Source of the DNA: Actinomycetota bacterium | GTDB lineage: Bacteria; Actinomycetota; Acidimicrobiia; Acidimicrobiales; Ilumatobacteraceae | Length of the DNA stretch: 43,870 bases | NCBI GenBank assembly: GCA_046093625.1 | Contig: JBJTFY010000160.1 | Span: 1 to 43,870 of the forward strand | Direction of reading: 5' to 3' | Part shown: piece after piece, positions 1 to 43,870 of the stretch | Numbering within the stretch: the first letter of the stretch is position 1 | Layout: the number at the start of each line of letters is the position of its first letter | Translations under genes and position numbers: made by a program | The notes under the pieces: model-generated | Database searches by the model: none | What the model was told of the DNA's origin: nothing | Seen by the model: only the letters and a program-made list of their open reading frames with translations

Positions 1-20
1 CGCCGAGGCCGGCCAGAACG

Positions 21-34
21 CCCCCCCCCCCCCC
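21..34. repeat. C14 homopolymer tract (G14 on the minus strand)
   Basis: Uninterrupted run of 14 C at 21-34. It is followed by GCATGT and GGGGG (41-45), so C5/G5 can pair. Lies ~85 nt 3' of the stop of the minus-strand gene ending at 117. Confidence 0.9.
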
Positions 35-40
35 GCATGT

Positions 41-59
41 GGGGGCCGGGACCGGCCCC
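41..59 (-). terminator. GC-rich hairpin downstream of the solute-binding protein gene (possible factor-independent terminator, no U-tract)
   Basis: GGGGCCGG (42-49) and CCGGCCCC (52-59) are inverted repeats, and alternative pairings with the poly-C/G5 are possible. No T/A tract follows on either strand. Confidence 0.3.
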
Positions 60-116
60 GCCGGTTGCGCGGCGGCCCCTCCTTCACCCGGGGGATTGGT
101 GAAGATCAATGCCACG

Positions 117-1301
117 TCAGGCGTCGGCGACCATCGGTCCCCAGTTCGCGGCGAGAACTTCCTTGGCGGAAGCGATCTGAGCGGGCGTGAGGAAGTTGAT
201 CTGCGACAGCAGCTCGTCGGGGGGCAGGTTCTTCTTGACCTCGTCGGTCACGAGTCCGGCTTCGGTCAATGCCTCGATGCGGGCCGGCACGGCACCACCT
301 TCGAGGTAGCCGAGCGCACCCTCGTCACTGAAGATGTGCTCCATCCACAGCTTGGAGCAGGCCTGGTGCGGAGAGTCCTTGATGACGCCCTGACCGTAGA
401 AGCCTCCGTAGATGCCGTCACTCGGGAAGTTGGTCTCGTAGGTGATTCCCGCGGCCTCGAGCTCGGCGGCCAAGCCGGGAACGTTGTAGCTCCAGTCGAT
501 GGCAATGGGGGTCTCACCGGACAACACGGTCTCCTTGGTGACGTCGGTGCTACCGAGGTTGCCCGCCGCCTTCAACTCGGCGAAGAACTCGATACCCGGC
601 ATGATGTCGTCCGCCGAACCTCCGTTGGCGAGCGAGGCAGCCATCACGGCCGCGAACGCCGCTCCTGCTTCACGGGGATCACCGTTCAGAGCCACCAAAC
701 CCTTGTACTCGGGCTTCAGAAGATCGGCGAAGGTCGTGGGAGCGGTCGGCACGATCTTGGTGTTGGTGGTGATGGCCATGATTCCGTAGTAGGCGGCCGT
801 CCAGTTGTTGTCGGCATCCTTCAGACCGGCCGGGATCTCGGCGTCGGTGGTGAGCACGTACGGCTCGAACAGTCCCTTGTCGACCATTTCCTGGGCGATG
901 GCCGGGCTGACGTCGACGTTGTCGGGCATGTCAGCCTGTCCGGCCAGGGTCTCGACCGCTTCCATCTCCTCCTTCGAGGAAGCATCGGGATTCGCCACCG
1001 GGTACTTCACGTCGGGGTACTTCTCGCCGAAAGCGGCGAGAATTCCCTTGTAGTTGGCCCATTCATCGGGCAGGGCGATGAGGTTGACCTGGCCACCCTC
1101 GGCGAGGCACTCCTCGTACAGGGCCGCCAAAGGGTCGTCCCCGGCCGGTTCGGTGGTGGCGTCGGTCGACGCTTCGGTGGTGGCCGGTGCCTCACTGGAC
1201 TCGCTCGACGGGGAGTCATCTCCACCGCAGGCGTTGAAGGCCAGGCCGGCAACCAATGTCAGTCCGAGAAGCGCTCGGCTTCGACGGGGGGAAATTCTCA
1301 T
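117..1301 (-). CDS. ABC transporter periplasmic solute-binding lipoprotein (family 1, PotD/PotF-like)
   Basis: Signal peptide plus lipobox (MRISPRRSRALLGLTLVAGLAFNAC-GG) and SBP-like body. Strong GC3 bias. AAGGA lies 5 nt upstream of the ATG at 1301; ATG 1307 and the ORF maximum 1385 are alternative starts. Partner permease/ATPase genes are not in the window. Confidence 0.75.
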   Translation of the reverse strand: MRISPRRSRALLGLTLVAGLAFNACGGDDSPSSESSEAPATTEASTDATTEPAGDDPLAALYEECLAEGGQVNLIALPDEWANYKGILAAFGEKYPDVKYPVANPDASSKEEMEAVETLAGQADMPDNVDVSPAIAQEMVDKGLFEPYVLTTDAEIPAGLKDADNNWTAAYYGIMAITTNTKIVPTAPTTFADLLKPEYKGLVALNGDPREAGAAFAAVMAASLANGGSADDIMPGIEFFAELKAAGNLGSTDVTKETVLSGETPIAIDWSYNVPGLAAELEAAGITYETNFPSDGIYGGFYGQGVIKDSPHQACSKLWMEHIFSDEGALGYLEGGAVPARIEALTEAGLVTDEVKKNLPPDELLSQINFLTPAQIASAKEVLAANWGPMVADA

Positions 1302-1308
1302 GTTCATC

Positions 1309-1344
1309 CTTTTCTGCTCACGCTGGCTTTTCTGCTCACGCTGG
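1309..1344. repeat. Perfect 18-bp tandem duplication (CTTTTCTGCTCACGCTGG x2) abutting the RBS of the SBP gene
   Basis: Copies at 1309-1326 and 1327-1344 are identical. On the minus strand this reads CCAGCGTGAGCAGAAAAG twice, immediately 5' of GATGAACATG. Confidence 0.95.
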
Positions 1345-1525
1345 TTTGGGACAGACATTCCTCGGTGAAGAAGTTGGTCTGACAACCGACAGTGTCCGTT
1401 GGTGCCATTGCGAGCATGTGTCCCCGCCGTGACTCGAACCTGAACAGCCGGTCAATTCACGGAACCGGAACGACGCTTCAACGGGTAGGGTTTCGTCACG
1501 TTCCCCTCGTGTTAGGAGCGTTGCC

Positions 1526-2824
1526 ATGTCCGTGACCGTCGTCGTCGGTGCCCAATGGGGTGACGAAGGTAAAGCCAAGGTCATCGACTTGCTCGCGCGT
1601 GAGAACGACGTCGTCGCCCGCTATCAAGGTGGTCACAACGCCGGACACACGGTGGTGGTCGGTTCCGAGAAGTACGCACTGCAGCTCATCCCGTCCGGAG
1701 TTCTGTACGAGCACGTGACGCCGGTGATCGGCAACGGAGTCGTCGTCGACCTTCCCACGCTGTTCTCCGAGATCGACCGCCTCGAGGCCCGCGGGGTGTC
1801 GTGCGCGCGGTTGAAGGTGTCGAGTCAGGCCCATCTCATCTTCCCGTGGCACCAGACCCTCGACGCACTCAGCGAGGGAAGCCTGGGCGACAACAAGATC
1901 GGAACCACGTTGAAGGGCATCGGCCCGGCCTACGCAGACAAGGCGAACCGCACCGGCGTGCGGGTGGGCCAGTCGCTCGACGCCTCGGCGTTCGCGAACC
2001 TGGTGCGCGTGGCCGGTGACGCCGCCAACGTGCGCATCACCTCGCTGGGTGGGGACGCCCTCGACGTCGACGAGATCGTCGCGCGATACGCGTCGCTGGC
2101 GGAGCGACTGCGCCCCCACGTCGCCGACACCATCGGGCTCCTGCACGATGCCGTCGAGTCCGGATGTCGGGTGTTGTTGGAGGGAGCCCAGGCGACCTTC
2201 CTCGACCTCGACCACGGCACGTATCCCTACGTCACCTCGTCGAATCCCACCGCGGGTGGAGCGAGCGTGGGCAGCGGCCTCGGACCCCGTCTGCTCGACC
2301 GCATCATCGGCATCACCAAGGCGTACACCACCCGTGTCGGCTCGGGACCGTTCCCCACCGAACTGACCGACGAGTTGGGCGAGAAACTCGTCGACATCGG
2401 TCGGGAGTTCGGCACCGTCACCGGTCGGCGGCGTCGTACGGGCTGGGTCGACTGCGTCATGTTGCGCCACGCCGCCCGCGTGAACTCACTCACCGAGTTG
2501 GCGCTCACCAAGCTCGACGTGCTCGACACCTTCGACGAGGTTCGGGTGTGCACCGGCTACACCATCGACGGTGCGGAGGTGCACGGTTACCCCGACCTGA
2601 GTTCGGATCTGGCCCGGGTCGTGCCTCGATACGTCACCTTGCCCGGTTGGAAGACCGAGCTCGGTGGTTGTCGCTCGGCCGCCGACCTCCCGGCCGCCGC
2701 GCGCGAGTTCATCGCCGTCGTGGAGCGCGAGGCCGGCGTCCCCGTGCGCATCGTGGGCGTCGGACCCGAACGCGACGACGTGCTCGAATGGCCGTCCACC
2801 ATCGCCGGAGGTGTGAACCGATGA
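1526..2824 (+). CDS. purA: Adenylosuccinate synthetase
   Basis: N-terminus VVVGAQWGDEGKAKVIDLL plus GGHNAGHTV and the TGWVD motif. AGGAG RBS upstream. 432 aa. Confidence 0.95.
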   Translation: MSVTVVVGAQWGDEGKAKVIDLLARENDVVARYQGGHNAGHTVVVGSEKYALQLIPSGVLYEHVTPVIGNGVVVDLPTLFSEIDRLEARGVSCARLKVSSQAHLIFPWHQTLDALSEGSLGDNKIGTTLKGIGPAYADKANRTGVRVGQSLDASAFANLVRVAGDAANVRITSLGGDALDVDEIVARYASLAERLRPHVADTIGLLHDAVESGCRVLLEGAQATFLDLDHGTYPYVTSSNPTAGGASVGSGLGPRLLDRIIGITKAYTTRVGSGPFPTELTDELGEKLVDIGREFGTVTGRRRRTGWVDCVMLRHAARVNSLTELALTKLDVLDTFDEVRVCTGYTIDGAEVHGYPDLSSDLARVVPRYVTLPGWKTELGGCRSAADLPAAAREFIAVVEREAGVPVRIVGVGPERDDVLEWPSTIAGGVNR

Positions 2825-4131
2825 TCTCCCGTTACTCCCTGCCCGAGATGGAGTCCGTCTTCTCCGACGAAACGCGCTTCGCGCGCTGGGTCGAGATCGA
2901 GTTGCTGGCCACCGAGGCGCACGCCGCGATCGGCGTGGTCCCGGTCGCCGACGCCGGCGTCTGTCGGACCGCGGCGCCCACGGTGGACGCGGCGTTCGTG
3001 GCCGAGGTCGCCGAACGCGAGAAAGTCACCGATCACGACGTCGCGGCGTTCGTCGACGTGATGCAGGGTCGAATCGGTGGTTTGGCGGCAGGCTGGATCC
3101 ACTACGGATTGACGTCCACCGACGTGGTCGACACCGCTTTGTGTTGGGCGCTGCGCGATGCCAGCGACCTGTTGATCGACGCATCGAGCAAGTTGTTGCG
3201 GGTGCTCGTCAACATGGCCAGGTTCCATCGCGACACCGTGATGATCGGTCGGACGCACGGTGTCCACGCCGAGCCCACCACGTTCGGCGCCAAGGTCGCC
3301 TTGTGGGCTCTGCAGGTCGACCGTGACCGGCGTCGTTTGATCGAGGCCCGTCGCACGATCGCGGTCTGCAAACTCTCCGGTGCGGTGGGTACCTACTCCA
3401 ACATCGATCCGCGAGTGGAAGCCGCCGTGGGCAAGTCGCTCGGCTTGGTTCCCGTTCCGGCGACCCAGGTGATCAGCCGTGACCGGCACGCCGAGTACAT
3501 GTGGGCGTGCGCGGCGGTCGGGGCGACCTGCGAGATGATCGCGGTCGAGTTGCGTCATCTGCAGCGAACGGAGGTGCGCGAGGTCGAAGAGGGGTTCAAG
3601 TCGGGTCAGAAGGGCTCGTCGGCGATGCCGCACAAGCGGAACCCCATTTCAGCCGAGACCATCAGCGGTCTGTCGCGCGTGCTGCGCGGCAACCTGCAGG
3701 CGGCCCTCCAGGACGTGGCCTTGTGGCACGAGCGCGACATCTCGCACAGTTCGGTGGAGCGCATCGTGCTACCGGACTCGTCGATGCTCGCGCACTACAT
3801 GTTGCACCGGCTCCGTCGACTCCTCGAGGGGCTCCAGGTCTCGCCCGAGCGGATGCGGGCCAATCTCATGTCAAGCCACGGGTTGGTGTTCAGCCAACCG
3901 GTGTTGCTGGCCCTCGTTCAGAGCGGGATGTCACGGGACGACGCGTATCGCGTGGTGCAAGAGGCGGCCGCCGTGTCCTGGTCCCAGGGTCGGGACTTCC
4001 GTGCGGTGCTCGACGAGAACGACGCGATCCGACGGTTGGACTCCTCGGTTCTCGACGAGGCGTTCGACCTCAAGCGCTCGCTCGGTCGCATCGACGCGGT
4101 GTTCGACGCCCTCGATCGTCTCGAGGCGTGA
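2821..4131 (+). CDS. purB: Adenylosuccinate lyase
   Basis: [31 protein letters not shown]-terminus and the fumarate-lyase signature [15 protein letters not shown] start/stop overlap with purA. The ORF-track start at 2164 is an out-of-gene extension. Confidence 0.93.
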
Positions 4132-4134
4132 ACG

Positions 4135-4593
4135 TCAGCGGGAGATGCCCGCCTTCTTCAGCACCGCGGCATCGACCCCGATCTCGCGCCATGCGGCGTA
4201 CGTGATGCCGTTGCGCTCGCCGTAGGTCTTGGCGACCTTCACGAAGGCCTTCTCGAGGGGCGCGACATCGACCTTGGTCGTCAACTCCGCCAACTCGATG
4301 GCCAGATCGAGACGCTCTTGGGCGTACTTCAACTGCGTGACCGAGTCGGTCGTCTCGTACTCGGCGTCGATCAACTTCAGACGACGTCGAATCGACTCGG
4401 GCGTGCGCTTGCGCCCGCGCTTGGGTTTCGTGCGTCGCAGGGCTTCGAGGTAATCGCGGACGACCTTGCCGTCCTTGCGACCCTTTGCCAAAGCCTCCTT
4501 GTGTGCCTTGGTCATGGGAGTCTTCGGTGCTGCCATTCCATCGATCGTAGGGGCGGGACGAGCGAGTTTTCCAACGTCGAATCGTTGTCCCAT
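4135..4593 (-). CDS. Hypothetical basic protein (Lys/Arg-rich N-terminal half, helical C-terminal half)
   Basis: 152-aa ORF with good GC3 bias. Contains KPKRGRKRTPESIRRRLK and the C-terminal ITYAAWREIGVDAAVLKKAGI. No family recognised. The alternative start M20 (4536) is plausible. Confidence 0.55.
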   Translation of the reverse strand: MGQRFDVGKLARPAPTIDGMAAPKTPMTKAHKEALAKGRKDGKVVRDYLEALRRTKPKRGRKRTPESIRRRLKLIDAEYETTDSVTQLKYAQERLDLAIELAELTTKVDVAPLEKAFVKVAKTYGERNGITYAAWREIGVDAAVLKKAGISR

Positions 4594-4656
4594 GACGACT
4601 TATCGGCGACTGATACACGACGCGTTCACGAGGTCGCATGTGTTGTCGAGTGATAC

Positions 4657-5250
4657 GTGTGGAGTAGGTTTCACCTCGTGAAAGGCTCACTCCCTCCGCT
4701 CGACGACGCGCGTGCGTCGTTGCGTGACCACGTGTTGCGACACTCGTTGAAGACGGGTGACTTCACGCTGAAGTCGGGCGCCAAGAGTTCGTGGTTCCTC
4801 GACACCAAACAGACCGCGTGTCGCGCCGACGGCATCGTGTTGGTCGCCGACGTGGCCCTCTCGATCATCCCCGCCGAAGCGACCGCCATCGGAGGACTGA
4901 CGATGGGGGCCGACCCGGTCGCGTACGGAATCGCCGCGGTGGCCGCCACGCGGGGTCGCGACCTGCGCAGTTTCAGCGTGCGCAAGGAGGCCAAGGATCA
5001 CGGGGTGACCGGACGTATCGCCGGTGCACTCCAGCCGGGCGACAAGGTCGTCATCACCGAGGACACCGTCACGCGCGGCACGTCGATCATGGAAGCCGTC
5101 GACGCGGTGATCGCATTCGGCGCCGAGCCGGTTCTGATCACGGTGATCGTCGATCGTGGTGGCACCTGCTCCGCGATGGCCTCGGAACGGGGCATCCCGT
5201 TCGTGGCGATGCTCACCGCGCCCGATCTCGGGTTCGGCTTCGGAACGTGA
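4657..5250 (+). CDS. pyrE: Orotate phosphoribosyltransferase
   Basis: GDFTLKSGAKSSWFLD and the PRPP-binding loop VVITEDTVTRGTS. GTG start at 4657; the in-frame GTG at 4678 is an alternative. Confidence 0.88.
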   Translation: MWSRFHLVKGSLPPLDDARASLRDHVLRHSLKTGDFTLKSGAKSSWFLDTKQTACRADGIVLVADVALSIIPAEATAIGGLTMGADPVAYGIAAVAATRGRDLRSFSVRKEAKDHGVTGRIAGALQPGDKVVITEDTVTRGTSIMEAVDAVIAFGAEPVLITVIVDRGGTCSAMASERGIPFVAMLTAPDLGFGFGT

Positions 5251-5277
5251 GTGGTCGTCACGCCGTAGCCTGACGTC

Positions 5278-6105
5278 GTGACGATTCGCGAGCTGTTCGA
5301 ACTCGAGCCGCACGGTGTCGACACGTTCGTGGGGGCCGGGCGCCAGTACCCGTGGGGTGGCCTGTACGGAGGTCACATCGTCGCCCAAGCCCTGTGGGCC
5401 GCGGCGGCGACCGTGGAATCGACGATGGAGCCGCACTCGTTGCGCGCCTACTTCATTCGGCGGGGCGACACCGGTGAGCCCGTCCGTTACGAGGTGGACC
5501 GCATCCGCAACGGCAAGAGTTTCTGCACGCGGCGCGTCGTCGCCCGGCAGAGTCGGGGGGCGATCTTGAACCTCGAGGCCTCCTTCCAGACGTTCGAGCA
5601 ATCGGAAGACGCCCAACCCGTGCGGTTCCCGAGTGGTGTGCCGAGTCCCGAATCGGTGGACAACTCGGCGTGGAGCGACGGGTTCGACCGTCGCTGGATC
5701 ACCGAGGACTCGGTGCCCGCCGATGGCCGCGAAGGTGGTGGGCGGGCGATGGCCTGGTTCCGGGTCTCGGACGCACTGGGCGACTTCACCGAGCAGAGCG
5801 CGCAGTTGCTGCACCGTTGCGCGTTCGCTTATCTGAGCGACGATCTCCCGACGGACGCGGTGGTGCGAACTCACCCGGTGATCGGCTCGCGGCCGGAGAA
5901 CGCGCGACACTTTTACGGTGCCAGCCTCGACCACACGATTTGGTTCCACCGACCGATCGAGAGTGATCGCTGGCATCTGCACGACTTCACCTGTCACTCG
6001 ATCGGCAACAGCCGCGGCCTCGCGATCGGTCACATCTTCAGTGAGGACGGCGTGCACGTGGCCACGGTCGCTCAAGAGGCTCTGATCAGGGACTGGCGGG
6101 AATGA
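5278..6105 (+). CDS. tesB: Acyl-CoA thioesterase II family protein
   Basis: FELEPHGVDTFVG...GGLYGGHIVAQAL N-terminus and a double hot-dog length (275 aa), typical of TesB. Confidence 0.75.
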   Translation: MTIRELFELEPHGVDTFVGAGRQYPWGGLYGGHIVAQALWAAAATVESTMEPHSLRAYFIRRGDTGEPVRYEVDRIRNGKSFCTRRVVARQSRGAILNLEASFQTFEQSEDAQPVRFPSGVPSPESVDNSAWSDGFDRRWITEDSVPADGREGGGRAMAWFRVSDALGDFTEQSAQLLHRCAFAYLSDDLPTDAVVRTHPVIGSRPENARHFYGASLDHTIWFHRPIESDRWHLHDFTCHSIGNSRGLAIGHIFSEDGVHVATVAQEALIRDWRE

Positions 6106-6109
6106 CAAC

Positions 6110-6129
6110 GGGCGCCCCTTGGGGCGCCC
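6110..6129. terminator. Hairpin between tesB (+) and the tRNA cluster (-)
   Basis: GGGCGCCCC TT GGGGCGCCC is a perfect 9-bp GC stem located 4 nt after the tesB stop and 3 nt after the tRNA-Phe 3' end. Confidence 0.55.
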
Positions 6130-6132
6130 GCA

Positions 6133-6208
6133 TGGTGGTCGAGACCGGCGTCGATCCGGTGACCCTACGCTTTTCAGGCGTATGCTCTGCCGACTGAGCT
6201 ACTCGACC
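6133..6208 (-). tRNA. tRNA-Phe (GAA), CCA encoded
   Basis: The reverse complement reads GGTCGAGTAGCTCAGTCGG...ACGCCTGAAAAGCGT...GGATCGACGCCGGTCTCGACCACCA. Anticodon loop CUGAAAA. 76 nt. Confidence 0.93.
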
Positions 6209-6229
6209 TCGTGCGCCAAGGCGCACTTG

Positions 6230-6303
6230 CGGTCCCGACGGGACTCGAACCCGCGACCTCCGGCTTGACAGGCCGGCGTGAACTCCAACTTCACCACGAG
6301 ACC
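6230..6303 (-). tRNA. tRNA-Asp (GTC), CCA not encoded
   Basis: The reverse complement reads GGTCTCGTGGTGAAGTTGG...CCGGCCTGTCAAGCCGG...GGGTTCGAGTCCCGTCGGGACCG. Anticodon loop CUGUCAA. Confidence 0.92.
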
Positions 6304-6375
6304 AAACGTGTTGGCTATGTACTTCACTGTGCACTTACTCGAGCAACTCACTTGCCTCACCGGTGAACCGGTTCG

Positions 6376-6448
6376 CACCCCCAACGGGATTCGAACCCGT
6401 GCCGCCACCTTGAAAGGGTGGTGTCCTAGGCCACTAGACGATGGGGGC
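6376..6448 (-). tRNA. tRNA-Glu (TTC), CCA not encoded
   Basis: The reverse complement reads GCCCCCATCGTCTAGTGGCCTAGGACACCACCCTTTCAAGGTGG...ACGGGTTCGAATCCCGTTGGGGGTG. Anticodon loop CUUUCAA. The acceptor stem closes with an apparent G1.U72 pair. Confidence 0.9.
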
Positions 6449-6513
6449 TAGGTACTCGTCCGATGAGAGCGTGGCAACTCTAACAGCACCCGTCCCCGAT
6501 ACCACCCGAGTCG

Positions 6514-7011
6514 TCAGCCCTGCATGAGGGCGGTGACCGCACTGTCGAGAAGCCAGGACAGGAAGTTGTACATGGCCATTTCGGGTCCCTCGTCGGGGTC
6601 GACCACCTCGTCGTCGCCCTCGTCGTCGTCGGTGACGTCGAGGATGGTGCCCAAGATCAGGCGCACGCTGTTGAGCGACACGACGAAGGCGTTGAGTTCG
6701 GCCGCCGTCATCGTGCGACGTTCGTCGTCGGCGAGCAGTTCGTCGATGCGCGCGATGGCCGCCAGCCGGCTGGCCACCAGTTCGTCGCGCATCAGGCGTT
6801 GGTACTCGGCCTCGGCCGATGCCTCGCGGCCACCGCCCTCGGTGTAGGCCGGGGGGAACAATCTCGCCATCTTCGGGTCGTCGACGGCACTCGACCCCAG
6901 CAGTTCGCGCACTTCCCCGACCAGTCGTCGGATGAAGTGTCGCTCGTCGTCGTCGAGGTTGACGGCGAACTCCCCGCGGTGGGTCTCGAAAGGCGGGCGC
7001 CGACGCACCAT
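6514..7011 (-). CDS. DUF2017-type protein (conserved ClpS neighbour in actinobacteria)
   Basis: 165-aa acidic protein with LFPPAY...EAEYQRLMRDELVASRLAAI. A 1-nt gap separates it from clpS. Family assignment is from memory of the clpS-DUF2017 synteny. Confidence 0.6.
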   Translation of the reverse strand: MVRRRPPFETHRGEFAVNLDDDERHFIRRLVGEVRELLGSSAVDDPKMARLFPPAYTEGGGREASAEAEYQRLMRDELVASRLAAIARIDELLADDERRTMTAAELNAFVVSLNSVRLILGTILDVTDDDEGDDEVVDPDEGPEMAMYNFLSWLLDSAVTALMQG

Positions 7012-7012
7012 G

Positions 7013-7351
7013 TCAGGACCCCGCCCCGTCGTTGTCGGTGCCGTCTTTCTGCATCGTCGCCCACAGTCCGTGCTCGTGGAGTCGAAAGACGTCCATCTCG
7101 GCTTTCTCGCGGTTGCCCGCCGACACCACCGCTTTGCCCTTCTCGTGCACGTCGAGCATGAGGGAGGTGGCCTTTTCGAGGCTGTACCCGAACAACTTCT
7201 GGAACACGAAGGTGACGTAACTCATCAGATTGATGGGGTCGTTCCACACCAAGACGATCCAGGGATTGTCGAGGGTGGTGGACTCGTCGGTCTCGGGACG
7301 AACGACCGTCGAGGGGGCCGCGGCGACGAGAGTCACGCCTTGAACGTCCAC
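7013..7351 (-). CDS. clpS: ATP-dependent Clp protease adaptor ClpS
   Basis: Core WIVLVWNDPINLMSYVTFVFQKLFGYS...A..LMLDVHEKGKAVV. The GTG at 7351 gives 112 aa. The ORF maximum (ATG 7447) would overlap the divergent ctaB start. Confidence 0.85.
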   Translation of the reverse strand: MDVQGVTLVAAAPSTVVRPETDESTTLDNPWIVLVWNDPINLMSYVTFVFQKLFGYSLEKATSLMLDVHEKGKAVVSAGNREKAEMDVFRLHEHGLWATMQKDGTDNDGAGS

Positions 7352-7404
7352 CCCGCCATTGTCACGGTTGGTGGTGCGTTTCGCACCCCCGTACGATCGG
7401 GGCG

Positions 7405-8355
7405 ATGTCCGTCGGATCCCGCCCTCTCGTGCCGTCGCGGCTGGCACCGGGTGGAGTGGCGGCGCACGGTCCGCGTCGCGAGCCGCGCAGTGTTCTGGGC
7501 GGCTACGTCGCGCTGATGAAGTTGCGGGTGGTCGAGCTGCTCTTGATCACGACCGTTCCCACCATGGTGTTGGCCGACCGGGGATGGCCGTCGTGGGGTC
7601 TGGTCGGGGTGACACTCCTCGGAGGTACCTTGGCCGCCGGCGGTGCCAACGCCATCAACATGGTGGTCGACCGCGACATCGACGCCCTGATGGAGCGCAC
7701 CAAGGGCCGCCCGCTGGTGACCGGTCTGATCCGACCCAAACAGGCCCTGATTTTTGCATTGTCCCTGCAAGTGGCCGCTTTTGTGGTTCTGTGGGTCGGG
7801 GCGAACCTGCTGTCGGCCGTCTTGGCGGCCTCGGCGACCTTGTTCTACGTGTTCGTGTACACGATCTGGTTGAAGCGCACCAGCCGACAGAACATCGTGA
7901 TCGGCGGGGCGGCCGGTGCGGTGCCGGTGCTGGTGGGATGGTCGGCGGTTCAGAACTCCCTCGCCTGGGAGCCGTTTGTCCTGTTCACAGCCATTTTTCT
8001 CTGGACCCCACCCCACTTTTGGGCGCTGGCGATTCGCCACAGCGATGACTACAAGGCGGCCGGAGTCCCGATGTTGCCGACCGTGGTGTCGATGCGTCAG
8101 ACCGTGACCCAGATGTTGGGGTACACGATCGCCCTGACCGGGGTGACCCTGGCCCTCGGTCCGGTGGCCGATTTGGGACCGATCTACATGATCGCGGCGG
8201 CCGTGCTGGGCCTGGGTTTCGTCGCCGCGACCGTCGATCTGGGGCGTCACCCCACCGTGGCCCGTTCGATGCGCGTCTTCGGCTTCTCGATCACCTACGT
8301 GACGTTGCTGTTCGCCGCCATGGCGGTGGACGTCGTCGTCGAACACGGAATCTGA
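7405..8355 (+). CDS. ctaB: Protoheme IX farnesyltransferase (heme O synthase)
   Basis: YVALMKLRVVELLLITT, NMVVDRDIDALMERTKGRPL and the polytopic UbiA-family layout. 316 aa. Confidence 0.92.
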   Translation: MSVGSRPLVPSRLAPGGVAAHGPRREPRSVLGGYVALMKLRVVELLLITTVPTMVLADRGWPSWGLVGVTLLGGTLAAGGANAINMVVDRDIDALMERTKGRPLVTGLIRPKQALIFALSLQVAAFVVLWVGANLLSAVLAASATLFYVFVYTIWLKRTSRQNIVIGGAAGAVPVLVGWSAVQNSLAWEPFVLFTAIFLWTPPHFWALAIRHSDDYKAAGVPMLPTVVSMRQTVTQMLGYTIALTGVTLALGPVADLGPIYMIAAAVLGLGFVAATVDLGRHPTVARSMRVFGFSITYVTLLFAAMAVDVVVEHGI

Positions 8356-8509
8356 TCACAATCGCACGACCTGTGACCCTCGCCGACGCCCTCGGGATTT
8401 CGGTCTGATCAGGGCAAAGTGGGTAATGTCGGAGGTTGGAAAACGTGTTGTTACCCCCGAGGAATCCGCAACGGGTCCCTCTCGTTGCGCGTGAAGCGAG
8501 CCATCTCGA

Positions 8510-10123
8510 ATGACAACAATTGATACGCACCACGCCGCCGGTGAAACGGCGGCGCCCCCCGCCGTCGCCGCGTGGATTTCGTCGGCCGACCACAAGCAGG
8601 TGGGCCGTCTCTTCGTGGGCACCGGCCTCGTCGGACTACTCGGTGGCCTGGTGTTGGCCGTGTTGGTGGCGTTCGAACGCATCGACGCCCAGGGTTACCA
8701 ACTGCTCGGCGTCGATTCGGCGCCTCAGGTGCTCTCGGCGGCCCGACTCCTGTTGACCTTCGGCGCCGTGGCCCCCTTGCTCCTCGGCATCGCCGTGGCG
8801 ATCGTGCCGTTGCAGCTCGGTGCGCGGTCGTTGGCCTTGCCGCGACTCGCCGCGGGTGGGTTCTGGATGTGGCTCACCGGCCTCGGTCTGGCGGTGTTCT
8901 CGATCATCGCCAATGGCGGACCCGGGGGCGGCTCGTCCGACATGGTCGACCTCTACCTTCTCGGAACGATCGTCATGTCGGTCGGCCTCATGATGGCCGC
9001 CGCGGCGGTGGCGACGTCGGTTCTCACCACCCGCGCCCCGGGCATGGGCTTGTTGAGGGCGCCGATGTTCTCCTGGTCGGCGCTCGTCGGTGCGGTGACG
9101 ATGTTGTTGGCGTTGCCGGTGTACGTCGGCTCGTCGATCTACCTGTACGTCGACCACAAGTACGCCCGGGCCGCTTTCGGTGGCAACGTCGGCGTGTCGA
9201 GTTGGGCCGGTTGGGCGATGTCGCAACCCTTCACCTACCTGTTGGCGATTCCGGCACTCGGCATGATCCTCGACATCGTCCCGGTGATGGGCCGCACGCG
9301 GTTGGCCCAGCGCAGCGCGGCCAACGTGGCCATCGGTGTCGTGTCGGTGGCGGTGCTGGCCACGGTGACCCAGACGATGGTGTCGTTGCCCTGGGAGGGC
9401 GAGAAGTTCCTCGACAATCTCGGGAACAAGATCGCCGACCTCCTGCCGTGGGGTCTGCTGACCGTCGTGCCGTTGCTCGGTGTGCTCGGTGTGCTCGGCA
9501 CGAGCGCGCTCACTCTCAAGAACGGCAAACCCCGGGTGGCGGCGCCGTTGGTGTTCGCCATGCACGGCTTGTTGATGATCGCCCTCGGTGTGGCCGCGCA
9601 CGTGTTGTGGTCGATCGACGATGCCGGTCTGCGGGGCTCGATCTTCGAGGCCGGCACGTACGTGGCCATCACGTTCGGCGTGGTGACGGTGTCATTCGGG
9701 GCACTGTGTTACTGGGGACCCAAGTTGTGGGGTCGGCGAATCCCCGACAAGGCTGCTCTTCCGTTGGCCCTGTTGGCGCTGCTGGCCTCGGCGCTCGGTT
9801 CGATCCCGTACATGATCGCCGGATTCGCCGATCAGCCCGCCGGTGCGCTCGACGGATTCTCGTACAGCGGTCCCCAAGACCTCTGGAACGTGCTCACGAC
9901 CGCGGGATTCGCGTTGATGTTGCTGACCACGTTGGCTTTCGTGGGCTTGGCGATCAAGAGTTTCATCGGCGGTGAGTCCGCTGGTGACGATCCGTGGGAC
10001 GGCCAGACGCTCGAGTGGGCCACGTCCTCGCCGCCTCCCGTCGACAACTTCTCCGATCTCGTGGTCGTCGGATCGGCCACCCCGCTCACCGACCTCAAGT
10101 CCAACACCGGGAAGGACGCCTGA
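8510..10123 (+). CDS. Heme-copper oxidase subunit I-like polytopic membrane protein lacking canonical heme/CuB ligands (predicted non-catalytic paralog)
   Basis: Shares CoxI landmarks with the adjacent ctaD: ADHKQVG, LPRLAAGGFWMW, TRAPGMGLLRAPMFSW, YWGPKLW and DPWDGQTLEWATSSPPPVDNF. It has only 6 His in total. By-eye alignment finds none at the six metal-ligand positions. Strong GC3 bias supports real coding. Confidence 0.8.
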   Translation: MTTIDTHHAAGETAAPPAVAAWISSADHKQVGRLFVGTGLVGLLGGLVLAVLVAFERIDAQGYQLLGVDSAPQVLSAARLLLTFGAVAPLLLGIAVAIVPLQLGARSLALPRLAAGGFWMWLTGLGLAVFSIIANGGPGGGSSDMVDLYLLGTIVMSVGLMMAAAAVATSVLTTRAPGMGLLRAPMFSWSALVGAVTMLLALPVYVGSSIYLYVDHKYARAAFGGNVGVSSWAGWAMSQPFTYLLAIPALGMILDIVPVMGRTRLAQRSAANVAIGVVSVAVLATVTQTMVSLPWEGEKFLDNLGNKIADLLPWGLLTVVPLLGVLGVLGTSALTLKNGKPRVAAPLVFAMHGLLMIALGVAAHVLWSIDDAGLRGSIFEAGTYVAITFGVVTVSFGALCYWGPKLWGRRIPDKAALPLALLALLASALGSIPYMIAGFADQPAGALDGFSYSGPQDLWNVLTTAGFALMLLTTLAFVGLAIKSFIGGESAGDDPWDGQTLEWATSSPPPVDNFSDLVVVGSATPLTDLKSNTGKDA

Positions 10124-10722
10124 TGCTCTCGTTGCCCTCGGCCCCCACCGCTCCGGCGCGCCGACAGGTGTTCGTCGCCACCGCACTGGCCGCTGCCGCG
10201 GGAACCACGTTGCTCGGTGGGATGCTCGCCACGTGGTTGCAGTTCCGCGGAGACGCACCGTTGCGCGAGTCGCCCAAGCGCGGGCTCATCGCCGACTGGA
10301 TGCCGGCCAAGGTCGTCGTTCCCGAGGTGGCCACGAACATGATGCTCATCGGTCTGTGCGTCGTCTGCGTGATGGCCCAGTGGGCGGTGTACTCGGCCAA
10401 GCGCAACGACCGCTCGCACGCCAGCCTGGCGTTCGGCATCACGATCCTGTTCGGTCTCATGGTCGTCAACGCCCAGGTGTACACCTGGACCCAGATGGGT
10501 GTCGCGGTGAACGACGGCGCGTTCCACACCATGTTCTACGCCGTCACCGGCACCATGATGCTGTTGCTGGTGTCCGGTCTCGTCTACACCGCGGTCGCGG
10601 CCTTCCGGTATCTCGGTGGTCGGTCCAAGGAGATCGAGATCGTGTCGGCGAGCGCCCTTTATTGGTACTTCCTCACGGCGGCGTTCACCGCGGTGTGGTT
10701 CGTCGTGTACGTGCAGAAGTGA
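10123..10722 (+). CDS. Cytochrome c oxidase subunit III-like membrane protein (diverged paralog)
   Basis: Aligns by eye to ctaE: AKRNDRSHASLAFGITILFGLMVVNAQVYTWT vs AQRKDDRNTNLWLTITALLGATFVGGQVYEFT, FYAVTG vs FYTLTG, and LYWYFLTAAFTAVWFVVYV vs LYWHFVDIVWIVIFTLVYL. TGATG start/stop overlap with the upstream gene. Confidence 0.72.
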   Translation: MLSLPSAPTAPARRQVFVATALAAAAGTTLLGGMLATWLQFRGDAPLRESPKRGLIADWMPAKVVVPEVATNMMLIGLCVVCVMAQWAVYSAKRNDRSHASLAFGITILFGLMVVNAQVYTWTQMGVAVNDGAFHTMFYAVTGTMMLLLVSGLVYTAVAAFRYLGGRSKEIEIVSASALYWYFLTAAFTAVWFVVYVQK

Positions 10723-10735
10723 CGAGGCAGAATCC

Positions 10736-11878
10736 ATGATCACAACCGGATCGAAACTCCTTTACGGGCTGGGAACCGCGACCGCGGTCGCGGCCATCGT
10801 GTGGTTCATCGCCAACGACGGCGGCGTCCTCGGCGTCGTGTCGCTGTCGTTCCTCGCCGTCGCATTGTTCTTCCTCGGTGCGGTGTCGTCGTACGTTCGC
10901 GACGGACACGTGCTCTCGACCGAGACCGCGGCGCACGCTTCCAGCAACGCGGCCCAGCGTGGTGTCGGCCGCAGTTGGTTCCCGTTCGGCACGGCGTTCT
11001 CGGCCGGCATGGTGGCGGTCGGGCTGGTGAGCTCGCCCGGCATCTTCAAGGTGGGCATCTGCTTGCTGTTCGCGATGCTCGGCGAGTGGCTGATCAAGAA
11101 CTGGAGCGACCGCGCGTCGTCGAACGCCGCCTACAACGAGAAGGTGCGCGCCTGGGTGGTGCACCCGCTCGAGATCCCGGTCGGTGGTGCGCTGTTGCTG
11201 ACGGTGATCGTGTTGTCGTTCTCGCGGGTCATGTTGTCGCTCTCGAGGGAGTCCGGTCCGATCGTGTTCGCGATCGCGGGCGCCCTCGTGCTGTTCGTCG
11301 GTTCGATGATCAGCGTCCGCCGCGGCGCGAGCCGACGCGTGGTTGGCGCGGTGGCCGGTGTCGTTCTGGTGGCACTCTCGGGAGCGGGCATCGCCCTCGC
11401 CCTCGACGGTGAGCGCCACGAACTCACGGTCGCAGCGGAGGAGGACCACTTCGCGCACCGTCCGTGCGGCGAGGAGGCCGAGGAGGCCGACGAGGACGCC
11501 GGGCGGGCCGTGTCGGCCAAGAGCAGCGTGGCCGCCACCGTGATCTTGCGCGACGGTCGTCTGTTCGCCGAGATGGACGGATGGTCGGGTGAACTCACGG
11601 CCATCACACTGCAGCGATCGAACCCCTCGAACATCTTGTTCATCAACGAGGACGACCACGAGCACCGCATGGTGGTCACGTACGGCATGGTCACCGAGGA
11701 TCTCGGTGGCGGGGTCAGCAAGGACACCGTGCTCGAGGCGTGCACGTCGTTGATCGGACAAGGTGGCACGCAAGCGGTGTCGGTCGTCATCCCCAAGCCC
11801 TCGTTCGCTAGTGAAGAGCCGTACTCGATCACCGTCCCCGGTGTGGAGGGTGCGTCGATCGAGATTCAGGTGCCGTGA
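10736..11878 (+). CDS. Polytopic membrane protein (~7 TM) with acidic linker and ~120-aa beta-rich, cupredoxin-like C-terminal domain
   Basis: Hydrophobic segments run through residue ~255, followed by the linker EEAEEADED. The C-terminal pattern ITLQRSNPSNILFINEDDHEHRMVV...YSITVPGVEGASIEIQV resembles a plastocyanin/Cupredoxin_1 sandwich without the C..H..M triad. A GAGG RBS lies 9 nt upstream. Confidence 0.6.
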   Translation: MITTGSKLLYGLGTATAVAAIVWFIANDGGVLGVVSLSFLAVALFFLGAVSSYVRDGHVLSTETAAHASSNAAQRGVGRSWFPFGTAFSAGMVAVGLVSSPGIFKVGICLLFAMLGEWLIKNWSDRASSNAAYNEKVRAWVVHPLEIPVGGALLLTVIVLSFSRVMLSLSRESGPIVFAIAGALVLFVGSMISVRRGASRRVVGAVAGVVLVALSGAGIALALDGERHELTVAAEEDHFAHRPCGEEAEEADEDAGRAVSAKSSVAATVILRDGRLFAEMDGWSGELTAITLQRSNPSNILFINEDDHEHRMVVTYGMVTEDLGGGVSKDTVLEACTSLIGQGGTQAVSVVIPKPSFASEEPYSITVPGVEGASIEIQVP

Positions 11879-11956
11879 GTCACCCCCGCCCCCATAGAGA
11901 GACGATCTGAACCCATGAGTACCGTGAGCAACGTGAACGAGCGAGCAGGAGAGACG

Positions 11957-13177
11957 ATGAAGTCTTCGCGTCGTTGGTCGAAGGTCGCGACGTCGACCCT
12001 CGCCGTTTCCGCCCTGATGTTCCTGGCCGGTTGCGCCAAGGACGCACCTCAGGACACCTGGCAGCCGGCCGGTCCGAACGCGGAGAAGATCGACAATCTG
12101 CAACGGCCGATCTTCTACATCGCCGGCGTGGTCGGATTGATCGTTTTCGCCGCCGTGGGCTGGGCGGTGTTCCGCTATCGCGATCGTGGTCAGGCGATGC
12201 CGGAGCAGTCGCACGGCAAGCCGGCCCTCGAGATCACCCTCACCGTCATCCCGGTGTTGATCCTCGTCGGTGTCGCGGTGCCCACCGTGGGCACCATCTT
12301 CGATCTGGCCAAGACCGACGACACCGAGATGACCATCAACGTCACCGGTCAGCAGTGGTGGTGGGAGTACGACTACCCGGCCGTCGGCACGAACGCCTCG
12401 GAGTTCGGAATCGCCGAGCCCATCGTGACCTCGGGTCAGTTGGTGATCCCGGAGGACACCAAGATCCTGTTGCGCGTCACGAGTCGCGACGTCATCCACT
12501 CGTACTGGATCCCCAAGTTGAACGGCAAGAAGGACGGTGTGCCCGGTCGCGTGCATCTCTTGCGCCTCGAGGGTTCGCAACCGGGCATCTACGCCGGTCA
12601 ATGCACCGAGTTCTGCGGTCTCTCCCACGCGTACATGCGCATGGAGACGGTCGTGCTCTCCAAGGCCGACTACGCCGCCTGGGTCGCGAACCAGCTCGAG
12701 GCCTATTCGTCGCCGTCCGCCGACAACGCCTTGGCCCTCGAGGGCGAGAATTTGTTCTTGCAGCAGTGCGCGCGCTGTCACCAGGTGAACGGGCTGCAGA
12801 ATTCCGACGGCACCCCGAACGTGGCCGCCCCCGACCAATACCTGGTGTCCGGTGCGGCGCCGAACCTGACCAACCTCATGACCCGCAACACCTTCGCGGG
12901 TGCGGCCTGGGATCTGTTGACCCCCGAGTGCCGCGACGACGTGTGGAACGCCTCCGCGGAGGAGTTCGGCGCGAAGTACCTGGCCGGCGTCAGCGAGGAC
13001 TGTCTCAACCAGAAGGATCTTCGCGAGTGGCTGCGCAACGCCCCCGCCAAGAAGCCCATGTACGCCGATCCGACCAAGTTGGCCGAGACCGGCGGTAAGT
13101 ACCGCGGCATGCCCGCCCTCGGCCTCACCGAGGACCAGATCAACGCCCTCGTCGCCTACCTGCTCGAGCGGAAGTAA
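11957..13177 (+). CDS. ctaC: Cytochrome c oxidase subunit II with fused C-terminal cytochrome c domain (caa3 type)
   Basis: Lipobox MFLAGC and two TM helices. CuA site HSYWIP...CTEFCGLSHAYM. Heme c motif CARCH with the distal YRGMPAL. A GGAGAG RBS precedes the ATG at 11957; the ORF maximum is 11915. Confidence 0.92.
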   Translation: MKSSRRWSKVATSTLAVSALMFLAGCAKDAPQDTWQPAGPNAEKIDNLQRPIFYIAGVVGLIVFAAVGWAVFRYRDRGQAMPEQSHGKPALEITLTVIPVLILVGVAVPTVGTIFDLAKTDDTEMTINVTGQQWWWEYDYPAVGTNASEFGIAEPIVTSGQLVIPEDTKILLRVTSRDVIHSYWIPKLNGKKDGVPGRVHLLRLEGSQPGIYAGQCTEFCGLSHAYMRMETVVLSKADYAAWVANQLEAYSSPSADNALALEGENLFLQQCARCHQVNGLQNSDGTPNVAAPDQYLVSGAAPNLTNLMTRNTFAGAAWDLLTPECRDDVWNASAEEFGAKYLAGVSEDCLNQKDLREWLRNAPAKKPMYADPTKLAETGGKYRGMPALGLTEDQINALVAYLLERK

Positions 13178-13192
13178 AGGGAGAACACTCGA

Positions 13193-15208
13193 ATGGCCAT
13201 CATCGAACGTCCCTCCACGGAAGTCGCCGTCGCCGGCGGTGCCACGATCGGCGTGAAGCCGAGCGAGGCCCTCGGCGTGTTCAAGCGTCCGGCCGCGAGC
13301 ACCTCGTGGCGCGATTGGCTCGTCACGGTCGACCACAAGAAGCTCGGCATCATGTACGGGGTCGCCGCGTTCTTCTTCGTCATCGTCGGCGGCTTGGAAG
13401 CCGTCTTGATCCGTCTGCAGTTGATCGCCCCGAACGGCAAGGTGCTCAACGCCGACCAGTACAACCAGATGTTCACGATGCACGCCACCACGATGGTGTT
13501 CCTGTTCGTGATGCCGATGGCGGCGGCGTTCGCCAACTACTTCGTACCCCTCCAGATCGGTGCGCGCGACGTGGCCTTCCCCCGCATCAACGCGTTCGGA
13601 TTCTGGTGCTTCCTGTTCGGCGGCATCTTCCTGAACACCTCGTGGTTCCTGGGTGGGGCGGCCGACGGCGGTTGGTTCATGTACGCCCCGAACTCGAGCA
13701 CGCTCTTCTCGCCCAGCCACGGCATCGACTTCTGGGCGATGGGCCTGCAGATCACCGGTATCGCCTCGCTGACCGGTGCGATCAACCTGATCGTGACGAT
13801 CCTCAACATGCGCGCTCCGGGCATGAAGTTGATGCGGATGCCCATCTTCACCTGGATGGTGTTGGTCGTGCAGTTCCTGCTGCTCTTCGCCATTCCGGTC
13901 ATCACGGTGGCGCTGTTCCTGCTCACCTTCCAGCGCTCGTTCGACGCCACCTTCTTCGACGTGGCCTCCGGTGCCGACCCGCTCTTGTGGCAGCACCTGT
14001 TTTGGATCTTCGGTCACCCCGAGGTGTACATCCTGATCCTGCCGTCGTTCGGCATCGTGTCGGAGATCCTGCCGGTCTTCTCCAAGAAGCCGTTGTTCGG
14101 TTACCCGATCGTCGCGATGTCGGGTGCCGCCATCGGTTTCGTCGGCTGGGGCGTGTGGGCGCACCACATGTTCGCCTCGGGCCTCGGTCCGGTGTCGGTG
14201 ACGGTCTTCTCGATGGCGACCATGGCGATCGCGGTGCCCACCGGCGTGAAGATCGTCAACTGGGTCATGACCATGTGGGGCGGCAAACTGCGCTTCACGG
14301 TGCCCATGCTCTTCTCGATCGCCCTCGTCGTGCAGTTCACCATCGGTGGTCTGTCGGGGGTCACCCACGCCGTCGCGCCGAGCGACACCCAGCAGACCGA
14401 CACCTACTACATCGTGGCGCACTTCCACTACGTGTTGTTCGGTGGGGCGATCTTCGGGTTGTTCGCCGGGTTCTACTACTGGTGGCCGAAGATGTTCCGC
14501 AAGCAATTGAGCGAATCGATCGGGCGTTGGAACTTCTGGCTGATGGTGGTGGGCATGAACATGACGTTCGGGCCGATGCACATGCTCGGTCTGCAGGGCC
14601 AACCGCGTCGTATGCAGGTCTGGACCGAGGCCCGCGCCGGAGACGGCTTCTTCAACCTCGGTTTCTGGAACCGCATCGCGTCCACCGGGTCGCTCATCCT
14701 CTCGGTCGGTGTCCTGTTGTTCATCATCAACGTGGTGTACACCCACAAGTCGAAGAAGGTCGCCATCGCGCCCCTCGATCCGTGGGACGCCCGCACCCAC
14801 GAGTGGATGACCGACAGTCCCCCGAAGGAGCACAACTTCGACTCCATTCCGACGATCGACAACCTCGACGAGTTCTTCCACCGCAAGTACGCCCAGGACG
14901 CCGAGACGCACGAGATCAAGCAGGTGGCCACGGCCGAGGAGGTGTTGGCCGAGATGAACGCACATCCGGACGAGCACATCCACATGCCGTCGCGTTCCTA
15001 CTGGCCGATTCTGTTGGCGCTGGCCCTCCCGATCATCGGTTACGGCCTGATCTACAACCGAGTCATCCTCGCCGTCGGTGCGGCCATGGTGGTGTTGACC
15101 ATGTTCGGCTGGGCGATGGAACCCTCCACGTCACCCGATGACGATTTCGACCCGCCCGCCCCCGGCGACGGTGGCGGCCACACGAAGGAGTTGGCGCCCC
15201 TTGGCTGA
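13193..15208 (+). CDS. ctaD: Cytochrome c oxidase subunit I (canonical ligands present) with ~120-aa C-terminal two-helix extension
   Basis: VDHKKLG, TMHATTMVF, GARDVAFPRINAFGFW, FGHPEVY, WAHHMF, PTGVKIVNW, VAHFHYV and PPKEHNF are all present. 671 aa, versus ~540 for a typical core. Confidence 0.95.
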   Translation: MAIIERPSTEVAVAGGATIGVKPSEALGVFKRPAASTSWRDWLVTVDHKKLGIMYGVAAFFFVIVGGLEAVLIRLQLIAPNGKVLNADQYNQMFTMHATTMVFLFVMPMAAAFANYFVPLQIGARDVAFPRINAFGFWCFLFGGIFLNTSWFLGGAADGGWFMYAPNSSTLFSPSHGIDFWAMGLQITGIASLTGAINLIVTILNMRAPGMKLMRMPIFTWMVLVVQFLLLFAIPVITVALFLLTFQRSFDATFFDVASGADPLLWQHLFWIFGHPEVYILILPSFGIVSEILPVFSKKPLFGYPIVAMSGAAIGFVGWGVWAHHMFASGLGPVSVTVFSMATMAIAVPTGVKIVNWVMTMWGGKLRFTVPMLFSIALVVQFTIGGLSGVTHAVAPSDTQQTDTYYIVAHFHYVLFGGAIFGLFAGFYYWWPKMFRKQLSESIGRWNFWLMVVGMNMTFGPMHMLGLQGQPRRMQVWTEARAGDGFFNLGFWNRIASTGSLILSVGVLLFIINVVYTHKSKKVAIAPLDPWDARTHEWMTDSPPKEHNFDSIPTIDNLDEFFHRKYAQDAETHEIKQVATAEEVLAEMNAHPDEHIHMPSRSYWPILLALALPIIGYGLIYNRVILAVGAAMVVLTMFGWAMEPSTSPDDDFDPPAPGDGGGHTKELAPLG

Positions 15209-15815
15209 CACCGCTATCGCCCACGGCCATGACGCCGGTCATGGTGCCCATGTGACGACCACCGGCTTGTCCAACAACAAGTTGGGAATGTGGATGTTCC
15301 TCGGTTCCGAGTGCCTCCTGTTCGGCGGTCTCATCTCGACCTACATGCTCTACAAGGGTCGAGTGAACTCGGGCCCCCAGCCCGACCAGATCTACGACAT
15401 CCCGTTCACCTCGGTGAGCTCTTTCGTCCTGCTCATGAGTTCGCTCACGATGGTGTTGGCGGTGTCGGCCGCCCAGCGCAAGGACGACCGCAACACGAAC
15501 CTCTGGCTCACGATCACCGCGCTCCTCGGCGCCACCTTCGTCGGCGGTCAGGTGTACGAGTTCACGGCCTTCTACCGCGAGGGTCTGGGCTTCACGACCA
15601 GCCTCTTCGGGTCGAGTTTCTACACCCTCACGGGTTTCCACGGTGTGCACGTGTCGGTCGGCATCATCATGTTGATGGCGTTGGTGGGCATGATCAGTCG
15701 AAACCGGATTCCGGGGAGCAAGGCCGAGTCCGTCGAGTTGATCGGCCTCTACTGGCACTTCGTCGACATCGTCTGGATCGTCATTTTCACCCTCGTCTAC
15801 CTGATCCCGTCCTGA
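15201..15815 (+). CDS. ctaE: Cytochrome c oxidase subunit III (short 5-TM form)
   Basis: KLGMWMFLGSECLLFGGL, FYTLTGFHGVHV and LYWHFVDIVWIVIF. Start is uncertain: the TTG at 15201 overlaps the ctaD stop by 8 nt, GTG 15252 is possible, and ATG 15138 would overlap ctaD by 71 nt. Confidence 0.88.
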   Translation: MADTAIAHGHDAGHGAHVTTTGLSNNKLGMWMFLGSECLLFGGLISTYMLYKGRVNSGPQPDQIYDIPFTSVSSFVLLMSSLTMVLAVSAAQRKDDRNTNLWLTITALLGATFVGGQVYEFTAFYREGLGFTTSLFGSSFYTLTGFHGVHVSVGIIMLMALVGMISRNRIPGSKAESVELIGLYWHFVDIVWIVIFTLVYLIPS

Positions 15816-15825
15816 GGAGCCAACG

Positions 15826-16161
15826 ATGAGCACCGCCACCGATCACAGCGCCGAGCACGTCGCCGAACACGCCGACGAGCACCACGGAGCGAGCGACAAG
15901 CAGTACGTCATCATCGCCCTCATCCTGGCCGCGCTCACGGCGATCGAGGTGTCGACCTACTACGTCGACTTCGGTCCGTTGTTCATGCCGACGCTCTTCG
16001 TGTTGATGACCGTGAAGTTCGTGGTGGTGGTGTCGTACTTCATGCACCTGAAGTTCGACAACAAGCTGTTCAGCTACCTCTTCTACTCGGGCTTGATCTT
16101 GGCGCTCGCGGTGTACATCGGGGCGCTGTCCACCTTCAAGTTCTTCCTTCAGAAGGGCTGA
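15826..16161 (+). CDS. ctaF: Cytochrome c oxidase subunit IV, Bacillus/caa3 type (COX4_pro-like)
   Basis: 111 aa with 3 TM and YVIIALILAALTAIEV...VKFVVVVSYFMHLKFD. GAGGAG RBS. Confidence 0.8.
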   Translation: MSTATDHSAEHVAEHADEHHGASDKQYVIIALILAALTAIEVSTYYVDFGPLFMPTLFVLMTVKFVVVVSYFMHLKFDNKLFSYLFYSGLILALAVYIGALSTFKFFLQKG

Positions 16162-16164
16162 CCG

Positions 16165-17052
16165 ATGCCGGCCATGGTCGACCCGTGGCGTTTCCAAGCC
16201 CATGTCGAGGTGTGGCTGCTCGTCGCCTTCCTGGTGGCGTCCTACGTGTACGTCGTGCGCGTCCTCGGGCCGCGGGCGGTGGGCCCCGGGGAGTCGGTCG
16301 TCACCCGGCGTCAGTTGGCCTGTTTCGTCGGCGGAATCCTGGTGTTGTGGATCGGATCCGACTGGCCGGTACACGACATCGCCGAGGAGTACCTCTACTC
16401 CGTGCACATGGTCCAGCACATGGCCCTCACGTACTTCATGCCACCGCTCGTCGTGTTGGCCACGCCCGAGTGGTTCGTGCGCACCTTGGTGGGACGGGGC
16501 CGGGCTCGGCGGGCGTTGAACTTCATGGCCCACCCGGTGCGGGCCGCCTTCCTCTTCAACGTGATCGTGATGGTGAGTCACGTGCCCGCCGTCGTGAATC
16601 GCTCGGTGTCGAACGCGCCACTGCACTATTCGGTGCACGTGTTGCTGGTGAGCACTTCGATCCTGATGTGGTTACCGGTGTGCGGACCGCTGAAGGAGTA
16701 CCACATCTCCTCGATGGGCAAGATGATCTATCTCTTCCTCAACAGCGTGGTGGCGACGGTGCCCGCGGGTTGGCTGACATTCGCCGAGGGCACGGTGTAC
16801 AAGCACTACGGTACCCCGATCCGGGTGTGGGGGATCTCGGTCAGCGACGATCAGCAGATGGCCGGCGCGATCATGAAACTGGGTGGCTCCATTTTCCTGT
16901 GGACCATCATCGGTGTGATGTTCGTTCGGAACTTCGTCGTCACGTTCCGGCGGGAGAACGAGGCGGCCTACGTGCGCAAGCCCCTGACGATGGCCGACGT
17001 GGAGAAGGCGTTCGAAGAGAGCGAACCGATCCGCGAGTCCCGCTCGAACTAG
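16165..17052 (+). CDS. ctaG: Cytochrome c oxidase assembly factor CtaG (Caa3_CtaG family)
   Basis: Polytopic protein with WPVHDIAEEYLYSVHMVQHMALTYFMPPLVVLATP. Positioned directly after ctaF, as in Bacillus ctaCDEFG. Confidence 0.82.
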   Translation: MPAMVDPWRFQAHVEVWLLVAFLVASYVYVVRVLGPRAVGPGESVVTRRQLACFVGGILVLWIGSDWPVHDIAEEYLYSVHMVQHMALTYFMPPLVVLATPEWFVRTLVGRGRARRALNFMAHPVRAAFLFNVIVMVSHVPAVVNRSVSNAPLHYSVHVLLVSTSILMWLPVCGPLKEYHISSMGKMIYLFLNSVVATVPAGWLTFAEGTVYKHYGTPIRVWGISVSDDQQMAGAIMKLGGSIFLWTIIGVMFVRNFVVTFRRENEAAYVRKPLTMADVEKAFEESEPIRESRSN

Positions 17053-17073
17053 CAATCCGGATGTCGGAGAACG

Positions 17074-17808
17074 TCACTCCCAGCGGAATGTGAGAGCGGT
17101 GACGGCTGGCGCGACCACGGCCCAGATGCCCAACACGATCCACGACGTTCCCGGCCGCTCGGCTCCGCCCACCAACGCGTCGCGCATGACGTCGGCCAGA
17201 GCGCCACTCGGCAGGCACTCGGCGACGGCGGCGAGCGGCCCGGGCAACTCGTCGAACGGGATCACCATTCCGCCCAGCAGCAACAGCAACAGGTACAACC
17301 CGTTCTGGGCGGCCAGGTTCACTTCGGCCCGCAGGCGCCCGGCGATGAGCAATCCGACACCACCGAAGGCGATCGTTCCCGTCACGACGGCCCCGATGGC
17401 GAGCAACCAGTTCGCCGAGCCGGCATCCCAACCCAACCCGAGCGCCACCGGAACCAGCACGACCAGTTGGATCATCTGCACCACGATGACCGCGGTGATC
17501 TTGGCCGCCAGCCAACGCGGTCGACCGAGGGGAGTGGCTCCCAATCGCTTCAGCACCTTGTAGCCGCGTTCGAACCCGGTGGCGATACCGAGGCTCACCA
17601 TGGCGCTGCTCATGACGGCCAGGGCCAACACCCCGGGCGTGAGGAAGTCGACAGGCTCGCGTACGTCGCCGGTGGGAAGGACGTCGACCGTCGAGAAGAA
17701 CACCAGGAGCATCACCGGGATGATGAGCGTGAGCAGCAGTTGCTCGCCGTTGCGGAGCACGACGGTGAGTTCGGCCCGCAATTGGGAACGGAAGGGACCG
17801 GCACTCAT
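17074..17808 (-). CDS. ABC-2 type transporter permease
   Basis: A 244-aa protein with ~6 TM and MSAGPFRSQLRAELTVVLRNGEQLLLTLIIPVMLLVFF. ATGA overlap with the upstream ATPase gene. Confidence 0.8.
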   Translation of the reverse strand: MSAGPFRSQLRAELTVVLRNGEQLLLTLIIPVMLLVFFSTVDVLPTGDVREPVDFLTPGVLALAVMSSAMVSLGIATGFERGYKVLKRLGATPLGRPRWLAAKITAVIVVQMIQLVVLVPVALGLGWDAGSANWLLAIGAVVTGTIAFGGVGLLIAGRLRAEVNLAAQNGLYLLLLLLGGMVIPFDELPGPLAAVAECLPSGALADVMRDALVGGAERPGTSWIVLGIWAVVAPAVTALTFRWE

Positions 17809-18791
17809 TGTTGGTTCCCGGTGAGCTGTTTGAAGACGTCCTCGAGACTGTTCATACCTGCGCGCAACTCCACGACGTCGATGCCCCGCTCGGACAGCCA
17901 CACGGCGAGAGCGCCGATGAGTCCCTGGGGTGCGTCCTCGATGGTGTAGTCACACGGTGCCTGTTCGACCAGCCAGCCCGCCAGGTTGTCGGGCATGTCA
18001 GCGAGGTCGAGTGGCCGTACGGTGCGCAAGCGGACGACCTGACGCGCCCGCCGCACGTCGTCGAGCGTGCCGTCGACCAGCACTCGCCCCCGGTCGAAGA
18101 TGACCACCCGGTCGCACACCTTCTCGGCCTCGTCGAGTTCGTGCGTGGCGAGTATCACCGTGCAGCCGGAGTCGGCGAGGTTCCGGATGACCGACCTGAT
18201 CATGGTGCGACCGTTGACGTCGACTCCGCTCGTGGGTTCGTCGAGGAACACGATCGCCGGCTGTCCGGCCAGGGCCAGGGCCAGGGAGAGGCGTTGTTTT
18301 TCGCCTCCCGACAGCCGTCTCCAGGGGGTGCGCCGTCTCTCGGAGAGTCCGACCAACTCGATCAATTCGTCCGGTGCGGTCGCGACCCCGGCCCGCGATG
18401 CGTACAGGCCGCAGTATTGACGCACCACGTCGATGGGACGGGCGCTCGGGTAGACGCCCCCTTCTTGGAGCATGATCCCCACCCGGTCGGCGAGCTCCCG
18501 GCGCCCGGAGTGCGGGTCGAGACCCAGCACGCTCACGTGGCCGGACGTGCGTCGACGAAGGCCCTCACAGACCTCGATGGTGCTCGTCTTACCCGCGCCG
18601 TTCGGGCCCAGCACCGCGGTCACCTGACCGGGTCGGGCGGAGAACGACACCGAATCGACGGCCAGCAGATCGCCGTAGCGGACGCTGAGGTTCTCGACCA
18701 CCAGTGTGCGCTCGCTGCGATCGACGCGGGTGTAGGGATTTTCTCCGGCGCCGCTCACCTCATCGAGACTAGTCACGGGGTCCAATGCCAT
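17805..18791 (-). CDS. ABC transporter ATP-binding protein (DrrA/ABC-2 type)
   Basis: Walker A GPNGAGKTS, signature LSGGEKQRL and Walker B IVFLDEPTSGVD. Start is uncertain (ATG 18791, GTG 18758, ORF maximum 18881). Confidence 0.88.
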   Translation of the reverse strand: MALDPVTSLDEVSGAGENPYTRVDRSERTLVVENLSVRYGDLLAVDSVSFSARPGQVTAVLGPNGAGKTSTIEVCEGLRRRTSGHVSVLGLDPHSGRRELADRVGIMLQEGGVYPSARPIDVVRQYCGLYASRAGVATAPDELIELVGLSERRRTPWRRLSGGEKQRLSLALALAGQPAIVFLDEPTSGVDVNGRTMIRSVIRNLADSGCTVILATHELDEAEKVCDRVVIFDRGRVLVDGTLDDVRRARQVVRLRTVRPLDLADMPDNLAGWLVEQAPCDYTIEDAPQGLIGALAVWLSERGIDVVELRAGMNSLEDVFKQLTGNQQ

Positions 18792-18829
18792 CGGTGTCGC
18801 CGAAGGTGGACGGGTAACCTTGGTCTCCT

Positions 18830-20125
18830 GTGATCGACGTTCGCCTGCTCCGCCACGATCCGGAATCGGTGCGCACCGCATTGGCTCGTCGGGGGAAGCC
18901 CGACGTGTTGCGGCAACTCGACTCGGCCATCGCCCTCGACGACGAGTTGCGTCGCATCACCGTCGAGCGGGACGGCATCCGGGCGCAGGTGAACGAACTC
19001 TCGAAACAAGTCGGACGCGCCCGTCGTGACGGCGACTCGGTCGCCGCCGAAGGTCTGCAGACCCGCAGTCGCGAACTGGGCGACGACGAGAAGACGCTCG
19101 CGGAGCGCTTCGACACCGTTCAACACGAACTGCGCGAGATCCTCCTGCGCATCCCCAACACGCCGAGCGCCGAGGCACCCGACGGTGCGAGCGATCACGA
19201 CAATCCGGTGGTCACCGGTCCGGTCGCGTTGCCCACGTCGTTCCCCGAGCACCGACGGGTGCCGCACTGGGACGTGGCCGCCGAGTTGGGCGTGCTCGAC
19301 AACGAACGCGCCGTGAAATTGAGCGGAGCGATGTTCACCATGCAACGCGGGGCGGGCGCCCAGTTGTCGCGGGCGTTGTGCCAGTACGCACTCGACCGCA
19401 ATGCCGACGCCTTCGAGGAGATCCGTCCGCCGTCGCTCGTCACCACGGCGACCCTCACCGCCACCGGTCAACTGCCCAAGTTCGCCGAGGACGCCTACGC
19501 GATCGAGCGCGACGACTTGTGGTGCATCCCCACCGCGGAAGCGCCACTGACGTCGATGTACGCCGGCGAGATCCTCGACGACAGCCGACTTCCCTTGCGA
19601 CTGATGGCGTACTCGCCCTGTTACCGACGAGAGGCCGGGTCGGCCGGGCGCGACACACGGGGCATGTTGCGCGCCCACGAGTTCGACAAGGTCGAGATCT
19701 TCGCCCTCAGCACGCCCGAACAGGCGCCCAGCGTCTTGATCGAACTGCGCGATCGCGCCGAGGCACTGATCGCCGGACTCGGTCTCCCGTACCGCATCAT
19801 CGAGATCTGCACGGGCGACATGGGGCAGAGTCACCACCGCAGTTTCGATCTCGAGGTCTACGCTCCGGGTTGCGACGCGTGGCTCGAAGTGTCGTCGGTG
19901 TCGTGGTTCAGCGACTACCAAGGGCGTCGGGCCGACATCCGATTCCGTCGCGCCGGCGAGAAGGGAACCCACATCGCCAACACCCTCAACGGATCGGCGT
20001 TGGCGGTGCCGCGCGTGTGGGCCGCGATCATGGAGAACTTCCGCGAGCCCGACGGCTCGGTGGTGATTCCCGAGGCGCTCCGCCCGTACATGCGCGGGGT
20101 CGACCGCATCGTGCCGCGGAGCTGA
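18830..20125 (+). CDS. serS: Seryl-tRNA synthetase
   Basis: MIDVRLLRHDPESVR N-terminus, a coiled-coil arm and class II motifs (YSPCYRREAGSAGRDTRGMLRAHEF, GSALAVPR). GTG start. Confidence 0.95.
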   Translation: MIDVRLLRHDPESVRTALARRGKPDVLRQLDSAIALDDELRRITVERDGIRAQVNELSKQVGRARRDGDSVAAEGLQTRSRELGDDEKTLAERFDTVQHELREILLRIPNTPSAEAPDGASDHDNPVVTGPVALPTSFPEHRRVPHWDVAAELGVLDNERAVKLSGAMFTMQRGAGAQLSRALCQYALDRNADAFEEIRPPSLVTTATLTATGQLPKFAEDAYAIERDDLWCIPTAEAPLTSMYAGEILDDSRLPLRLMAYSPCYRREAGSAGRDTRGMLRAHEFDKVEIFALSTPEQAPSVLIELRDRAEALIAGLGLPYRIIEICTGDMGQSHHRSFDLEVYAPGCDAWLEVSSVSWFSDYQGRRADIRFRRAGEKGTHIANTLNGSALAVPRVWAAIMENFREPDGSVVIPEALRPYMRGVDRIVPRS

Positions 20126-20129
20126 CGCC

Positions 20130-20765
20130 GTGAACCTGCGCGATCGCCGGGTGCAGTACGAGACGGCCGGCCTCGGGCGTGACGATCTCGACGAGTCGCC
20201 GGTGCAGCAGTGGCACGCGTGGTACGTCGATGCGGTCGACGCGGGGTTACCCGAACCCAACGCGATGGCCCTGGCGACCCTCGACGACGACGGAATGCCG
20301 GACTCGCGCGTCGTGCTGGCCCGTGGCGTCGACGACGACGGCATCACCTTCTTCGGCAATTACGGCAGCGCCAAGGGTCGACAGCTCGACCTCAACCCTT
20401 TGGCCAGCGCCGTGTTCCCGTGGCTCGGTCTGCACCGACAGGTGCGGGTGCGCGGCACGGTCGAGATTCTCTCGGTTCGCGAGAGCGACGCGTACTTCGC
20501 CTCGCGTCCACGCGAGAGCCAGATCGGCGCCTGGGCCTCGCCCCAGAGCAGCGTGATCGACGATCGAGAGGTGCTCGACCGCGAGGTGGAGCGGATCACG
20601 GCCGAGTTCGCGGGCCGCGAAGTGCCGCGGCCACCCCACTGGGGCGGGTGGTTGTTGACTCCCGAGTCCTACGAGTTCTGGCAGGGCCGCCCGAGCCGCT
20701 TGCACGATCGCTTTCGTTACCGCCTCGATCGCGACGGTTGGATCATCGAGCGCCTGGCCCCGTGA
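20130..20765 (+). CDS. pdxH: Pyridoxamine 5'-phosphate oxidase
   Basis: RVVLARGVDDDGITFFGNYGSAKGRQL, YFASRPRESQIGAWAS and EFWQGRPSRLHDRFRY. GTG start. Confidence 0.92.
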   Translation: MNLRDRRVQYETAGLGRDDLDESPVQQWHAWYVDAVDAGLPEPNAMALATLDDDGMPDSRVVLARGVDDDGITFFGNYGSAKGRQLDLNPLASAVFPWLGLHRQVRVRGTVEILSVRESDAYFASRPRESQIGAWASPQSSVIDDREVLDREVERITAEFAGREVPRPPHWGGWLLTPESYEFWQGRPSRLHDRFRYRLDRDGWIIERLAP

Positions 20766-21375
20766 GCCAGCTGTCGGCGGCCTCGACGAGTCCGTCGATG
20801 AGCGACTGGGTGTGAGGAGGTAGTGCCGGACCCTCCCAGTCCCAGAACAAGGGTGTGGTGCCACGGACGCGCGGGGGCAGTTCGATCTGCACGCCGCACG
20901 CCGGAGGCAGATTGACCGGGTTGCGCGGGTGCAGGCCCCGGAGTTCCTTGGGGATCTCGTCGATCTCGTCGATCACGCGGTAGGCCGGCAAACGGCGACG
21001 AAGGTGCCCTCCGATGTGACGGGCGAAGTCGCGGTGCTGACCGCCGAGCAACAACGTCGAGTAATACCCCTGTCGTCCGTAGCCGTGGATCGTCACCACC
21101 ACGTGCACGTGGTCGAGAAACGCCCGGAGATCGTCGGAGGCGTCGGGGGAGACCTCGATGGACGGAATGTGACGTTCCATTCCCCGCGGTTGGTGAACTC
21201 CGTAGTAACTCGCACCACTGGCATTGGCGGCCCGTTGGGCCACGACCTCGGTCATCTCCTCGAGACCGCCTCCGTGGTACGCCATGAAACCCAGGCGAGC
21301 CTCTCGGGGCCGGTCGTGTCCGCGCAGCACGAGCACCTCCTCGACATCGGGGTGGTCGAGCAATTCGCGGAACAC
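20743..21375 (-). CDS. DUF867 / poly-gamma-glutamate hydrolase (PghP-like) family protein
   Basis: AYHGGGLE, VVTIHGY and GVQIELPPRVRG motifs. GTG start 1 nt after the ccdA stop. The 3' end overlaps convergent pdxH by 23 nt. Confidence 0.65.
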   Translation of the reverse strand: MFRELLDHPDVEEVLVLRGHDRPREARLGFMAYHGGGLEEMTEVVAQRAANASGASYYGVHQPRGMERHIPSIEVSPDASDDLRAFLDHVHVVVTIHGYGRQGYYSTLLLGGQHRDFARHIGGHLRRRLPAYRVIDEIDEIPKELRGLHPRNPVNLPPACGVQIELPPRVRGTTPLFWDWEGPALPPHTQSLIDGLVEAADSWLTGPGAR

Positions 21376-21376
21376 G

Positions 21377-22210
21377 TCAGACGTCCCCCGGGTCTCGGCG
21401 GGTCCGGGCGAAGATGATCGCCGTCATCACGATGAGCGATAGGACCACGGCGAGCAGGCCACGGTTCTGGTCGATCGATCGCGCGACCCGTTCCTGCCAG
21501 TCGAGCACCTTGCCCGTCACATCGTCGTCGTAGTTCTCGCGGATGTCGTTGAGCCAGTACCACGCGAGATAGACGCCGCTCAGCATCATGACCACCGCCG
21601 AAGCCCGCTCGACGTGACGCATCCCGTTGCGCAACACCCGCAGGAACCCGCTGCGCGCGAGAGCGAGCGTGACGGTGAGCCCGATGACCAGCAACGACAT
21701 GGCGATTCCGTAGAGGGCGATGGCCACCACCCCGACCACGAATCCCTCCGTGGTGACGGTTCCGAGAACGGTGGCGGTGAACGGTCCGAGCGTGCATCCG
21801 ATCGACGCGATGGCGTAGGCGACACCGAAGACGAACATGCTCGCGGTGGTGCGGTCGCGTCGGCCGACGTCGAGTTTCGGAGTGGTGAAGGGCATTCGCC
21901 AACCGGTCAGCATCGCCACGCCCATGGCGAAGAGAGCGACCCCGATGACGAGTGCGACGTATTTCGCGTTCTGGTTGAAGTAATCGGTGAAGATCCGGGT
22001 GACGGCACCCACCACGACGAACACGCTCATGAACCCGGCCGACAGCGCGCCCCCGACGATCAGCGCTCGACGCACGCTGGCCCGTTGCGAACCGGGGCGG
22101 CCGTCGATGCCGAGGAAGTAGACGAGGTACGTGGGAAGGAGTACGAACCCGCAGGGGTTGACGGCGGCCAACAATCCGCTGCCGAAGCTCAACCACAGCC
22201 GGTCGTTCAC
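21377..22210 (-). CDS. ccdA: Cytochrome c biogenesis thiol-reductant transporter CcdA (DsbD family)
   Basis: FGSGLLAAVNPCGFVLLPTYL plus a second Cys (ASIGCTLGPF) and ~6-8 TM. GTGA overlap with the upstream thioredoxin-like gene. The 513-aa ORF in the track is an N-terminal artefact. Confidence 0.88.
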   Translation of the reverse strand: MNDRLWLSFGSGLLAAVNPCGFVLLPTYLVYFLGIDGRPGSQRASVRRALIVGGALSAGFMSVFVVVGAVTRIFTDYFNQNAKYVALVIGVALFAMGVAMLTGWRMPFTTPKLDVGRRDRTTASMFVFGVAYAIASIGCTLGPFTATVLGTVTTEGFVVGVVAIALYGIAMSLLVIGLTVTLALARSGFLRVLRNGMRHVERASAVVMMLSGVYLAWYWLNDIRENYDDDVTGKVLDWQERVARSIDQNRGLLAVVLSLIVMTAIIFARTRRDPGDV

Positions 22211-22791
22211 CGTGTTCCCCCGACCAATTCGTCGAGCGCCGCGGTGAGTTCGGCAGCCGACACCTCCCCGGCGATCTGTCTCACGACCGTTCCGTCGGGG
22301 GCGACGAACAGCGTGGTGGGAAACGTCGCCACGCCGTTGACCGTGACCAACCGCGCGTCGGGATCGCGCAGGAGTTCGTAGGTGACCCCCACGTCGTCGG
22401 CGAACGATCGGGTGATCGTCTCGCTGTCCTGGGTGTTGACGCCCACGAACCGCACCGTGTCGCCGTACTGGAGAAAGGCCGCCTGCAAGGCCGGCATCTC
22501 GCGTTTGCAAGGCTGACAATTGGAGAACCAGAAGTTGACCAGCAGGGGTCGCCCGTCGAGCAAGGAGCCGGTGTCGACCTCGTTGCCGTCGAGATCGAAC
22601 ACCGTGGCGACACCCAGTCGTTCGCCGGTCAGTGGAGCGTTGGTGGGAATGCCCGGTTCCTGGTACTCGCCCGGCTCGTCGAGCACGACGTCGGTGTCGG
22701 TCCTCGCGTCGTCGGCTATCGCGAACACTGCGACGACGGCCGCCACCCCGGCGACCAAACCGGCGAGCAGGGGAACGATGCGTCGCGACAC
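22207..22791 (-). CDS. TlpA/ResA-family membrane-anchored thiol:disulfide oxidoreductase
   Basis: N-terminal anchor helix and a thioredoxin fold with WFSNCQPCKREMP (CxxC). GTG start. Confidence 0.85.
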   Translation of the reverse strand: MSRRIVPLLAGLVAGVAAVVAVFAIADDARTDTDVVLDEPGEYQEPGIPTNAPLTGERLGVATVFDLDGNEVDTGSLLDGRPLLVNFWFSNCQPCKREMPALQAAFLQYGDTVRFVGVNTQDSETITRSFADDVGVTYELLRDPDARLVTVNGVATFPTTLFVAPDGTVVRQIAGEVSAAELTAALDELVGGTR

Positions 22792-22844
22792 ACCGCGAGG
22801 CTAACTGCGGGACCACGGGGCCGTCCGACCGTCGACCTGGGATG

Positions 22845-22875
22845 CCCGGCCGCAGTGGGGGGAACTGCGGCCGGG
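22845..22875. terminator. Perfect 12-bp stem hairpin downstream of the whiB7-like gene
   Basis: CCCGGCCGCAGT (22845-22856), a 7-nt loop GGGGGGA, then ACTGCGGCCGGG (22864-22875). No U-tract. Confidence 0.45.
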
Positions 22876-22942
22876 ACCTCCCGGTGCAGTCGCGGGTTCG
22901 ACTGAGCGTTGCCCGCAACCGAGATCTGGACGGTGATCGGCG

Positions 22943-23320
22943 TCACGCCACGCGGACCGCCACCTCGAAGGCCCTCTGCTCCGAAACGTCGGTGATCGTG
23001 CGAAGTGTGCGGTCCTCGTCGATCACGATGATCGGCTTGGGCAGCACCGACGGACGTCCGCGGGGGCGTCGATCGGCGATGACGCGACCGTTCTCGATGA
23101 GTTCGCCGCCCCACACCCCCCAGGGCTCCTCGCGTTCGAGGGCCCCGGCGAGACAGGTGTCGGCCAGTGAACATCGTCGGCAGATCGCCTTGGCCCGGGC
23201 GATGTCGACGTTCACGTCGCTGAAGAACAGTGGCGTCAACGTTCCGTTGCCGTCGGCACAACGCGCCGTGGGGCGGGCGAGCGGAGCGATCCGCTCGTCG
23301 ATGGTGAGGGTGCTGTTCAT
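22943..23320 (-). CDS. whiB7: WhiB7-type Fe-S transcriptional activator (WhiB-like with C-terminal AT-hook)
   Basis: Four Cys in C-Xn-C-X2-C-X5-C spacing (CADG...CRRCSLADTC). EPWGVWGGELIENGRVIADRRPRGRP closely matches the WhiB7 signature plus the RGRP AT-hook. A GGAG RBS lies 6 nt upstream. Confidence 0.85.
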   Translation of the reverse strand: MNSTLTIDERIAPLARPTARCADGNGTLTPLFFSDVNVDIARAKAICRRCSLADTCLAGALEREEPWGVWGGELIENGRVIADRRPRGRPSVLPKPIIVIDEDRTLRTITDVSEQRAFEVAVRVA

Positions 23321-23365
23321 GGTGGTCTCCGTTTCGTGTCAGGGGTTGTCGTGAAGGTGGGCCGG

Positions 23366-23401
23366 AAAATCGAAAAGGCCGCCGGGTTGATCCCAGCGGC
23401 C
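23366..23401 (-). terminator. Intrinsic terminator / attenuator in the whiB7 leader
   Basis: The minus strand reads GGCCGCUGGG AUCAA CCCGGCGGCC followed by UUUUCGAUUUU. It ends 46 nt upstream of the whiB7 ATG and starts 30 nt after the uORF stop. Confidence 0.65.
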
Positions 23402-23431
23402 TCGGTGAGGTTCTCGACGTTGGTGTGTGAC

Positions 23432-23638
23432 CTACGTGAGAGGCTCCCCGAACCGCTGGGGCGAACGCTTGGTGTCCGCCGCTGCGAAGGCCGTATTGGC
23501 CGTGTTCGGCTTGGCTGCGGACACCATGGGCCACGAATAGGTGGTGGTGCCGGCAGCCGATGCGTGGAAGCCGTGCATGGGCGCGAACGAACCACTCGAG
23601 ATCGACATCATCGGTGCGGGGTTCAGCGTGCGCTTCAT
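23432..23638 (-). CDS. Candidate upstream ORF / leader peptide of whiB7 (68 aa, Ala/Thr/Ser/Pro-rich)
   Basis: An ATG at 23638 opens MKRTLNPAPMMSISSGSFAPMHGFHASAAGTTTYSWPMVSAAKPNTANTAFAAADTKRSPQRFGEPLT. The TAG stop at 23432 lies just before the terminator. No clear SD; translation is unproven. Confidence 0.35.
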   Translation of the reverse strand: MKRTLNPAPMMSISSGSFAPMHGFHASAAGTTTYSWPMVSAAKPNTANTAFAAADTKRSPQRFGEPLT

Positions 23639-23709
23639 GACAGTTGGTGGTCCGAATCGGTTTCGAACCGTGTGTAGGAAACCACCGCGAACCGCCGATG
23701 TCAACCGAA

Positions 23710-23985
23710 TTAGCCGTTGGGGTCGGTGTCGGTGACCAGCCGTGCGGCTCGGACCCCCCACCACATCATCACCGTTCCCCCTGCTAGAAGGCCACTTCCG
23801 AGGCCGATGAGGAGTGGTTCGGGTGCCGCCGGGGCGAACCACCAGATTCCGAGGAAAGACGCGGACGCGATGCCCACGGCCCACCCGACACCTCGGCCGA
23901 GTACGGGGAACCTCCCGTCGATTCGGGGTCGACTCGACGATGGATTCGGCAACGCGCTCATGGGAGGCAAGAGAACCCCGGCCAC
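23710..23985 (-). CDS. Small hypothetical two-TM membrane protein
   Basis: Two hydrophobic helices (WAVGIASASFLGIWWF, LLIGLGSGLLAGGTVMMWW). GC3 bias is weaker than its neighbours and the stop is TAA. The alternative start at 23961 is plausible. Confidence 0.4.
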   Translation of the reverse strand: MAGVLLPPMSALPNPSSSRPRIDGRFPVLGRGVGWAVGIASASFLGIWWFAPAAPEPLLIGLGSGLLAGGTVMMWWGVRAARLVTDTDPNG

Positions 23986-24090
23986 CTTTTCTCGCAGATT
24001 TCGCGTCGGTTCCGCTCACACTTCGCCGACCGCCCCTCGTTTGGTGTTTCACGAGTCGGGTCATCGGGACCCGCCGGAAAGGACAGAACG

Positions 24091-24594
24091 ATGAACAAGC
24101 CACTGGTGTTGCTGGATGTCGACGGGGTGATCAACGACATCGAACGGGTTGGACTGGGTACCGACGCCTGGGAAACCCATGCGTTCGAGAGTCATGGGTA
24201 CACCTTGTTGGTTCCTTCGTACATGCGGGAGCTGATCCAGACCCTGTGTCGGGTGGCCGAGGTGCATTGGTGTACGACGTGGCGAAGCCGTGCCAACGAC
24301 GAGATCGCCGACTATCTGGGCATCGAACCCCTACCGGTCGTCGATGACGGGACGGTGTCCAGATACGTGGATTGGAAGGCTGCCGCTGCTCATGAACTTG
24401 CTCGACGAGCGTTGTCGGACGGACGTCGAGTCCTGTGGATCGAGGATTTCTACGGGCGGATTCCGACCGACGAGATGCCGTTCGGGGTCGAGTTCGTCGA
24501 TACGACCGAGGGCTGGGATGGTGCATTGTTGCTTCCGGAGATGCTTCCGCAATGGGTGTGGGAGCTGGCGGGTACCAGCCCCCAACCCGTCTGA
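24091..24594 (+). CDS. HAD-superfamily hydrolase-like protein
   Basis: N-terminal LLDVDGVIN (DxDxV motif I) and a small single-domain size of 167 aa. More A/T-ending codons than its neighbours. Confidence 0.55.
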   Translation: MNKPLVLLDVDGVINDIERVGLGTDAWETHAFESHGYTLLVPSYMRELIQTLCRVAEVHWCTTWRSRANDEIADYLGIEPLPVVDDGTVSRYVDWKAAAAHELARRALSDGRRVLWIEDFYGRIPTDEMPFGVEFVDTTEGWDGALLLPEMLPQWVWELAGTSPQPV

Positions 24595-24599
24595 ACGGT

Positions 24600-24628
24600 G
24601 GTCACTTCGTGAGGACCACGAAGTGACC
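24600..24628. terminator. Perfect 12-bp hairpin between convergent genes, overlapping the methyltransferase 3' end
   Basis: GGTCACTTCGTG (24600-24611), loop AGGAC, then CACGAAGTGACC (24617-24628). Confidence 0.45.
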
Positions 24629-25327
24629 CCGGCTCATCGCCACCGCGCTGGCCCGACTGACGAATCGACGGGCCAATGTGGCGATGGCCCGCGGTCCGGG
24701 TCTGCGACCACGCGTGAGAAGAATCGGGTCGACGGGTCGTTCGTGCACCGCGTGGGCGGTGAAGCCGGCCCGACGACCCGACGCGACGATGAGTGACGGC
24801 GGCATGTCGCGCTCGGTGACCCCGAGGTTGTCGACGGCGTTCTTCGACATCTCGGCCGCCTCGTGGCCCGTACCCGGCTCGAGGGTGACGCAGATACCGC
24901 CGGGCTTCAACGCGCGATGGGCGCTTCGTAAAGCCGCCACTTCGTCCTCGGCGTGGTGCAGGCAGTCGTAGAAGACCACGACGTCGAATTCGTTCTCGAA
25001 GGGCAGGCTCTCGAAGTCCGACACCACGCTGGCCTCGAGTGCGACGTTGTAGCGGGCGGCGTTCTCCCCTTGCATCACGACCATCTCGGGAGCGATGTCG
25101 GTCGAGGTCACCGAGTATCCGGCCATGGCCAGCAGGCAACTGGTCCAGCCGCTTCCGGCGCCGAGGTCGAGGACGCGAGCGGGTGGTTGGGGGAGCAAGG
25201 TGATCAGGGCCCCGATCTCCTGCAGGTAGCGACCGCGCTCGACGTCGGACCACGGCTTGTCGAGCGCGTGCTGGCGTCCGATCGGGCCGAGACGCTCGAT
25301 GTAGGCGATCTCGTCTTCCTTGGCCAC
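24602..25327 (-). CDS. Class I SAM-dependent methyltransferase
   Basis: Motif I VLDLGAGSGWTS, followed by post-I TDIAPEMV, then VVFYDCLHH and LKPGG. Confidence 0.82.
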   Translation of the reverse strand: MAKEDEIAYIERLGPIGRQHALDKPWSDVERGRYLQEIGALITLLPQPPARVLDLGAGSGWTSCLLAMAGYSVTSTDIAPEMVVMQGENAARYNVALEASVVSDFESLPFENEFDVVVFYDCLHHAEDEVAALRSAHRALKPGGICVTLEPGTGHEAAEMSKNAVDNLGVTERDMPPSLIVASGRRAGFTAHAVHERPVDPILLTRGRRPGPRAIATLARRFVSRASAVAMSRGHFVVLTK

Positions 25328-25374
25328 GAATCGAGCCTATGGCATCGGTTCCCGCTGACCGATGTAGGGCGGCG

Positions 25375-27084
25375 TCAGATGACCCGGCCGGACGCCCCGA
25401 CGTGATCGACCACCGGGAGCCCGGCCGCGGCCCACGATTGCATGCCCCCGGTCATGTTCACCGCGTCGAAGCCGAGTCCGGTGAGCCATGCCGTGACCTT
25501 GCCTGATCGGTTGCCGGAGCGACAGATGACGATGATGCGGCGGGCCCGGTCGAGTGCGTCGACACGGGAAGGGAGTTCGGACATCGGGACGTGGACGGCC
25601 TGAGGGTCGTGCCCGCTGTCCCACTCGTCGATCTCACGGCAGTCGAGGCGCAACGACGTGGTGTCGTCGAAGGCGTGTCGCACGTCGATCGTCGGCAACG
25701 TCGACGGAATGTTGCTGTTCGCCCAGGCTGTGTAGCCACCGATGAGATCGGAGACGTCGACGAAACCTCGGGATCGCAACAGACTCGAAGCGATCGCCGA
25801 TCGGTATCCACCGGCGCAATTGACGACGGTCGGGGCTGTCGGATCGAGACCGTCGATGGCGTGCAACAACTCCGGGAGCGGAACGTGACGGGCGCCGGGC
25901 AGGTGGCCGAGGGCGAACTCCCCGTGGTTGCGCACGTCGAGCACGACCAACGACTTCACCGAACCCATGCGCTCGGCCAGGGAGCGGACGGACAGTCGGG
26001 ACAGGCGTTCGACGAGGTCGGGATTCTCGACGAACGCCGCGTAGGGATTGTCGAGCGCGCCCACGACGTTGTCGAAGCCGATGCGCGCCAGGCGCGTGCG
26101 CGCCTCGCTCTCCGAACCGGGCTCGGCGACGATGATGATGGGGGTTCCCGGTTGCATGACCTCACCGACGTACTCGGCGAAACGACCGGAAAGACCGACG
26201 TTGACTGATCCCCGCAGGTGGCCTCCGGCGAACACGTTGTCGTCGCGGCAATCGATCACGACCGCACCGCCCTTTTGGTGCTGCACCACTTGTTCGATGG
26301 TCAAGGGGTCGACCCGCACCTCGTCGGGAAGTAGGGCGTGCGACTCGCGATTGCGTGTCGCCGCGTACAGGAAGTACAGCGGTGCCGGAGTCTGTCCCTG
26401 GGTGACGACGTCGACGAAGTCCTCCACGACCATCGGGGCGAGGGCGTAGTTCGTGCGTTTCTGTTCTCCGATGGTCGAAACGGTCTCGGTCGACAGGTTC
26501 TTGCCGCACGCCGACCCGGCGCCATGGGCGGGGAAGACCTTGGTCTGATCCGGCAACACGAGCAACTTCGTGTGCAACGACTCGTAGAGACTCCGCCCCA
26601 GTTCCGTGGCGTCGTGGCCGACGGCGGCCAGAAGGTCGGGTCGTCCGACGTCGCCGATGAAGAGCGTGTCTCCGGTGAGCACGCCGTACGGCGGGTCGTC
26701 GGGGCCGTTTTCGCGGACGACGACGCAGATCGACTCCGGTGTGTGACCGGGCGTCTCGAGGATCTCGAGATCGACCGCGCCGAGACTGATGCGTTCGCGG
26801 TCGCTCACCACGCGGATCGGGAATCCGACGCGCCCCGCGGCCGCCGACCCGTAGACGATCTCGGCGCCGGTGTGGTCGGCCAACTCGAGGTGGCCCGACA
26901 AGAAGTCCGCGTGGAAGTGGGTTTCGATGACCGCGGTGATGCTGAGTCCGTGGGTCGTCGCGTCGGCGAGGTACTGGGCGATGTCGCGTTGGGGATCGAC
27001 GACGACGGCGCGTCCGGACGTGGTGTCGCCGATGAGGTAGCTGGCGTGGGAAAGGCACCCGAGGTAGTACTGCTTGAAGAACAT
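25375..27084 (-). CDS. MBL-fold persulfide dioxygenase fused to three rhodanese domains (CstB-like)
   Basis: MFFKQYYLGCLSHASYLIGD and THFHADFLSGH (metallo-beta-lactamase). Rhodanese repeats with catalytic loops NCAGGYRS and ICRSGNRS. The ATG at 27084 is chosen over the ORF maximum 27204. Confidence 0.82.
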   Translation of the reverse strand: MFFKQYYLGCLSHASYLIGDTTSGRAVVVDPQRDIAQYLADATTHGLSITAVIETHFHADFLSGHLELADHTGAEIVYGSAAAGRVGFPIRVVSDRERISLGAVDLEILETPGHTPESICVVVRENGPDDPPYGVLTGDTLFIGDVGRPDLLAAVGHDATELGRSLYESLHTKLLVLPDQTKVFPAHGAGSACGKNLSTETVSTIGEQKRTNYALAPMVVEDFVDVVTQGQTPAPLYFLYAATRNRESHALLPDEVRVDPLTIEQVVQHQKGGAVVIDCRDDNVFAGGHLRGSVNVGLSGRFAEYVGEVMQPGTPIIIVAEPGSESEARTRLARIGFDNVVGALDNPYAAFVENPDLVERLSRLSVRSLAERMGSVKSLVVLDVRNHGEFALGHLPGARHVPLPELLHAIDGLDPTAPTVVNCAGGYRSAIASSLLRSRGFVDVSDLIGGYTAWANSNIPSTLPTIDVRHAFDDTTSLRLDCREIDEWDSGHDPQAVHVPMSELPSRVDALDRARRIIVICRSGNRSGKVTAWLTGLGFDAVNMTGGMQSWAAAGLPVVDHVGASGRVI

Positions 27085-27110
27085 CCGAGCCTTCTTTTGG
27101 TCTCCACCAT

Positions 27111-27128
27111 GATACCCTATGGGGTATC
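27111..27128. promoter_or_regulatory. CsoR/CstR-family operator palindrome in the divergent intergenic region
   Basis: GATACCC TATG GGGTATC is a perfect inverted repeat. It lies 27 nt from the cstB-like ATG and 24 nt from the regulator ATG. Confidence 0.7.
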
Positions 27129-27151
27129 CGAAAGTCGACCGAAAGGGCCCC

Positions 27152-27421
27152 ATGGAGATTTCCGAGGACGTCAAAGACGACCTGACGCGTCGACTCCGAC
27201 GCATCGAGGGTCAGGTTCGCGGCATCCAGAACATGATCGCTGAGGATCGCGAGTGTCGGGACATCGTCACCCAGATCGCCGCGGCGACCAAGGCCCTCGA
27301 GCAGGTCGGTTTTCGCATGTTGGCCGCCGGCCTCACGTCGTGTCTGGCCGATCCCGACAAAGCGGCCGCCGAGGGCTACCCGATCGACGTCGTCGAGAAG
27401 ATGTTCATGAAGCTCGCCTGA
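27152..27421 (+). CDS. cstR: CsoR/DUF156-family repressor, two-Cys (CstR-like persulfide sensor)
   Basis: LTRRLRRIEGQVRGIQNMI, RECRDIVTQI and GLTSCL. The residue four positions before the second Cys is Gly rather than the CsoR copper-ligand His. The ATG at 27152 is chosen because ATG 27119 sits inside the operator. Confidence 0.7.
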   Translation: MEISEDVKDDLTRRLRRIEGQVRGIQNMIAEDRECRDIVTQIAAATKALEQVGFRMLAAGLTSCLADPDKAAAEGYPIDVVEKMFMKLA

Positions 27422-27423
27422 AG

Positions 27424-29469
27424 TCAGGCGGCGGGCCGCAGGTGCCGTCGTCCGGCCACGACAGCGGCGCTGTACAAGAGAAACGCCACGACGAGCAGAT
27501 TGCGGTAACCGATGATGAGCGAGGAGTATTCCAACACTCCACCGACCATCGCGCCGATGAGATTCGCCGCGAAGGCATTGGTGGAGTCGGTGGTCTCACG
27601 GAACCGTTGAGCGAAGATGATGTTCGCGAGGAAGATCGGAGCAAAGGCCAACGCGCAAGCGACGATCAATCGCACCGGTGTCGAAAGAGGCAACAGCGCA
27701 CTCTGGGGCACGATCCACCCGATGACGATGGCGAGTCCCAACAGGGCGTAGGGAATCGCGAGTCGACGAACGACCACCTTCTTGGAAATCACAACCGCAA
27801 GAAGCACGGACAGCATCACTCCCGCGAAAACCAGTGAGTTCACCAGCCAGGTCGTGCCGAAGAGCAGGGCGAACTGCACGACGTTCTTGGTCTCGAGGAG
27901 CAGGAACGCGACTCCCATGAAGAACAGGTCGAGATGGTTGCGAAGTCCACGCAGGGGGCCGCCCACCGCACGGACCAGAAGGAGTGACGCCGCGAGGATC
28001 AATCCCAGGGCAACGAGATAGAAACTCGGGATGGAGGGCTCGCGCAGATACGGGAACGGTCGGTCGTCGTGAACCGGATCGGGGGTCGCGGCGGTGCGCG
28101 TCCAAGTGTCGCTCTCGGGACACGTGATGTTGTCGGGCTCGACACCGATGGTCAACACCGCGAATGCGGTGTCGTCCAGTTTGGTGACGCACGGAGCGTG
28201 ACCGAAAGCGGCCTCCAACGTGGCGGCATACCGATCGACCAGCCAAGGTTCGCGATACAGGTTGTACATGGAGAAGACACCCGCGTCCGACAGGTGTTCG
28301 CGGTAGGCCTCCGCGGCTTCTCGAGTGAACAGGTAACTCTCGAGACGGATCGACGAGGCCCCTTGAACGAGCGTGAGAGAGTCGGGTAGAGCCAGGATCA
28401 TGAGGTCCCAGTCCTTCGACGACCGTTCGAGAAACGCACGACCATCGTCAATGTGGACGTCGACACGTGGATCGTCGTACGGCTTGTTCGGGTGTCCGTC
28501 GCGGGCGAGTTCGTAGAGTCGACGGTCGATCTCCACCGCGTCGATGTGCTTGGCTCCTTCGTGTAATCCGACCGAGACGTCGTTGCCGCTCCCCGCCCCG
28601 ATCACCAACAGATCGTTCACCGGAGACTCGTCCGCGCGGCGTTCGTACACGGTCTGATAGACGGGCAGGTCGTATCGAGCTGTTTGAAACCAATGGGGAA
28701 TGCCGTTCACCAGAGCGCCCACACCCTCGTCCTCGACTCCGAGTCCGGCGATGTCGATGCTGTTGGCCTTGTAGTACGGAGTCCAGATCACTCCATCCTC
28801 GCGCGACTCGATTCCGAGCGTGACGACGAGTACGAGCAACGGAATGATCGTGAGTGCCAGATCCTTGGCTGATCGGGGTCTGATGGTCCAGAGCAAGATC
28901 GCCGCGGAAATGAGCCCCCAGACGATCGGTGTCGCACCGAGGAACGAGAGAAGGGTGAACGTGGCGATACCGATGAGGCTTCCCACCAAATCGAACTGGT
29001 AAGCCTCGAGATTTCGCATCTTCCCGAAGGTCTCGGCGATTCCGTTGCCGATGCAGGCCAGAAGAGCGGCCACCGCGAGAAAGATCACCGGAAGGACGAT
29101 CTCTCGGGGCGGACCGTCCGGCTTCAATTCGCCGCCGAAGAAGATGAGATCTCCACCGGTCGCGACGACGTTCACCGGGACGTTGTGAACCACCAACACC
29201 AAGAGACCGAACACGAGCGGGGTGTAGCGGAGGAGGGAGTGCTCGCTTCGGTGCGACCACAGGAAGCCGAGGCCGATTCCGAGGAAGCTTCCGAGCAGAA
29301 CGATGTTGGAGAAATACGAGAGATAGAGGATGTTGCCGCCCAGCCAGCGAATCAGGGCCAACTCCACGAACAGCATGAGAAAGCACAGAGCAACGAGGCG
29401 TATGCGCAGTCGGGAAACGGTGTCGACCATTGGCAAAATGTAGTCACTCGCGGCTGTCGACTCGGGCAT
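27424..29469 (-). CDS. Fused polytopic membrane / spermidine synthase-like (aminopropyltransferase fold) protein
   Basis: ~7 N-terminal TM, then a central LLVIGAGSGNDVS...AVEID...DDGRAFL...DLMILALPDS, then ~6 C-terminal TM. 681 aa. Confidence 0.75.
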   Translation of the reverse strand: MPESTAASDYILPMVDTVSRLRIRLVALCFLMLFVELALIRWLGGNILYLSYFSNIVLLGSFLGIGLGFLWSHRSEHSLLRYTPLVFGLLVLVVHNVPVNVVATGGDLIFFGGELKPDGPPREIVLPVIFLAVAALLACIGNGIAETFGKMRNLEAYQFDLVGSLIGIATFTLLSFLGATPIVWGLISAAILLWTIRPRSAKDLALTIIPLLVLVVTLGIESREDGVIWTPYYKANSIDIAGLGVEDEGVGALVNGIPHWFQTARYDLPVYQTVYERRADESPVNDLLVIGAGSGNDVSVGLHEGAKHIDAVEIDRRLYELARDGHPNKPYDDPRVDVHIDDGRAFLERSSKDWDLMILALPDSLTLVQGASSIRLESYLFTREAAEAYREHLSDAGVFSMYNLYREPWLVDRYAATLEAAFGHAPCVTKLDDTAFAVLTIGVEPDNITCPESDTWTRTAATPDPVHDDRPFPYLREPSIPSFYLVALGLILAASLLLVRAVGGPLRGLRNHLDLFFMGVAFLLLETKNVVQFALLFGTTWLVNSLVFAGVMLSVLLAVVISKKVVVRRLAIPYALLGLAIVIGWIVPQSALLPLSTPVRLIVACALAFAPIFLANIIFAQRFRETTDSTNAFAANLIGAMVGGVLEYSSLIIGYRNLLVVAFLLYSAAVVAGRRHLRPAA

Positions 29470-29513
29470 CGAGTACTCATCGAAAGGGCGATCCAGGGAT
29501 GTAGATTCGCTCC

Positions 29514-29750
29514 ATGTCTTTCATCATGTACACCACACAGTGGTGCGGCTACTGCAAGCGGCTGAAGCGCGATCTCAATGACGCCGGTGTGTTCTTCGAC
29601 GAGGTCGACATCGAAGTGGTCCCCGACGCGGCCGAGACGGTGGCCAAGGTGAACGGCGGGAACCACACGGTCCCCACATTGCTCTTCTCGGACGGCACCG
29701 CGATGACCAATCCGTCGGTCGCCAAGGTCCTCGAGAAGATCAACGGCTGA
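29514..29750 (+). CDS. Mycoredoxin (glutaredoxin-like, CGYC active site)
   Basis: IMYTTQWCGYCKRLKRDL...VNGGNHTVPTLLFSDGTAMTNPS closely resembles mycobacterial Mrx1. Confidence 0.85.
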   Translation: MSFIMYTTQWCGYCKRLKRDLNDAGVFFDEVDIEVVPDAAETVAKVNGGNHTVPTLLFSDGTAMTNPSVAKVLEKING

Positions 29751-29751
29751 T

Positions 29752-31305
29752 TCAGCAGTCGGTCTCCTCGGCGGGGACCTCGAGGTCGACGAGATAGGTG
29801 TCGACCAACTTTTGAGCGCAGGCGTCCGACATGTAACCGGTGTGCTGCTCGGCCGTGACGACCACCAGGCGACCGTCCTCGAGCACCCGGGCCATGTTGC
29901 GGGTCCCTTCCAGAGGCGTCGCCGAGTCACCGGTCGTGCCGACCACGACGATGGGGCCGGCCCCACGTCCCGTGATGTCGACGCGGGGATCGAGTGCCGG
30001 GGGCCAGAAAACGCAGGTGTAGTCGCCCACGGTGCCGGGGCTGAAGCGCGGCGCCGCCTCGTTGACCCGCGCGGCGTTGGCATCGGCTTGCTCGATCGTC
30101 ATCCGCTCCGGGTCGTCGGCGCACAGGATGTTGATGAAGGCCTCCAACTCGTTGCCGTACGAACCGTCGGGCCGTCGACGGAAGTAGTTGTCGAAGAGGT
30201 CGAGCAGCCCCGCCCCGTCTTGGTCCTGGGCGTCACTCAGGGCCTGGGCCAGGGTGTCCCAGTACGACGATGAGTACATCGCCTGCGCTACCGCAGTGAG
30301 AGCCATGCCACGGGTCAGATTCGGGCGACCGGAGACGGTCCGGATCGGATTCTCGTCGAGGTCGAGCATCAGACGATCGAAGGCCCCCTCCGCGTCGCCG
30401 TCGTTGTGGAACGCGCACGAGCGGTCGTCGGAGCACTGCGCGAGGAAGGTGTCGATCGAGGTCTCGAAGCCGATGTTCTGCTGCAGGGCGCCCTCGATCC
30501 CCGAGGCTTCGGGGTCGGTGGCGCCGTCTAGTACGGCCGCACGCACGGTGTGCGGGAACATCGTCGCCCAAACCGCCCCCAACTCGCTGCCGTAGGAGAA
30601 GCCGAAGTAGCTGATCTTGTCCTCGCCCAGCGACCGACGGATCATGTCCATGTCGCGGGCCACGTTGTTCGTTCCCACGTGCGGCAACAGATCCCCGTTG
30701 CGTTCGAAGCACGCGTCGGTGAAATCTCGCGCGCTGTCGACTGCTTCCTGCCGTTCGGCTTCGTCGTCGGGCGTGATGTCCCCTCCGGCGAAGAACGCGT
30801 CGTAGTCGTCGATGCAGTCGATCGCGGGTGACGATTGTCCGGTTCCGCGGGGGTCGAACCCGATGATGTCGAACGCCGCCAACACTTTTGACCCGTAGAT
30901 GTTGTCGGCCCGTTCGGCGAGAACGGCCCCTCCGAAACCCGGGCCACCGGGGTTGACGAGCAACGAACCGATGCGCTTGTCGGGGTCGGTGGCCGGATGT
31001 TTGGCGACGAAGATCGAGATGCGTTCGGAGTCGACGTCGCCGTAGTCGAGGGGAACCTCGACGTACGCGCATTCGAGGCCGTCACCGCACGTCGACCAAT
31101 CGGGGGCCGTCACCGGGAAAGCCTCGGTGGAGAATGCACCGGGCTCGACGTTCGGTGCCGTCGTGTCGGTGGTGTCCGGGTCGGTGGTGCCCGCGTCGGT
31201 GGTCGCAGGGGCGAGGGTGTCGTCACCGACACGCGTGACCGAGTCGTCACTCGCGCAAGCGGCCAAGAGGGACAGGGTGACGCACGAGATCAGGAGGCGA
31301 CGCAT
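29752..31305 (-). CDS. Secreted alpha/beta hydrolase lipoprotein, tripeptidyl-aminopeptidase (TAP, S33) family
   Basis: Lipobox LSLLAAC, LLVNPGGPGFGG and the nucleophile elbow GFSYGSELG. The C-terminal TAP-like region ends in ...EETDC. Confidence 0.8.
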   Translation of the reverse strand: MRRLLISCVTLSLLAACASDDSVTRVGDDTLAPATTDAGTTDPDTTDTTAPNVEPGAFSTEAFPVTAPDWSTCGDGLECAYVEVPLDYGDVDSERISIFVAKHPATDPDKRIGSLLVNPGGPGFGGAVLAERADNIYGSKVLAAFDIIGFDPRGTGQSSPAIDCIDDYDAFFAGGDITPDDEAERQEAVDSARDFTDACFERNGDLLPHVGTNNVARDMDMIRRSLGEDKISYFGFSYGSELGAVWATMFPHTVRAAVLDGATDPEASGIEGALQQNIGFETSIDTFLAQCSDDRSCAFHNDGDAEGAFDRLMLDLDENPIRTVSGRPNLTRGMALTAVAQAMYSSSYWDTLAQALSDAQDQDGAGLLDLFDNYFRRRPDGSYGNELEAFINILCADDPERMTIEQADANAARVNEAAPRFSPGTVGDYTCVFWPPALDPRVDITGRGAGPIVVVGTTGDSATPLEGTRNMARVLEDGRLVVVTAEQHTGYMSDACAQKLVDTYLVDLEVPAEETDC

Positions 31306-31350
31306 TGAGCGAGCGTAGGTCAGTCCAGGTGGTCGTGCCCGACGGCCGGG

Positions 31351-32889
31351 TCAGCAGTCGAGTCGATCCGGTCCGTCGACCAGTTCGATGAGGTATTCGT
31401 CGACGGCCTCGGTCACGCAGTCATCCGCACCGTAGGTGGTGTGTTGTTCGAGGGTCGAGACGATCACCCGGGCGTTTCCGAGTTGGCGCACCATGTTCAG
31501 GGTGCCCGACAAGGGTGTCGCGGCGTCACCGGTGCTGCCCACGACGACGATGCGCGTGTCGGTGTCGGCACCGATTCCGATCGTTCCGACGGGATCACGG
31601 GGCCAACTGGCACAGACCAACATCTCCTGGACCCAACCCGCACCGATGAGTGGAGCCACCTCGTCCAGACGATCCGCGAGTCCGAGGATCTGCTCGGGGG
31701 TGACCGCTTCGTCGCGGTCCGCGCACGTGACGGCGAAGTAGGTGTCGACGAGGTCGTCGGGATGTCCGTTGGACCAGCCGCCGAAGTAGTCGTCGAAGAG
31801 TGCGAGGAGACCGGCGCCGTCTCCCTGCTCGGCCGCCGCGAGGGCGTCGGACAGGTCGGACCACATCCAATCGGCGTAAAGGGCGTCGCTCGAACCGATG
31901 CCGAGTACCCCCTGGTTGGTGGCCGGTCGGTCGCCGTTGGGGAGGGGCCGGGCATCCAACGAGGCGGCCAGATCGGCGAAGGCGTCGTGGGGGTCCGTGC
32001 CCTCGGGCACCCACGAACAGCCGTTGGTGTCGCACCAGTCGAGGTAGGTGTTCAGCGACTGCTCGAAACCCCCGGCCTGCAAAACGAGACCGTCGACGTA
32101 CCCGAGCGTGGGGTCGACTGCGGCGTCGAACACCGCGGCCCGGACCGTCTCCGGGAAGAGGGTGGCCCAGGTGGCCCCGAGTTGGGTGCCGTAGGAGAAG
32201 CCGAGATAGCTGATCTTGTTCTCGTCGAGGGCCCGCCGCAGGACGTCCATGTCGCTCGCCGCGTCGACGGTGGAGACGTGGTCGAGGATCTCGGCACTGC
32301 GTTCGACGCAACCGTCGGCGAAGTCGCGGGCCCCGTCGATCAATGCCTTCGTCTCCGTGTCGTCGTCCGGTGACGGATCGAGCGCGAAGTAGTCGTCGAA
32401 GGTGTCGACGCAGTCGACGGACGGCTCGGACCCGCCGACGCCGCGCGGATCCCAGGCGACGATGTCGAAAACCCGGAGAAGGTCTGCGCTGAACACCGAG
32501 TCGGCGTATTCGGCGTACTGCAGAGCCGAGCCACCCGGACCGCCGGGGTTGACGAGCAACGAACCGATACGCCGCTCCGGATCATCGGCGAAACGTCGTT
32601 TCACCGGCAGCACGAAGACCCCTGCGTCGGGCCGCGCGTAATCGTAGGGAACCTCGAAGGATCCGCACTCGAGACCGGTTCCGCAACTCGTCCATTCGAT
32701 GGTGTCGGACCAATCGCGCACCGCGTCGACCCGGTTTCGGATGGTCGCTTCCGAAGTGACGGTCGTCGATCCCCCGGTGCCATCGCTAGAACCCGCCGCC
32801 GCCGAAGTGGCCAACACGATCATCGCGAGGATCGTCGGGACGATCGGCACCGCGCCGTTTCGCGAGCGGATCGGACGCGACGATGTCAT
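31351..32889 (-). CDS. Secreted alpha/beta hydrolase, TAP (S33) family paralog
   Basis: Signal peptide without a lipobox Cys, LLVNPGGPGGSA and GFSYGTQLG; ends ...DRLDC. The ATG at 32889 is chosen; the 677-aa ORF in the track is an artefactual extension. Confidence 0.8.
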   Translation of the reverse strand: MTSSRPIRSRNGAVPIVPTILAMIVLATSAAAGSSDGTGGSTTVTSEATIRNRVDAVRDWSDTIEWTSCGTGLECGSFEVPYDYARPDAGVFVLPVKRRFADDPERRIGSLLVNPGGPGGSALQYAEYADSVFSADLLRVFDIVAWDPRGVGGSEPSVDCVDTFDDYFALDPSPDDDTETKALIDGARDFADGCVERSAEILDHVSTVDAASDMDVLRRALDENKISYLGFSYGTQLGATWATLFPETVRAAVFDAAVDPTLGYVDGLVLQAGGFEQSLNTYLDWCDTNGCSWVPEGTDPHDAFADLAASLDARPLPNGDRPATNQGVLGIGSSDALYADWMWSDLSDALAAAEQGDGAGLLALFDDYFGGWSNGHPDDLVDTYFAVTCADRDEAVTPEQILGLADRLDEVAPLIGAGWVQEMLVCASWPRDPVGTIGIGADTDTRIVVVGSTGDAATPLSGTLNMVRQLGNARVIVSTLEQHTTYGADDCVTEAVDEYLIELVDGPDRLDC

Positions 32890-32904
32890 GCGACCCGACT
32901 CTAG

Positions 32905-34794
32905 GTGCGATGGAGGGTGATGGGTAGCCTGACTCGCATGCGTATGGGGCCTCACATGATGATGCCGAGCGATGCGCAGGCGGTGAAGGGTCGCAAACTC
33001 GATCGTTCGACGATCCGACGGGTGTGGGATTTCGCCCGGCCGTACAAGGCGAGCATCGTCGGCTTCCTGTTGTCGATTCTCGTCGCGGCAGCGGTGGCCC
33101 TGGTCGCCCCCTTTGCGTTCCGCGCGATCATCGACGACGCGATCCCGTCGGGAAATCGGGGACGCATCTGGTTCCTCGCGTCGCTGGCCATCGGTGCCGC
33201 GGTGCTCGATGCCGTCATGGCCATCACCCAGCGTTGGTTCTCGGCCCGGGTCGGCGAGGGTCTGATCTACGACCTGCGGGTCGCGCTGTTCGACAAAGTG
33301 CAGCGCATGCCGGTGGCCTTTTTCACCCGCACGCAAACCGGGTCGCTCATCAGCCGTCTGAACAACGACGTGGTGGGAGCGCAATCAGCCGTCACGTCCA
33401 CGCTCGGAAGCGTCGTCAGCAACGTCGTGGTGTTGGTGATGACCTTGGCGGCCATGCTCACCCTCGAATGGCGTCTCACGCTGCTCGCCCTCGTCGTCCT
33501 GCCGGTCTTCATCGTGCCGGCCCGTCGTGTCGGCCAGCGACTGCAGGACATCGCCCGCGAACAGATGGGTTTGAACGCGCAGATGAACACCCAGATGAAC
33601 GAGCGCTTCAACGTTTCGGGGGCCCTACTCGTGAAGTTGTTCGGTCGGCACGAGAGCGAGGTGGGTGCGTTCTCGTCGCGGGCCGGGCGGGTACGCGACA
33701 TCGGCATCGTCTCGGCTCTGTACGGCCGCGTCTTCTTCGTGGCGCTCGGTTTGGTCGGCGCCCTCGGCGCCGTCGCGGTCTACGGCATCGGTGCACAGTT
33801 GGTGGTGTCGGGCGACATCACGGCGGGCACCCTGGTGGCGATGGCAACGCTGGTGTCGCGGGTGTACCAGCCGTTGACCGGTCTGACGAACGCGCGGGTC
33901 GACCTGCTCACCTCCTTCGTCAGCTTCGACCGCGTGTTCGAGGTGCTCGACGCCCCGGTCTCGATCGTCGACAAACCGGGAGCGGTCGATCTGGTCGATC
34001 CGTTGGGTGCCGTCGAATTCGATCGGGTCACCTTCCGTTACCCGGCGGCGGCCACGGTGAGCGTGGCGTCCCTCGAGGCGCCCGGTGCTCCGACCGGCGA
34101 CCCGGATGTCGACGTGCTGCACGGGGTGTCGTTGTCGGTTCGGCCCGGCGAAACCGTGGCCATCGTCGGACCGTCGGGCTCGGGCAAGAGCACCCTCGTC
34201 GGACTGGTCCCGCGCTTGTACGACGTCACGGACGGCGCCGTTCGCGTCGACGGCAAGGACGTCCGCGATCTCACCGGGGTGTCGTTGCGTGCGGCCATCG
34301 GCGTCGTGTCGCAGGACCCCCACTTGTTCCACGAGAGCATCGAAGCGAACCTGCGTTACGCCAAGCCGGAGGCGACCGCCGATGAGCTCGTCGCCGCGTG
34401 TCGCGCGGCGCGCATCCACGAAACGATCGCCGCGTTGCCCGATGGCTACGCCACCATCGTCGGCGAGCGGGGGTATCGGCTCTCCGGTGGTGAGAAGCAA
34501 CGTCTGGCCATCGCCCGTTTGCTCCTGAAGAATCCGGCGGTGATGATCCTCGACGAGGCGACGAGTCACCTCGACAACGAGAACGAGTCGCTGGTGCAGG
34601 CGGCACTCGACGAGGCGTTGCGCGACCGCACGGCTCTGGTCATCGCGCACCGGTTGTCGACCATCCGCGACGCCGATCGGATCGTGGTCATCGAGGACGG
34701 TCGGGTCGTCGAGGAGGGAACCCACGACGAACTGTTGGCCCGTGACGGCGCCTACGCCCGGCAGTTGCGGGTGGGCGAGAACGAACCTACGTGA
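32905..34794 (+). CDS. ABC exporter, fused permease/ATPase (MsbA/type IV exporter-like)
   Basis: A 6-TM domain, then GPSGSGKST, LSGGEKQRLAIAR and ILDEATSHLD. Start is uncertain; the in-frame ATGs at 32938-32962 are more likely than 32905, which is only 15 nt from the divergent gene. Confidence 0.88.
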   Translation: MRWRVMGSLTRMRMGPHMMMPSDAQAVKGRKLDRSTIRRVWDFARPYKASIVGFLLSILVAAAVALVAPFAFRAIIDDAIPSGNRGRIWFLASLAIGAAVLDAVMAITQRWFSARVGEGLIYDLRVALFDKVQRMPVAFFTRTQTGSLISRLNNDVVGAQSAVTSTLGSVVSNVVVLVMTLAAMLTLEWRLTLLALVVLPVFIVPARRVGQRLQDIAREQMGLNAQMNTQMNERFNVSGALLVKLFGRHESEVGAFSSRAGRVRDIGIVSALYGRVFFVALGLVGALGAVAVYGIGAQLVVSGDITAGTLVAMATLVSRVYQPLTGLTNARVDLLTSFVSFDRVFEVLDAPVSIVDKPGAVDLVDPLGAVEFDRVTFRYPAAATVSVASLEAPGAPTGDPDVDVLHGVSLSVRPGETVAIVGPSGSGKSTLVGLVPRLYDVTDGAVRVDGKDVRDLTGVSLRAAIGVVSQDPHLFHESIEANLRYAKPEATADELVAACRAARIHETIAALPDGYATIVGERGYRLSGGEKQRLAIARLLLKNPAVMILDEATSHLDNENESLVQAALDEALRDRTALVIAHRLSTIRDADRIVVIEDGRVVEEGTHDELLARDGAYARQLRVGENEPT

Positions 34795-34801
34795 GGCGCG
34801 G

Positions 34802-36562
34802 TCAGCGCGGAGCCGCTTGCGCCCCGCGAACGAGGGAGCCGGACAACTCGCCGGTGTGCTCGCCGTGTTCGAACGACACCCGACCGTTCTTGATGGTGTG
34901 GTGGTAGCCGGTCGCGGTCTGCATGAGGCGACGACCGTTCGCGGGGAGGTCGTGCACGATGCGGGGCGGGGGCGTGCCGAGGGCCCCGATGTCGATCACG
35001 TTGAGGTCGGCGCGGTAACCCGGAGCCACCACACCGCGATCGAGCAGGCCGACGTGTCGCGCGGTGCGCTGGGTGATGTGGTGAACCATGAACTCGAGGG
35101 GCAACTTCTCGCCTCGCTTGCGGTCGTTGCACCAGAGTGCCAGGGCCGTGGTGGTGGCGCTGCCGTCGGAGATCGCACCACAGTGGGCGCCCGCGTCGCT
35201 CAGACCGATCACCGCGTTGTCGCGCAGGAGCATCTCGCGCACGTCGTCGAGGTTGCCGCGGGCGAAGTTGAACAGGGGCATGTAGAGCAGGCGGTTGCCG
35301 TCGTCCTCACACAGGAGATCGATGAGGAACTCGATGACGGGTCGTCCCGTGGCGGCCGCGCTGGCGGCGACCGAGTCGCGGATCGTCGGCTCGTAGTTGA
35401 CCGGGTTCTCCATCGGGTAGAGCTTGGTGAAGTCACCGAACATCTCGGCGGGCAGTCCCGACAGACGGGTGACGGCCTGGGCATGTTCCACGATCAGACG
35501 GGCCCGACGCTCCGGGTCGCGCAGCGCGGCGACGATCGCGGGCAACGGACGACCCGCGACGTCCTGGAAAGACGGGCAGATCGCCAGGGGGTTCACGGTG
35601 GCGGTGAGACCCTCGAGGATTCCGATGGGGCGAACCGCCACCTGCGTCGACAACGACAGCCCCTTGGCGACGGCCTCGTCGACCCACGCGCCCATCTCGC
35701 GCCAACGATCGGGGAGCGGGGCCGGTTGCTGAACCGTCATGCTGAGCGGGCGGCCGGAAGAGCGCGCCACCAGCTCCATCAGGTTCATCTCGTCACGGGC
35801 GAAGTCGGCGTCCGGTGATTGATACGCGTCGCTGATGAGTTGCACGACTCCGGATCCGGTGGCGGCCATCGCGTCGACGAGGGCGAGCAACTCGTCGGCG
35901 GTGCTGAAGCGGGTTCCGAGTGGGGCACCGTCGCGGGTGCGGTGAATGTACGTGCGGCTCGTCGTGAAACCGAGCGCACCCGCGCGCATCCCCTCCTGCA
36001 CCATGCGGGCCATCGAAGACAGTTCGTCGGCCGTGGGAGCCTCGTTGGGGTCGGCCCCGCGTTCTCCCATGACGTAGGCCCGCAACGGGGCGTGCGCCAC
36101 CTGAGTGGCCACGTCGATCGCGTAGCGACGGCGCGCGAGGGCATCCATGTAGTCGGGGAACGTTTCCCAGTCCCACGTGAGCCCCTCGGCCAGAGCGGTG
36201 CCGGGGATGTCCTCGACACCTTCGAGCATGCCGATCAGCCAGTCGTGTTGTTCCGGGGTGGGTCGAGCCGGTGAGAAACCGACTCCACAGTTGCCCATCA
36301 CGATCGACGTGACGCCATGAATGCTGCTGGGAGCCAGGATCGGGTCCCAAGTGGCCTGTCCGTCGAAGTGCGTGTGGATGTCGACGAAGCCCGGGGTGAC
36401 CACCAGATCGTCGGCCTCGATCTCGCGCCGTCCCCGACCGGCCACGCGGGGCTCGACGTTCGTGATGATGCCGTCGGACACCGCGACGTCGGCGACGCGT
36501 GGAGCGCCGCCGGTCCCGTCGACGACGTTGGCGTTACGGATCACGAGATCGTGTGAACTCAT
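34802..36562 (-). CDS. N-acyl-D-amino-acid deacylase (D-aminoacylase) family amidohydrolase
   Basis: LVIRNANVVDGTG...VTPGFVDIHTHFD. 586 aa from the ATG at 36562. Confidence 0.78.
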   Translation of the reverse strand: MSSHDLVIRNANVVDGTGGAPRVADVAVSDGIITNVEPRVAGRGRREIEADDLVVTPGFVDIHTHFDGQATWDPILAPSSIHGVTSIVMGNCGVGFSPARPTPEQHDWLIGMLEGVEDIPGTALAEGLTWDWETFPDYMDALARRRYAIDVATQVAHAPLRAYVMGERGADPNEAPTADELSSMARMVQEGMRAGALGFTTSRTYIHRTRDGAPLGTRFSTADELLALVDAMAATGSGVVQLISDAYQSPDADFARDEMNLMELVARSSGRPLSMTVQQPAPLPDRWREMGAWVDEAVAKGLSLSTQVAVRPIGILEGLTATVNPLAICPSFQDVAGRPLPAIVAALRDPERRARLIVEHAQAVTRLSGLPAEMFGDFTKLYPMENPVNYEPTIRDSVAASAAATGRPVIEFLIDLLCEDDGNRLLYMPLFNFARGNLDDVREMLLRDNAVIGLSDAGAHCGAISDGSATTTALALWCNDRKRGEKLPLEFMVHHITQRTARHVGLLDRGVVAPGYRADLNVIDIGALGTPPPRIVHDLPANGRRLMQTATGYHHTIKNGRVSFEHGEHTGELSGSLVRGAQAAPR

Positions 36563-36608
36563 GTCGTCAGTCTGCCATCCCGATCGTCGCGGCGATCGAG
36601 CGGACGGG

Positions 36609-37508
36609 TCACTTGCGCAGACGGGGCAGGAGCATCGGGGTGTCGGCCTTGTACGCGGCCCACCCCGGTCGGCGTTCGGCACTGCGTTTCTCGGCGATCG
36701 GGATCGACGCCGCGAGGAACATGATCGTCATGGCCAACGCCCCGATTCCGGTCCACCACGACCCCGGGTCGGCGGCCACGGCGAAGAGGAACAGCGACCA
36801 CCACCAGAACATCTCGCCGAGGTAGTTCGGGTGACGTGACCGACTCCAGAGTCCGGTGTTCAACACGTCACCGGGTTGCTTGGTGCGGTTGAAACGCCGC
36901 AGGTCGACGTCGGCGAAGTGCTCGAGGGCCACTCCGACGAGGGCCACGACGATCGCCACCACGTCGAGCCACCCGAATCCGCGCCCGGAATCCTGGGGAT
37001 TCGAGGCCGCGGTCGCCAACGGGAGTGAACCGAGGGTGACCACGACCAACGGGAAGAAGTGCACCGAGGTGAACGACACGGCCCAACGCGGCATGGGGAC
37101 CGTCTCGTAGAGCATGCGGTAGCGCCAGTCCTCGTGACCGAGACCCGTCCAGCCGATCGCCCAGTTGGCGGTGAGGCGCAGGCCCCACAAAACCGCGCAG
37201 TCCGCCATGGCCCAGGCGCGCGCCCCCGAACCGTCGACGACGATCGCGAACCAGATCGCCAACACGGGTGGCATGACGCTCCACCACGCGTCGAAGGTCG
37301 AACCGTTCTGCACCACCTGACTGGCCGCGTAGAGAAAGGCGACCGAGCCGGCGTACCCGACGATCAGGGCGACGTACGGATCGTCGACCGAACCGTTGGC
37401 GAGCACGAGCGCGATGGTGGTGGCGATCACGTACAGCAACACGATCACTCCGAAAGAGCGACCACGGGTCCAACCGGGGGTGTCGTTCATACCCTCATCA
37501 TGACCCAA
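36609..37508 (-). CDS. DUF1295 / steroid 5-alpha-reductase-ICMT-like membrane protein
   Basis: Polytopic protein with GLWSRSRHPNYLGEMFWWWSLFLFA. Confidence 0.7.
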   Translation of the reverse strand: MGHDEGMNDTPGWTRGRSFGVIVLLYVIATTIALVLANGSVDDPYVALIVGYAGSVAFLYAASQVVQNGSTFDAWWSVMPPVLAIWFAIVVDGSGARAWAMADCAVLWGLRLTANWAIGWTGLGHEDWRYRMLYETVPMPRWAVSFTSVHFFPLVVVTLGSLPLATAASNPQDSGRGFGWLDVVAIVVALVGVALEHFADVDLRRFNRTKQPGDVLNTGLWSRSRHPNYLGEMFWWWSLFLFAVAADPGSWWTGIGALAMTIMFLAASIPIAEKRSAERRPGWAAYKADTPMLLPRLRK

Positions 37509-37555
37509 CCACCCGTGGCGGGCGGATGTCGAGCGACGTCGTTCGGGGGTGATTC

Positions 37556-38572
37556 GTGGCGATCTATTCTCGGGACATGAAGCGGCGGCTGGTGTCGGTG
37601 CCCGGGCTCGTGCTGGCCGCCGTCGTCTTGCTCGTCACGTTTCCGGTGTGGGTGATCGCCTCGGCCGTGTTCGACCTCGCTCGGGGCCGGATGCGTCTGC
37701 CGACCACCCGCCTCCTGGCGTTCGCGCTCGCGTGGGCGTGGCTCGAGACGTGCGGCGTGATCGTCTCGCTCGCCCTGTGGTGCGTCGGCAAGTCGGGTGA
37801 TCATCGACGTCACTACTCGCTGCAGCGATGGTGGGCGCGCAACCTCCTGCGTGCCCTGGGGGTCACCTGCGGGGTACGGGTCACCGTGGAGAACCCGGAG
37901 GCCCTGCGCCCGGGGCCGGTGTTGTTGTTCGCGCGACACGCGAGCCTCGCGGACTCGCTGGTGTCGGCGTACGTGGTCACGACCGTGGCGGCCATGAACC
38001 CCCGTTACGTGCTGAAGAAGGAATTGCTCGCCGATCCGTGTCTCGACGTGGTCGGGCAACGACTACCCAACCACTTCCTCGACCGCGGCGCGACGGACTC
38101 CACACCGGAGTTGCAGGCCCTCTCCGCGCTGAGCGCGGGGATGGGTGTCGGTGATGTCGGGGTGATCTTCCCCGAGGGCACGCGGGCGAACCCGGCCAAG
38201 CGGGCGACCGCCCTCGAACGCATCGGAACGATCGACCCCGGTCGTCGGGCGCGCCTCGAGAGATTGAGTAATCTGTTGCCACCGCGGCCCGCCGGTGCCG
38301 CGGCGATGTTGCGGGGGCACGAATCGTGCGACGTGGTGTTCGCGTGGCACGTCGGCTTCGAAGGACTCGACACCTTCTCGGGGATCCTGCGGGCGCTGTC
38401 CGCGCCCGTTCCACCGGTCCGATTCGTGATGCGGCGGGTTCCGCGATCCGCGATTCCGTCGGCAGGGTCGGAGATGATGGGTGCGTCACCCGCTCTCGTG
38501 GCGTGGCTCGACGAGCAATGGTTGCAGATGGATCGTGAGGTCGACGTCGCGTTGGCTTCACGCACGGGATGA
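37556..38572 (+). CDS. Lysophospholipid / 1-acylglycerol-3-phosphate acyltransferase (PlsC family)
   Basis: N-terminal TM, the HX4D variant FARHASLADS and IFPEGTR. The alternative start at 37578 is plausible. Confidence 0.72.
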   Translation: MAIYSRDMKRRLVSVPGLVLAAVVLLVTFPVWVIASAVFDLARGRMRLPTTRLLAFALAWAWLETCGVIVSLALWCVGKSGDHRRHYSLQRWWARNLLRALGVTCGVRVTVENPEALRPGPVLLFARHASLADSLVSAYVVTTVAAMNPRYVLKKELLADPCLDVVGQRLPNHFLDRGATDSTPELQALSALSAGMGVGDVGVIFPEGTRANPAKRATALERIGTIDPGRRARLERLSNLLPPRPAGAAAMLRGHESCDVVFAWHVGFEGLDTFSGILRALSAPVPPVRFVMRRVPRSAIPSAGSEMMGASPALVAWLDEQWLQMDREVDVALASRTG

Positions 38573-38581
38573 GGAGTCGTC

Positions 38582-39358
38582 TTGGGTGAAGTGATGCTGT
38601 GGTCGGCCGGGGCGATCCTCGTGGTCATGGTGTCGACATGGTTGTTGAGCGTGGTCATCGCCAACGCCTCGATCGTCGACATCGTGTGGGGACTCGGCTT
38701 CGTGGTCGTGGGCTGGGTGGCTCGGGTCACCGCGGACGGCGACGATGCTCGTCAGTGGCTCCTGACGATCATGGTCTCGGTCTGGGGGCTCCGCCTCGGC
38801 GGGTACCTCGCCTGGCGCAACATCGGCCACGGAGAGGACTTCCGATACAAGAGCATGCGCAAGCGTTGGGGGGCCCGGTTCCCGGTGATCAGCCTCGTGA
38901 CGGTTTTCGGACTGCAGGGACCCCTGATGTGGCTCGTGTCCTTGCCGGTCCAACTCGGTCAGGCCGACGATTCGCCCTCGATCGGTGTCCTGGCGTGGAT
39001 CGGCGTCGCCGTGTATCTCGTGGGGTTGTTCTTCGAGGTGGTGGGGGACGCCCAGTTGACCCGATTCAAGGCCGACGCCGCGAACGCCGGGAAAGTGATG
39101 GATCGCGGACTCTGGAGATACACCCGTCACCCGAACTACTTCGGTGACGCCTGCGTGTGGTGGGGGATCGCGATCGTGGCCGCCGAGACGGGTTCGGGGG
39201 CGTGGGGTCTCGTCGGTGCGGCGGTGATGTCGTTCTTCTTGCGGCGTGTGAGCGGCGTGACGATGCTCGAGCGTTCGCTCAAGAAGCGGCGCGAGGGTTA
39301 CGACGATTACATCGCCCGCACGAGTCCGTTCATACCCCGTCCGCCCAGGAAGGTCTGA
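38582..39358 (+). CDS. DUF1295 / steroid 5-alpha-reductase-ICMT-like membrane protein (second paralog)
   Basis: GLWRYTRHPNYFGDACVWWGIAIVA in a polytopic protein. GTG start 10 nt after the acyltransferase stop. Confidence 0.7.
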   Translation: MGEVMLWSAGAILVVMVSTWLLSVVIANASIVDIVWGLGFVVVGWVARVTADGDDARQWLLTIMVSVWGLRLGGYLAWRNIGHGEDFRYKSMRKRWGARFPVISLVTVFGLQGPLMWLVSLPVQLGQADDSPSIGVLAWIGVAVYLVGLFFEVVGDAQLTRFKADAANAGKVMDRGLWRYTRHPNYFGDACVWWGIAIVAAETGSGAWGLVGAAVMSFFLRRVSGVTMLERSLKKRREGYDDYIARTSPFIPRPPRKV

Positions 39359-39399
39359 TCGTCGGTCGCGTGCACCCGCGCGACATCTAGTGTGGGAAC

Positions 39400-40044
39400 G
39401 TGAGTGCGCCGGAACGAACCGAACCGCGCGCGTTCGCGGTTCGTGCCGTGGCGTTGTTGGCGGGGAACATCGGTGTCGGAATCGGCATCTCCGTGATGGT
39501 TTCGGCCCACCTCGGGGTCGCACCGGCCGACGTGCTGGCCACCGGAGGAGCCGAGCAGTTCGACATCGGTGTGGGCACGATGGGATGGATCAGCGGGGGC
39601 ATCTTCATGCTCCTGGCCACGGCGGTCCGGCGTCCGCCGTCGTGGGGCACCATCATCGGCGGGGTCCTCGTCGGACAAGTGGTGAACCTGGTCATCGACC
39701 GGGTTCCCGAGCCCGACGCGATGCCGTGGCGCATCGCGATGATGTTGCTCGGCCTCGCGCTCCTGTACGCGTCCATCTCGGTGGGCGTGGCCACCACCCT
39801 CGGTACCGGTCCGATGGAACTCTTGATGTTGGGACTGGTCGACAAGGGAGTGAGCGTTCAGGTGGCGCGCTGGGGCATCGAGGCCACCACCGTGACCATC
39901 GGGTTCCTGCTCGGCGGTCAGATAGGAGTCGGTACGGTCATCTTCGTCGTGTCGACCGGACCGGTTCTCGCGCGCACCCTGCCGCCCGTGGCGCGATTCA
40001 TGGGTACGCAACTCCTGCGACCCACTGCGGCCCTCGACGCCTGA
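39400..40044 (+). CDS. YczE/YitT-like integral membrane protein
   Basis: ~6 TM with LLAGNIGVGIGISVMVSAHLGVAPADVL. Family assignment is from memory. Confidence 0.5.
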   Translation: MSAPERTEPRAFAVRAVALLAGNIGVGIGISVMVSAHLGVAPADVLATGGAEQFDIGVGTMGWISGGIFMLLATAVRRPPSWGTIIGGVLVGQVVNLVIDRVPEPDAMPWRIAMMLLGLALLYASISVGVATTLGTGPMELLMLGLVDKGVSVQVARWGIEATTVTIGFLLGGQIGVGTVIFVVSTGPVLARTLPPVARFMGTQLLRPTAALDA

Positions 40045-40045
40045 G

Positions 40046-41269
40046 TCAGCGACGCGGCAGTCGACTACCGAGCACACCGCTCGTTTCGAGTGCGTCGATC
40101 GTCGCGTCGTCGAGTCCGAGCAGTTCGGCCATCACCGCCCGGTTGTCCTCGCCGCGGAAGCGGGGCTGGCCCGAGGTTCCGACCGCACCGCGCTCGAAGT
40201 GCCACGGGGCGTTCGGCACTCGCACCGTGCCGCCACTGCGGTCGTCCACCTCGACGATTGCGCCCCGTGCGCGGGCCCAGTCGCTGTCGGCGATCTCGCG
40301 CACCGAACGCATGACACCCATGGCGAAGCCGTGCGCGTCGCATCGTCGCTCGAACTCGTGCGCGTCGGGCACCGAGGCGGCCCATGCGCGCATCTCGTCG
40401 TGAAGCGCACCGAGGTGGTCGAGTCGCGCGCGGGGGTCGGCGAAACGCGGATCGTCGAGAAGGTGCGGCTTCTCCATGAGGGCGACCAACATCTCGAAGG
40501 TCCCCTTCTCGGCCGGGTGGGCGCTCATCACGACGGTGCTGCCGTCGGCGACCGTCATCACCGGATAATCGCCGGGTCGGAACGAGCGAACCCATTGCGG
40601 GTCGACCGGCCCGTCGAAGAGCTGGTCGTGCACGTGCTCGTTGACGTAGAGCATCGTCTCGGTCATCGAGACGTCGATGCGCTCGCCGAGTCCGGTGCGT
40701 TCGCGCTGCACGAGCGCGGCCAGAACTGCCGACGACGTCTCGAGTGCGGTGTACACATCGGCGTGTGACCAGGGGTCGTTGGTGAAGTCCCCACCGCGCG
40801 CCTCGCCCTGCATCCTCGTCATGCCGCTCTCGGCCCCGATCACGCTCGCGTACGCCCGTCGATCGACCCATGGCCCATCGGCTCCGTATCCGCTGATCGA
40901 CGCGTAGACGAGTCGCGGGTTGACCTCTCGCAAACGCGACCAGCCGAGGCCGAGGCGGTCCATCACGCCGGCGCGGTAGTTCTCGATGAGCACGTCGCTC
41001 ACCGTGACGAGCCGTCGGAAGATGTCGGCGCCCTCGGGCCGAGCGAGATCGACGCTGATGCAGCGCTTTCCGACGTTCTGCTGCATGAAGTAGGTGGCCA
41101 TCGAACCCACCTTCGGACTCGAGAAGCGGGTGAGGTCGCCGTCGGGTGGTTCGATCTTGATGACCTCGGCGCCGAGGTCGCACAGCATCCGTCCGCAGTG
41201 TGGTCCGGCCAGGACGCGCGTGAGATCGAGCACGCGGATGCCGGCGAGAGGCGCGCGTCGATCGGACAT
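40046..41269 (-). CDS. Family III CoA-transferase (CaiB/BaiF)
   Basis: GIRVLDLTRVLAGPHCGRMLCDLGAEVIKIEPP. 407 aa. Confidence 0.88.
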   Translation of the reverse strand: MSDRRAPLAGIRVLDLTRVLAGPHCGRMLCDLGAEVIKIEPPDGDLTRFSSPKVGSMATYFMQQNVGKRCISVDLARPEGADIFRRLVTVSDVLIENYRAGVMDRLGLGWSRLREVNPRLVYASISGYGADGPWVDRRAYASVIGAESGMTRMQGEARGGDFTNDPWSHADVYTALETSSAVLAALVQRERTGLGERIDVSMTETMLYVNEHVHDQLFDGPVDPQWVRSFRPGDYPVMTVADGSTVVMSAHPAEKGTFEMLVALMEKPHLLDDPRFADPRARLDHLGALHDEMRAWAASVPDAHEFERRCDAHGFAMGVMRSVREIADSDWARARGAIVEVDDRSGGTVRVPNAPWHFERGAVGTSGQPRFRGEDNRAVMAELLGLDDATIDALETSGVLGSRLPRR

Positions 41270-41313
41270 CTCCCTATGATGCTCGCTCGCGACGAGCGTG
41301 ACATGATCGGGTC

Positions 41314-42150
41314 ATGAGCACCTCGTCGAACCCGCTTCCACTCGACGGCCGCGTGGCCCTGATCACCGGAGGCGGATCGGGCATCGGGCTCGGTTGCGCC
41401 CGCGTGTTGGTCGCGGACGGGGCGACGGTGGTGTTGGCGGCGCGCAACACCACTCGGCTCGCGGCGGCGGCATCCGAATTGGGAGCCGATGGCGCGCGGG
41501 TGATCACGGTGGCCTGTGACGTCACCGACGAGGCGAGCGTGAAGTCCGCTTGCGACGTCGCCAACGAGGCCGGTCGGCTGACGATGGTCGTGGCCAACGC
41601 CGGATACGGCACCGGCGGGCCGATCCATCTGACGTCGCTCGACGACTGGAACGGCGTCATCGGCACCAACCTCACCGGAGCGTTCCTGACCATCAAGCAC
41701 TCGGTCGCCCACCTGGCGGCCAACGGCGGCGGGTCCATCGTGGCGGTGTCGTCGATCGCGGGGCCGGTGACGCATCGCTTCATGACCCCGTACGACGTGA
41801 GCAAGGCCGGACTCGAGATGTTGATTCGTCAGACCGCCGACGAGTTGGGGTGTCGCAACATCCGGGCCAACGCCGTGCGGCCGGGCCTCGTGCCGACCGA
41901 CGCCACCGAGGCGATGGTGAACTATCCGCCGGTGGTGGAGGACTACCTCGCCCAGATGCCCCTCGGACGCGTGGGCACGACCGAGGACGTCGGTCGGTTG
42001 GTGCGCTTCTTGTTGGGTGACGAGAGTTCGTGGATCACCGGCACGTGCATCAGCGTCGACGGCGGACACCACCTGCGGCGCGGCCCGAACATCGAGCCCT
42101 TCATGGAGATGGCCCTCGGCGACGCGCGCTACCCGGCCGGACCGATCTGA
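41314..42150 (+). CDS. Short-chain dehydrogenase/reductase (SDR)
   Basis: ALITGGGSGIGLG, NAG, and S...YxxxK (YDVSKAG). Confidence 0.88.
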   Translation: MSTSSNPLPLDGRVALITGGGSGIGLGCARVLVADGATVVLAARNTTRLAAAASELGADGARVITVACDVTDEASVKSACDVANEAGRLTMVVANAGYGTGGPIHLTSLDDWNGVIGTNLTGAFLTIKHSVAHLAANGGGSIVAVSSIAGPVTHRFMTPYDVSKAGLEMLIRQTADELGCRNIRANAVRPGLVPTDATEAMVNYPPVVEDYLAQMPLGRVGTTEDVGRLVRFLLGDESSWITGTCISVDGGHHLRRGPNIEPFMEMALGDARYPAGPI

Positions 42151-42162
42151 TCGGGGCGAGGC

Positions 42163-43404
42163 TCAGCGCGGCGACAAGTGGCGCAGAGCCACCGCGCCGT
42201 ACAGGGCGATTCCGGTCGTCATGCACTCCTCGTCGTAGAACACCCGGTTCGAGTGGTTCGGTGCGGCCAGAGACGGGTTGCGGTCGTGCGGTGTGGCGCC
42301 GAGAAAAACCATCGCTCCGGGCACGCGGTTGAGGACGTAACCGAAGTCCTCGGCCCCCATCACCGGAGTCGGGAGTTCGATGAAGCGCTCGGCTCCGATG
42401 AGTTCCCTCGTGATCGCCGCGGCGCGCAGGGCGTAATCCGAATCGTTGACCGTGACGTCGTAACCGTCGCGCAATTCGACCTCCACCTCCAGGCCGTGTG
42501 CGCTCGCGATGCCCTCGGCGACACGACGCACTCCGTCGTGGATGAGGCGCCGCGTGGTCTCGCTGATGGCTCGGATGGTGCCCTTGATCGTGGCCGCCTC
42601 GGGGATCACGTTGGTGGCGGTTCCGGCGTTGATCTGGGTGATGGTGAGCACGCCCGGATTGAAGGTGTTGACCCGACGGGTGATCATCGATTGCAGGGCC
42701 TGCACGATCTCGCACGCGGCCGGCACCGGATCGAGCGTGCGGAACGGTTCACTGGCGTGGCCACCCTTGCCGGTGAGCACGATCGAGATGACGTCGCTGG
42801 AGGCCATGAGCGGACCCTGTCGGGTGCTCACGAATCCGGTGGGGAGCGACGACGTGGTGTGGATCGCGAAGGCACCGGTGACGTCGGAGGCGGACCCGTC
42901 GGCGAGCGGGCCGACGTCGAGCAGGCCCTCGTCGAGCATGTGCGAGGCGCCGTTGTGGCCTTCCTCGCCGGGCTGGAACATGAAGAGCACCCGACCATGC
43001 AGTCGGCTCTTGTGCGCGGTCAGGAGCCGAGCGGCACCGGCCAGCATCGCGGTGTGGGTGTCGTGTCCGCACGCGTGCATGGCGTTCTCGACCCGTGAAC
43101 TGAAGTCCACACCGGTGTCCTCGGGCATGGGAAGGGCGTCCATGTCACCACGCAGGAGCATGGTCGGACCGGGGTGGTCGCCTTCCAGCGCCGCCACGAT
43201 GCCCGACGTGGTCTCGTGCAAGGTGATGCCGAGCGGAAGGCCCTCGAGTGCCGCCAACACCTCGTCGCGGGTGCGGGGGAGGTGATTGCCCAATTCGGGC
43301 CATTCGTGCAAGGAGCGGCGCAACCTCACGGCGTCGTCGAGCAGGTCGCGGCTCTCGTCGGTGAGCGTGGAGATGTCGTTCGGACCGGACGCGGTGGTGG
43401 ACAT
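42163..43404 (-). CDS. M20D-family amidohydrolase (aminoacylase/hippurate hydrolase-like)
   Basis: LHEWPELG, MHACGHDTHTAML and FQPGEEG. The ATG at 43404 is chosen over the ORF maximum 43446, which would overlap the divergent NUDIX start. Confidence 0.82.
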   Translation of the reverse strand: MSTTASGPNDISTLTDESRDLLDDAVRLRRSLHEWPELGNHLPRTRDEVLAALEGLPLGITLHETTSGIVAALEGDHPGPTMLLRGDMDALPMPEDTGVDFSSRVENAMHACGHDTHTAMLAGAARLLTAHKSRLHGRVLFMFQPGEEGHNGASHMLDEGLLDVGPLADGSASDVTGAFAIHTTSSLPTGFVSTRQGPLMASSDVISIVLTGKGGHASEPFRTLDPVPAACEIVQALQSMITRRVNTFNPGVLTITQINAGTATNVIPEAATIKGTIRAISETTRRLIHDGVRRVAEGIASAHGLEVEVELRDGYDVTVNDSDYALRAAAITRELIGAERFIELPTPVMGAEDFGYVLNRVPGAMVFLGATPHDRNPSLAAPNHSNRVFYDEECMTTGIALYGAVALRHLSPR

Positions 43405-43444
43405 GAAGGGGATCGTAGACGCGCGCCGTGGTAGGCAATGACCC

Positions 43445-43870
43445 ATGAACGTCGTCGACGGGTCGGGTGAACTCGTCGATCACGTGGACGCCCTCGACAC
43501 GGTGATCGGGGTCGTGACTCGACGGCGCATGCGCGACGAACGCTTGCGTCACCGAGCGGTCTTCGTCGCGGTGTTCGACGAATCCGGGCGACTTCTGGTG
43601 CATCGGCGGTCGACGTCCAAGGATGTCTGGCCCGGATGGTGTGACATCGCCATTGGTGGCGTGGTCACCAGCGGGGAGACCTACGAGGCGGCGGCCCGTC
43701 GGGAAGTCGCCGAGGAGATCGGCGTCGATGCCGATCCGGTGCCCGTCGACGGTGGGATGGCCCGGCCGTACGACGACGAAGTGGTGAGCCTGCTCGGGCG
43801 GTGTTTCCGGGTGACGCACCCGGGACCGTTCCGATTCACCGACGCAGAGGTGGACGAGGCGTGGTGGTCG
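43445..43870 (+). CDS. NUDIX hydrolase (3' end truncated by the window edge)
   Basis: Hand translation from the ATG at 43445 gives MNVVDGSGELVDH...HRAVFVAVFDESGRLLVHRRS. The Nudix box is GGVVTSGETYEAAARREVAEEIGV. No stop occurs before the window end. Confidence 0.75.
   Translation, partial: MNVVDGSGELVDHVDALDTVIGVVTRRRMRDERLRHRAVFVAVFDESGRLLVHRRSTSKDVWPGWCDIAIGGVVTSGETYEAAARREVAEEIGVDADPVPVDGGMARPYDDEVVSLLGRCFRVTHPGPFRFTDAEVDEAWWS

Follow-up and report, generated by a model that had tools for sequence, protein, structure and literature searches.

A conserved gene trio resembling an oxidase core stripped of heme and copper ligands heads the caa3 oxidase operon of Acidimicrobiia

The window analyzed here is a 43,870-nt stretch of an Ilumatobacteraceae genome (assembly GCA_046093625.1, contig JBJTFY010000160.1). 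Three co-oriented genes, designated X, Y, and Z, lie between the heme O synthase gene ctaB and a caa3 oxidase operon. The features of the locus are:

7405-8355, + strand: ctaB, heme O synthase of the UbiA family (PF01040, E 8.9e-64)
8394..8509, + strand: promoter-like motif and conserved 5' leader, marked by conservation 5' of X
8510-10123, + strand: X, 537 aa, COX1/CtaD homolog of 12 helices that lacks the heme and CuB ligands
10123-10722, + strand: Y, 199 aa, COX3 homolog, apparently of the five-helix CtaE type
10736-11878, + strand: Z, 380 aa, CtaF-like N-terminus, three helices, and a predicted cupredoxin-fold ectodomain
11915-13177, + strand: ctaC (Pfam COX2 and Cytochrom_C)
13193-15208, + strand: ctaD (Pfam COX1, 507.4 bits), with a C-terminal PF12270-like two-helix extension
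after ctaD, + strand: ctaE, ctaF, and ctaG (Pfam COX3, COX4_pro, and Caa3_CtaG, respectively), the operon ctaC-ctaG spanning 11915..17052

X and Y are joined by a TGATG overlap at 10121-10125, whose ATG is the start of Y, and 13 nt separate Y from Z. These coordinates and junctions, described in an earlier note made from this DNA alone, were reproduced from the sequence, and Pfam assignment of all five genes from ctaC to ctaG bears out its description of a complete caa3 operon downstream. The strong GC3 bias it had remarked on was measured as 0.87-0.91 for X, Y, and Z, similar to the cta genes.

Profile searches, as the earlier note had proposed, identify X as a homolog of oxidase subunit I. 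It matches PF00115 with 105.9 bits (gathering score 34.8) over positions 2-433 of the 436 in the profile, compared to 507.4 bits for the neighboring CtaD, and TIGR02891 (CtaD_CoxA) aligns to it over positions 1-501 of 504. X nevertheless scores well under the equivalog cutoffs of both TIGR02891 (185.1 bits vs 670.75) and NF050116 (157 vs 880). Its top solved-structure match is the CtaD chain of Mycobacterium smegmatis (6hwh_V, E 1.1e-40). Mycobacterial CtaD chains score 130-143 bits against X and a Corynebacterium glutamicum chain 115, compared to 110 bits for the CtaD encoded next door and a median of 109 over 62 CtaD sequences. The fold is retained, as the full 12-helix core can be aligned, and several loop motifs are still present (VPLQLGAR..PR, TRAPGM..R.P.F.W, W.PK..GR, and DDPW..T.EW.T.SP.P..N).

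The ligands of the redox cofactors, by contrast, have been lost throughout the family, as the earlier note had supposed for X. We scored the six histidines that ligate the low-spin heme (two), the high-spin heme (one), and CuB (three). Among 70 true X orthologs, 66 retain none of the six and four retain one, whereas all six are present in 62 of 62 neighboring CtaD sequences. Gapped pairwise, multiple, and HMM alignments placed no histidine of X at a canonical position. The sole column of the X family with more than 90% His is H28, which lies in an N-terminal DHK motif common to real CtaD, and X has a median of 7 His per sequence where CtaD has 18. In the majority of the X family the D-channel Asp is replaced by S/A, the Glu of HPEVY by A/T/F, the K-channel Lys by V/L, the Mg-site Asp by G, and the heme-propionate Arg pair by A/G/N. 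The cross-link Tyr column holds F, Y, or another residue, with Tyr found in the X of this window and in 18 of the 70 true orthologs. X also has conserved polar residues of its own in or near the membrane helices, namely R79 (beside the lost helix II His), E380 (helix X), and an ER motif at 56-57.

Y proved to be a COX3 homolog, matching PF00510 with 36.3 bits (gathering score 23.8) over profile positions 132-254 of 258, which correspond to the C-terminal helix bundle. Residues 74-197 match solved COX3 chains (E 1.2e-7), and the top NCBIfam match is NF050119, aa3_CtaE_Actin (E 9.4e-11, 42 bits), under its cutoff of 190. Read off the sequence, Y would have five helices. Subunit III binds no redox cofactor; therefore the suggestion that Y, too, had lost its cofactor-binding residues is inapplicable.

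Z is a composite of a CtaF-like four-helix part (residues ~1-125), three further helices (~131-235), and a predicted cupredoxin-fold ectodomain (~260-380). The Z of this window has no Pfam or NCBIfam match of its own, including none to PF12270 at E <= 0.05, and three homologs scanned singly against PF12270 reached at most 25.2 bits (gathering score 26.9). Across the Z family (n=31), PF12270 is matched by 18 members (best E 6.1e-7). The two cupredoxin profiles suggested for Z fared differently, PF13473 matching 6 of the 31 members and PF00116 none. The family profile matches the actinobacterial CtaF chains 9wcx_m (E 3.6e-5), 8hcr_H, 7q21_F, and 6adq_H (range E 3.6e-5 to 7.3e-4), and also auracyanin 6kol_A (E 1.2e-3). 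An AF2 model of Z, built with the 31-sequence alignment, has a mean pLDDT of 78.5 and ~90 in the C-terminal domain. Foldseek searches with this predicted domain returned cupredoxins on top, including auracyanin 6kol (E 1.3e-5) and the Cupredoxin_1 structure 4hcf, with a probability of 1.0 each. The model thus predicts the cupredoxin-like C-terminal domain that the earlier note had proposed, and the conserved copper ligands are missing from it, as proposed: neither the CuA ligands nor a type 1 copper site (His, Cys, His, Met) is kept. Cys244 and Cys336 occur together in 80 of 84 sequences and are jointly missing from the other four, a covarying pair suggestive of a disulfide in the ectodomain. 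No conserved His, Met, or additional Cys was found there among the 84 sequences. The ectodomain does carry a conserved polar patch (K262, R294, N304, R311, and Q346).

We also considered whether Z is a plain subunit II and rejected this assignment, given the lack of any PF00116 match in the family, the absence of the CuA ligands, and the failure of hhalign to match the Z profile to a 20-sequence CtaC profile (probability 0.4%). In those 20 neighboring CtaC sequences the CuA ligands H195, C230, E232, C234, H238, and M241, along with CxxCH, are all invariant. Therefore, the trio mirrors an oxidase in its subunits I and III, as had been claimed, but not in subunit II; its composition is I, III (the CtaE part), and a CtaF-like protein fused through three helices to a copper-less cupredoxin, which has no sequence link to COX2.

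Purifying selection acts strongly on all three genes, with dN/dS values of 0.10-0.20 (X), 0.10-0.19 (Y), and 0.06-0.19 (Z), which are well below 1 and similar to those of ctaB, ctaC, and ctaG. Across the 84 related loci, wherever a locus spans the three genes, the frames are intact, from 98% down to 40% X identity, in keeping with the view that these are not decaying pseudogenes. They do evolve ~2-3 times faster than the oxidase core, with mean distances of 0.64-0.92 compared to 0.26 for CtaD and CtaE. In an exploratory analysis of rate covariation, partial Mantel r was 0.53 for X-Z, 0.34 for X-CtaD, and 0.32 for Z-CtaD (p = 0.001), values comparable to the 0.26 of the known partners CtaC-CtaD. 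This covariation is unspecific, because Z-ctaG (0.43), Z-ctaB (0.41), and ctaB-ctaG (0.49) are equally high while the known pair CtaD-CtaE reaches only 0.09.

The position of the trio is fixed with respect to ctaC. X-Y-Z lies directly 5' of ctaC in all 84 related loci whose contig extends that far (80 titled genome, or species, loci and four metagenome contigs), and this adjacency persists to ~30% Z identity. All 80 titled genome loci are from Acidimicrobiia or unclassified Actinomycetota, and the order ctaC-ctaD-ctaE-ctaF-ctaG is the same in all loci. X and Y also overlap or abut in loci L001, L082, L084, and L085, and Z and ctaC overlap or touch in L083, L085, L026, and L079. Of the arrangement ctaB-X-Y-Z-ctaCDEFG put forward earlier, the ctaC side is thus universal in this survey and the ctaB side is not. 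In L082, L084, and L085 a histidine kinase gene is found directly 5' of X, joined in L084 and L085 by a response regulator. In L085, DUF1501, DUF1800, and the two-component system intervene between ctaB and X; in L084 such elements likewise lie 5' of X, with no UbiA gene among the genes called there.

Upstream of X we found a promoter-like motif, GATTTCGG, N17-20, TGGGTAATGTC, and the ~45 nt before the X ATG are nearly invariant in 7 relatives whose coding dS is 0.5-1.5. The motif recurs 5' of X in remote lineages as well; in two of these, L082 and L085, X is preceded by a two-component system and not by ctaB. A generic sigma-70 scan gave no match, and the motif is a putative promoter. Its conservation at X indicates that the constant partner of the trio is ctaC, not ctaB.

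Taken together, the family-wide ligand loss, the low dN/dS, and the operon position uphold the central proposal of the earlier note, that an intact, non-catalytic shadow of an oxidase shares an apparent transcription unit with the caa3 enzyme. We tentatively favor a reading in which X-Y-Z is paralogous to the aa3-type oxidase core of actinobacteria, intact in structure but redox-inert, and supports the caa3 oxidase structurally without taking part in catalysis. The trio appears to be transcribed from the promoter-like element, opening the operon X-Y-Z-ctaC-D-E-F(-G), whose genes overlap or lie close together, and its products would assemble into one membrane complex of ~24 helices. Such a complex would be unable to bind heme a, heme a3, CuB, or CuA, and so incapable of O2 reduction and of canonical proton pumping. 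Having lost every heme and copper ligand, X-Y-Z probably accompanies the real enzyme as a non-catalytic partner, most likely a stoichiometric one, acting as a pseudo-dimer partner or as an adaptor. In the latter case it may contact the bcc complex as well as the caa3 oxidase, and the retained CtaE/CtaF-like surface, which in Actinomycetes docks complex IV onto QcrB, could organize a respiratory supercomplex as a scaffold. In M. smegmatis, CtaE and CtaF form the subunit III equivalent and provide the main CIII-CIV contact via QcrB (PMC8361435). Against this reading, qcr genes are missing from the vicinity of the operon in every locus examined, and an adaptor may be unneeded since the real oxidase has a complete subunit III equivalent in CtaE and the PF12270-like C-terminal helices of CtaD.

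The trio's affinities appear to lie with actinobacterial aa3 oxidases, judging from the matches of X to mycobacterial CtaD, of Y to aa3_CtaE_Actin, and of the Z N-terminus to CtaF chains of bcc-aa3 supercomplexes. There are hints that Acidimicrobiia swapped an ancestral actinobacterial aa3 oxidase for the caa3 enzyme and retained the old shell. A bolder version, which we regard as somewhat unlikely, is that a fossil aa3 oxidase (CtaD, CtaE, CtaF, and a cupredoxin) without any redox cofactor persists throughout Acidimicrobiia as an architectural module that is both obligatory and stoichiometric, either docking caa3 into a bcc supercomplex or forming a heterodimer of live and dead oxidases. It would then be the first complete heme-copper oxidase core with a purely structural role.

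Operon membership suits an assembly factor equally well. A role in biogenesis is an unlikely alternative, in which X-Y-Z would transiently hold lipids, cofactor intermediates, or the nascent subunits CtaC, CtaD, or CtaE while caa3 is assembled. Assembly genes occur in the same operon (Caa3_CtaG at its end, and ctaB upstream in this lineage), there is the residual rate covariation of Z with ctaG and ctaB, and partner subunits could fold on a mimic of the I/III core as on a template. An analogy is offered by NifEN, which is paralogous to the enzyme NifDK and functions in assembling it. The loss of the heme and copper ligands together with the heme-propionate Arg pair makes cofactor handling in the old pockets unlikely, however, and the linkage to ctaB is not conserved. 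Three large, promoter-proximal proteins with ~24 helices and overlapping junctions also suggest stoichiometric output instead of a catalytic chaperone.

It is less probable again that X-Y-Z has been repurposed as a stand-alone membrane device (a leak for ions or protons, a channel for gases or solutes, or a sensor or regulator) that is merely co-regulated with respiration. The polar residues specific to X, the polar patch of the Z ectodomain, and the two-component system directly 5' of X in some lineages would fit such a device, but the key residues of the canonical proton pathways are now non-ionisable, and searches of Pfam and NCBIfam gave neither a transporter-like motif nor a family match of that kind. 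Strict adjacency to ctaC, with overlaps across deep divergence, argues for a physical tie and not only a regulatory one. A second working oxidase or NO reductase with non-canonical cofactor ligands is highly improbable, even though the fold is fully kept and the cross-link Tyr survives in some members. Copper-less cupredoxin subunits do occur in quinol oxidases and gNOR, but every HCO family of a broad survey has a metal-ligating active site (bioRxiv 10.1101/2021.10.15.464467), whereas in X the near-invariant His is confined to H28, His is depleted, and most of the family has replaced the heme-propionate Arg pair, the Mg-site Asp, the HPEVY Glu, and the K-channel Lys. Decay or an annotation artefact, for which the faster evolution of the trio might speak, is already refuted by the intact frames and low dN/dS, the conserved lengths (379-380 aa for Z in close relatives), the covarying Cys pair, and the GC3 of real genes.

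The supposition that this arrangement had not been described agrees with our searches, which found no account of the trio in the searchable literature and no curated Pfam or NCBIfam family for it. Database entries name X 'cbb3-type cytochrome c oxidase subunit I', 'heme/copper-type cytochrome/quinol oxidase subunit 1', or 'cytochrome o ubiquinol oxidase subunit 1'. Metabolic reconstructions that depend on such labels for Acidimicrobiia genomes, including freshwater lineages, could therefore over-count terminal oxidases, and the labels could also lead to a wrong inference of high-affinity or quinol-oxidase respiration. If the structural-partner reading is correct, a heme-copper oxidase core kept under selection without cofactor would represent a new class of respiratory pseudoenzyme. 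It would also provide a natural system to separate the structural role of complex IV, such as supercomplex docking and lipid organization, from catalysis.

Among known systems, the oxidase core of the bcc-aa3 supercomplex (M. smegmatis 6HWH/6ADQ, M. tuberculosis 8HCR, C. glutamicum 7Q21) is the evident counterpart, with X resembling CtaD, Y resembling CtaE, and the Z N-terminus resembling CtaF; like CtaC of that core, Z would bear an outward-facing cupredoxin domain. Unlike that core, X-Y-Z lacks the ligands of heme a, heme a3, CuB, and CuA and has altered key proton-channel residues, Z fuses the CtaF-like and cupredoxin parts with three extra helices, its cupredoxin has no sequence-level link to COX2, and the tandem genes X-Y-Z head a caa3 operon that is separate and functional. 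The heme-copper families also include variants whose active sites are altered (eNOR, bNOR, sNOR, gNOR, and nNOR), and gNOR and bo3 oxidase have a cupredoxin subunit without CuA ligands (bioRxiv 10.1101/2021.10.15.464467). X is likewise a divergent member of the superfamily, but the NOR variants are enzymes that keep their hemes and a metal-ligating active site, and X has none of those ligands. Non-catalytic paralogs have been recruited as structural or assembly parts elsewhere, as in the bc1 core proteins, which are inactive MPP homologs, and NifEN; as with X-Y-Z, a dead or re-tasked paralog is kept under selection beside the active machinery, although the folds are unrelated. To our knowledge, there is no known example in which a whole oxidase core acts as a dead partner. 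Cytochrome bd oxidase pairs CydA with a paralog that carries no cofactor, CydB, in a pseudo-symmetric heterodimer. Like the trio, CydB derives from duplication of a catalytic membrane subunit, has shed its hemes while keeping the fold, and is co-expressed with the active copy. CydB, however, is a single subunit of an unrelated superfamily with a proven partnership, whereas X-Y-Z duplicates a whole multi-subunit core and its partnership is putative.

X, Y and Z, three co-oriented genes, lie between ctaB and the genes of a canonical oxidase.

7405-8355, + strand: ctaB, UbiA family (Pfam)
8510-10123, + strand: X, 537 aa, Pfam COX1 at 105.9 bits
10123-10722, + strand: Y, 199 aa, Pfam COX3 at 36.3 bits
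10736-11878, + strand: Z, 380 aa, with no Pfam family of its own

The coordinates confirm the gene layout described in the earlier note: the stop codon of X and the start ATG of Y have one base in common (TGATG, 10121-10125), and a 13-nt gap separates Y from Z. Downstream of Z, also on the + strand, is a complete caa3 set, comprising ctaC with a fused cytochrome c domain, ctaD, ctaE, a COX4_pro ctaF and Caa3_CtaG. The strong GC3 bias that had been taken as a mark of real genes is also present, at 0.87–0.91 for X, Y and Z, the same as for the cta genes. The Pfam COX1 score of X compares with 507.4 bits for the real CtaD, the canonical subunit I, and the matches of X and Y fall far below the curated NCBIfam cutoffs.

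Pairwise alignments, HMMER alignments against solved CtaD chains, and multiple alignments of 17 and 134 sequences all agree that X has lost the canonical histidine ligands, as had been proposed from the sequence alone. Of the 70 true X orthologs, 66 have no histidine at any of the six ligand positions (helix II, helix VI, the helix VII pair and the helix X pair), and the remaining four retain a single relic histidine. All six are kept in each of the 62 neighbouring CtaD sequences. These counts exclude misbinned paralogs (two CtaD from the X set and six X from the CtaD set), which came from contigs without one of the two paralogs. The X of L082, a distantly related locus, keeps one CuB histidine, as would be expected from the gradual decay of a formerly active site. 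In the majority of the X family, the D-channel Asp is replaced by Ser or Ala, the Glu of HPEVY by Ala, Thr or Phe, the K-channel Lys by Val or Leu, the Mg-site Asp by Gly, and the heme-propionate Arg pair by Ala, Gly or Asn. The median histidine count is 7 per X versus 18 per CtaD, and the only near-invariant (>90%) histidine of the X family is H28, in an N-terminal DHK motif common to real CtaD. The 12-helix core of X aligns end to end, and the loop motifs VPLQLGAR..PR, TRAPGM..R.P.F.W and W.PK..GR are kept, as is the C-terminal DDPW..T.EW.T.SP.P..N. Taken together, the replaced ligand and channel residues and the retained core and loop motifs indicate selection on the fold of X and none on its chemistry.

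The similarity of Y to COX3 lies in the C-terminal helices (solved chains match at E 1.2e-7), and its best NCBIfam match is the actinobacterial five-helix CtaE model. Subunit III has no redox cofactor, and therefore the earlier statement that Y lacks cofactor ligands does not apply to it.

A library-wide search with Z returned 491 clusters at 50% identity (E <= 0.001); a further homolog search with the Z alignment brought in mainly near relatives and hardly widened the diversity. PF12270 (actinobacterial oxidase subunit IV, CtaF) is matched by the first ~120 residues of 18 of 31 Z members, and PF13473 (Cupredoxin_1) by 6 of the 31. As a single sequence Z matched no solved structure. Matches emerged only with the family profile: to CtaF chains in the solved supercomplexes 9wcx, 8hcr (M. 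tuberculosis), 7q21 (C. glutamicum) and 6adq (M. smegmatis), with E-values from 3.6e-5 to 7.3e-4, and to auracyanin, at 1.2e-3. AF2 with the 31-sequence alignment gave a Z model of mean pLDDT 78.5, rising to about 90 in the C-terminal domain (the single-sequence prediction, pLDDT 45, was unusable), and Foldseek with the model found cupredoxins at a probability of 1.0. The cupredoxin-like C-terminal domain that had been suggested for Z is therefore supported by both its predicted structure and PF13473. No His or Met is conserved in this domain across 84 Z sequences, which precludes both a type 1 and a CuA copper site. Cys244 and Cys336 occur together in 80 of the 84 and are jointly missing from the remaining 4, a pattern consistent with a disulfide in an extracytoplasmic domain. 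Charge distribution and a count of seven helices suggest a topology with the N-terminus in and the C-terminus out. We also considered that Z might join CtaF to a CtaC whose CuA domain has degenerated. However, hhalign of the Z profile against the neighbouring CtaC family profile detected no similarity; this homology claim was dropped, leaving at most a topological analogy, and we call the domain cupredoxin-fold rather than subunit II. The proposed I/III/II composition thus stands for X and Y but not for Z.

A search with X gave 1333 matches at E <= 1e-10. The 120 best of these are 50–99% identical, all full-length except six shorter or longer ones, and wherever the source names an organism it is Acidimicrobiia, Ilumatobacteraceae, Acidimicrobiaceae or unclassified Actinomycetota. 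With each GTDB species represented by one genome, relatives of Z turned up in 283 genomes, the best 80 being titled Acidimicrobiia, Acidimicrobiales, Ilumatobacteraceae, Acidimicrobiaceae, or only Actinomycetota/Actinomycetes. Among these best 80, every locus whose contig permits has the order ctaB-X-Y-Z-ctaC-D-E-F-G. In distant relatives (30–34% identity in Z; L082-L085), Z is still directly upstream of ctaC, and X and Y are present wherever the contig extends far enough. Directly upstream of X are a response regulator and a histidine kinase in L084 and L085, with a DUF1501/DUF1800 pair beyond them (L084 3005-7671, L085 3168-7701), and a histidine kinase alone was seen in L082 (67-1242); ctaB is farther from X in L085. 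The arrangement singled out in the earlier note is therefore conserved in its order in the closer loci, but adjacency to ctaB is lineage-specific, as the genes upstream of X in L082, L084 and L085 show. The two-component system ahead of X in these distant loci may regulate the X-Y-Z-cta operon. X and Y overlap or directly adjoin in every lineage inspected, and Z and ctaC overlap or touch in four of the related loci (L083, L085, L026 and L079).

Against five relatives, dN/dS is 0.10–0.20 for X, 0.10–0.19 for Y and 0.06–0.19 for Z, compared with 0.04–0.07 for ctaD and ctaE and 0.08–0.18 for ctaB, ctaC and ctaG. These values (0.06–0.20 across the trio) uphold the earlier view that the genes are not decaying pseudogenes, an explanation whose chance we regard as practically negligible.

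The 154-nt ctaB-X spacer (8356-8509) is more conserved than synonymous sites. Comparative alignment revealed a motif, GATTTCGG-N17-20-TGGGTAATGTC, at about 8394-8432, which is found again ahead of X in distant lineages whichever gene precedes X, and the ~45-nt leader before the X ATG is nearly invariant. A generic promoter/terminator scan of the window was uninformative, and the spacer has no Rfam match. The motif and leader are probably the operon promoter and a regulatory leader, which would make X the first gene of an X-Y-Z-ctaCDEF(G) operon.

Several other features of the window were observed. The only Rfam matches are three tRNAs, Phe(GAA), Asp(GTC) and Glu(TTC), clustered at 6133-6448 (-) and adjoining the divergently oriented pair DUF2017 (6514-7011) and ClpS (7013-7447); these two genes also precede ctaB in L001, another related locus, and in L085. 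Downstream, at 17074-18881 (-) and 18830-20765 (+), a synteny of ABC-2 permease and ATPase, seryl-tRNA synthetase and pyridoxamine 5'-phosphate oxidase is kept even in L084, which suggests that L084 also comes from Acidimicrobiia relatives. The longest ctaE ORF shares 71 nt with the ctaD ORF (15138-15208), and the true ctaE start is therefore uncertain. A 1432-aa open frame antisense to Z, ctaC and ctaD (10685-14983, -) is almost certainly a high-GC artefact, given the strong homology of the sense genes and their GC3 near 0.9. Farther downstream are a DsbD_TM/CcdA-like membrane protein (21377-22918, -; 26.4 bits, slightly below the gathering score of 27.1) and a metallo-beta-lactamase protein with multiple rhodanese domains (25375-27204, -), persulfide-dioxygenase-like in architecture.

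X scores 130–143 bits against mycobacterial aa3 CtaD chains and 115 against C. glutamicum, versus 110 against its own neighbouring CtaD (median 109 over 62 CtaD sequences). The length of loop XI-XII and the LEWATS.PPP tail are common to X and mycobacterial CtaD, Y is most like actinobacterial CtaE, and the Z N-terminus resembles CtaF. These likenesses suggest that the trio descends from an actinobacterial aa3-type core and is not a recent copy of the adjacent caa3 genes. We treat this only as a lead because the real CtaD has a PF12270-like extension of its own, two C-terminal helices (ctaD, 13193-15208; residues ~586-645) that resemble the second half of CtaF (PF12270 positions 68-127).

Lacking ligands, key proton-pathway residues and propionate anchors, X-Y-Z, judged by its sequence, cannot be an oxidase or a canonical proton pump, and we regard a non-canonical enzyme as very improbable. 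The best-supported reading, which we hold tentatively, is that X-Y-Z may accompany the caa3 oxidase as a non-catalytic structural partner in stoichiometric amounts, since the trio is conserved, promoter-proximal, closely coupled and inseparable from ctaC over deep divergence. That it is instead an assembly scaffold seems rather unlikely, and a repurposed channel or regulator improbable. We gave less weight to a hand-off of heme O or heme A from CtaB to X-Y-Z, since ctaB is adjacent only in some lineages and no ligands are left in the heme pockets.

As a structural partner, X-Y-Z could act as an adaptor in a respiratory supercomplex or, alternatively, form a live/dead pseudo-dimer with the caa3 oxidase. 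In M. smegmatis the subunit III equivalent is built from CtaE plus CtaF, the pair that provides the principal contacts to QcrB in complex III (PMC8361435). X-Y-Z keeps exactly these CtaE- and CtaF-like parts, which makes either arrangement plausible by analogy. An exploratory partial Mantel test of rate covariation gave 0.53 for X-Z, 0.34 for X-CtaD and 0.32 for Z-CtaD, values of little weight because known partners and non-partners were poorly separated: Z-ctaG, Z-ctaB and ctaB-ctaG were also high, and the known partners CtaD-CtaE were missed.

The arrangement had been thought undescribed, and we found neither a description of a ligand-less heme-copper oxidase (HCO) set in the literature searched nor a model for the trio in the curated HMM libraries (Pfam, NCBIfam). 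Such a set is also absent from a broad HCO-superfamily survey, which describes CuA-less cupredoxin subunits and new families with altered yet metal-binding active sites (bioRxiv 10.1101/2021.10.15.464467); X, in contrast, has none of the ligands in most orthologs. In public sources, X orthologs (among them the search matches P0003, P0015, P0074 and P0087) are named 'cbb3-type cytochrome c oxidase subunit I' or 'heme/copper-type cytochrome/quinol oxidase subunit 1', and a third label is 'cytochrome o ubiquinol oxidase subunit 1'. These labels are misleading for a ligand-less protein and amount to a systematic mis-annotation of X as a working oxidase subunit. The parts of X-Y-Z belong to known superfamilies, and the closest analogy to the trio is CydB of cytochrome bd.

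Follow-up and report, generated by a model that had tools for sequence, protein, structure and literature searches.

An open reading frame with an ATG start at positions 8510-10123 on the forward strand of the window (the whole stretch of 43,870 nucleotides that was analysed) encodes psi-I, a 537-residue homologue of haem-copper oxidase subunit I. None of the six metal-ligand histidines of a catalytic subunit I is present in this protein. Their invariance is regarded as the hallmark of the haem-copper superfamily. In this freshwater actinobacterium, the gene is the first of a three-gene module, followed by a degenerate subunit III (psi-III) and a protein named X, and the module is flanked by ctaB upstream and by a complete caa3 operon (ctaC-D-E-F-G) downstream. 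Very probably, psi-I is a pseudo-subunit without cofactors that is maintained by selection as part of a conserved module.

Sequence and structure comparisons indicated that psi-I retained the fold of a subunit I. The protein matched Pfam PF00115 (COX1) over residues 31-466 (3e-30, 105.9 bits against a cut-off of 34.8) and aligned with the canonical CtaD of the window (13193-15208) at 25% identity (BLASTP, 1e-39), and its profile matched M. smegmatis CtaD (6hwh) with an E value of 5.6e-64. An AlphaFold2 model with 12 long helices (pLDDT 81, pTM 0.85) found its best Foldseek matches among A-family subunit I structures, with TM scores of 0.76-0.81. On this profile match and predicted fold, psi-I is assigned to the haem-copper oxidoreductase superfamily. 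Its score against the CtaD model TIGR02891 was 185 bits, below the cut-off of 670.75 bits; the canonical CtaD of the window scored 679 bits, above it. A search against the CcoN model TIGR00780 gave no match at E<=0.01, the best structural and sequence matches were all A-family, and the ligands are absent. The NCBI label "cbb3-type cytochrome c oxidase subunit I", given to several members, is wrong; "haem/copper-type oxidase subunit 1" is also used in public pipelines. Compared with the A-family subunits CtaD/CoxA of M. smegmatis (6hwh/9gy6), C. glutamicum (7qhm) and P. denitrificans (1ar1), psi-I shares the 12-TM fold, the COX1 loop motifs, the C-terminal DPW..T.EW..SPP..NF motif and an adjacent gene for a subunit III homologue, but lacks the six His, E286, the D- and K-channels, the Mg-site Asp, the Arg pair and the W172 loop.

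The first-pass annotation had proposed that all six ligand histidines and the D- and K-channel residues of psi-I are substituted while the landmarks of the fold are kept, and this was borne out by BLASTP, by a MAFFT alignment of the family, by profile alignment with a solved structure and by the confident model. The paired motifs that it had read from CtaD and psi-I were present in the two sequences: TMHATTMVF and SAARLLLTF at the haem a ligand, GARDVAFPR and GARSLALPR at the D-channel entry, FGHPEVY and MSQPFTY at the CuB His and Glu, PTGVKIVNW and PLLGVLGVLG in the K-channel, and VAHFHYV and AGTYVAI at the haem a3/a ligands. The loss of histidine opposite the CuB pair (WAHHMF) also stood, but the register in this region is ambiguous, with WEGEKF aligned by BLASTP and G297/E298 or Q288/T289 in different MAFFT runs. 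This ambiguity is immaterial, as residues 217 to 351 contain no His at all; the protein has, as previously counted, exactly six (residues 7, 8, 28, 216, 352 and 364). The corresponding ligand string of the window's CtaD is HDHEYHHKHHRR, with all ligands in place.

The substitutions extended to the close relatives. In the MAFFT alignment of 119 homologues, where R. sphaeroides numbering serves only to label aligned sites, the canonical residue was kept in none of the sequences (0/119) at H102, D132, H284, E286, H333, H334, K362, H419, H421, R481 and R482, nor at N121, N139, N207, T359 and the S201-like site. The Mg-site Asp, absent from psi-I, was kept in 4/119. Also lost in psi-I were the haem-propionate Arg pair (R481/R482) and the loop containing W172, and S, V, A, T, F or L stood in place of its D- and K-channel residues. 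An independent profile alignment with M. smegmatis CtaD (6hwh) gave the same substitutions. Thus, psi-I has 0/6 of the invariant histidines that serve both haems and CuB/FeB in catalytic subunits, and among the A-family hallmarks (D-channel, K-channel and cross-linked Tyr) only the Tyr position is kept. Nor does it resemble a nitric oxide reductase (cNOR, qNOR or the newer NOR families), in which haem ligands go with three His (or Glu and Asp variants) at the FeB/CuB site and the active-site Tyr is missing: none of its six ligand sites carries a His. Haem and metal ligands are retained in all NOR families described in PMC11214002. Because every residue for haem and copper binding and for proton conduction has been lost, psi-I can be called a "dead" oxidase: it is predicted to be catalytically dead, lacking the sites of haem a, haem a3 and CuB as well as both the D- and the K-channel, and hence unable to reduce O2.

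The same annotation had allowed that the histidines of AMHG and AAHV, or other residues, might be placed as axial haem ligands. This was not the case. Of the 119 close relatives, 19 had H352 and 61 had H364, and neither was within the five commonest residues of its own column among 116 cluster representatives. A family-wide search for an alternative ligand set, in the form of columns with at least 50% His, Cys, Met or Tyr, returned only H28 as a general position. This residue, part of the DHK motif, is the only family-wide His; it is shared by canonical enzymes and is not a metal ligand, and H216, H352 and H364 are lineage-specific. A salt bridge between R79 and E380 filling the haem a pocket was also considered and not supported, since these positions showed no significant co-variation among the 116 representatives, where only E56 and R57 co-varied. 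Although the absence of histidines is no strict proof that haem or metal is absent, psi-I is probably metal-free. We consider it very improbable that psi-I instead binds haem, copper or another redox group via Tyr, Gln, Met or Glu in some electron-transfer or sensing function. Such a cofactor could be suggested by Q239, found at the CuB His site in 117/119 close relatives, by Y243 at the position of the cross-linked Tyr (78/119) and by a Tyr at the haem a His position (21/119). However, none of these residues is conserved in the broad family, where Q239 and Y243 were found in 54/116 and 42/116 members. The losses of the propionate Arg pair, the Mg-site Asp and the W172 loop also argue against it, as does the partner cupredoxin, whose ligands are lost or whose domain is deleted. 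Basal relatives with a bis-His pair and a type-1 Cu loop do point to a partial redox function once present in the family.

The layout of the locus is given in Table 1. The genes of the module are tightly packed. The stop codon of psi-I and the start codon of psi-III overlap by 1 nt (TGATG), the ATG of psi-III using the A of the psi-I TGA, and the intergenic gaps from psi-III to ctaG are 13, 36, 15, 10 and 3 nt. No terminator-like site was found in any intergenic gap through to ctaG, and a promoter and terminator scan of 7000-17400 returned nothing above chance. From the overlap, the short gaps and the lack of terminator-like sites, the module and the caa3 genes are predicted to be one co-expressed transcription unit, which speaks for the structural reading proposed below. 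Codon bias (ENC, GC3) of the module was intermediate and did not separate it from structural or from assembly genes.

Table 1 Genes of the psi-I module and the neighbouring caa3 operon in the window
Gene	Product	Position	Strand	Evidence and remarks
ctaB	Haem O synthase, UbiA family	7405..8355	+	Pfam PF01040 8.9e-64; upstream neighbour of module; start codon uncertain, orthologues called at 287-298 aa
psi-I	Degenerate subunit I, 537 aa, 12 TM	8510..10123	+	First gene of three-gene module
psi-III	Degenerate subunit III, 199 aa, 5 TM	10123..10722	+	Pfam PF00510 7.5e-9
X	380 aa, ~7 TM, CtaF-like N-terminus and C-terminal cupredoxin-fold domain	10736..11878	+	
ctaC	Canonical subunit II, caa3 type, cytochrome c domain fused to it	11915..13177	+	Pfam COX2_TM, COX2, Cytochrom_C; TIGR02866 186 bits, above cut-off
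ctaD	Canonical subunit I, all ligands, C-terminal CtaF-like 2-TM extension	13193..15208	+	Pfam COX1 4.5e-152 and PF12270
ctaE	Canonical subunit III	15138..15815	+	Pfam COX3 4.9e-20; start uncertain, ORF overlaps end of ctaD
ctaF	Prokaryotic subunit IV	15826..16161	+	Pfam COX4_pro 3e-12
ctaG	caa3-type assembly factor, last of operon	16165..17052	+	Pfam Caa3_CtaG 5.6e-43

Both partner proteins showed losses of their own. psi-III matched PF00510 with 36.3 bits (cut-off 23.8) and shared 26% identity with the window's CtaE, but the conserved polar set of subunit III, tested as the membrane Glu and the HGxHV and WHFVD motifs, was replaced; E141, H168, H171, H207 and D210 (numbering of the window's CtaE), invariant in canonical proteins, were all missing. 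Of the ~7 TM helices of X, the first four resemble CtaF, the actinobacterial subunit IV; an acidic linker precedes the C-terminal cupredoxin-fold domain. The X of the window matched PF12270 only at E 0.7; 13/23 members of the X family matched at E<=0.1, the best at 1.9e-5. A profile of the family (A3) matched the CtaF chains 8hcr_H (M. tuberculosis, 3.8e-4), 9wcx_m (5e-3) and 7q21_F (0.022), as well as auracyanin (6kol, 2.2e-4). Foldseek with the modelled cupredoxin domain (domain pLDDT 75-85) returned amicyanin and auracyanin at ~2e-4. This domain has no type-1 Cu ligand set in the window; C244 and C336, both conserved, may form a disulfide. It is wholly deleted in five related loci (L004, L006, L026, L036 and L057). 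The most conserved motif of X, W..WSDRAS.D..N..R...P.E.P, lies in a loop predicted from the helix pattern to be cytoplasmic. The possibility that X is a divergent subunit II was discarded: BLASTP against CtaC was empty, and the cupredoxin domain is nearer to auracyanin and amicyanin than to CuA domains. A broad profile search for homologues of X returned only unannotated Acidimicrobiia proteins.

X joins the likenesses of CtaF (PF12270) and of auracyanin, the membrane-anchored type-1 copper protein of Chloroflexi, and we found no description in the literature of such a fusion with three extra helices. Basal orthologues of X have a complete type-1 Cu loop like that of auracyanin, in contrast to the window's X and to the loci in which the domain is deleted. 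The cupredoxin domain of subunit II is retained after loss of its copper ligands in gNOR and bo3 oxidase (PMC11214002), and what happened to the CuA site of CyoA (bo3) and of the gNOR subunit II is matched in kind by the ligand loss at the C-terminus of X. In those enzymes, however, the catalytic subunit remains fully active and a switch of electron donor underlies the loss, whereas here the degeneration takes in subunit I, subunit III and the cupredoxin alike.

Despite these losses, the module is under selection. Comparison with locus L010 gave dN/dS values of 0.096 for psi-I, 0.095 for psi-III and 0.060 for X, next to 0.081 for ctaC, 0.042 for ctaD and 0.175 for ctaB; values for psi-I at short distance were 0.096-0.14. 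psi-I is a gene under purifying selection and no pseudogene. At least 146 of the best 150 cluster representatives (50% identity) were of the psi-I type, the traceable ones all from Acidimicrobiia; matches in other phyla were canonical CtaD. All Acidimicrobiia loci that were examined, ~30 with identities down to 31%, had the gene order ctaB-psiI-psiIII-X-ctaC-ctaD-ctaE, with ctaB upstream of psi-I wherever the upstream sequence was covered; the exception is L004, where X is directly followed by ctaD and ctaE. psi-I thus combines the features of a pseudoenzyme, namely homology, lost catalytic residues, purifying selection and wide conservation. The idea that the module is a decaying relic, a duplicated and functionless oxidase gene set on its way to being lost, would be consistent with the progressive loss of ligands and domains and with fast divergence (58% identity for psi-I and 81% for ctaD between the same pair of genomes). 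It is effectively refuted by reading frames that are intact at every locus examined, by a COX1 domain on record in all of the best 120 database matches, by dN/dS values of ~0.06-0.16 at short distances, similar to those of ctaC and ctaB, and by 88 invariant positions in a 27-sequence alignment, together with synteny held down to 31% identity.

The family also recorded a stepwise loss of redox centres, because the basal loci L005 and L025 retain in psi-I the two His of the low-spin haem (the H102/H421 pair) and in X an intact type-1 Cu loop (H...C-x2-H-x2-M). The series runs from the canonical enzyme to forms with bis-His and blue copper, then forms with nothing, and finally forms in which the cupredoxin domain is deleted. 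Two near-canonical proteins (P0390 and P0380) were rejected as its root; their gene contexts differ, they were not counted as members of the family, and the series starts at L025/L005. With regard to the parent enzyme, psi-I was considered as a fossil of the actinobacterial aa3-type CtaD, M. smegmatis CtaD being its best PDB match at 220 bits. This was not borne out, as canonical CtaDs of Chloroflexota, Planctomycetota and Acidobacteriota reached 244-270 bits with the same profile and the neighbouring CtaD scored lowest, at 193 bits. These scores single out no origin for psi-I inside the A-family, but psi-I is not a recent copy of the neighbouring CtaD. In our reading, the module arose by duplication of an A-family oxidase in early Acidimicrobiia, with the binuclear centre and the channels lost first and the low-spin haem and blue copper later.

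Conserved in psi-I across the broad family were Pro and Gly residues and loops common to canonical COX1 (DHK.G, P.Q.GA...FPR, R.PGM...P.F.W, W.PK and DPW..T.EW..SPP..NF), together with a family-specific C-terminal S..PL.D tail. From COX1 topology, we take these loops to be on the cytoplasmic side. No intramembrane polar residue was conserved family-wide, and helices VII-IX, around the former active site and K-channel, were the least conserved part. This pattern fits a fold-and-interface role better than a catalytic or transport site. It bears on a further proposal, in which the haem-less 12-TM bundle and psi-III have been repurposed as a channel or transporter for ions, protons or small molecules, such as a proton leak or a route of entry serving the oxidase. 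Loss of two haems could free internal space, and the narrow subfamily has invariant charges in or near helices (R33, E56, R57, R79, R268 and E380); 85-90% of the broad family retains R33 and E/D56. Such a conduit is nevertheless highly unlikely: the polar residues of the D- and K-channels have all become Ala, Val, Leu or Thr, R79 and E380 do not co-vary, and neither the lack of a family-wide intramembrane polar residue nor the variability of helices VII-IX would be expected of a transport path.

We propose instead, tentatively, that the pseudo-oxidase module is a structural partner of the real oxidase. psi-I, psi-III and X would be made together, psi-III being translationally coupled to psi-I, and would form a cofactor-free "shadow oxidase"; as a structural scaffold, this would dock on the active caa3 enzyme or on its supercomplex. 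We infer the formation of this complex, its binding to the active oxidase and its role there. Put more generally, the module may well be, at a probability a little short of even, a truly metal-free derivative of a whole oxidase core, kept by selection as a membrane machine that has no redox role and is bound to the caa3 oxidase. Against a scaffold, a full module of 12, 5 and 7 TM helices is not obviously needed for this purpose, and the gene neighbourhood suits a role in assembly equally well. The invariant charged residues of the narrow subfamily also count against it.

In such an assembly role, psi-I, psi-III and X would mimic the oxidase core as a platform or chaperone, transient in biogenesis and absent from the mature enzyme; they could hold CtaC or CtaE, organise haem delivery by CtaB and CtaA, or present the CuA domain to thiol-redox or copper chaperones. 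We regard this as unlikely, yet clearly more probable than a conduit or a hidden cofactor. In its favour, the module has the haem O synthase gene on one side and the structural genes on the other, and the last gene of the operon, ctaG, encodes an assembly factor. At L005, ctaA is divergent and upstream of ctaB, and a gene for a TlpA/redoxin-like protein is inserted between X and ctaC. The conserved COX1-like loops of psi-I and the most conserved motif of X, presumed to be cytoplasmic, also speak for it. On the other hand, we know of no oxidase assembly factor that is a subunit I homologue. Several lineages do without the periplasmic domain of X, the part able to reach the CuA site, and the translational coupling and the close spacing to the structural genes point to production in stoichiometric amounts. 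No subunit I homologue is named as an assembly factor in the title or abstract of the review by Hederstedt (2022, PMC9145763).

A structural partner of the kind proposed has parallels in other families. Cofactor-less homologues are found in several respiratory complexes, such as the molybdopterin-like domain of ACIII ActB and of complex I NuoG/Nqo3, and the core proteins of mitochondrial bc1, which derive from peptidases. They share with psi-I the logic of a protein that lost its cofactor or active site and was kept as a structural part. Their incorporation is seen in structures, whereas that of psi-I is deduced from operon structure. The "rogue" D1 proteins of photosystem II (sentinel D1 and ChlF) are core paralogues without metal-cluster ligands that are kept for a different role. 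Unlike psi-I, which brings its own degenerate partners, they retain pigment binding and take the place of the canonical subunit in the same complex.

Subunit I paralogues that lack the ligands were not described in the literature that could be searched. If the reading of psi-I given here is true, the haem-copper oxidase superfamily would have in this family its first pseudoenzyme branch, and lineages of the L005/L025 type would be living intermediates showing the order in which redox centres were lost. Since psi-I is mislabelled, metabolic reconstructions from Acidimicrobiia MAGs may count a second or high-affinity oxidase that does not exist. A large, selected clade that keeps the fold with none of the six His implies that this protein scaffold has a selectable use besides catalysis, and its graded series amounts to a natural experiment in the dismantling of an oxidase core and in what holds the fold together without haems. 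For a major actinobacterial class of freshwater and soil, it predicts an unusual architecture of the oxidase or its supercomplex.

Psi-I, the degenerate oxidase subunit I paralogue, matched Pfam COX1 (PF00115) over residues 31-466 (105.9 bits, 3e-30) and aligned from end to end with the canonical CtaD, whose gene lies 3 kb downstream (25% identity, E 1e-39). The first-pass annotation had described a subunit I homologue in which the six metal-ligand histidines and the D- and K-channel residues are substituted, and every motif pair on which it relied was found in the two sequences. As counted there, psi-I has exactly six histidines, at positions 7, 8, 28, 216, 352 and 364. Twenty functionally defined positions (R. 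sphaeroides numbering) were scored in an alignment of psi-I, 119 database homologues (50-99% identity) and canonical CtaD. None of the 119 homologues kept the canonical residue at any ligand histidine (H102, H421, H419, H284, H333, H334), at E286, at the D-channel positions D132, N121, N139, N207 and the S201-like site, at K362 and T359 of the K-channel, or at the haem-propionate pair R481/R482. The Mg-site Asp was kept in 4/119 and the W172-equivalent loop was deleted; the sole survivors were a Trp ahead of the CuB His (90/119) and the Tyr position of the cross-link (78/119). An independent profile-to-sequence alignment to M. smegmatis CtaD (6hwh) recovered the same substitutions. The psi-I counterpart of WAHHMF is indeed His-free; its exact register depends on the alignment, which makes no difference since residues 217 to 351 contain no His. 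Cryptic cofactor binding by psi-I through non-His ligands is very improbable: candidate ligands such as Q239 and Y243 lack conservation across the family, and the Arg pair that binds the propionates is missing.

An AlphaFold2 model of psi-I, built from a 27-sequence family alignment, showed twelve long helices (mean pLDDT 81, pTM 0.85), and its closest PDB structures were A-family subunit I chains (9gy6_F, 7qhm_D, 1ar1_A, 1occ_A and others; TM 0.76-0.81). By predicted fold and by descent, psi-I belongs to the haem-copper oxidase superfamily. Whereas the A-, B- and C-family oxidases and the NOR families keep haem and metal ligands, psi-I has none, and on catalytic grounds it qualifies for none of these families. 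The new families surveyed in PMC11214002 lack only the active-site Tyr. A full-text literature search, with subscription journals outside its scope and an earlier description thus possible, returned no ligand-free subunit I paralogue and no psi-I/psi-III/X module.

Coordinates of features in the window and in related loci, with dN/dS against the orthologues in the related locus L010 (88% identity)
Feature	Coordinates	Strand	dN/dS	Remarks
tRNA-Phe/Asp/Glu cluster	6133-6448	-
DUF2017 and ClpS genes	6514-7447	-		divergent from ctaB; ClpS-DUF2017-ctaB arrangement kept in several related loci (L001-L005)
ctaB			0.175
psi-I	8510-10123	+	0.096	ATG start, 537 codons
psi-III	10123-10722	+	0.095	199 aa, five helices; Pfam COX3 36 bits, above cut-off
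X	10736-11878	+	0.060	380 aa, ~7 TM helices, acidic linker, beta-rich C-terminal domain
ctaC			0.081
ctaD	13193-15208	+	0.042	C-terminal two-helix extension (aa 586-645) matches PF12270 (actinobacterial CtaF), 3e-6
PF03626-type subunit IV	15826-16161			separate gene, also in the operon
DsbD_TM / CcdA-like ORF	21377-22918	-		weak match (5e-6, just under Pfam cut-off) to a cytochrome c biogenesis thiol-transfer type, ~4 kb past the oxidase operon
Persulfide-dioxygenase/sulfurtransferase-type fusion	25375-27204	-		609 aa, metallo-beta-lactamase and three rhodanese domains
Large alpha/beta-hydrolase	29752-31305	-		C-terminal TAP-like domain (Abhydrolase_1 + Abhydrolase_4)
Large alpha/beta-hydrolase	31351-33384	-		as preceding; the pair look like a tandem duplication
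Basal module copy	L005 8001-11338			Acidimicrobiales
Basal module copy	L025 5896-9269			Acidimicrobiales
P0394	L089 1946-4721			COX1 without H284, H334, K362; 397-aa UbiA-family gene directly after
P0390	L088 3182-4843			all six His kept; D132 and Arg pair absent

The psi-I stop codon overlaps the psi-III start (TGATG), coupling the two genes translationally, and thirteen bases separate psi-III from X. Psi-III shares 26% identity with canonical CtaE but no longer has the polar residues that are invariant in subunit III (E141, H168, H171, H207 and D210 in the numbering of the window CtaE). The whole model of X was poor (pLDDT 56); its C-terminal domain was better modelled (pLDDT 75-85) and matched amicyanin and auracyanin (Foldseek, about 2e-4). 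A broad X family profile matched auracyanin 6kol at residues 259-335 (2.2e-4) and M. tuberculosis CtaF 8hcr_H at residues 7-115 (3.8e-4), and PF12270 was touched by 13/23 family members. The auracyanin, CtaF and PF12270 matches suggest that X joins a CtaF-like membrane region to a cupredoxin domain. Within X, conservation peaks in the motif W..WSDRAS.D..N..R...P.E.P, part of a loop that the helix pattern predicts to be cytoplasmic. X of the window lineage lacks the copper ligands and keeps C244 and C336, which likely form a disulfide; a cupredoxin domain retained after loss of its copper ligands is likewise described for bo3 and gNOR subunit II in PMC11214002. Five loci (L004, L006, L026, L036, L057) have deleted the cupredoxin domain of X entirely.

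The module is followed after thirty-six bases by a complete caa3 operon comprising ctaC with a fused cytochrome c, ctaD with all ligands, ctaE, ctaF and a caa3-type ctaG (spacing 15, -71, 10 and 3 nt, in that order); upstream, 154 nt separate psi-I from ctaB. No terminator-like site was found in the intergenic gaps of the module and oxidase operon. The order ctaB-psiI-psiIII-X-ctaC-ctaD-ctaE recurred in essentially every psi-I-bearing locus, from 88% down to 31% identity; the exception, L004, has X directly followed by ctaD and ctaE. These loci are labelled Acidimicrobiia, Ilumatobacteraceae, Acidimicrobiales, Microthrixaceae or, unspecifically, Actinomycetota. One further locus bearing ctaB-psiI-psiIII-X-ctaC (CAZELU010000044.1), 71% identical to the window in protein sequence, goes under the title 'uncultured Bifidobacterium sp.'; its operon is of Acidimicrobiia type, and the label or the binning of this MAG is almost certainly wrong. 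The remaining genome-scan matches (Chloroflexota, Verrucomicrobiota, Planctomycetota, Acidobacteriota and other phyla) scored far better against canonical CtaD and were rejected as ordinary oxidases.

The psi-I profile was searched against 1.84 billion cluster representatives. Among the best 150 matches, each of at least 255 bits, most or all ligands were absent in all but two of the 117 full-length representatives, which puts the family at no fewer than about 146 clusters at 50% identity. At protein level the window is 99% identical to an ENA metagenome protein and 88% identical to Ilumatobacteraceae MAG proteins, which places its source among the freshwater-type members of that family. This family size and the low dN/dS exclude a decaying pseudogene. 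That the whole module is a functionless relic is extremely unlikely, being refuted by the locus survey, with its synteny down to 31% identity, and by purifying selection.

Positions conserved at 75% or more across 116 divergent representatives fell into three groups: helix Pro and Gly; loop motifs in common with canonical subunit I (DHK.G ahead of helix I, P.Q.GA...FPR joining helices II and III, R.PGM...P.F.W joining IV and V, W.PK joining X and XI, and DPW..T.EW..SPP..NF at the C-terminus); and a C-terminal tail, S..PL.D, specific to the psi-I family. By COX1 topology, the conserved loops would all face the cytoplasm. Helices II-V were best conserved and helices VII-IX, around the former binuclear centre and K-channel, worst. 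No intramembrane polar residue was conserved family-wide among the 116 representatives. R33, E56, R57, R79, R268 and E380 are invariant in the narrow Ilumatobacteraceae subfamily; only R33 and E/D56 reach most of the family, in which no R79/E380 co-variation was seen. This pattern is in keeping with selection acting on fold and on protein-protein interfaces rather than on a site for catalysis or ion conduction. A repurposed membrane conduit is very improbable: hydrophobic residues replace those of both channels, and conserved polar residues are absent.

The substitutions seen in the first-pass annotation proved part of a broader picture, a conserved module with living intermediates. In a rough neighbour-joining tree, psi-type proteins formed one clade adjoining the canonical enzymes. 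The earliest branches with module synteny (L025, L005/P0364 and P0378) keep the low-spin-haem axial pair H102/H421, present in 16/117 representatives, and have wholly lost the binuclear centre and channels. Precisely these early-branching loci carry, at the C-terminus of X, a type-1 copper loop that is still complete and preceded by a His (FHCDVHPTMQG in L025, FKCDFHPTMTG in L005); the window lineage has neither the H102/H421 pair nor the copper ligands. The L005 and L025 modules may still be redox-active, oxidase-derived haem and blue-copper membrane modules. From this ligand pattern, the module appears to descend from a duplicated oxidase that lost O2 chemistry first, may have persisted as a haem and blue-copper unit, and was still retained once all redox centres were lost. 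Canonical CtaDs of other phyla (244-270 bits) and M. smegmatis CtaD (220) outscored the neighbouring CtaD (193) against the psi-I profile, which rules out a recent copy of the neighbour; psi-I would have its origin somewhere within the A-family. P0390 and P0380, basal and near-canonical, were rejected as family members for their other gene contexts. P0394 and P0390, both partly degenerate and set in different gene surroundings, may represent independent oxidase degeneration or function change.

NCBIfam holds no model dedicated to the family; psi-I scored 185 bits against TIGR02891 (cut-off 670.75 bits) and did not match the CcoN model TIGR00780. NCBI records name its relatives 'cbb3-type cytochrome c oxidase subunit I' or 'hypothetical protein', and JGI 'heme/copper-type cytochrome/quinol oxidase subunit 1' or, once, 'cytochrome o ubiquinol oxidase subunit 1' (ligand-less examples are P0003, P0015, P0080 and P0087). 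Since psi-I has no CcoN match, such names risk over-counting oxidases in MAG metabolism predictions.

An assembly platform for the oxidase is possible, if unlikely: the module adjoins ctaB and, in L005, ctaA and a TlpA-like redoxin. The redoxin gene of L005 lies between X and ctaC, with ctaA upstream. Cofactor-less enzyme homologues from other protein families occur within respiratory complexes, as in ACIII ActB, the complex I NuoG domain and the bc1 core proteins. Judging from sequence and gene context, the likeliest reading, held tentatively, is that psi-I, psi-III and X would assemble into a cofactor-free 'shadow oxidase', produced at a fixed ratio to the caa3 oxidase and associating with it or its supercomplex as a structural partner. 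Collectively, the data indicated a conserved, selected and apparently metal-free copy of the oxidase core that sits in the oxidase operon throughout one bacterial class.

Follow-up and report, generated by a model that had tools for sequence, protein, structure and literature searches.

The leader of the whiB7-type gene in the stretch of DNA analyzed here very probably constitutes a functional, ribosome-dependent transcription attenuator of the whiB7 type. This stretch, hereafter the window, comprises 43,870 nucleotides of contig JBJTFY010000160.1 (assembly GCA_046093625.1) from a freshwater member of the Ilumatobacteraceae, known only through a metagenome-assembled genome, and all the features discussed below lie on its minus strand. 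The assignment is drawn from sequence, and from it we infer the transcription start, actual termination and the response to translation stress. In the published logic of such leaders, translation of an upstream ORF (uORF) promotes the formation of a terminator and stalled translation gives the antiterminator (PMC11550727, PMC10727445), the mechanism being laid out in PMC10727445, bioRxiv 10.1101/2023.06.02.543512, PMC11550727 and PMC4128351. Because leaders of this kind are already reported to be typical of the whiB7 genes of actinobacteria (PMC10727445), the present finding amounts to a known mechanism in a lineage for which no description was found. The first-pass annotation, made from the sequence alone, had matched the leader to the published whiB7/wblC logic and spoken of a distant lineage; the design does agree and the lineage is indeed distant (class Acidimicrobiia versus Actinomycetes), but the annotation understated how ordinary such leaders are (PMC10727445). 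A full-text literature search returned no paper naming both whiB7 and Acidimicrobiia, the comparative set of Lee et al. 2022 being one that could include Acidimicrobiia; the leader is the first case of a whiB7 attenuator found in this class, the mechanism itself being already known.

The proposed sequence of events is as follows. Transcription would start at a WhiB7/SigA-type promoter (AT-rich patch, TTGACA and TGGTTTCCT) located about 350 nt before whiB7, and RNA polymerase would first cross a 68-codon uORF. Near the 3' end of this uORF, the emerging CCCAGCGG(UUC) would pair with GAGGCCGCUGGG, which is the 5' arm of the terminator, and the resulting antiterminator would stack on a hairpin holding the uORF stop codon. 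With no ribosome at the end of the uORF, be it drug-stalled, starved or absent, the antiterminator would form first and transcription would read through into whiB7. A ribosome at the last codons or at the stop would instead unwind and cover the region, leaving the 5' arm to pair with the 3' arm; the terminator would then form and transcription would end at the U-tract, 45 nt before whiB7. Once made, WhiB7 would boost its own promoter.

The identity of the downstream gene can be established with some detail. As read off its translation, the 125-aa product of 22943..23320, which is preceded by a GGAGA Shine-Dalgarno sequence (SD) at 23330-23326 and carries a C-terminal tail of ~35 aa, is a protein with the defining features of WhiB7/WblC (class V Wbl). 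The Wbl domain is recognized by four invariant Cys and a G(V/I)WGG turn (PMC6282962), and the protein presents C20, C47, C50 and C56, GVWGG at residues 67-71 and a match to Pfam PF02467 (Whib; 7e-13). The turn is part of an EPWGVWGG motif, present in the window protein and in all the orthologues fetched, in which the EPW triplet beside GVWGG corresponds to the SigA region 4 contact (PMC3905903). Among Wbl classes, the C-terminal AT-hook with an RGRP core is found only in the WhiB7/WblC class (class V; PMC6282962), and here RRPRGRP occupies residues 83-89, aligned with the AT-hook of M. tuberculosis WhiB7. The latter is also the best match in the PDB (7KIF chain Z, E 6.3e-18; the match spans residues 4-91 and takes in the AT-hook), the next one being WhiB3 (E 5.5e-7) and WhiB3 and WhiB1 together ranging from 1e-6 to 1e-5. 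The four Cys, the EPWGVWGG and RRPRGRP motifs and the structural match thus all bear out the WhiB7-type call of the first-pass annotation. NCBIfam models yielded zero matches for the WhiB gene, the uORF or the adjacent small ORFs.

To analyze the leader in its phylogenetic context, 110 whiB7 loci were collected from the genus, family and order, together with 18 more from other orders and classes. Related loci in public records come from metagenome-assembled genomes (Acidimicrobiia, Acidimicrobiales, Ilumatobacteraceae, Ilumatobacter) and from the isolate Ilumatobacter nonamiensis. Terminators were located with a simple hairpin-plus-T-tract finder, their general form being GAGGCCGC(C/U)GGG...CCC(G/A)GCGGCCUU, and 72 distinct leaders were aligned with MAFFT. 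The finder placed a terminator upstream of whiB7 in most of the 110 loci; in seven of the nine loci that it missed or mis-called, a terminator is present whose 3' arm is bulged or imperfect, and the remaining two either stop at a contig end or lack most of the leader. Overall, the uORF/terminator layout upstream of whiB7 is found in ~100 Ilumatobacteraceae/Acidimicrobiales genomes, the isolate Ilumatobacter nonamiensis YM16-303 among them. Leaders from other classes of the phylum present it as well, including some of Streptomyces type, as judged by the protein, and some tentatively taken to be mycobacterial-type; in these, 21-46 nt separate the stop of the uORF from the terminator, and a complement of the terminator 5' arm usually falls in the last ~30 nt of the uORF. 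An Rfam scan of 22800-24200 at a permissive threshold gave nothing relevant, the best hit overlapping the leader being CrfA, with 16.6 bits against a threshold of 38.

The promoter region opens with an AT-rich patch, CTAATTC (23707..23713), which lies directly upstream of the -35 hexamer TTGACA (23699..23704), the order being CTAATTC, then GG, then TTGACA. By analogy with the published system (PMC3905903), the patch is presumed to be the binding site of the WhiB7 AT-hook and, hence, to mediate autoregulation. It falls just beyond the upper coordinate of the leader as first delimited (23321-23709), an extent that does contain the leader elements. Relatives carry TTGAC or TTGCGG at the -35 box, and TAAWTC-NN-TTGAC/TTGCG is conserved among those of the genus. 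A conserved TGGTTTCCT follows 17 nt past the -35 box (23676..23684) and probably represents an extended -10 (TGn + TTTCCT) without the usual A at position 2; a consensus promoter scan called no site in the leader because this conserved -10-like box is non-canonical. The strict promoter motif occurs a single time in the 2.17-Mb, 340-contig assembly, as the promoter of whiB7 itself, and a search with it for a wider WhiB7 regulon in the assembly recovered no other site. The promoter thus defined leaves a leader of ~350 nt up to whiB7, and the mycobacterial whiB7 leader is likewise ~350 nt long (PMC4128351).

Between promoter and uORF, the window presents an 8-bp predicted hairpin (23649..23669) inside a 5' UTR insertion of ~25 nt that, when the regions upstream of the ATG are compared, is seen only in its closest relatives (L001, L002 and L031). 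In the window's genus the uORF ATG lies 10-13 nt past the -10-like box, a distance so short that the mRNA may be nearly leaderless. The uORF ATG of the window itself lacks an SD and is preceded by a small hairpin; most family-level homologues have AGGAGG or GAAAGGA 6-9 nt upstream of theirs.

The uORF was found where a 68-codon, Ala/Thr/Ser-rich frame had been noted (23432..23638; MKRTLNPAP...KRSPQRFGEPLT*), with 12 Ala, 8 Thr and 8 Ser among its 68 residues and an enrichment over the window's proteins of 1.9-fold for Thr, 1.6-fold for Ser and 1.25-fold for Ala. An ATG-started frame of 46-92 codons, with its stop 18-29 nt before the terminator stem, exists in every relative and, within the genus, the first ATG past the promoter box is in frame with the uORF stop in 18 of 21 leaders; the three exceptions involve a mis-called motif or an extra ATG within the box. 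It could be argued that such a frame is merely a GC-rich stretch that happens to be open and untranslated, that the terminator (or pause) is constitutive or controlled by some factor, and that whiB7 is controlled only at its promoter. The absence of an SD in the window's uORF would fit such an arrangement, as would the openness of the other two frames, which run for 45 codons or more in 29/71 and 47/71 leaders. Nonetheless, we deem it very unlikely, since 71/71 leaders keep the uORF frame open over 57 codons or more ahead of the conserved stop and that stop is always at the same loop position, most family members do present an SD before the uORF ATG, the antiterminator co-varies as detailed below, and the same uORF-attenuator design has been experimentally tested in Mycobacterium and Streptomyces (PMC10727445, PMC11550727).

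A terminator placed after an ORF is also the default layout of a gene, and the 68-codon frame might accordingly be read as an ordinary small-protein gene with a terminator of its own, the whiB7 promoter then lying in the 45-nt gap between them. This reading appears more improbable still. Neither Pfam nor NCBIfam returned a family match for the 68-residue peptide, substitutions in the N-terminal part of the uORF are even over codon positions 1, 2 and 3 (104:122:116), a promoter scan revealed no promoter-like site in the gap, and the linkage between ORF and whiB7 is kept across classes. Moreover, the sole conserved C-terminal "motif" follows the RNA pairing and shifts frame between clades: depending on the clade, the antiterminator segment is read as P-Q-R, P-G or T-R-H, with CCCGGC serving as Thr-Arg-His or Pro-Gly, and the co-varying base converts Gln to Gly or Asp in the leader peptide. 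The use of differing reading frames for the same segment indicates that the RNA is selected, and not the peptide. To judge from these comparisons, it is the translation of the uORF that matters, whereas the sequence of the peptide does not. Published mycobacterial uORFs likewise vary widely (10.1101/2023.06.02.543512), and the peptide encoded in the window is, as originally claimed, a different one, with no detectable similarity to the mycobacterial uORF peptide.

Downstream of the uORF, the intrinsic terminator consists of the stem-loop GAGGCCGCUGGG-AUCAA-CCCGGCGGCCUU (23375..23403), supported by terminator scan, fold and comparison, and of an interrupted U-tract, UUCGAUUUUCC, directly 3' of the stem (23364..23374). 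The scan, which gave 2 sites against 0.8 expected, recovers the terminator of the first-pass annotation as a 12-pair stem (23403-23375) with a 5-nt loop and the tail TTCGATTTTC, the tail letters being UUCGAUUUUC; the interruption of the U-tract can be written as UUUUCGAUUUU. Its core, GGCCGCUGGG / CCCGGCGGCC, corresponds to 23401-23392 / 23386-23377. The spacings first described also hold, with 30 nt from the uORF stop to GGCC and about 45 nt from the T-tract to the whiB7 ATG (23320). Taken alone, the hairpin has a predicted energy of -21.3 kcal/mol, or -24.2 with a GAGG/CCUU extension. Across the 72 leaders, 98.6% of the terminator cells are paired, both partners have changed in 6 of the pairs, and RNAalifold recovers the terminator unaided. 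The exact stem-loop is single-copy, and no second copy of the terminator was found in the assembly.

The element on which the attenuator model turns is the antiterminator strand ("region 2"), CCCAGCGG plus UUC (23450..23460), which pairs with the terminator 5' arm at 23403-23392. As the first-pass annotation pointed out, CCCAGCGG at 23460-23453 is a perfect complement to 23399-23392 in that arm. When the window is taken by itself, pairing of the 5' arm with the preceding 200 nt gives a best duplex of only z = -1.3, equaled by 11 of 100 shuffles, so that complementarity within this single sequence is not beyond chance and the case has to rest on comparison. Duplex energy is just as uninformative in the other GC-rich leaders, where z against shuffles is mostly between -1 and -3, and positional and co-variation tests were used instead. 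In the alignment, the antiterminator helix is 84% paired, compared with 30-40% for partners displaced by 1-3 columns, and at the informative pair 35:109, 47 leaders have G-C, 23 have A-U and 2 are unpaired. Independently of the alignment, the 28 nt preceding the uORF stop contain a 6-mer perfectly complementary to the core of the terminator arm in 59/72 leaders, versus 18/356 control windows further upstream.

The types of arm and segment reinforce this picture, with GCCGGG+CCCGGC in 34 leaders, GCUGGG+CCCAGC in 22, GUCGGG+CCCGAC in 4 and no crossed types; the remaining leaders comprise one G-U case and 11 without a perfect hexamer. When mapped on the WhiB7 tree, the paired switches have at least four origins and match in direction each time, although their number does not suffice for a sign test. 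The complement is longer in many family members (CCCGGC-N-CCUCG versus CGAGG-CC-GCCGGG). In one leader (L011), a change that is compensated within the terminator results in a C-A mismatch in the antiterminator; this leader contains a perfect complement 135 nt further upstream that may or may not be meaningful. The uORF segment thus changes together with the terminator arm, and both the uORF and the pairing proposed in the first-pass annotation are conserved in relatives. Abutting the antiterminator strand, a possible upstream hairpin (GGCGGAC-ACCAAGC-GUUCGCC, 23460..23480) appears in minimum-energy folds and, on the strength of these models, might serve as "region 1" (an anti-antiterminator); compensatory variants of it (GGCGAAC/GUUCGCC, GGUGAAU/GUUCACC) occur in some members of the genus, and it is not conserved family-wide.

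Folding of the two conformers is in line with a kinetic switch. In a segment of 135 nt, the minimum corresponds to the terminator conformer (-62.8 kcal/mol) and the enforced antiterminator reaches -57.5, at a cost of 5.3 kcal/mol. Given this difference in stability, read-through must be kinetic. When the nascent RNA is made to end after the 5' arm or after the loop, the predicted structure is the antiterminator, a long irregular helix in which CCCAGCGG:CCGCUGGG stacks on the stop-codon hairpin; with a ribosome-sized mask from -15 to +14 around the uORF stop, it is the terminator. Likewise, RNAalifold finds the antiterminator de novo (-29.9) in 19 genus sequences cut after the 5' arm, and the terminator plus the stop hairpin in full-length genus sequences. 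It returned no structure for the 72-sequence MAFFT alignment cut after the 5' arm, because one-column register shifts between clades break the alignment. In these models, the antiterminator would be the kinetic default, prevented by the timely presence of a ribosome at the uORF end. A ribosome placed on the stop codon leaves CCCAGCGG ~4 nt outside its standard footprint, and for that position we infer, rather than compute, the occlusion.

A second structure is centered on the uORF stop itself. The stop-codon hairpin (23402..23451; -20.8 kcal/mol) has UAG (23434-23432) at the start of its loop, its 5' arm being formed by the last two sense codons and its 3' arm ending at the foot of the terminator, and it is present in all minimum-energy folds. 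Its core co-varies (CUGACG/CGUCAG, UCGACG/CGUCGA, GUGACG/CGUCAC, AUGACG/CGUCAU, UUCGC/GCGAA and others), a pattern that accounts for the peptide's conserved "LT*" or "ST*" ending. In a leader from another family of the phylum, tentatively taken to be mycobacterial-type from genome size and sequence, the spacing is the same and an AGGAGCUU/AAGCUCC hairpin encloses the stop. Within the 5' part of the structure, an SD-like tract, GGGGAG (23444..23449), emerges from the anti-SD hybridization profile 9 nt before the uORF stop. In 61/72 leaders the stop is preceded at 6-11 nt (mode 8-9) by GGAG or GAGG, compared with 9/288 control windows; predicted binding to the 16S anti-SD averages about -6 kcal/mol at the tract and about -1 elsewhere, and the tract is also seen in leaders of other classes. 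Re-initiation near the uORF stop was considered as a reason for this tract and discarded, since no conserved start codon is found there.

These observations allow for a different emphasis, in which the leader is still a ribosome-sensing switch but the stop-codon hairpin and the SD-like tract decide its outcome, for instance through anti-SD holding of the terminating ribosome, and the 8-bp CCCAGCGG:CCGCUGGG helix is an auxiliary clamp. The co-variation of the stop hairpin and its presence in every fold speak for this possibility, as do the fixed position of GGAG/GAGG (3% of control windows), its recurrence in other classes and the fact that, by the standard footprint, a ribosome on the stop does not cover CCCAGCGG. 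We regard it as improbable, because the antiterminator helix itself co-varies with the terminator arm and the SD-like tract pairs with CUC/CCUC, often GAUCACCUC(C/U), just upstream of the terminator, so that RNA structure alone may suffice to explain the tract. On the other side, the apex of the hairpin varies freely while the tract stays SD-like, as would be compatible with some contact between tract and terminating ribosome. Hence, as an addition to the attenuator in which antiterminator and terminator arm compete, it might tentatively be postulated, with low expectations, that the SD-like tract 6-11 nt before the uORF stop and the stop-presenting hairpin form a phylum-wide module, in which the terminating ribosome could be bound by the tract through its anti-SD and be held on the stop, keeping the antiterminator strand unpaired until the polymerase has passed the terminator. 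If so, anti-SD holding would set the basal "off" state. No description of a stop-hairpin plus SD-like module was found in the papers on whiB7 leaders consulted here.

The attenuator model can also be set against the systems already characterized. The mycobacterial whiB7 leader (M. tuberculosis, M. smegmatis, M. abscessus) likewise builds its antiterminator from overlapping parts, the uORF's 3' part and the terminator's 5' arm (PMC4128351, PMC10727445, 10.1101/2023.06.02.543512). Its uORF has an SD (PMC4128351), whereas the mRNA in the window's genus is possibly nearly leaderless, and it has been tested experimentally, whereas the leader reported here belongs to the class Acidimicrobiia and is known from its sequence alone. 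For the Streptomyces wblC leader, the work of Lee, Lee & Roe (2022, Mol Microbiol 117:179), as relayed in PMC11550727, describes that blocked translation of the uORF leads to the antiterminator and to read-through. In leaders that are Streptomyces-type by their protein, the terminator arm GGGCCGCGGAACCC has its pairing partner in the uORF segment UUCCGUGGGCC, whose end lies 21 nt ahead of the stop; the sequences of terminator and antiterminator differ from those of the window, and the Streptomyces open frame is longer.

Beyond the Actinomycetota, the E. coli trpL and leuL attenuators share the logic of mutually exclusive 2:3 and 3:4 pairings read by ribosome position. In contrast to the trpL type, the uORF described here lacks a run of codons for any one regulating amino acid, its 12 Ala out of 68 residues being dispersed, and it is long (46-92 codons in relatives). 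An untranslated leader would also behave differently, giving read-through here, according to the nascent-RNA fold, and termination in trp. In erm/cat-type leaders, too, a ribosome stalled by an antibiotic on a leader ORF remodels the downstream RNA, but there the outcome is exposure of the SD of a resistance gene and specific arrest peptides are involved, whereas the present leader acts through an intrinsic terminator as its output and its peptide is unconserved.

For annotation purposes, the 68-codon ORF should be described as a leader peptide and not as a hypothetical protein. If the attenuator model is true, a change of CCCAGCGG to CCCUGCGG would abolish induction. The ~100 natural variants assembled here provide co-variation support for the antiterminator model beside the mutational work carried out in model species, for which the stop-codon hairpin and the SD-like tract represent conserved sub-elements of interest. 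More broadly, the WhiB7 translation-stress circuit, with its autoregulated promoter, leader uORF, antiterminator and terminator, appears not to be confined to Actinomycetes such as Mycobacterium and Streptomyces, having been kept in small-genome, mostly uncultured Acidimicrobiia from freshwater, soil and marine environments. Its maintenance in the Acidimicrobiia argues that the attenuator is ancient in the Actinomycetota and that it serves a general sensing of ribosome and amino-acid stress, and not only life among antibiotic producers.

Several further RNA elements, all on the minus strand, lie around the 3' end of the 68-codon leader ORF (uORF) upstream of whiB7. The uORF stop codon lies at the 5' edge of the loop of a hairpin at 23402-23451 (-), the 5' arm of which is formed by the last two sense codons, and throughout the family this stop-codon hairpin shows strong co-variation. 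It is stacked beneath the CCCAGCGG:CCGCUGGG helix when the RNA adopts the antiterminator fold. Directly 5' of the antiterminator strand lies a further hairpin (GGCGGAC-ACCAAGC-GUUCGCC, 23460-23480 (-)), for which compensatory variants are found in part of the genus and whose loop contains AAGCG, a widely conserved sequence encoding Lys-Arg; this hairpin may act as an anti-antiterminator.

The same region carries a Shine-Dalgarno-like tract (GGAG/GAGG) at 23444-23449 (-), which recurs at the same position in the compared whiB7 loci L002-L110 and L115-L126 and occurs in whiB7 leaders from other classes as well. Such a tract falls 6-11 nt 5' of the uORF stop in 61 of the 72 distinct leaders, as against 9 of 288 control windows. 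Its pairing partner is a CUC/CCUC element further downstream, often GAUCACCUCC; this sequence is similar to the 3' end of 16S rRNA.

The related locus L011 (G001:C21) presents an exception. Its terminator has undergone a compensated G-C to A-U change (GGCCACUGGG/CCCAGUGGCC), while the uORF element is unchanged (CCCCAGCGG) and has one mismatch with the altered terminator; a perfect complement, CCAGUGG, is found instead 135 nt 5' of the uORF stop.

Conservation is also apparent in and beyond the whiB7 coding region. After the AT-hook, WhiB7 carries a tail of about 35 residues (VLPKPI.VIDEDRT.R......EVA.RVA; residues ~90-125, 22943-23050 (-)) that is kept genus-wide but that family-level and other WhiB7 orthologues lack. 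Genus relatives likewise retain, immediately 3' of the whiB7 stop, the sequence of non-coding hairpins at 22837-22910 (-), which include GGCCGCAG-UUCCCCCCA-CUGCGGCC, with a C-rich loop, and give a weak, sub-threshold Rfam match to 6C RNA (24 bits, where the gathering score is 47).

An Ilumatobacteraceae-type whiB7 and leader (protein identity 55-78%) also occur in metagenome-assembled genomes labelled "Bifidobacterium breve" or "uncultured Bifidobacterium sp." (L035, L038, L043, L073, L065, L102 and L109), and these labels look wrong.

At the other end of the leader, an 8-bp hairpin (23649-23669 (-)) lies between the uORF ATG and a -10-like box, in an insertion of about 25 nt that the window shares with its two closest relatives alone. 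The uORF ATG of other genus members follows this box by 10-13 nt, and other family members have a 5' UTR of about 50 nt with a clear Shine-Dalgarno sequence. The box itself, (C/A)GTG(G/A)TT(T/G)CCT, is conserved, lies at 23676-23684 (-), 17 nt 3' of the -35 box, and by its sequence looks like an extended -10 element (TGn followed by TTKCCT) in which position 2 is T rather than the canonical A, a substitution that may render the promoter dependent on WhiB7.
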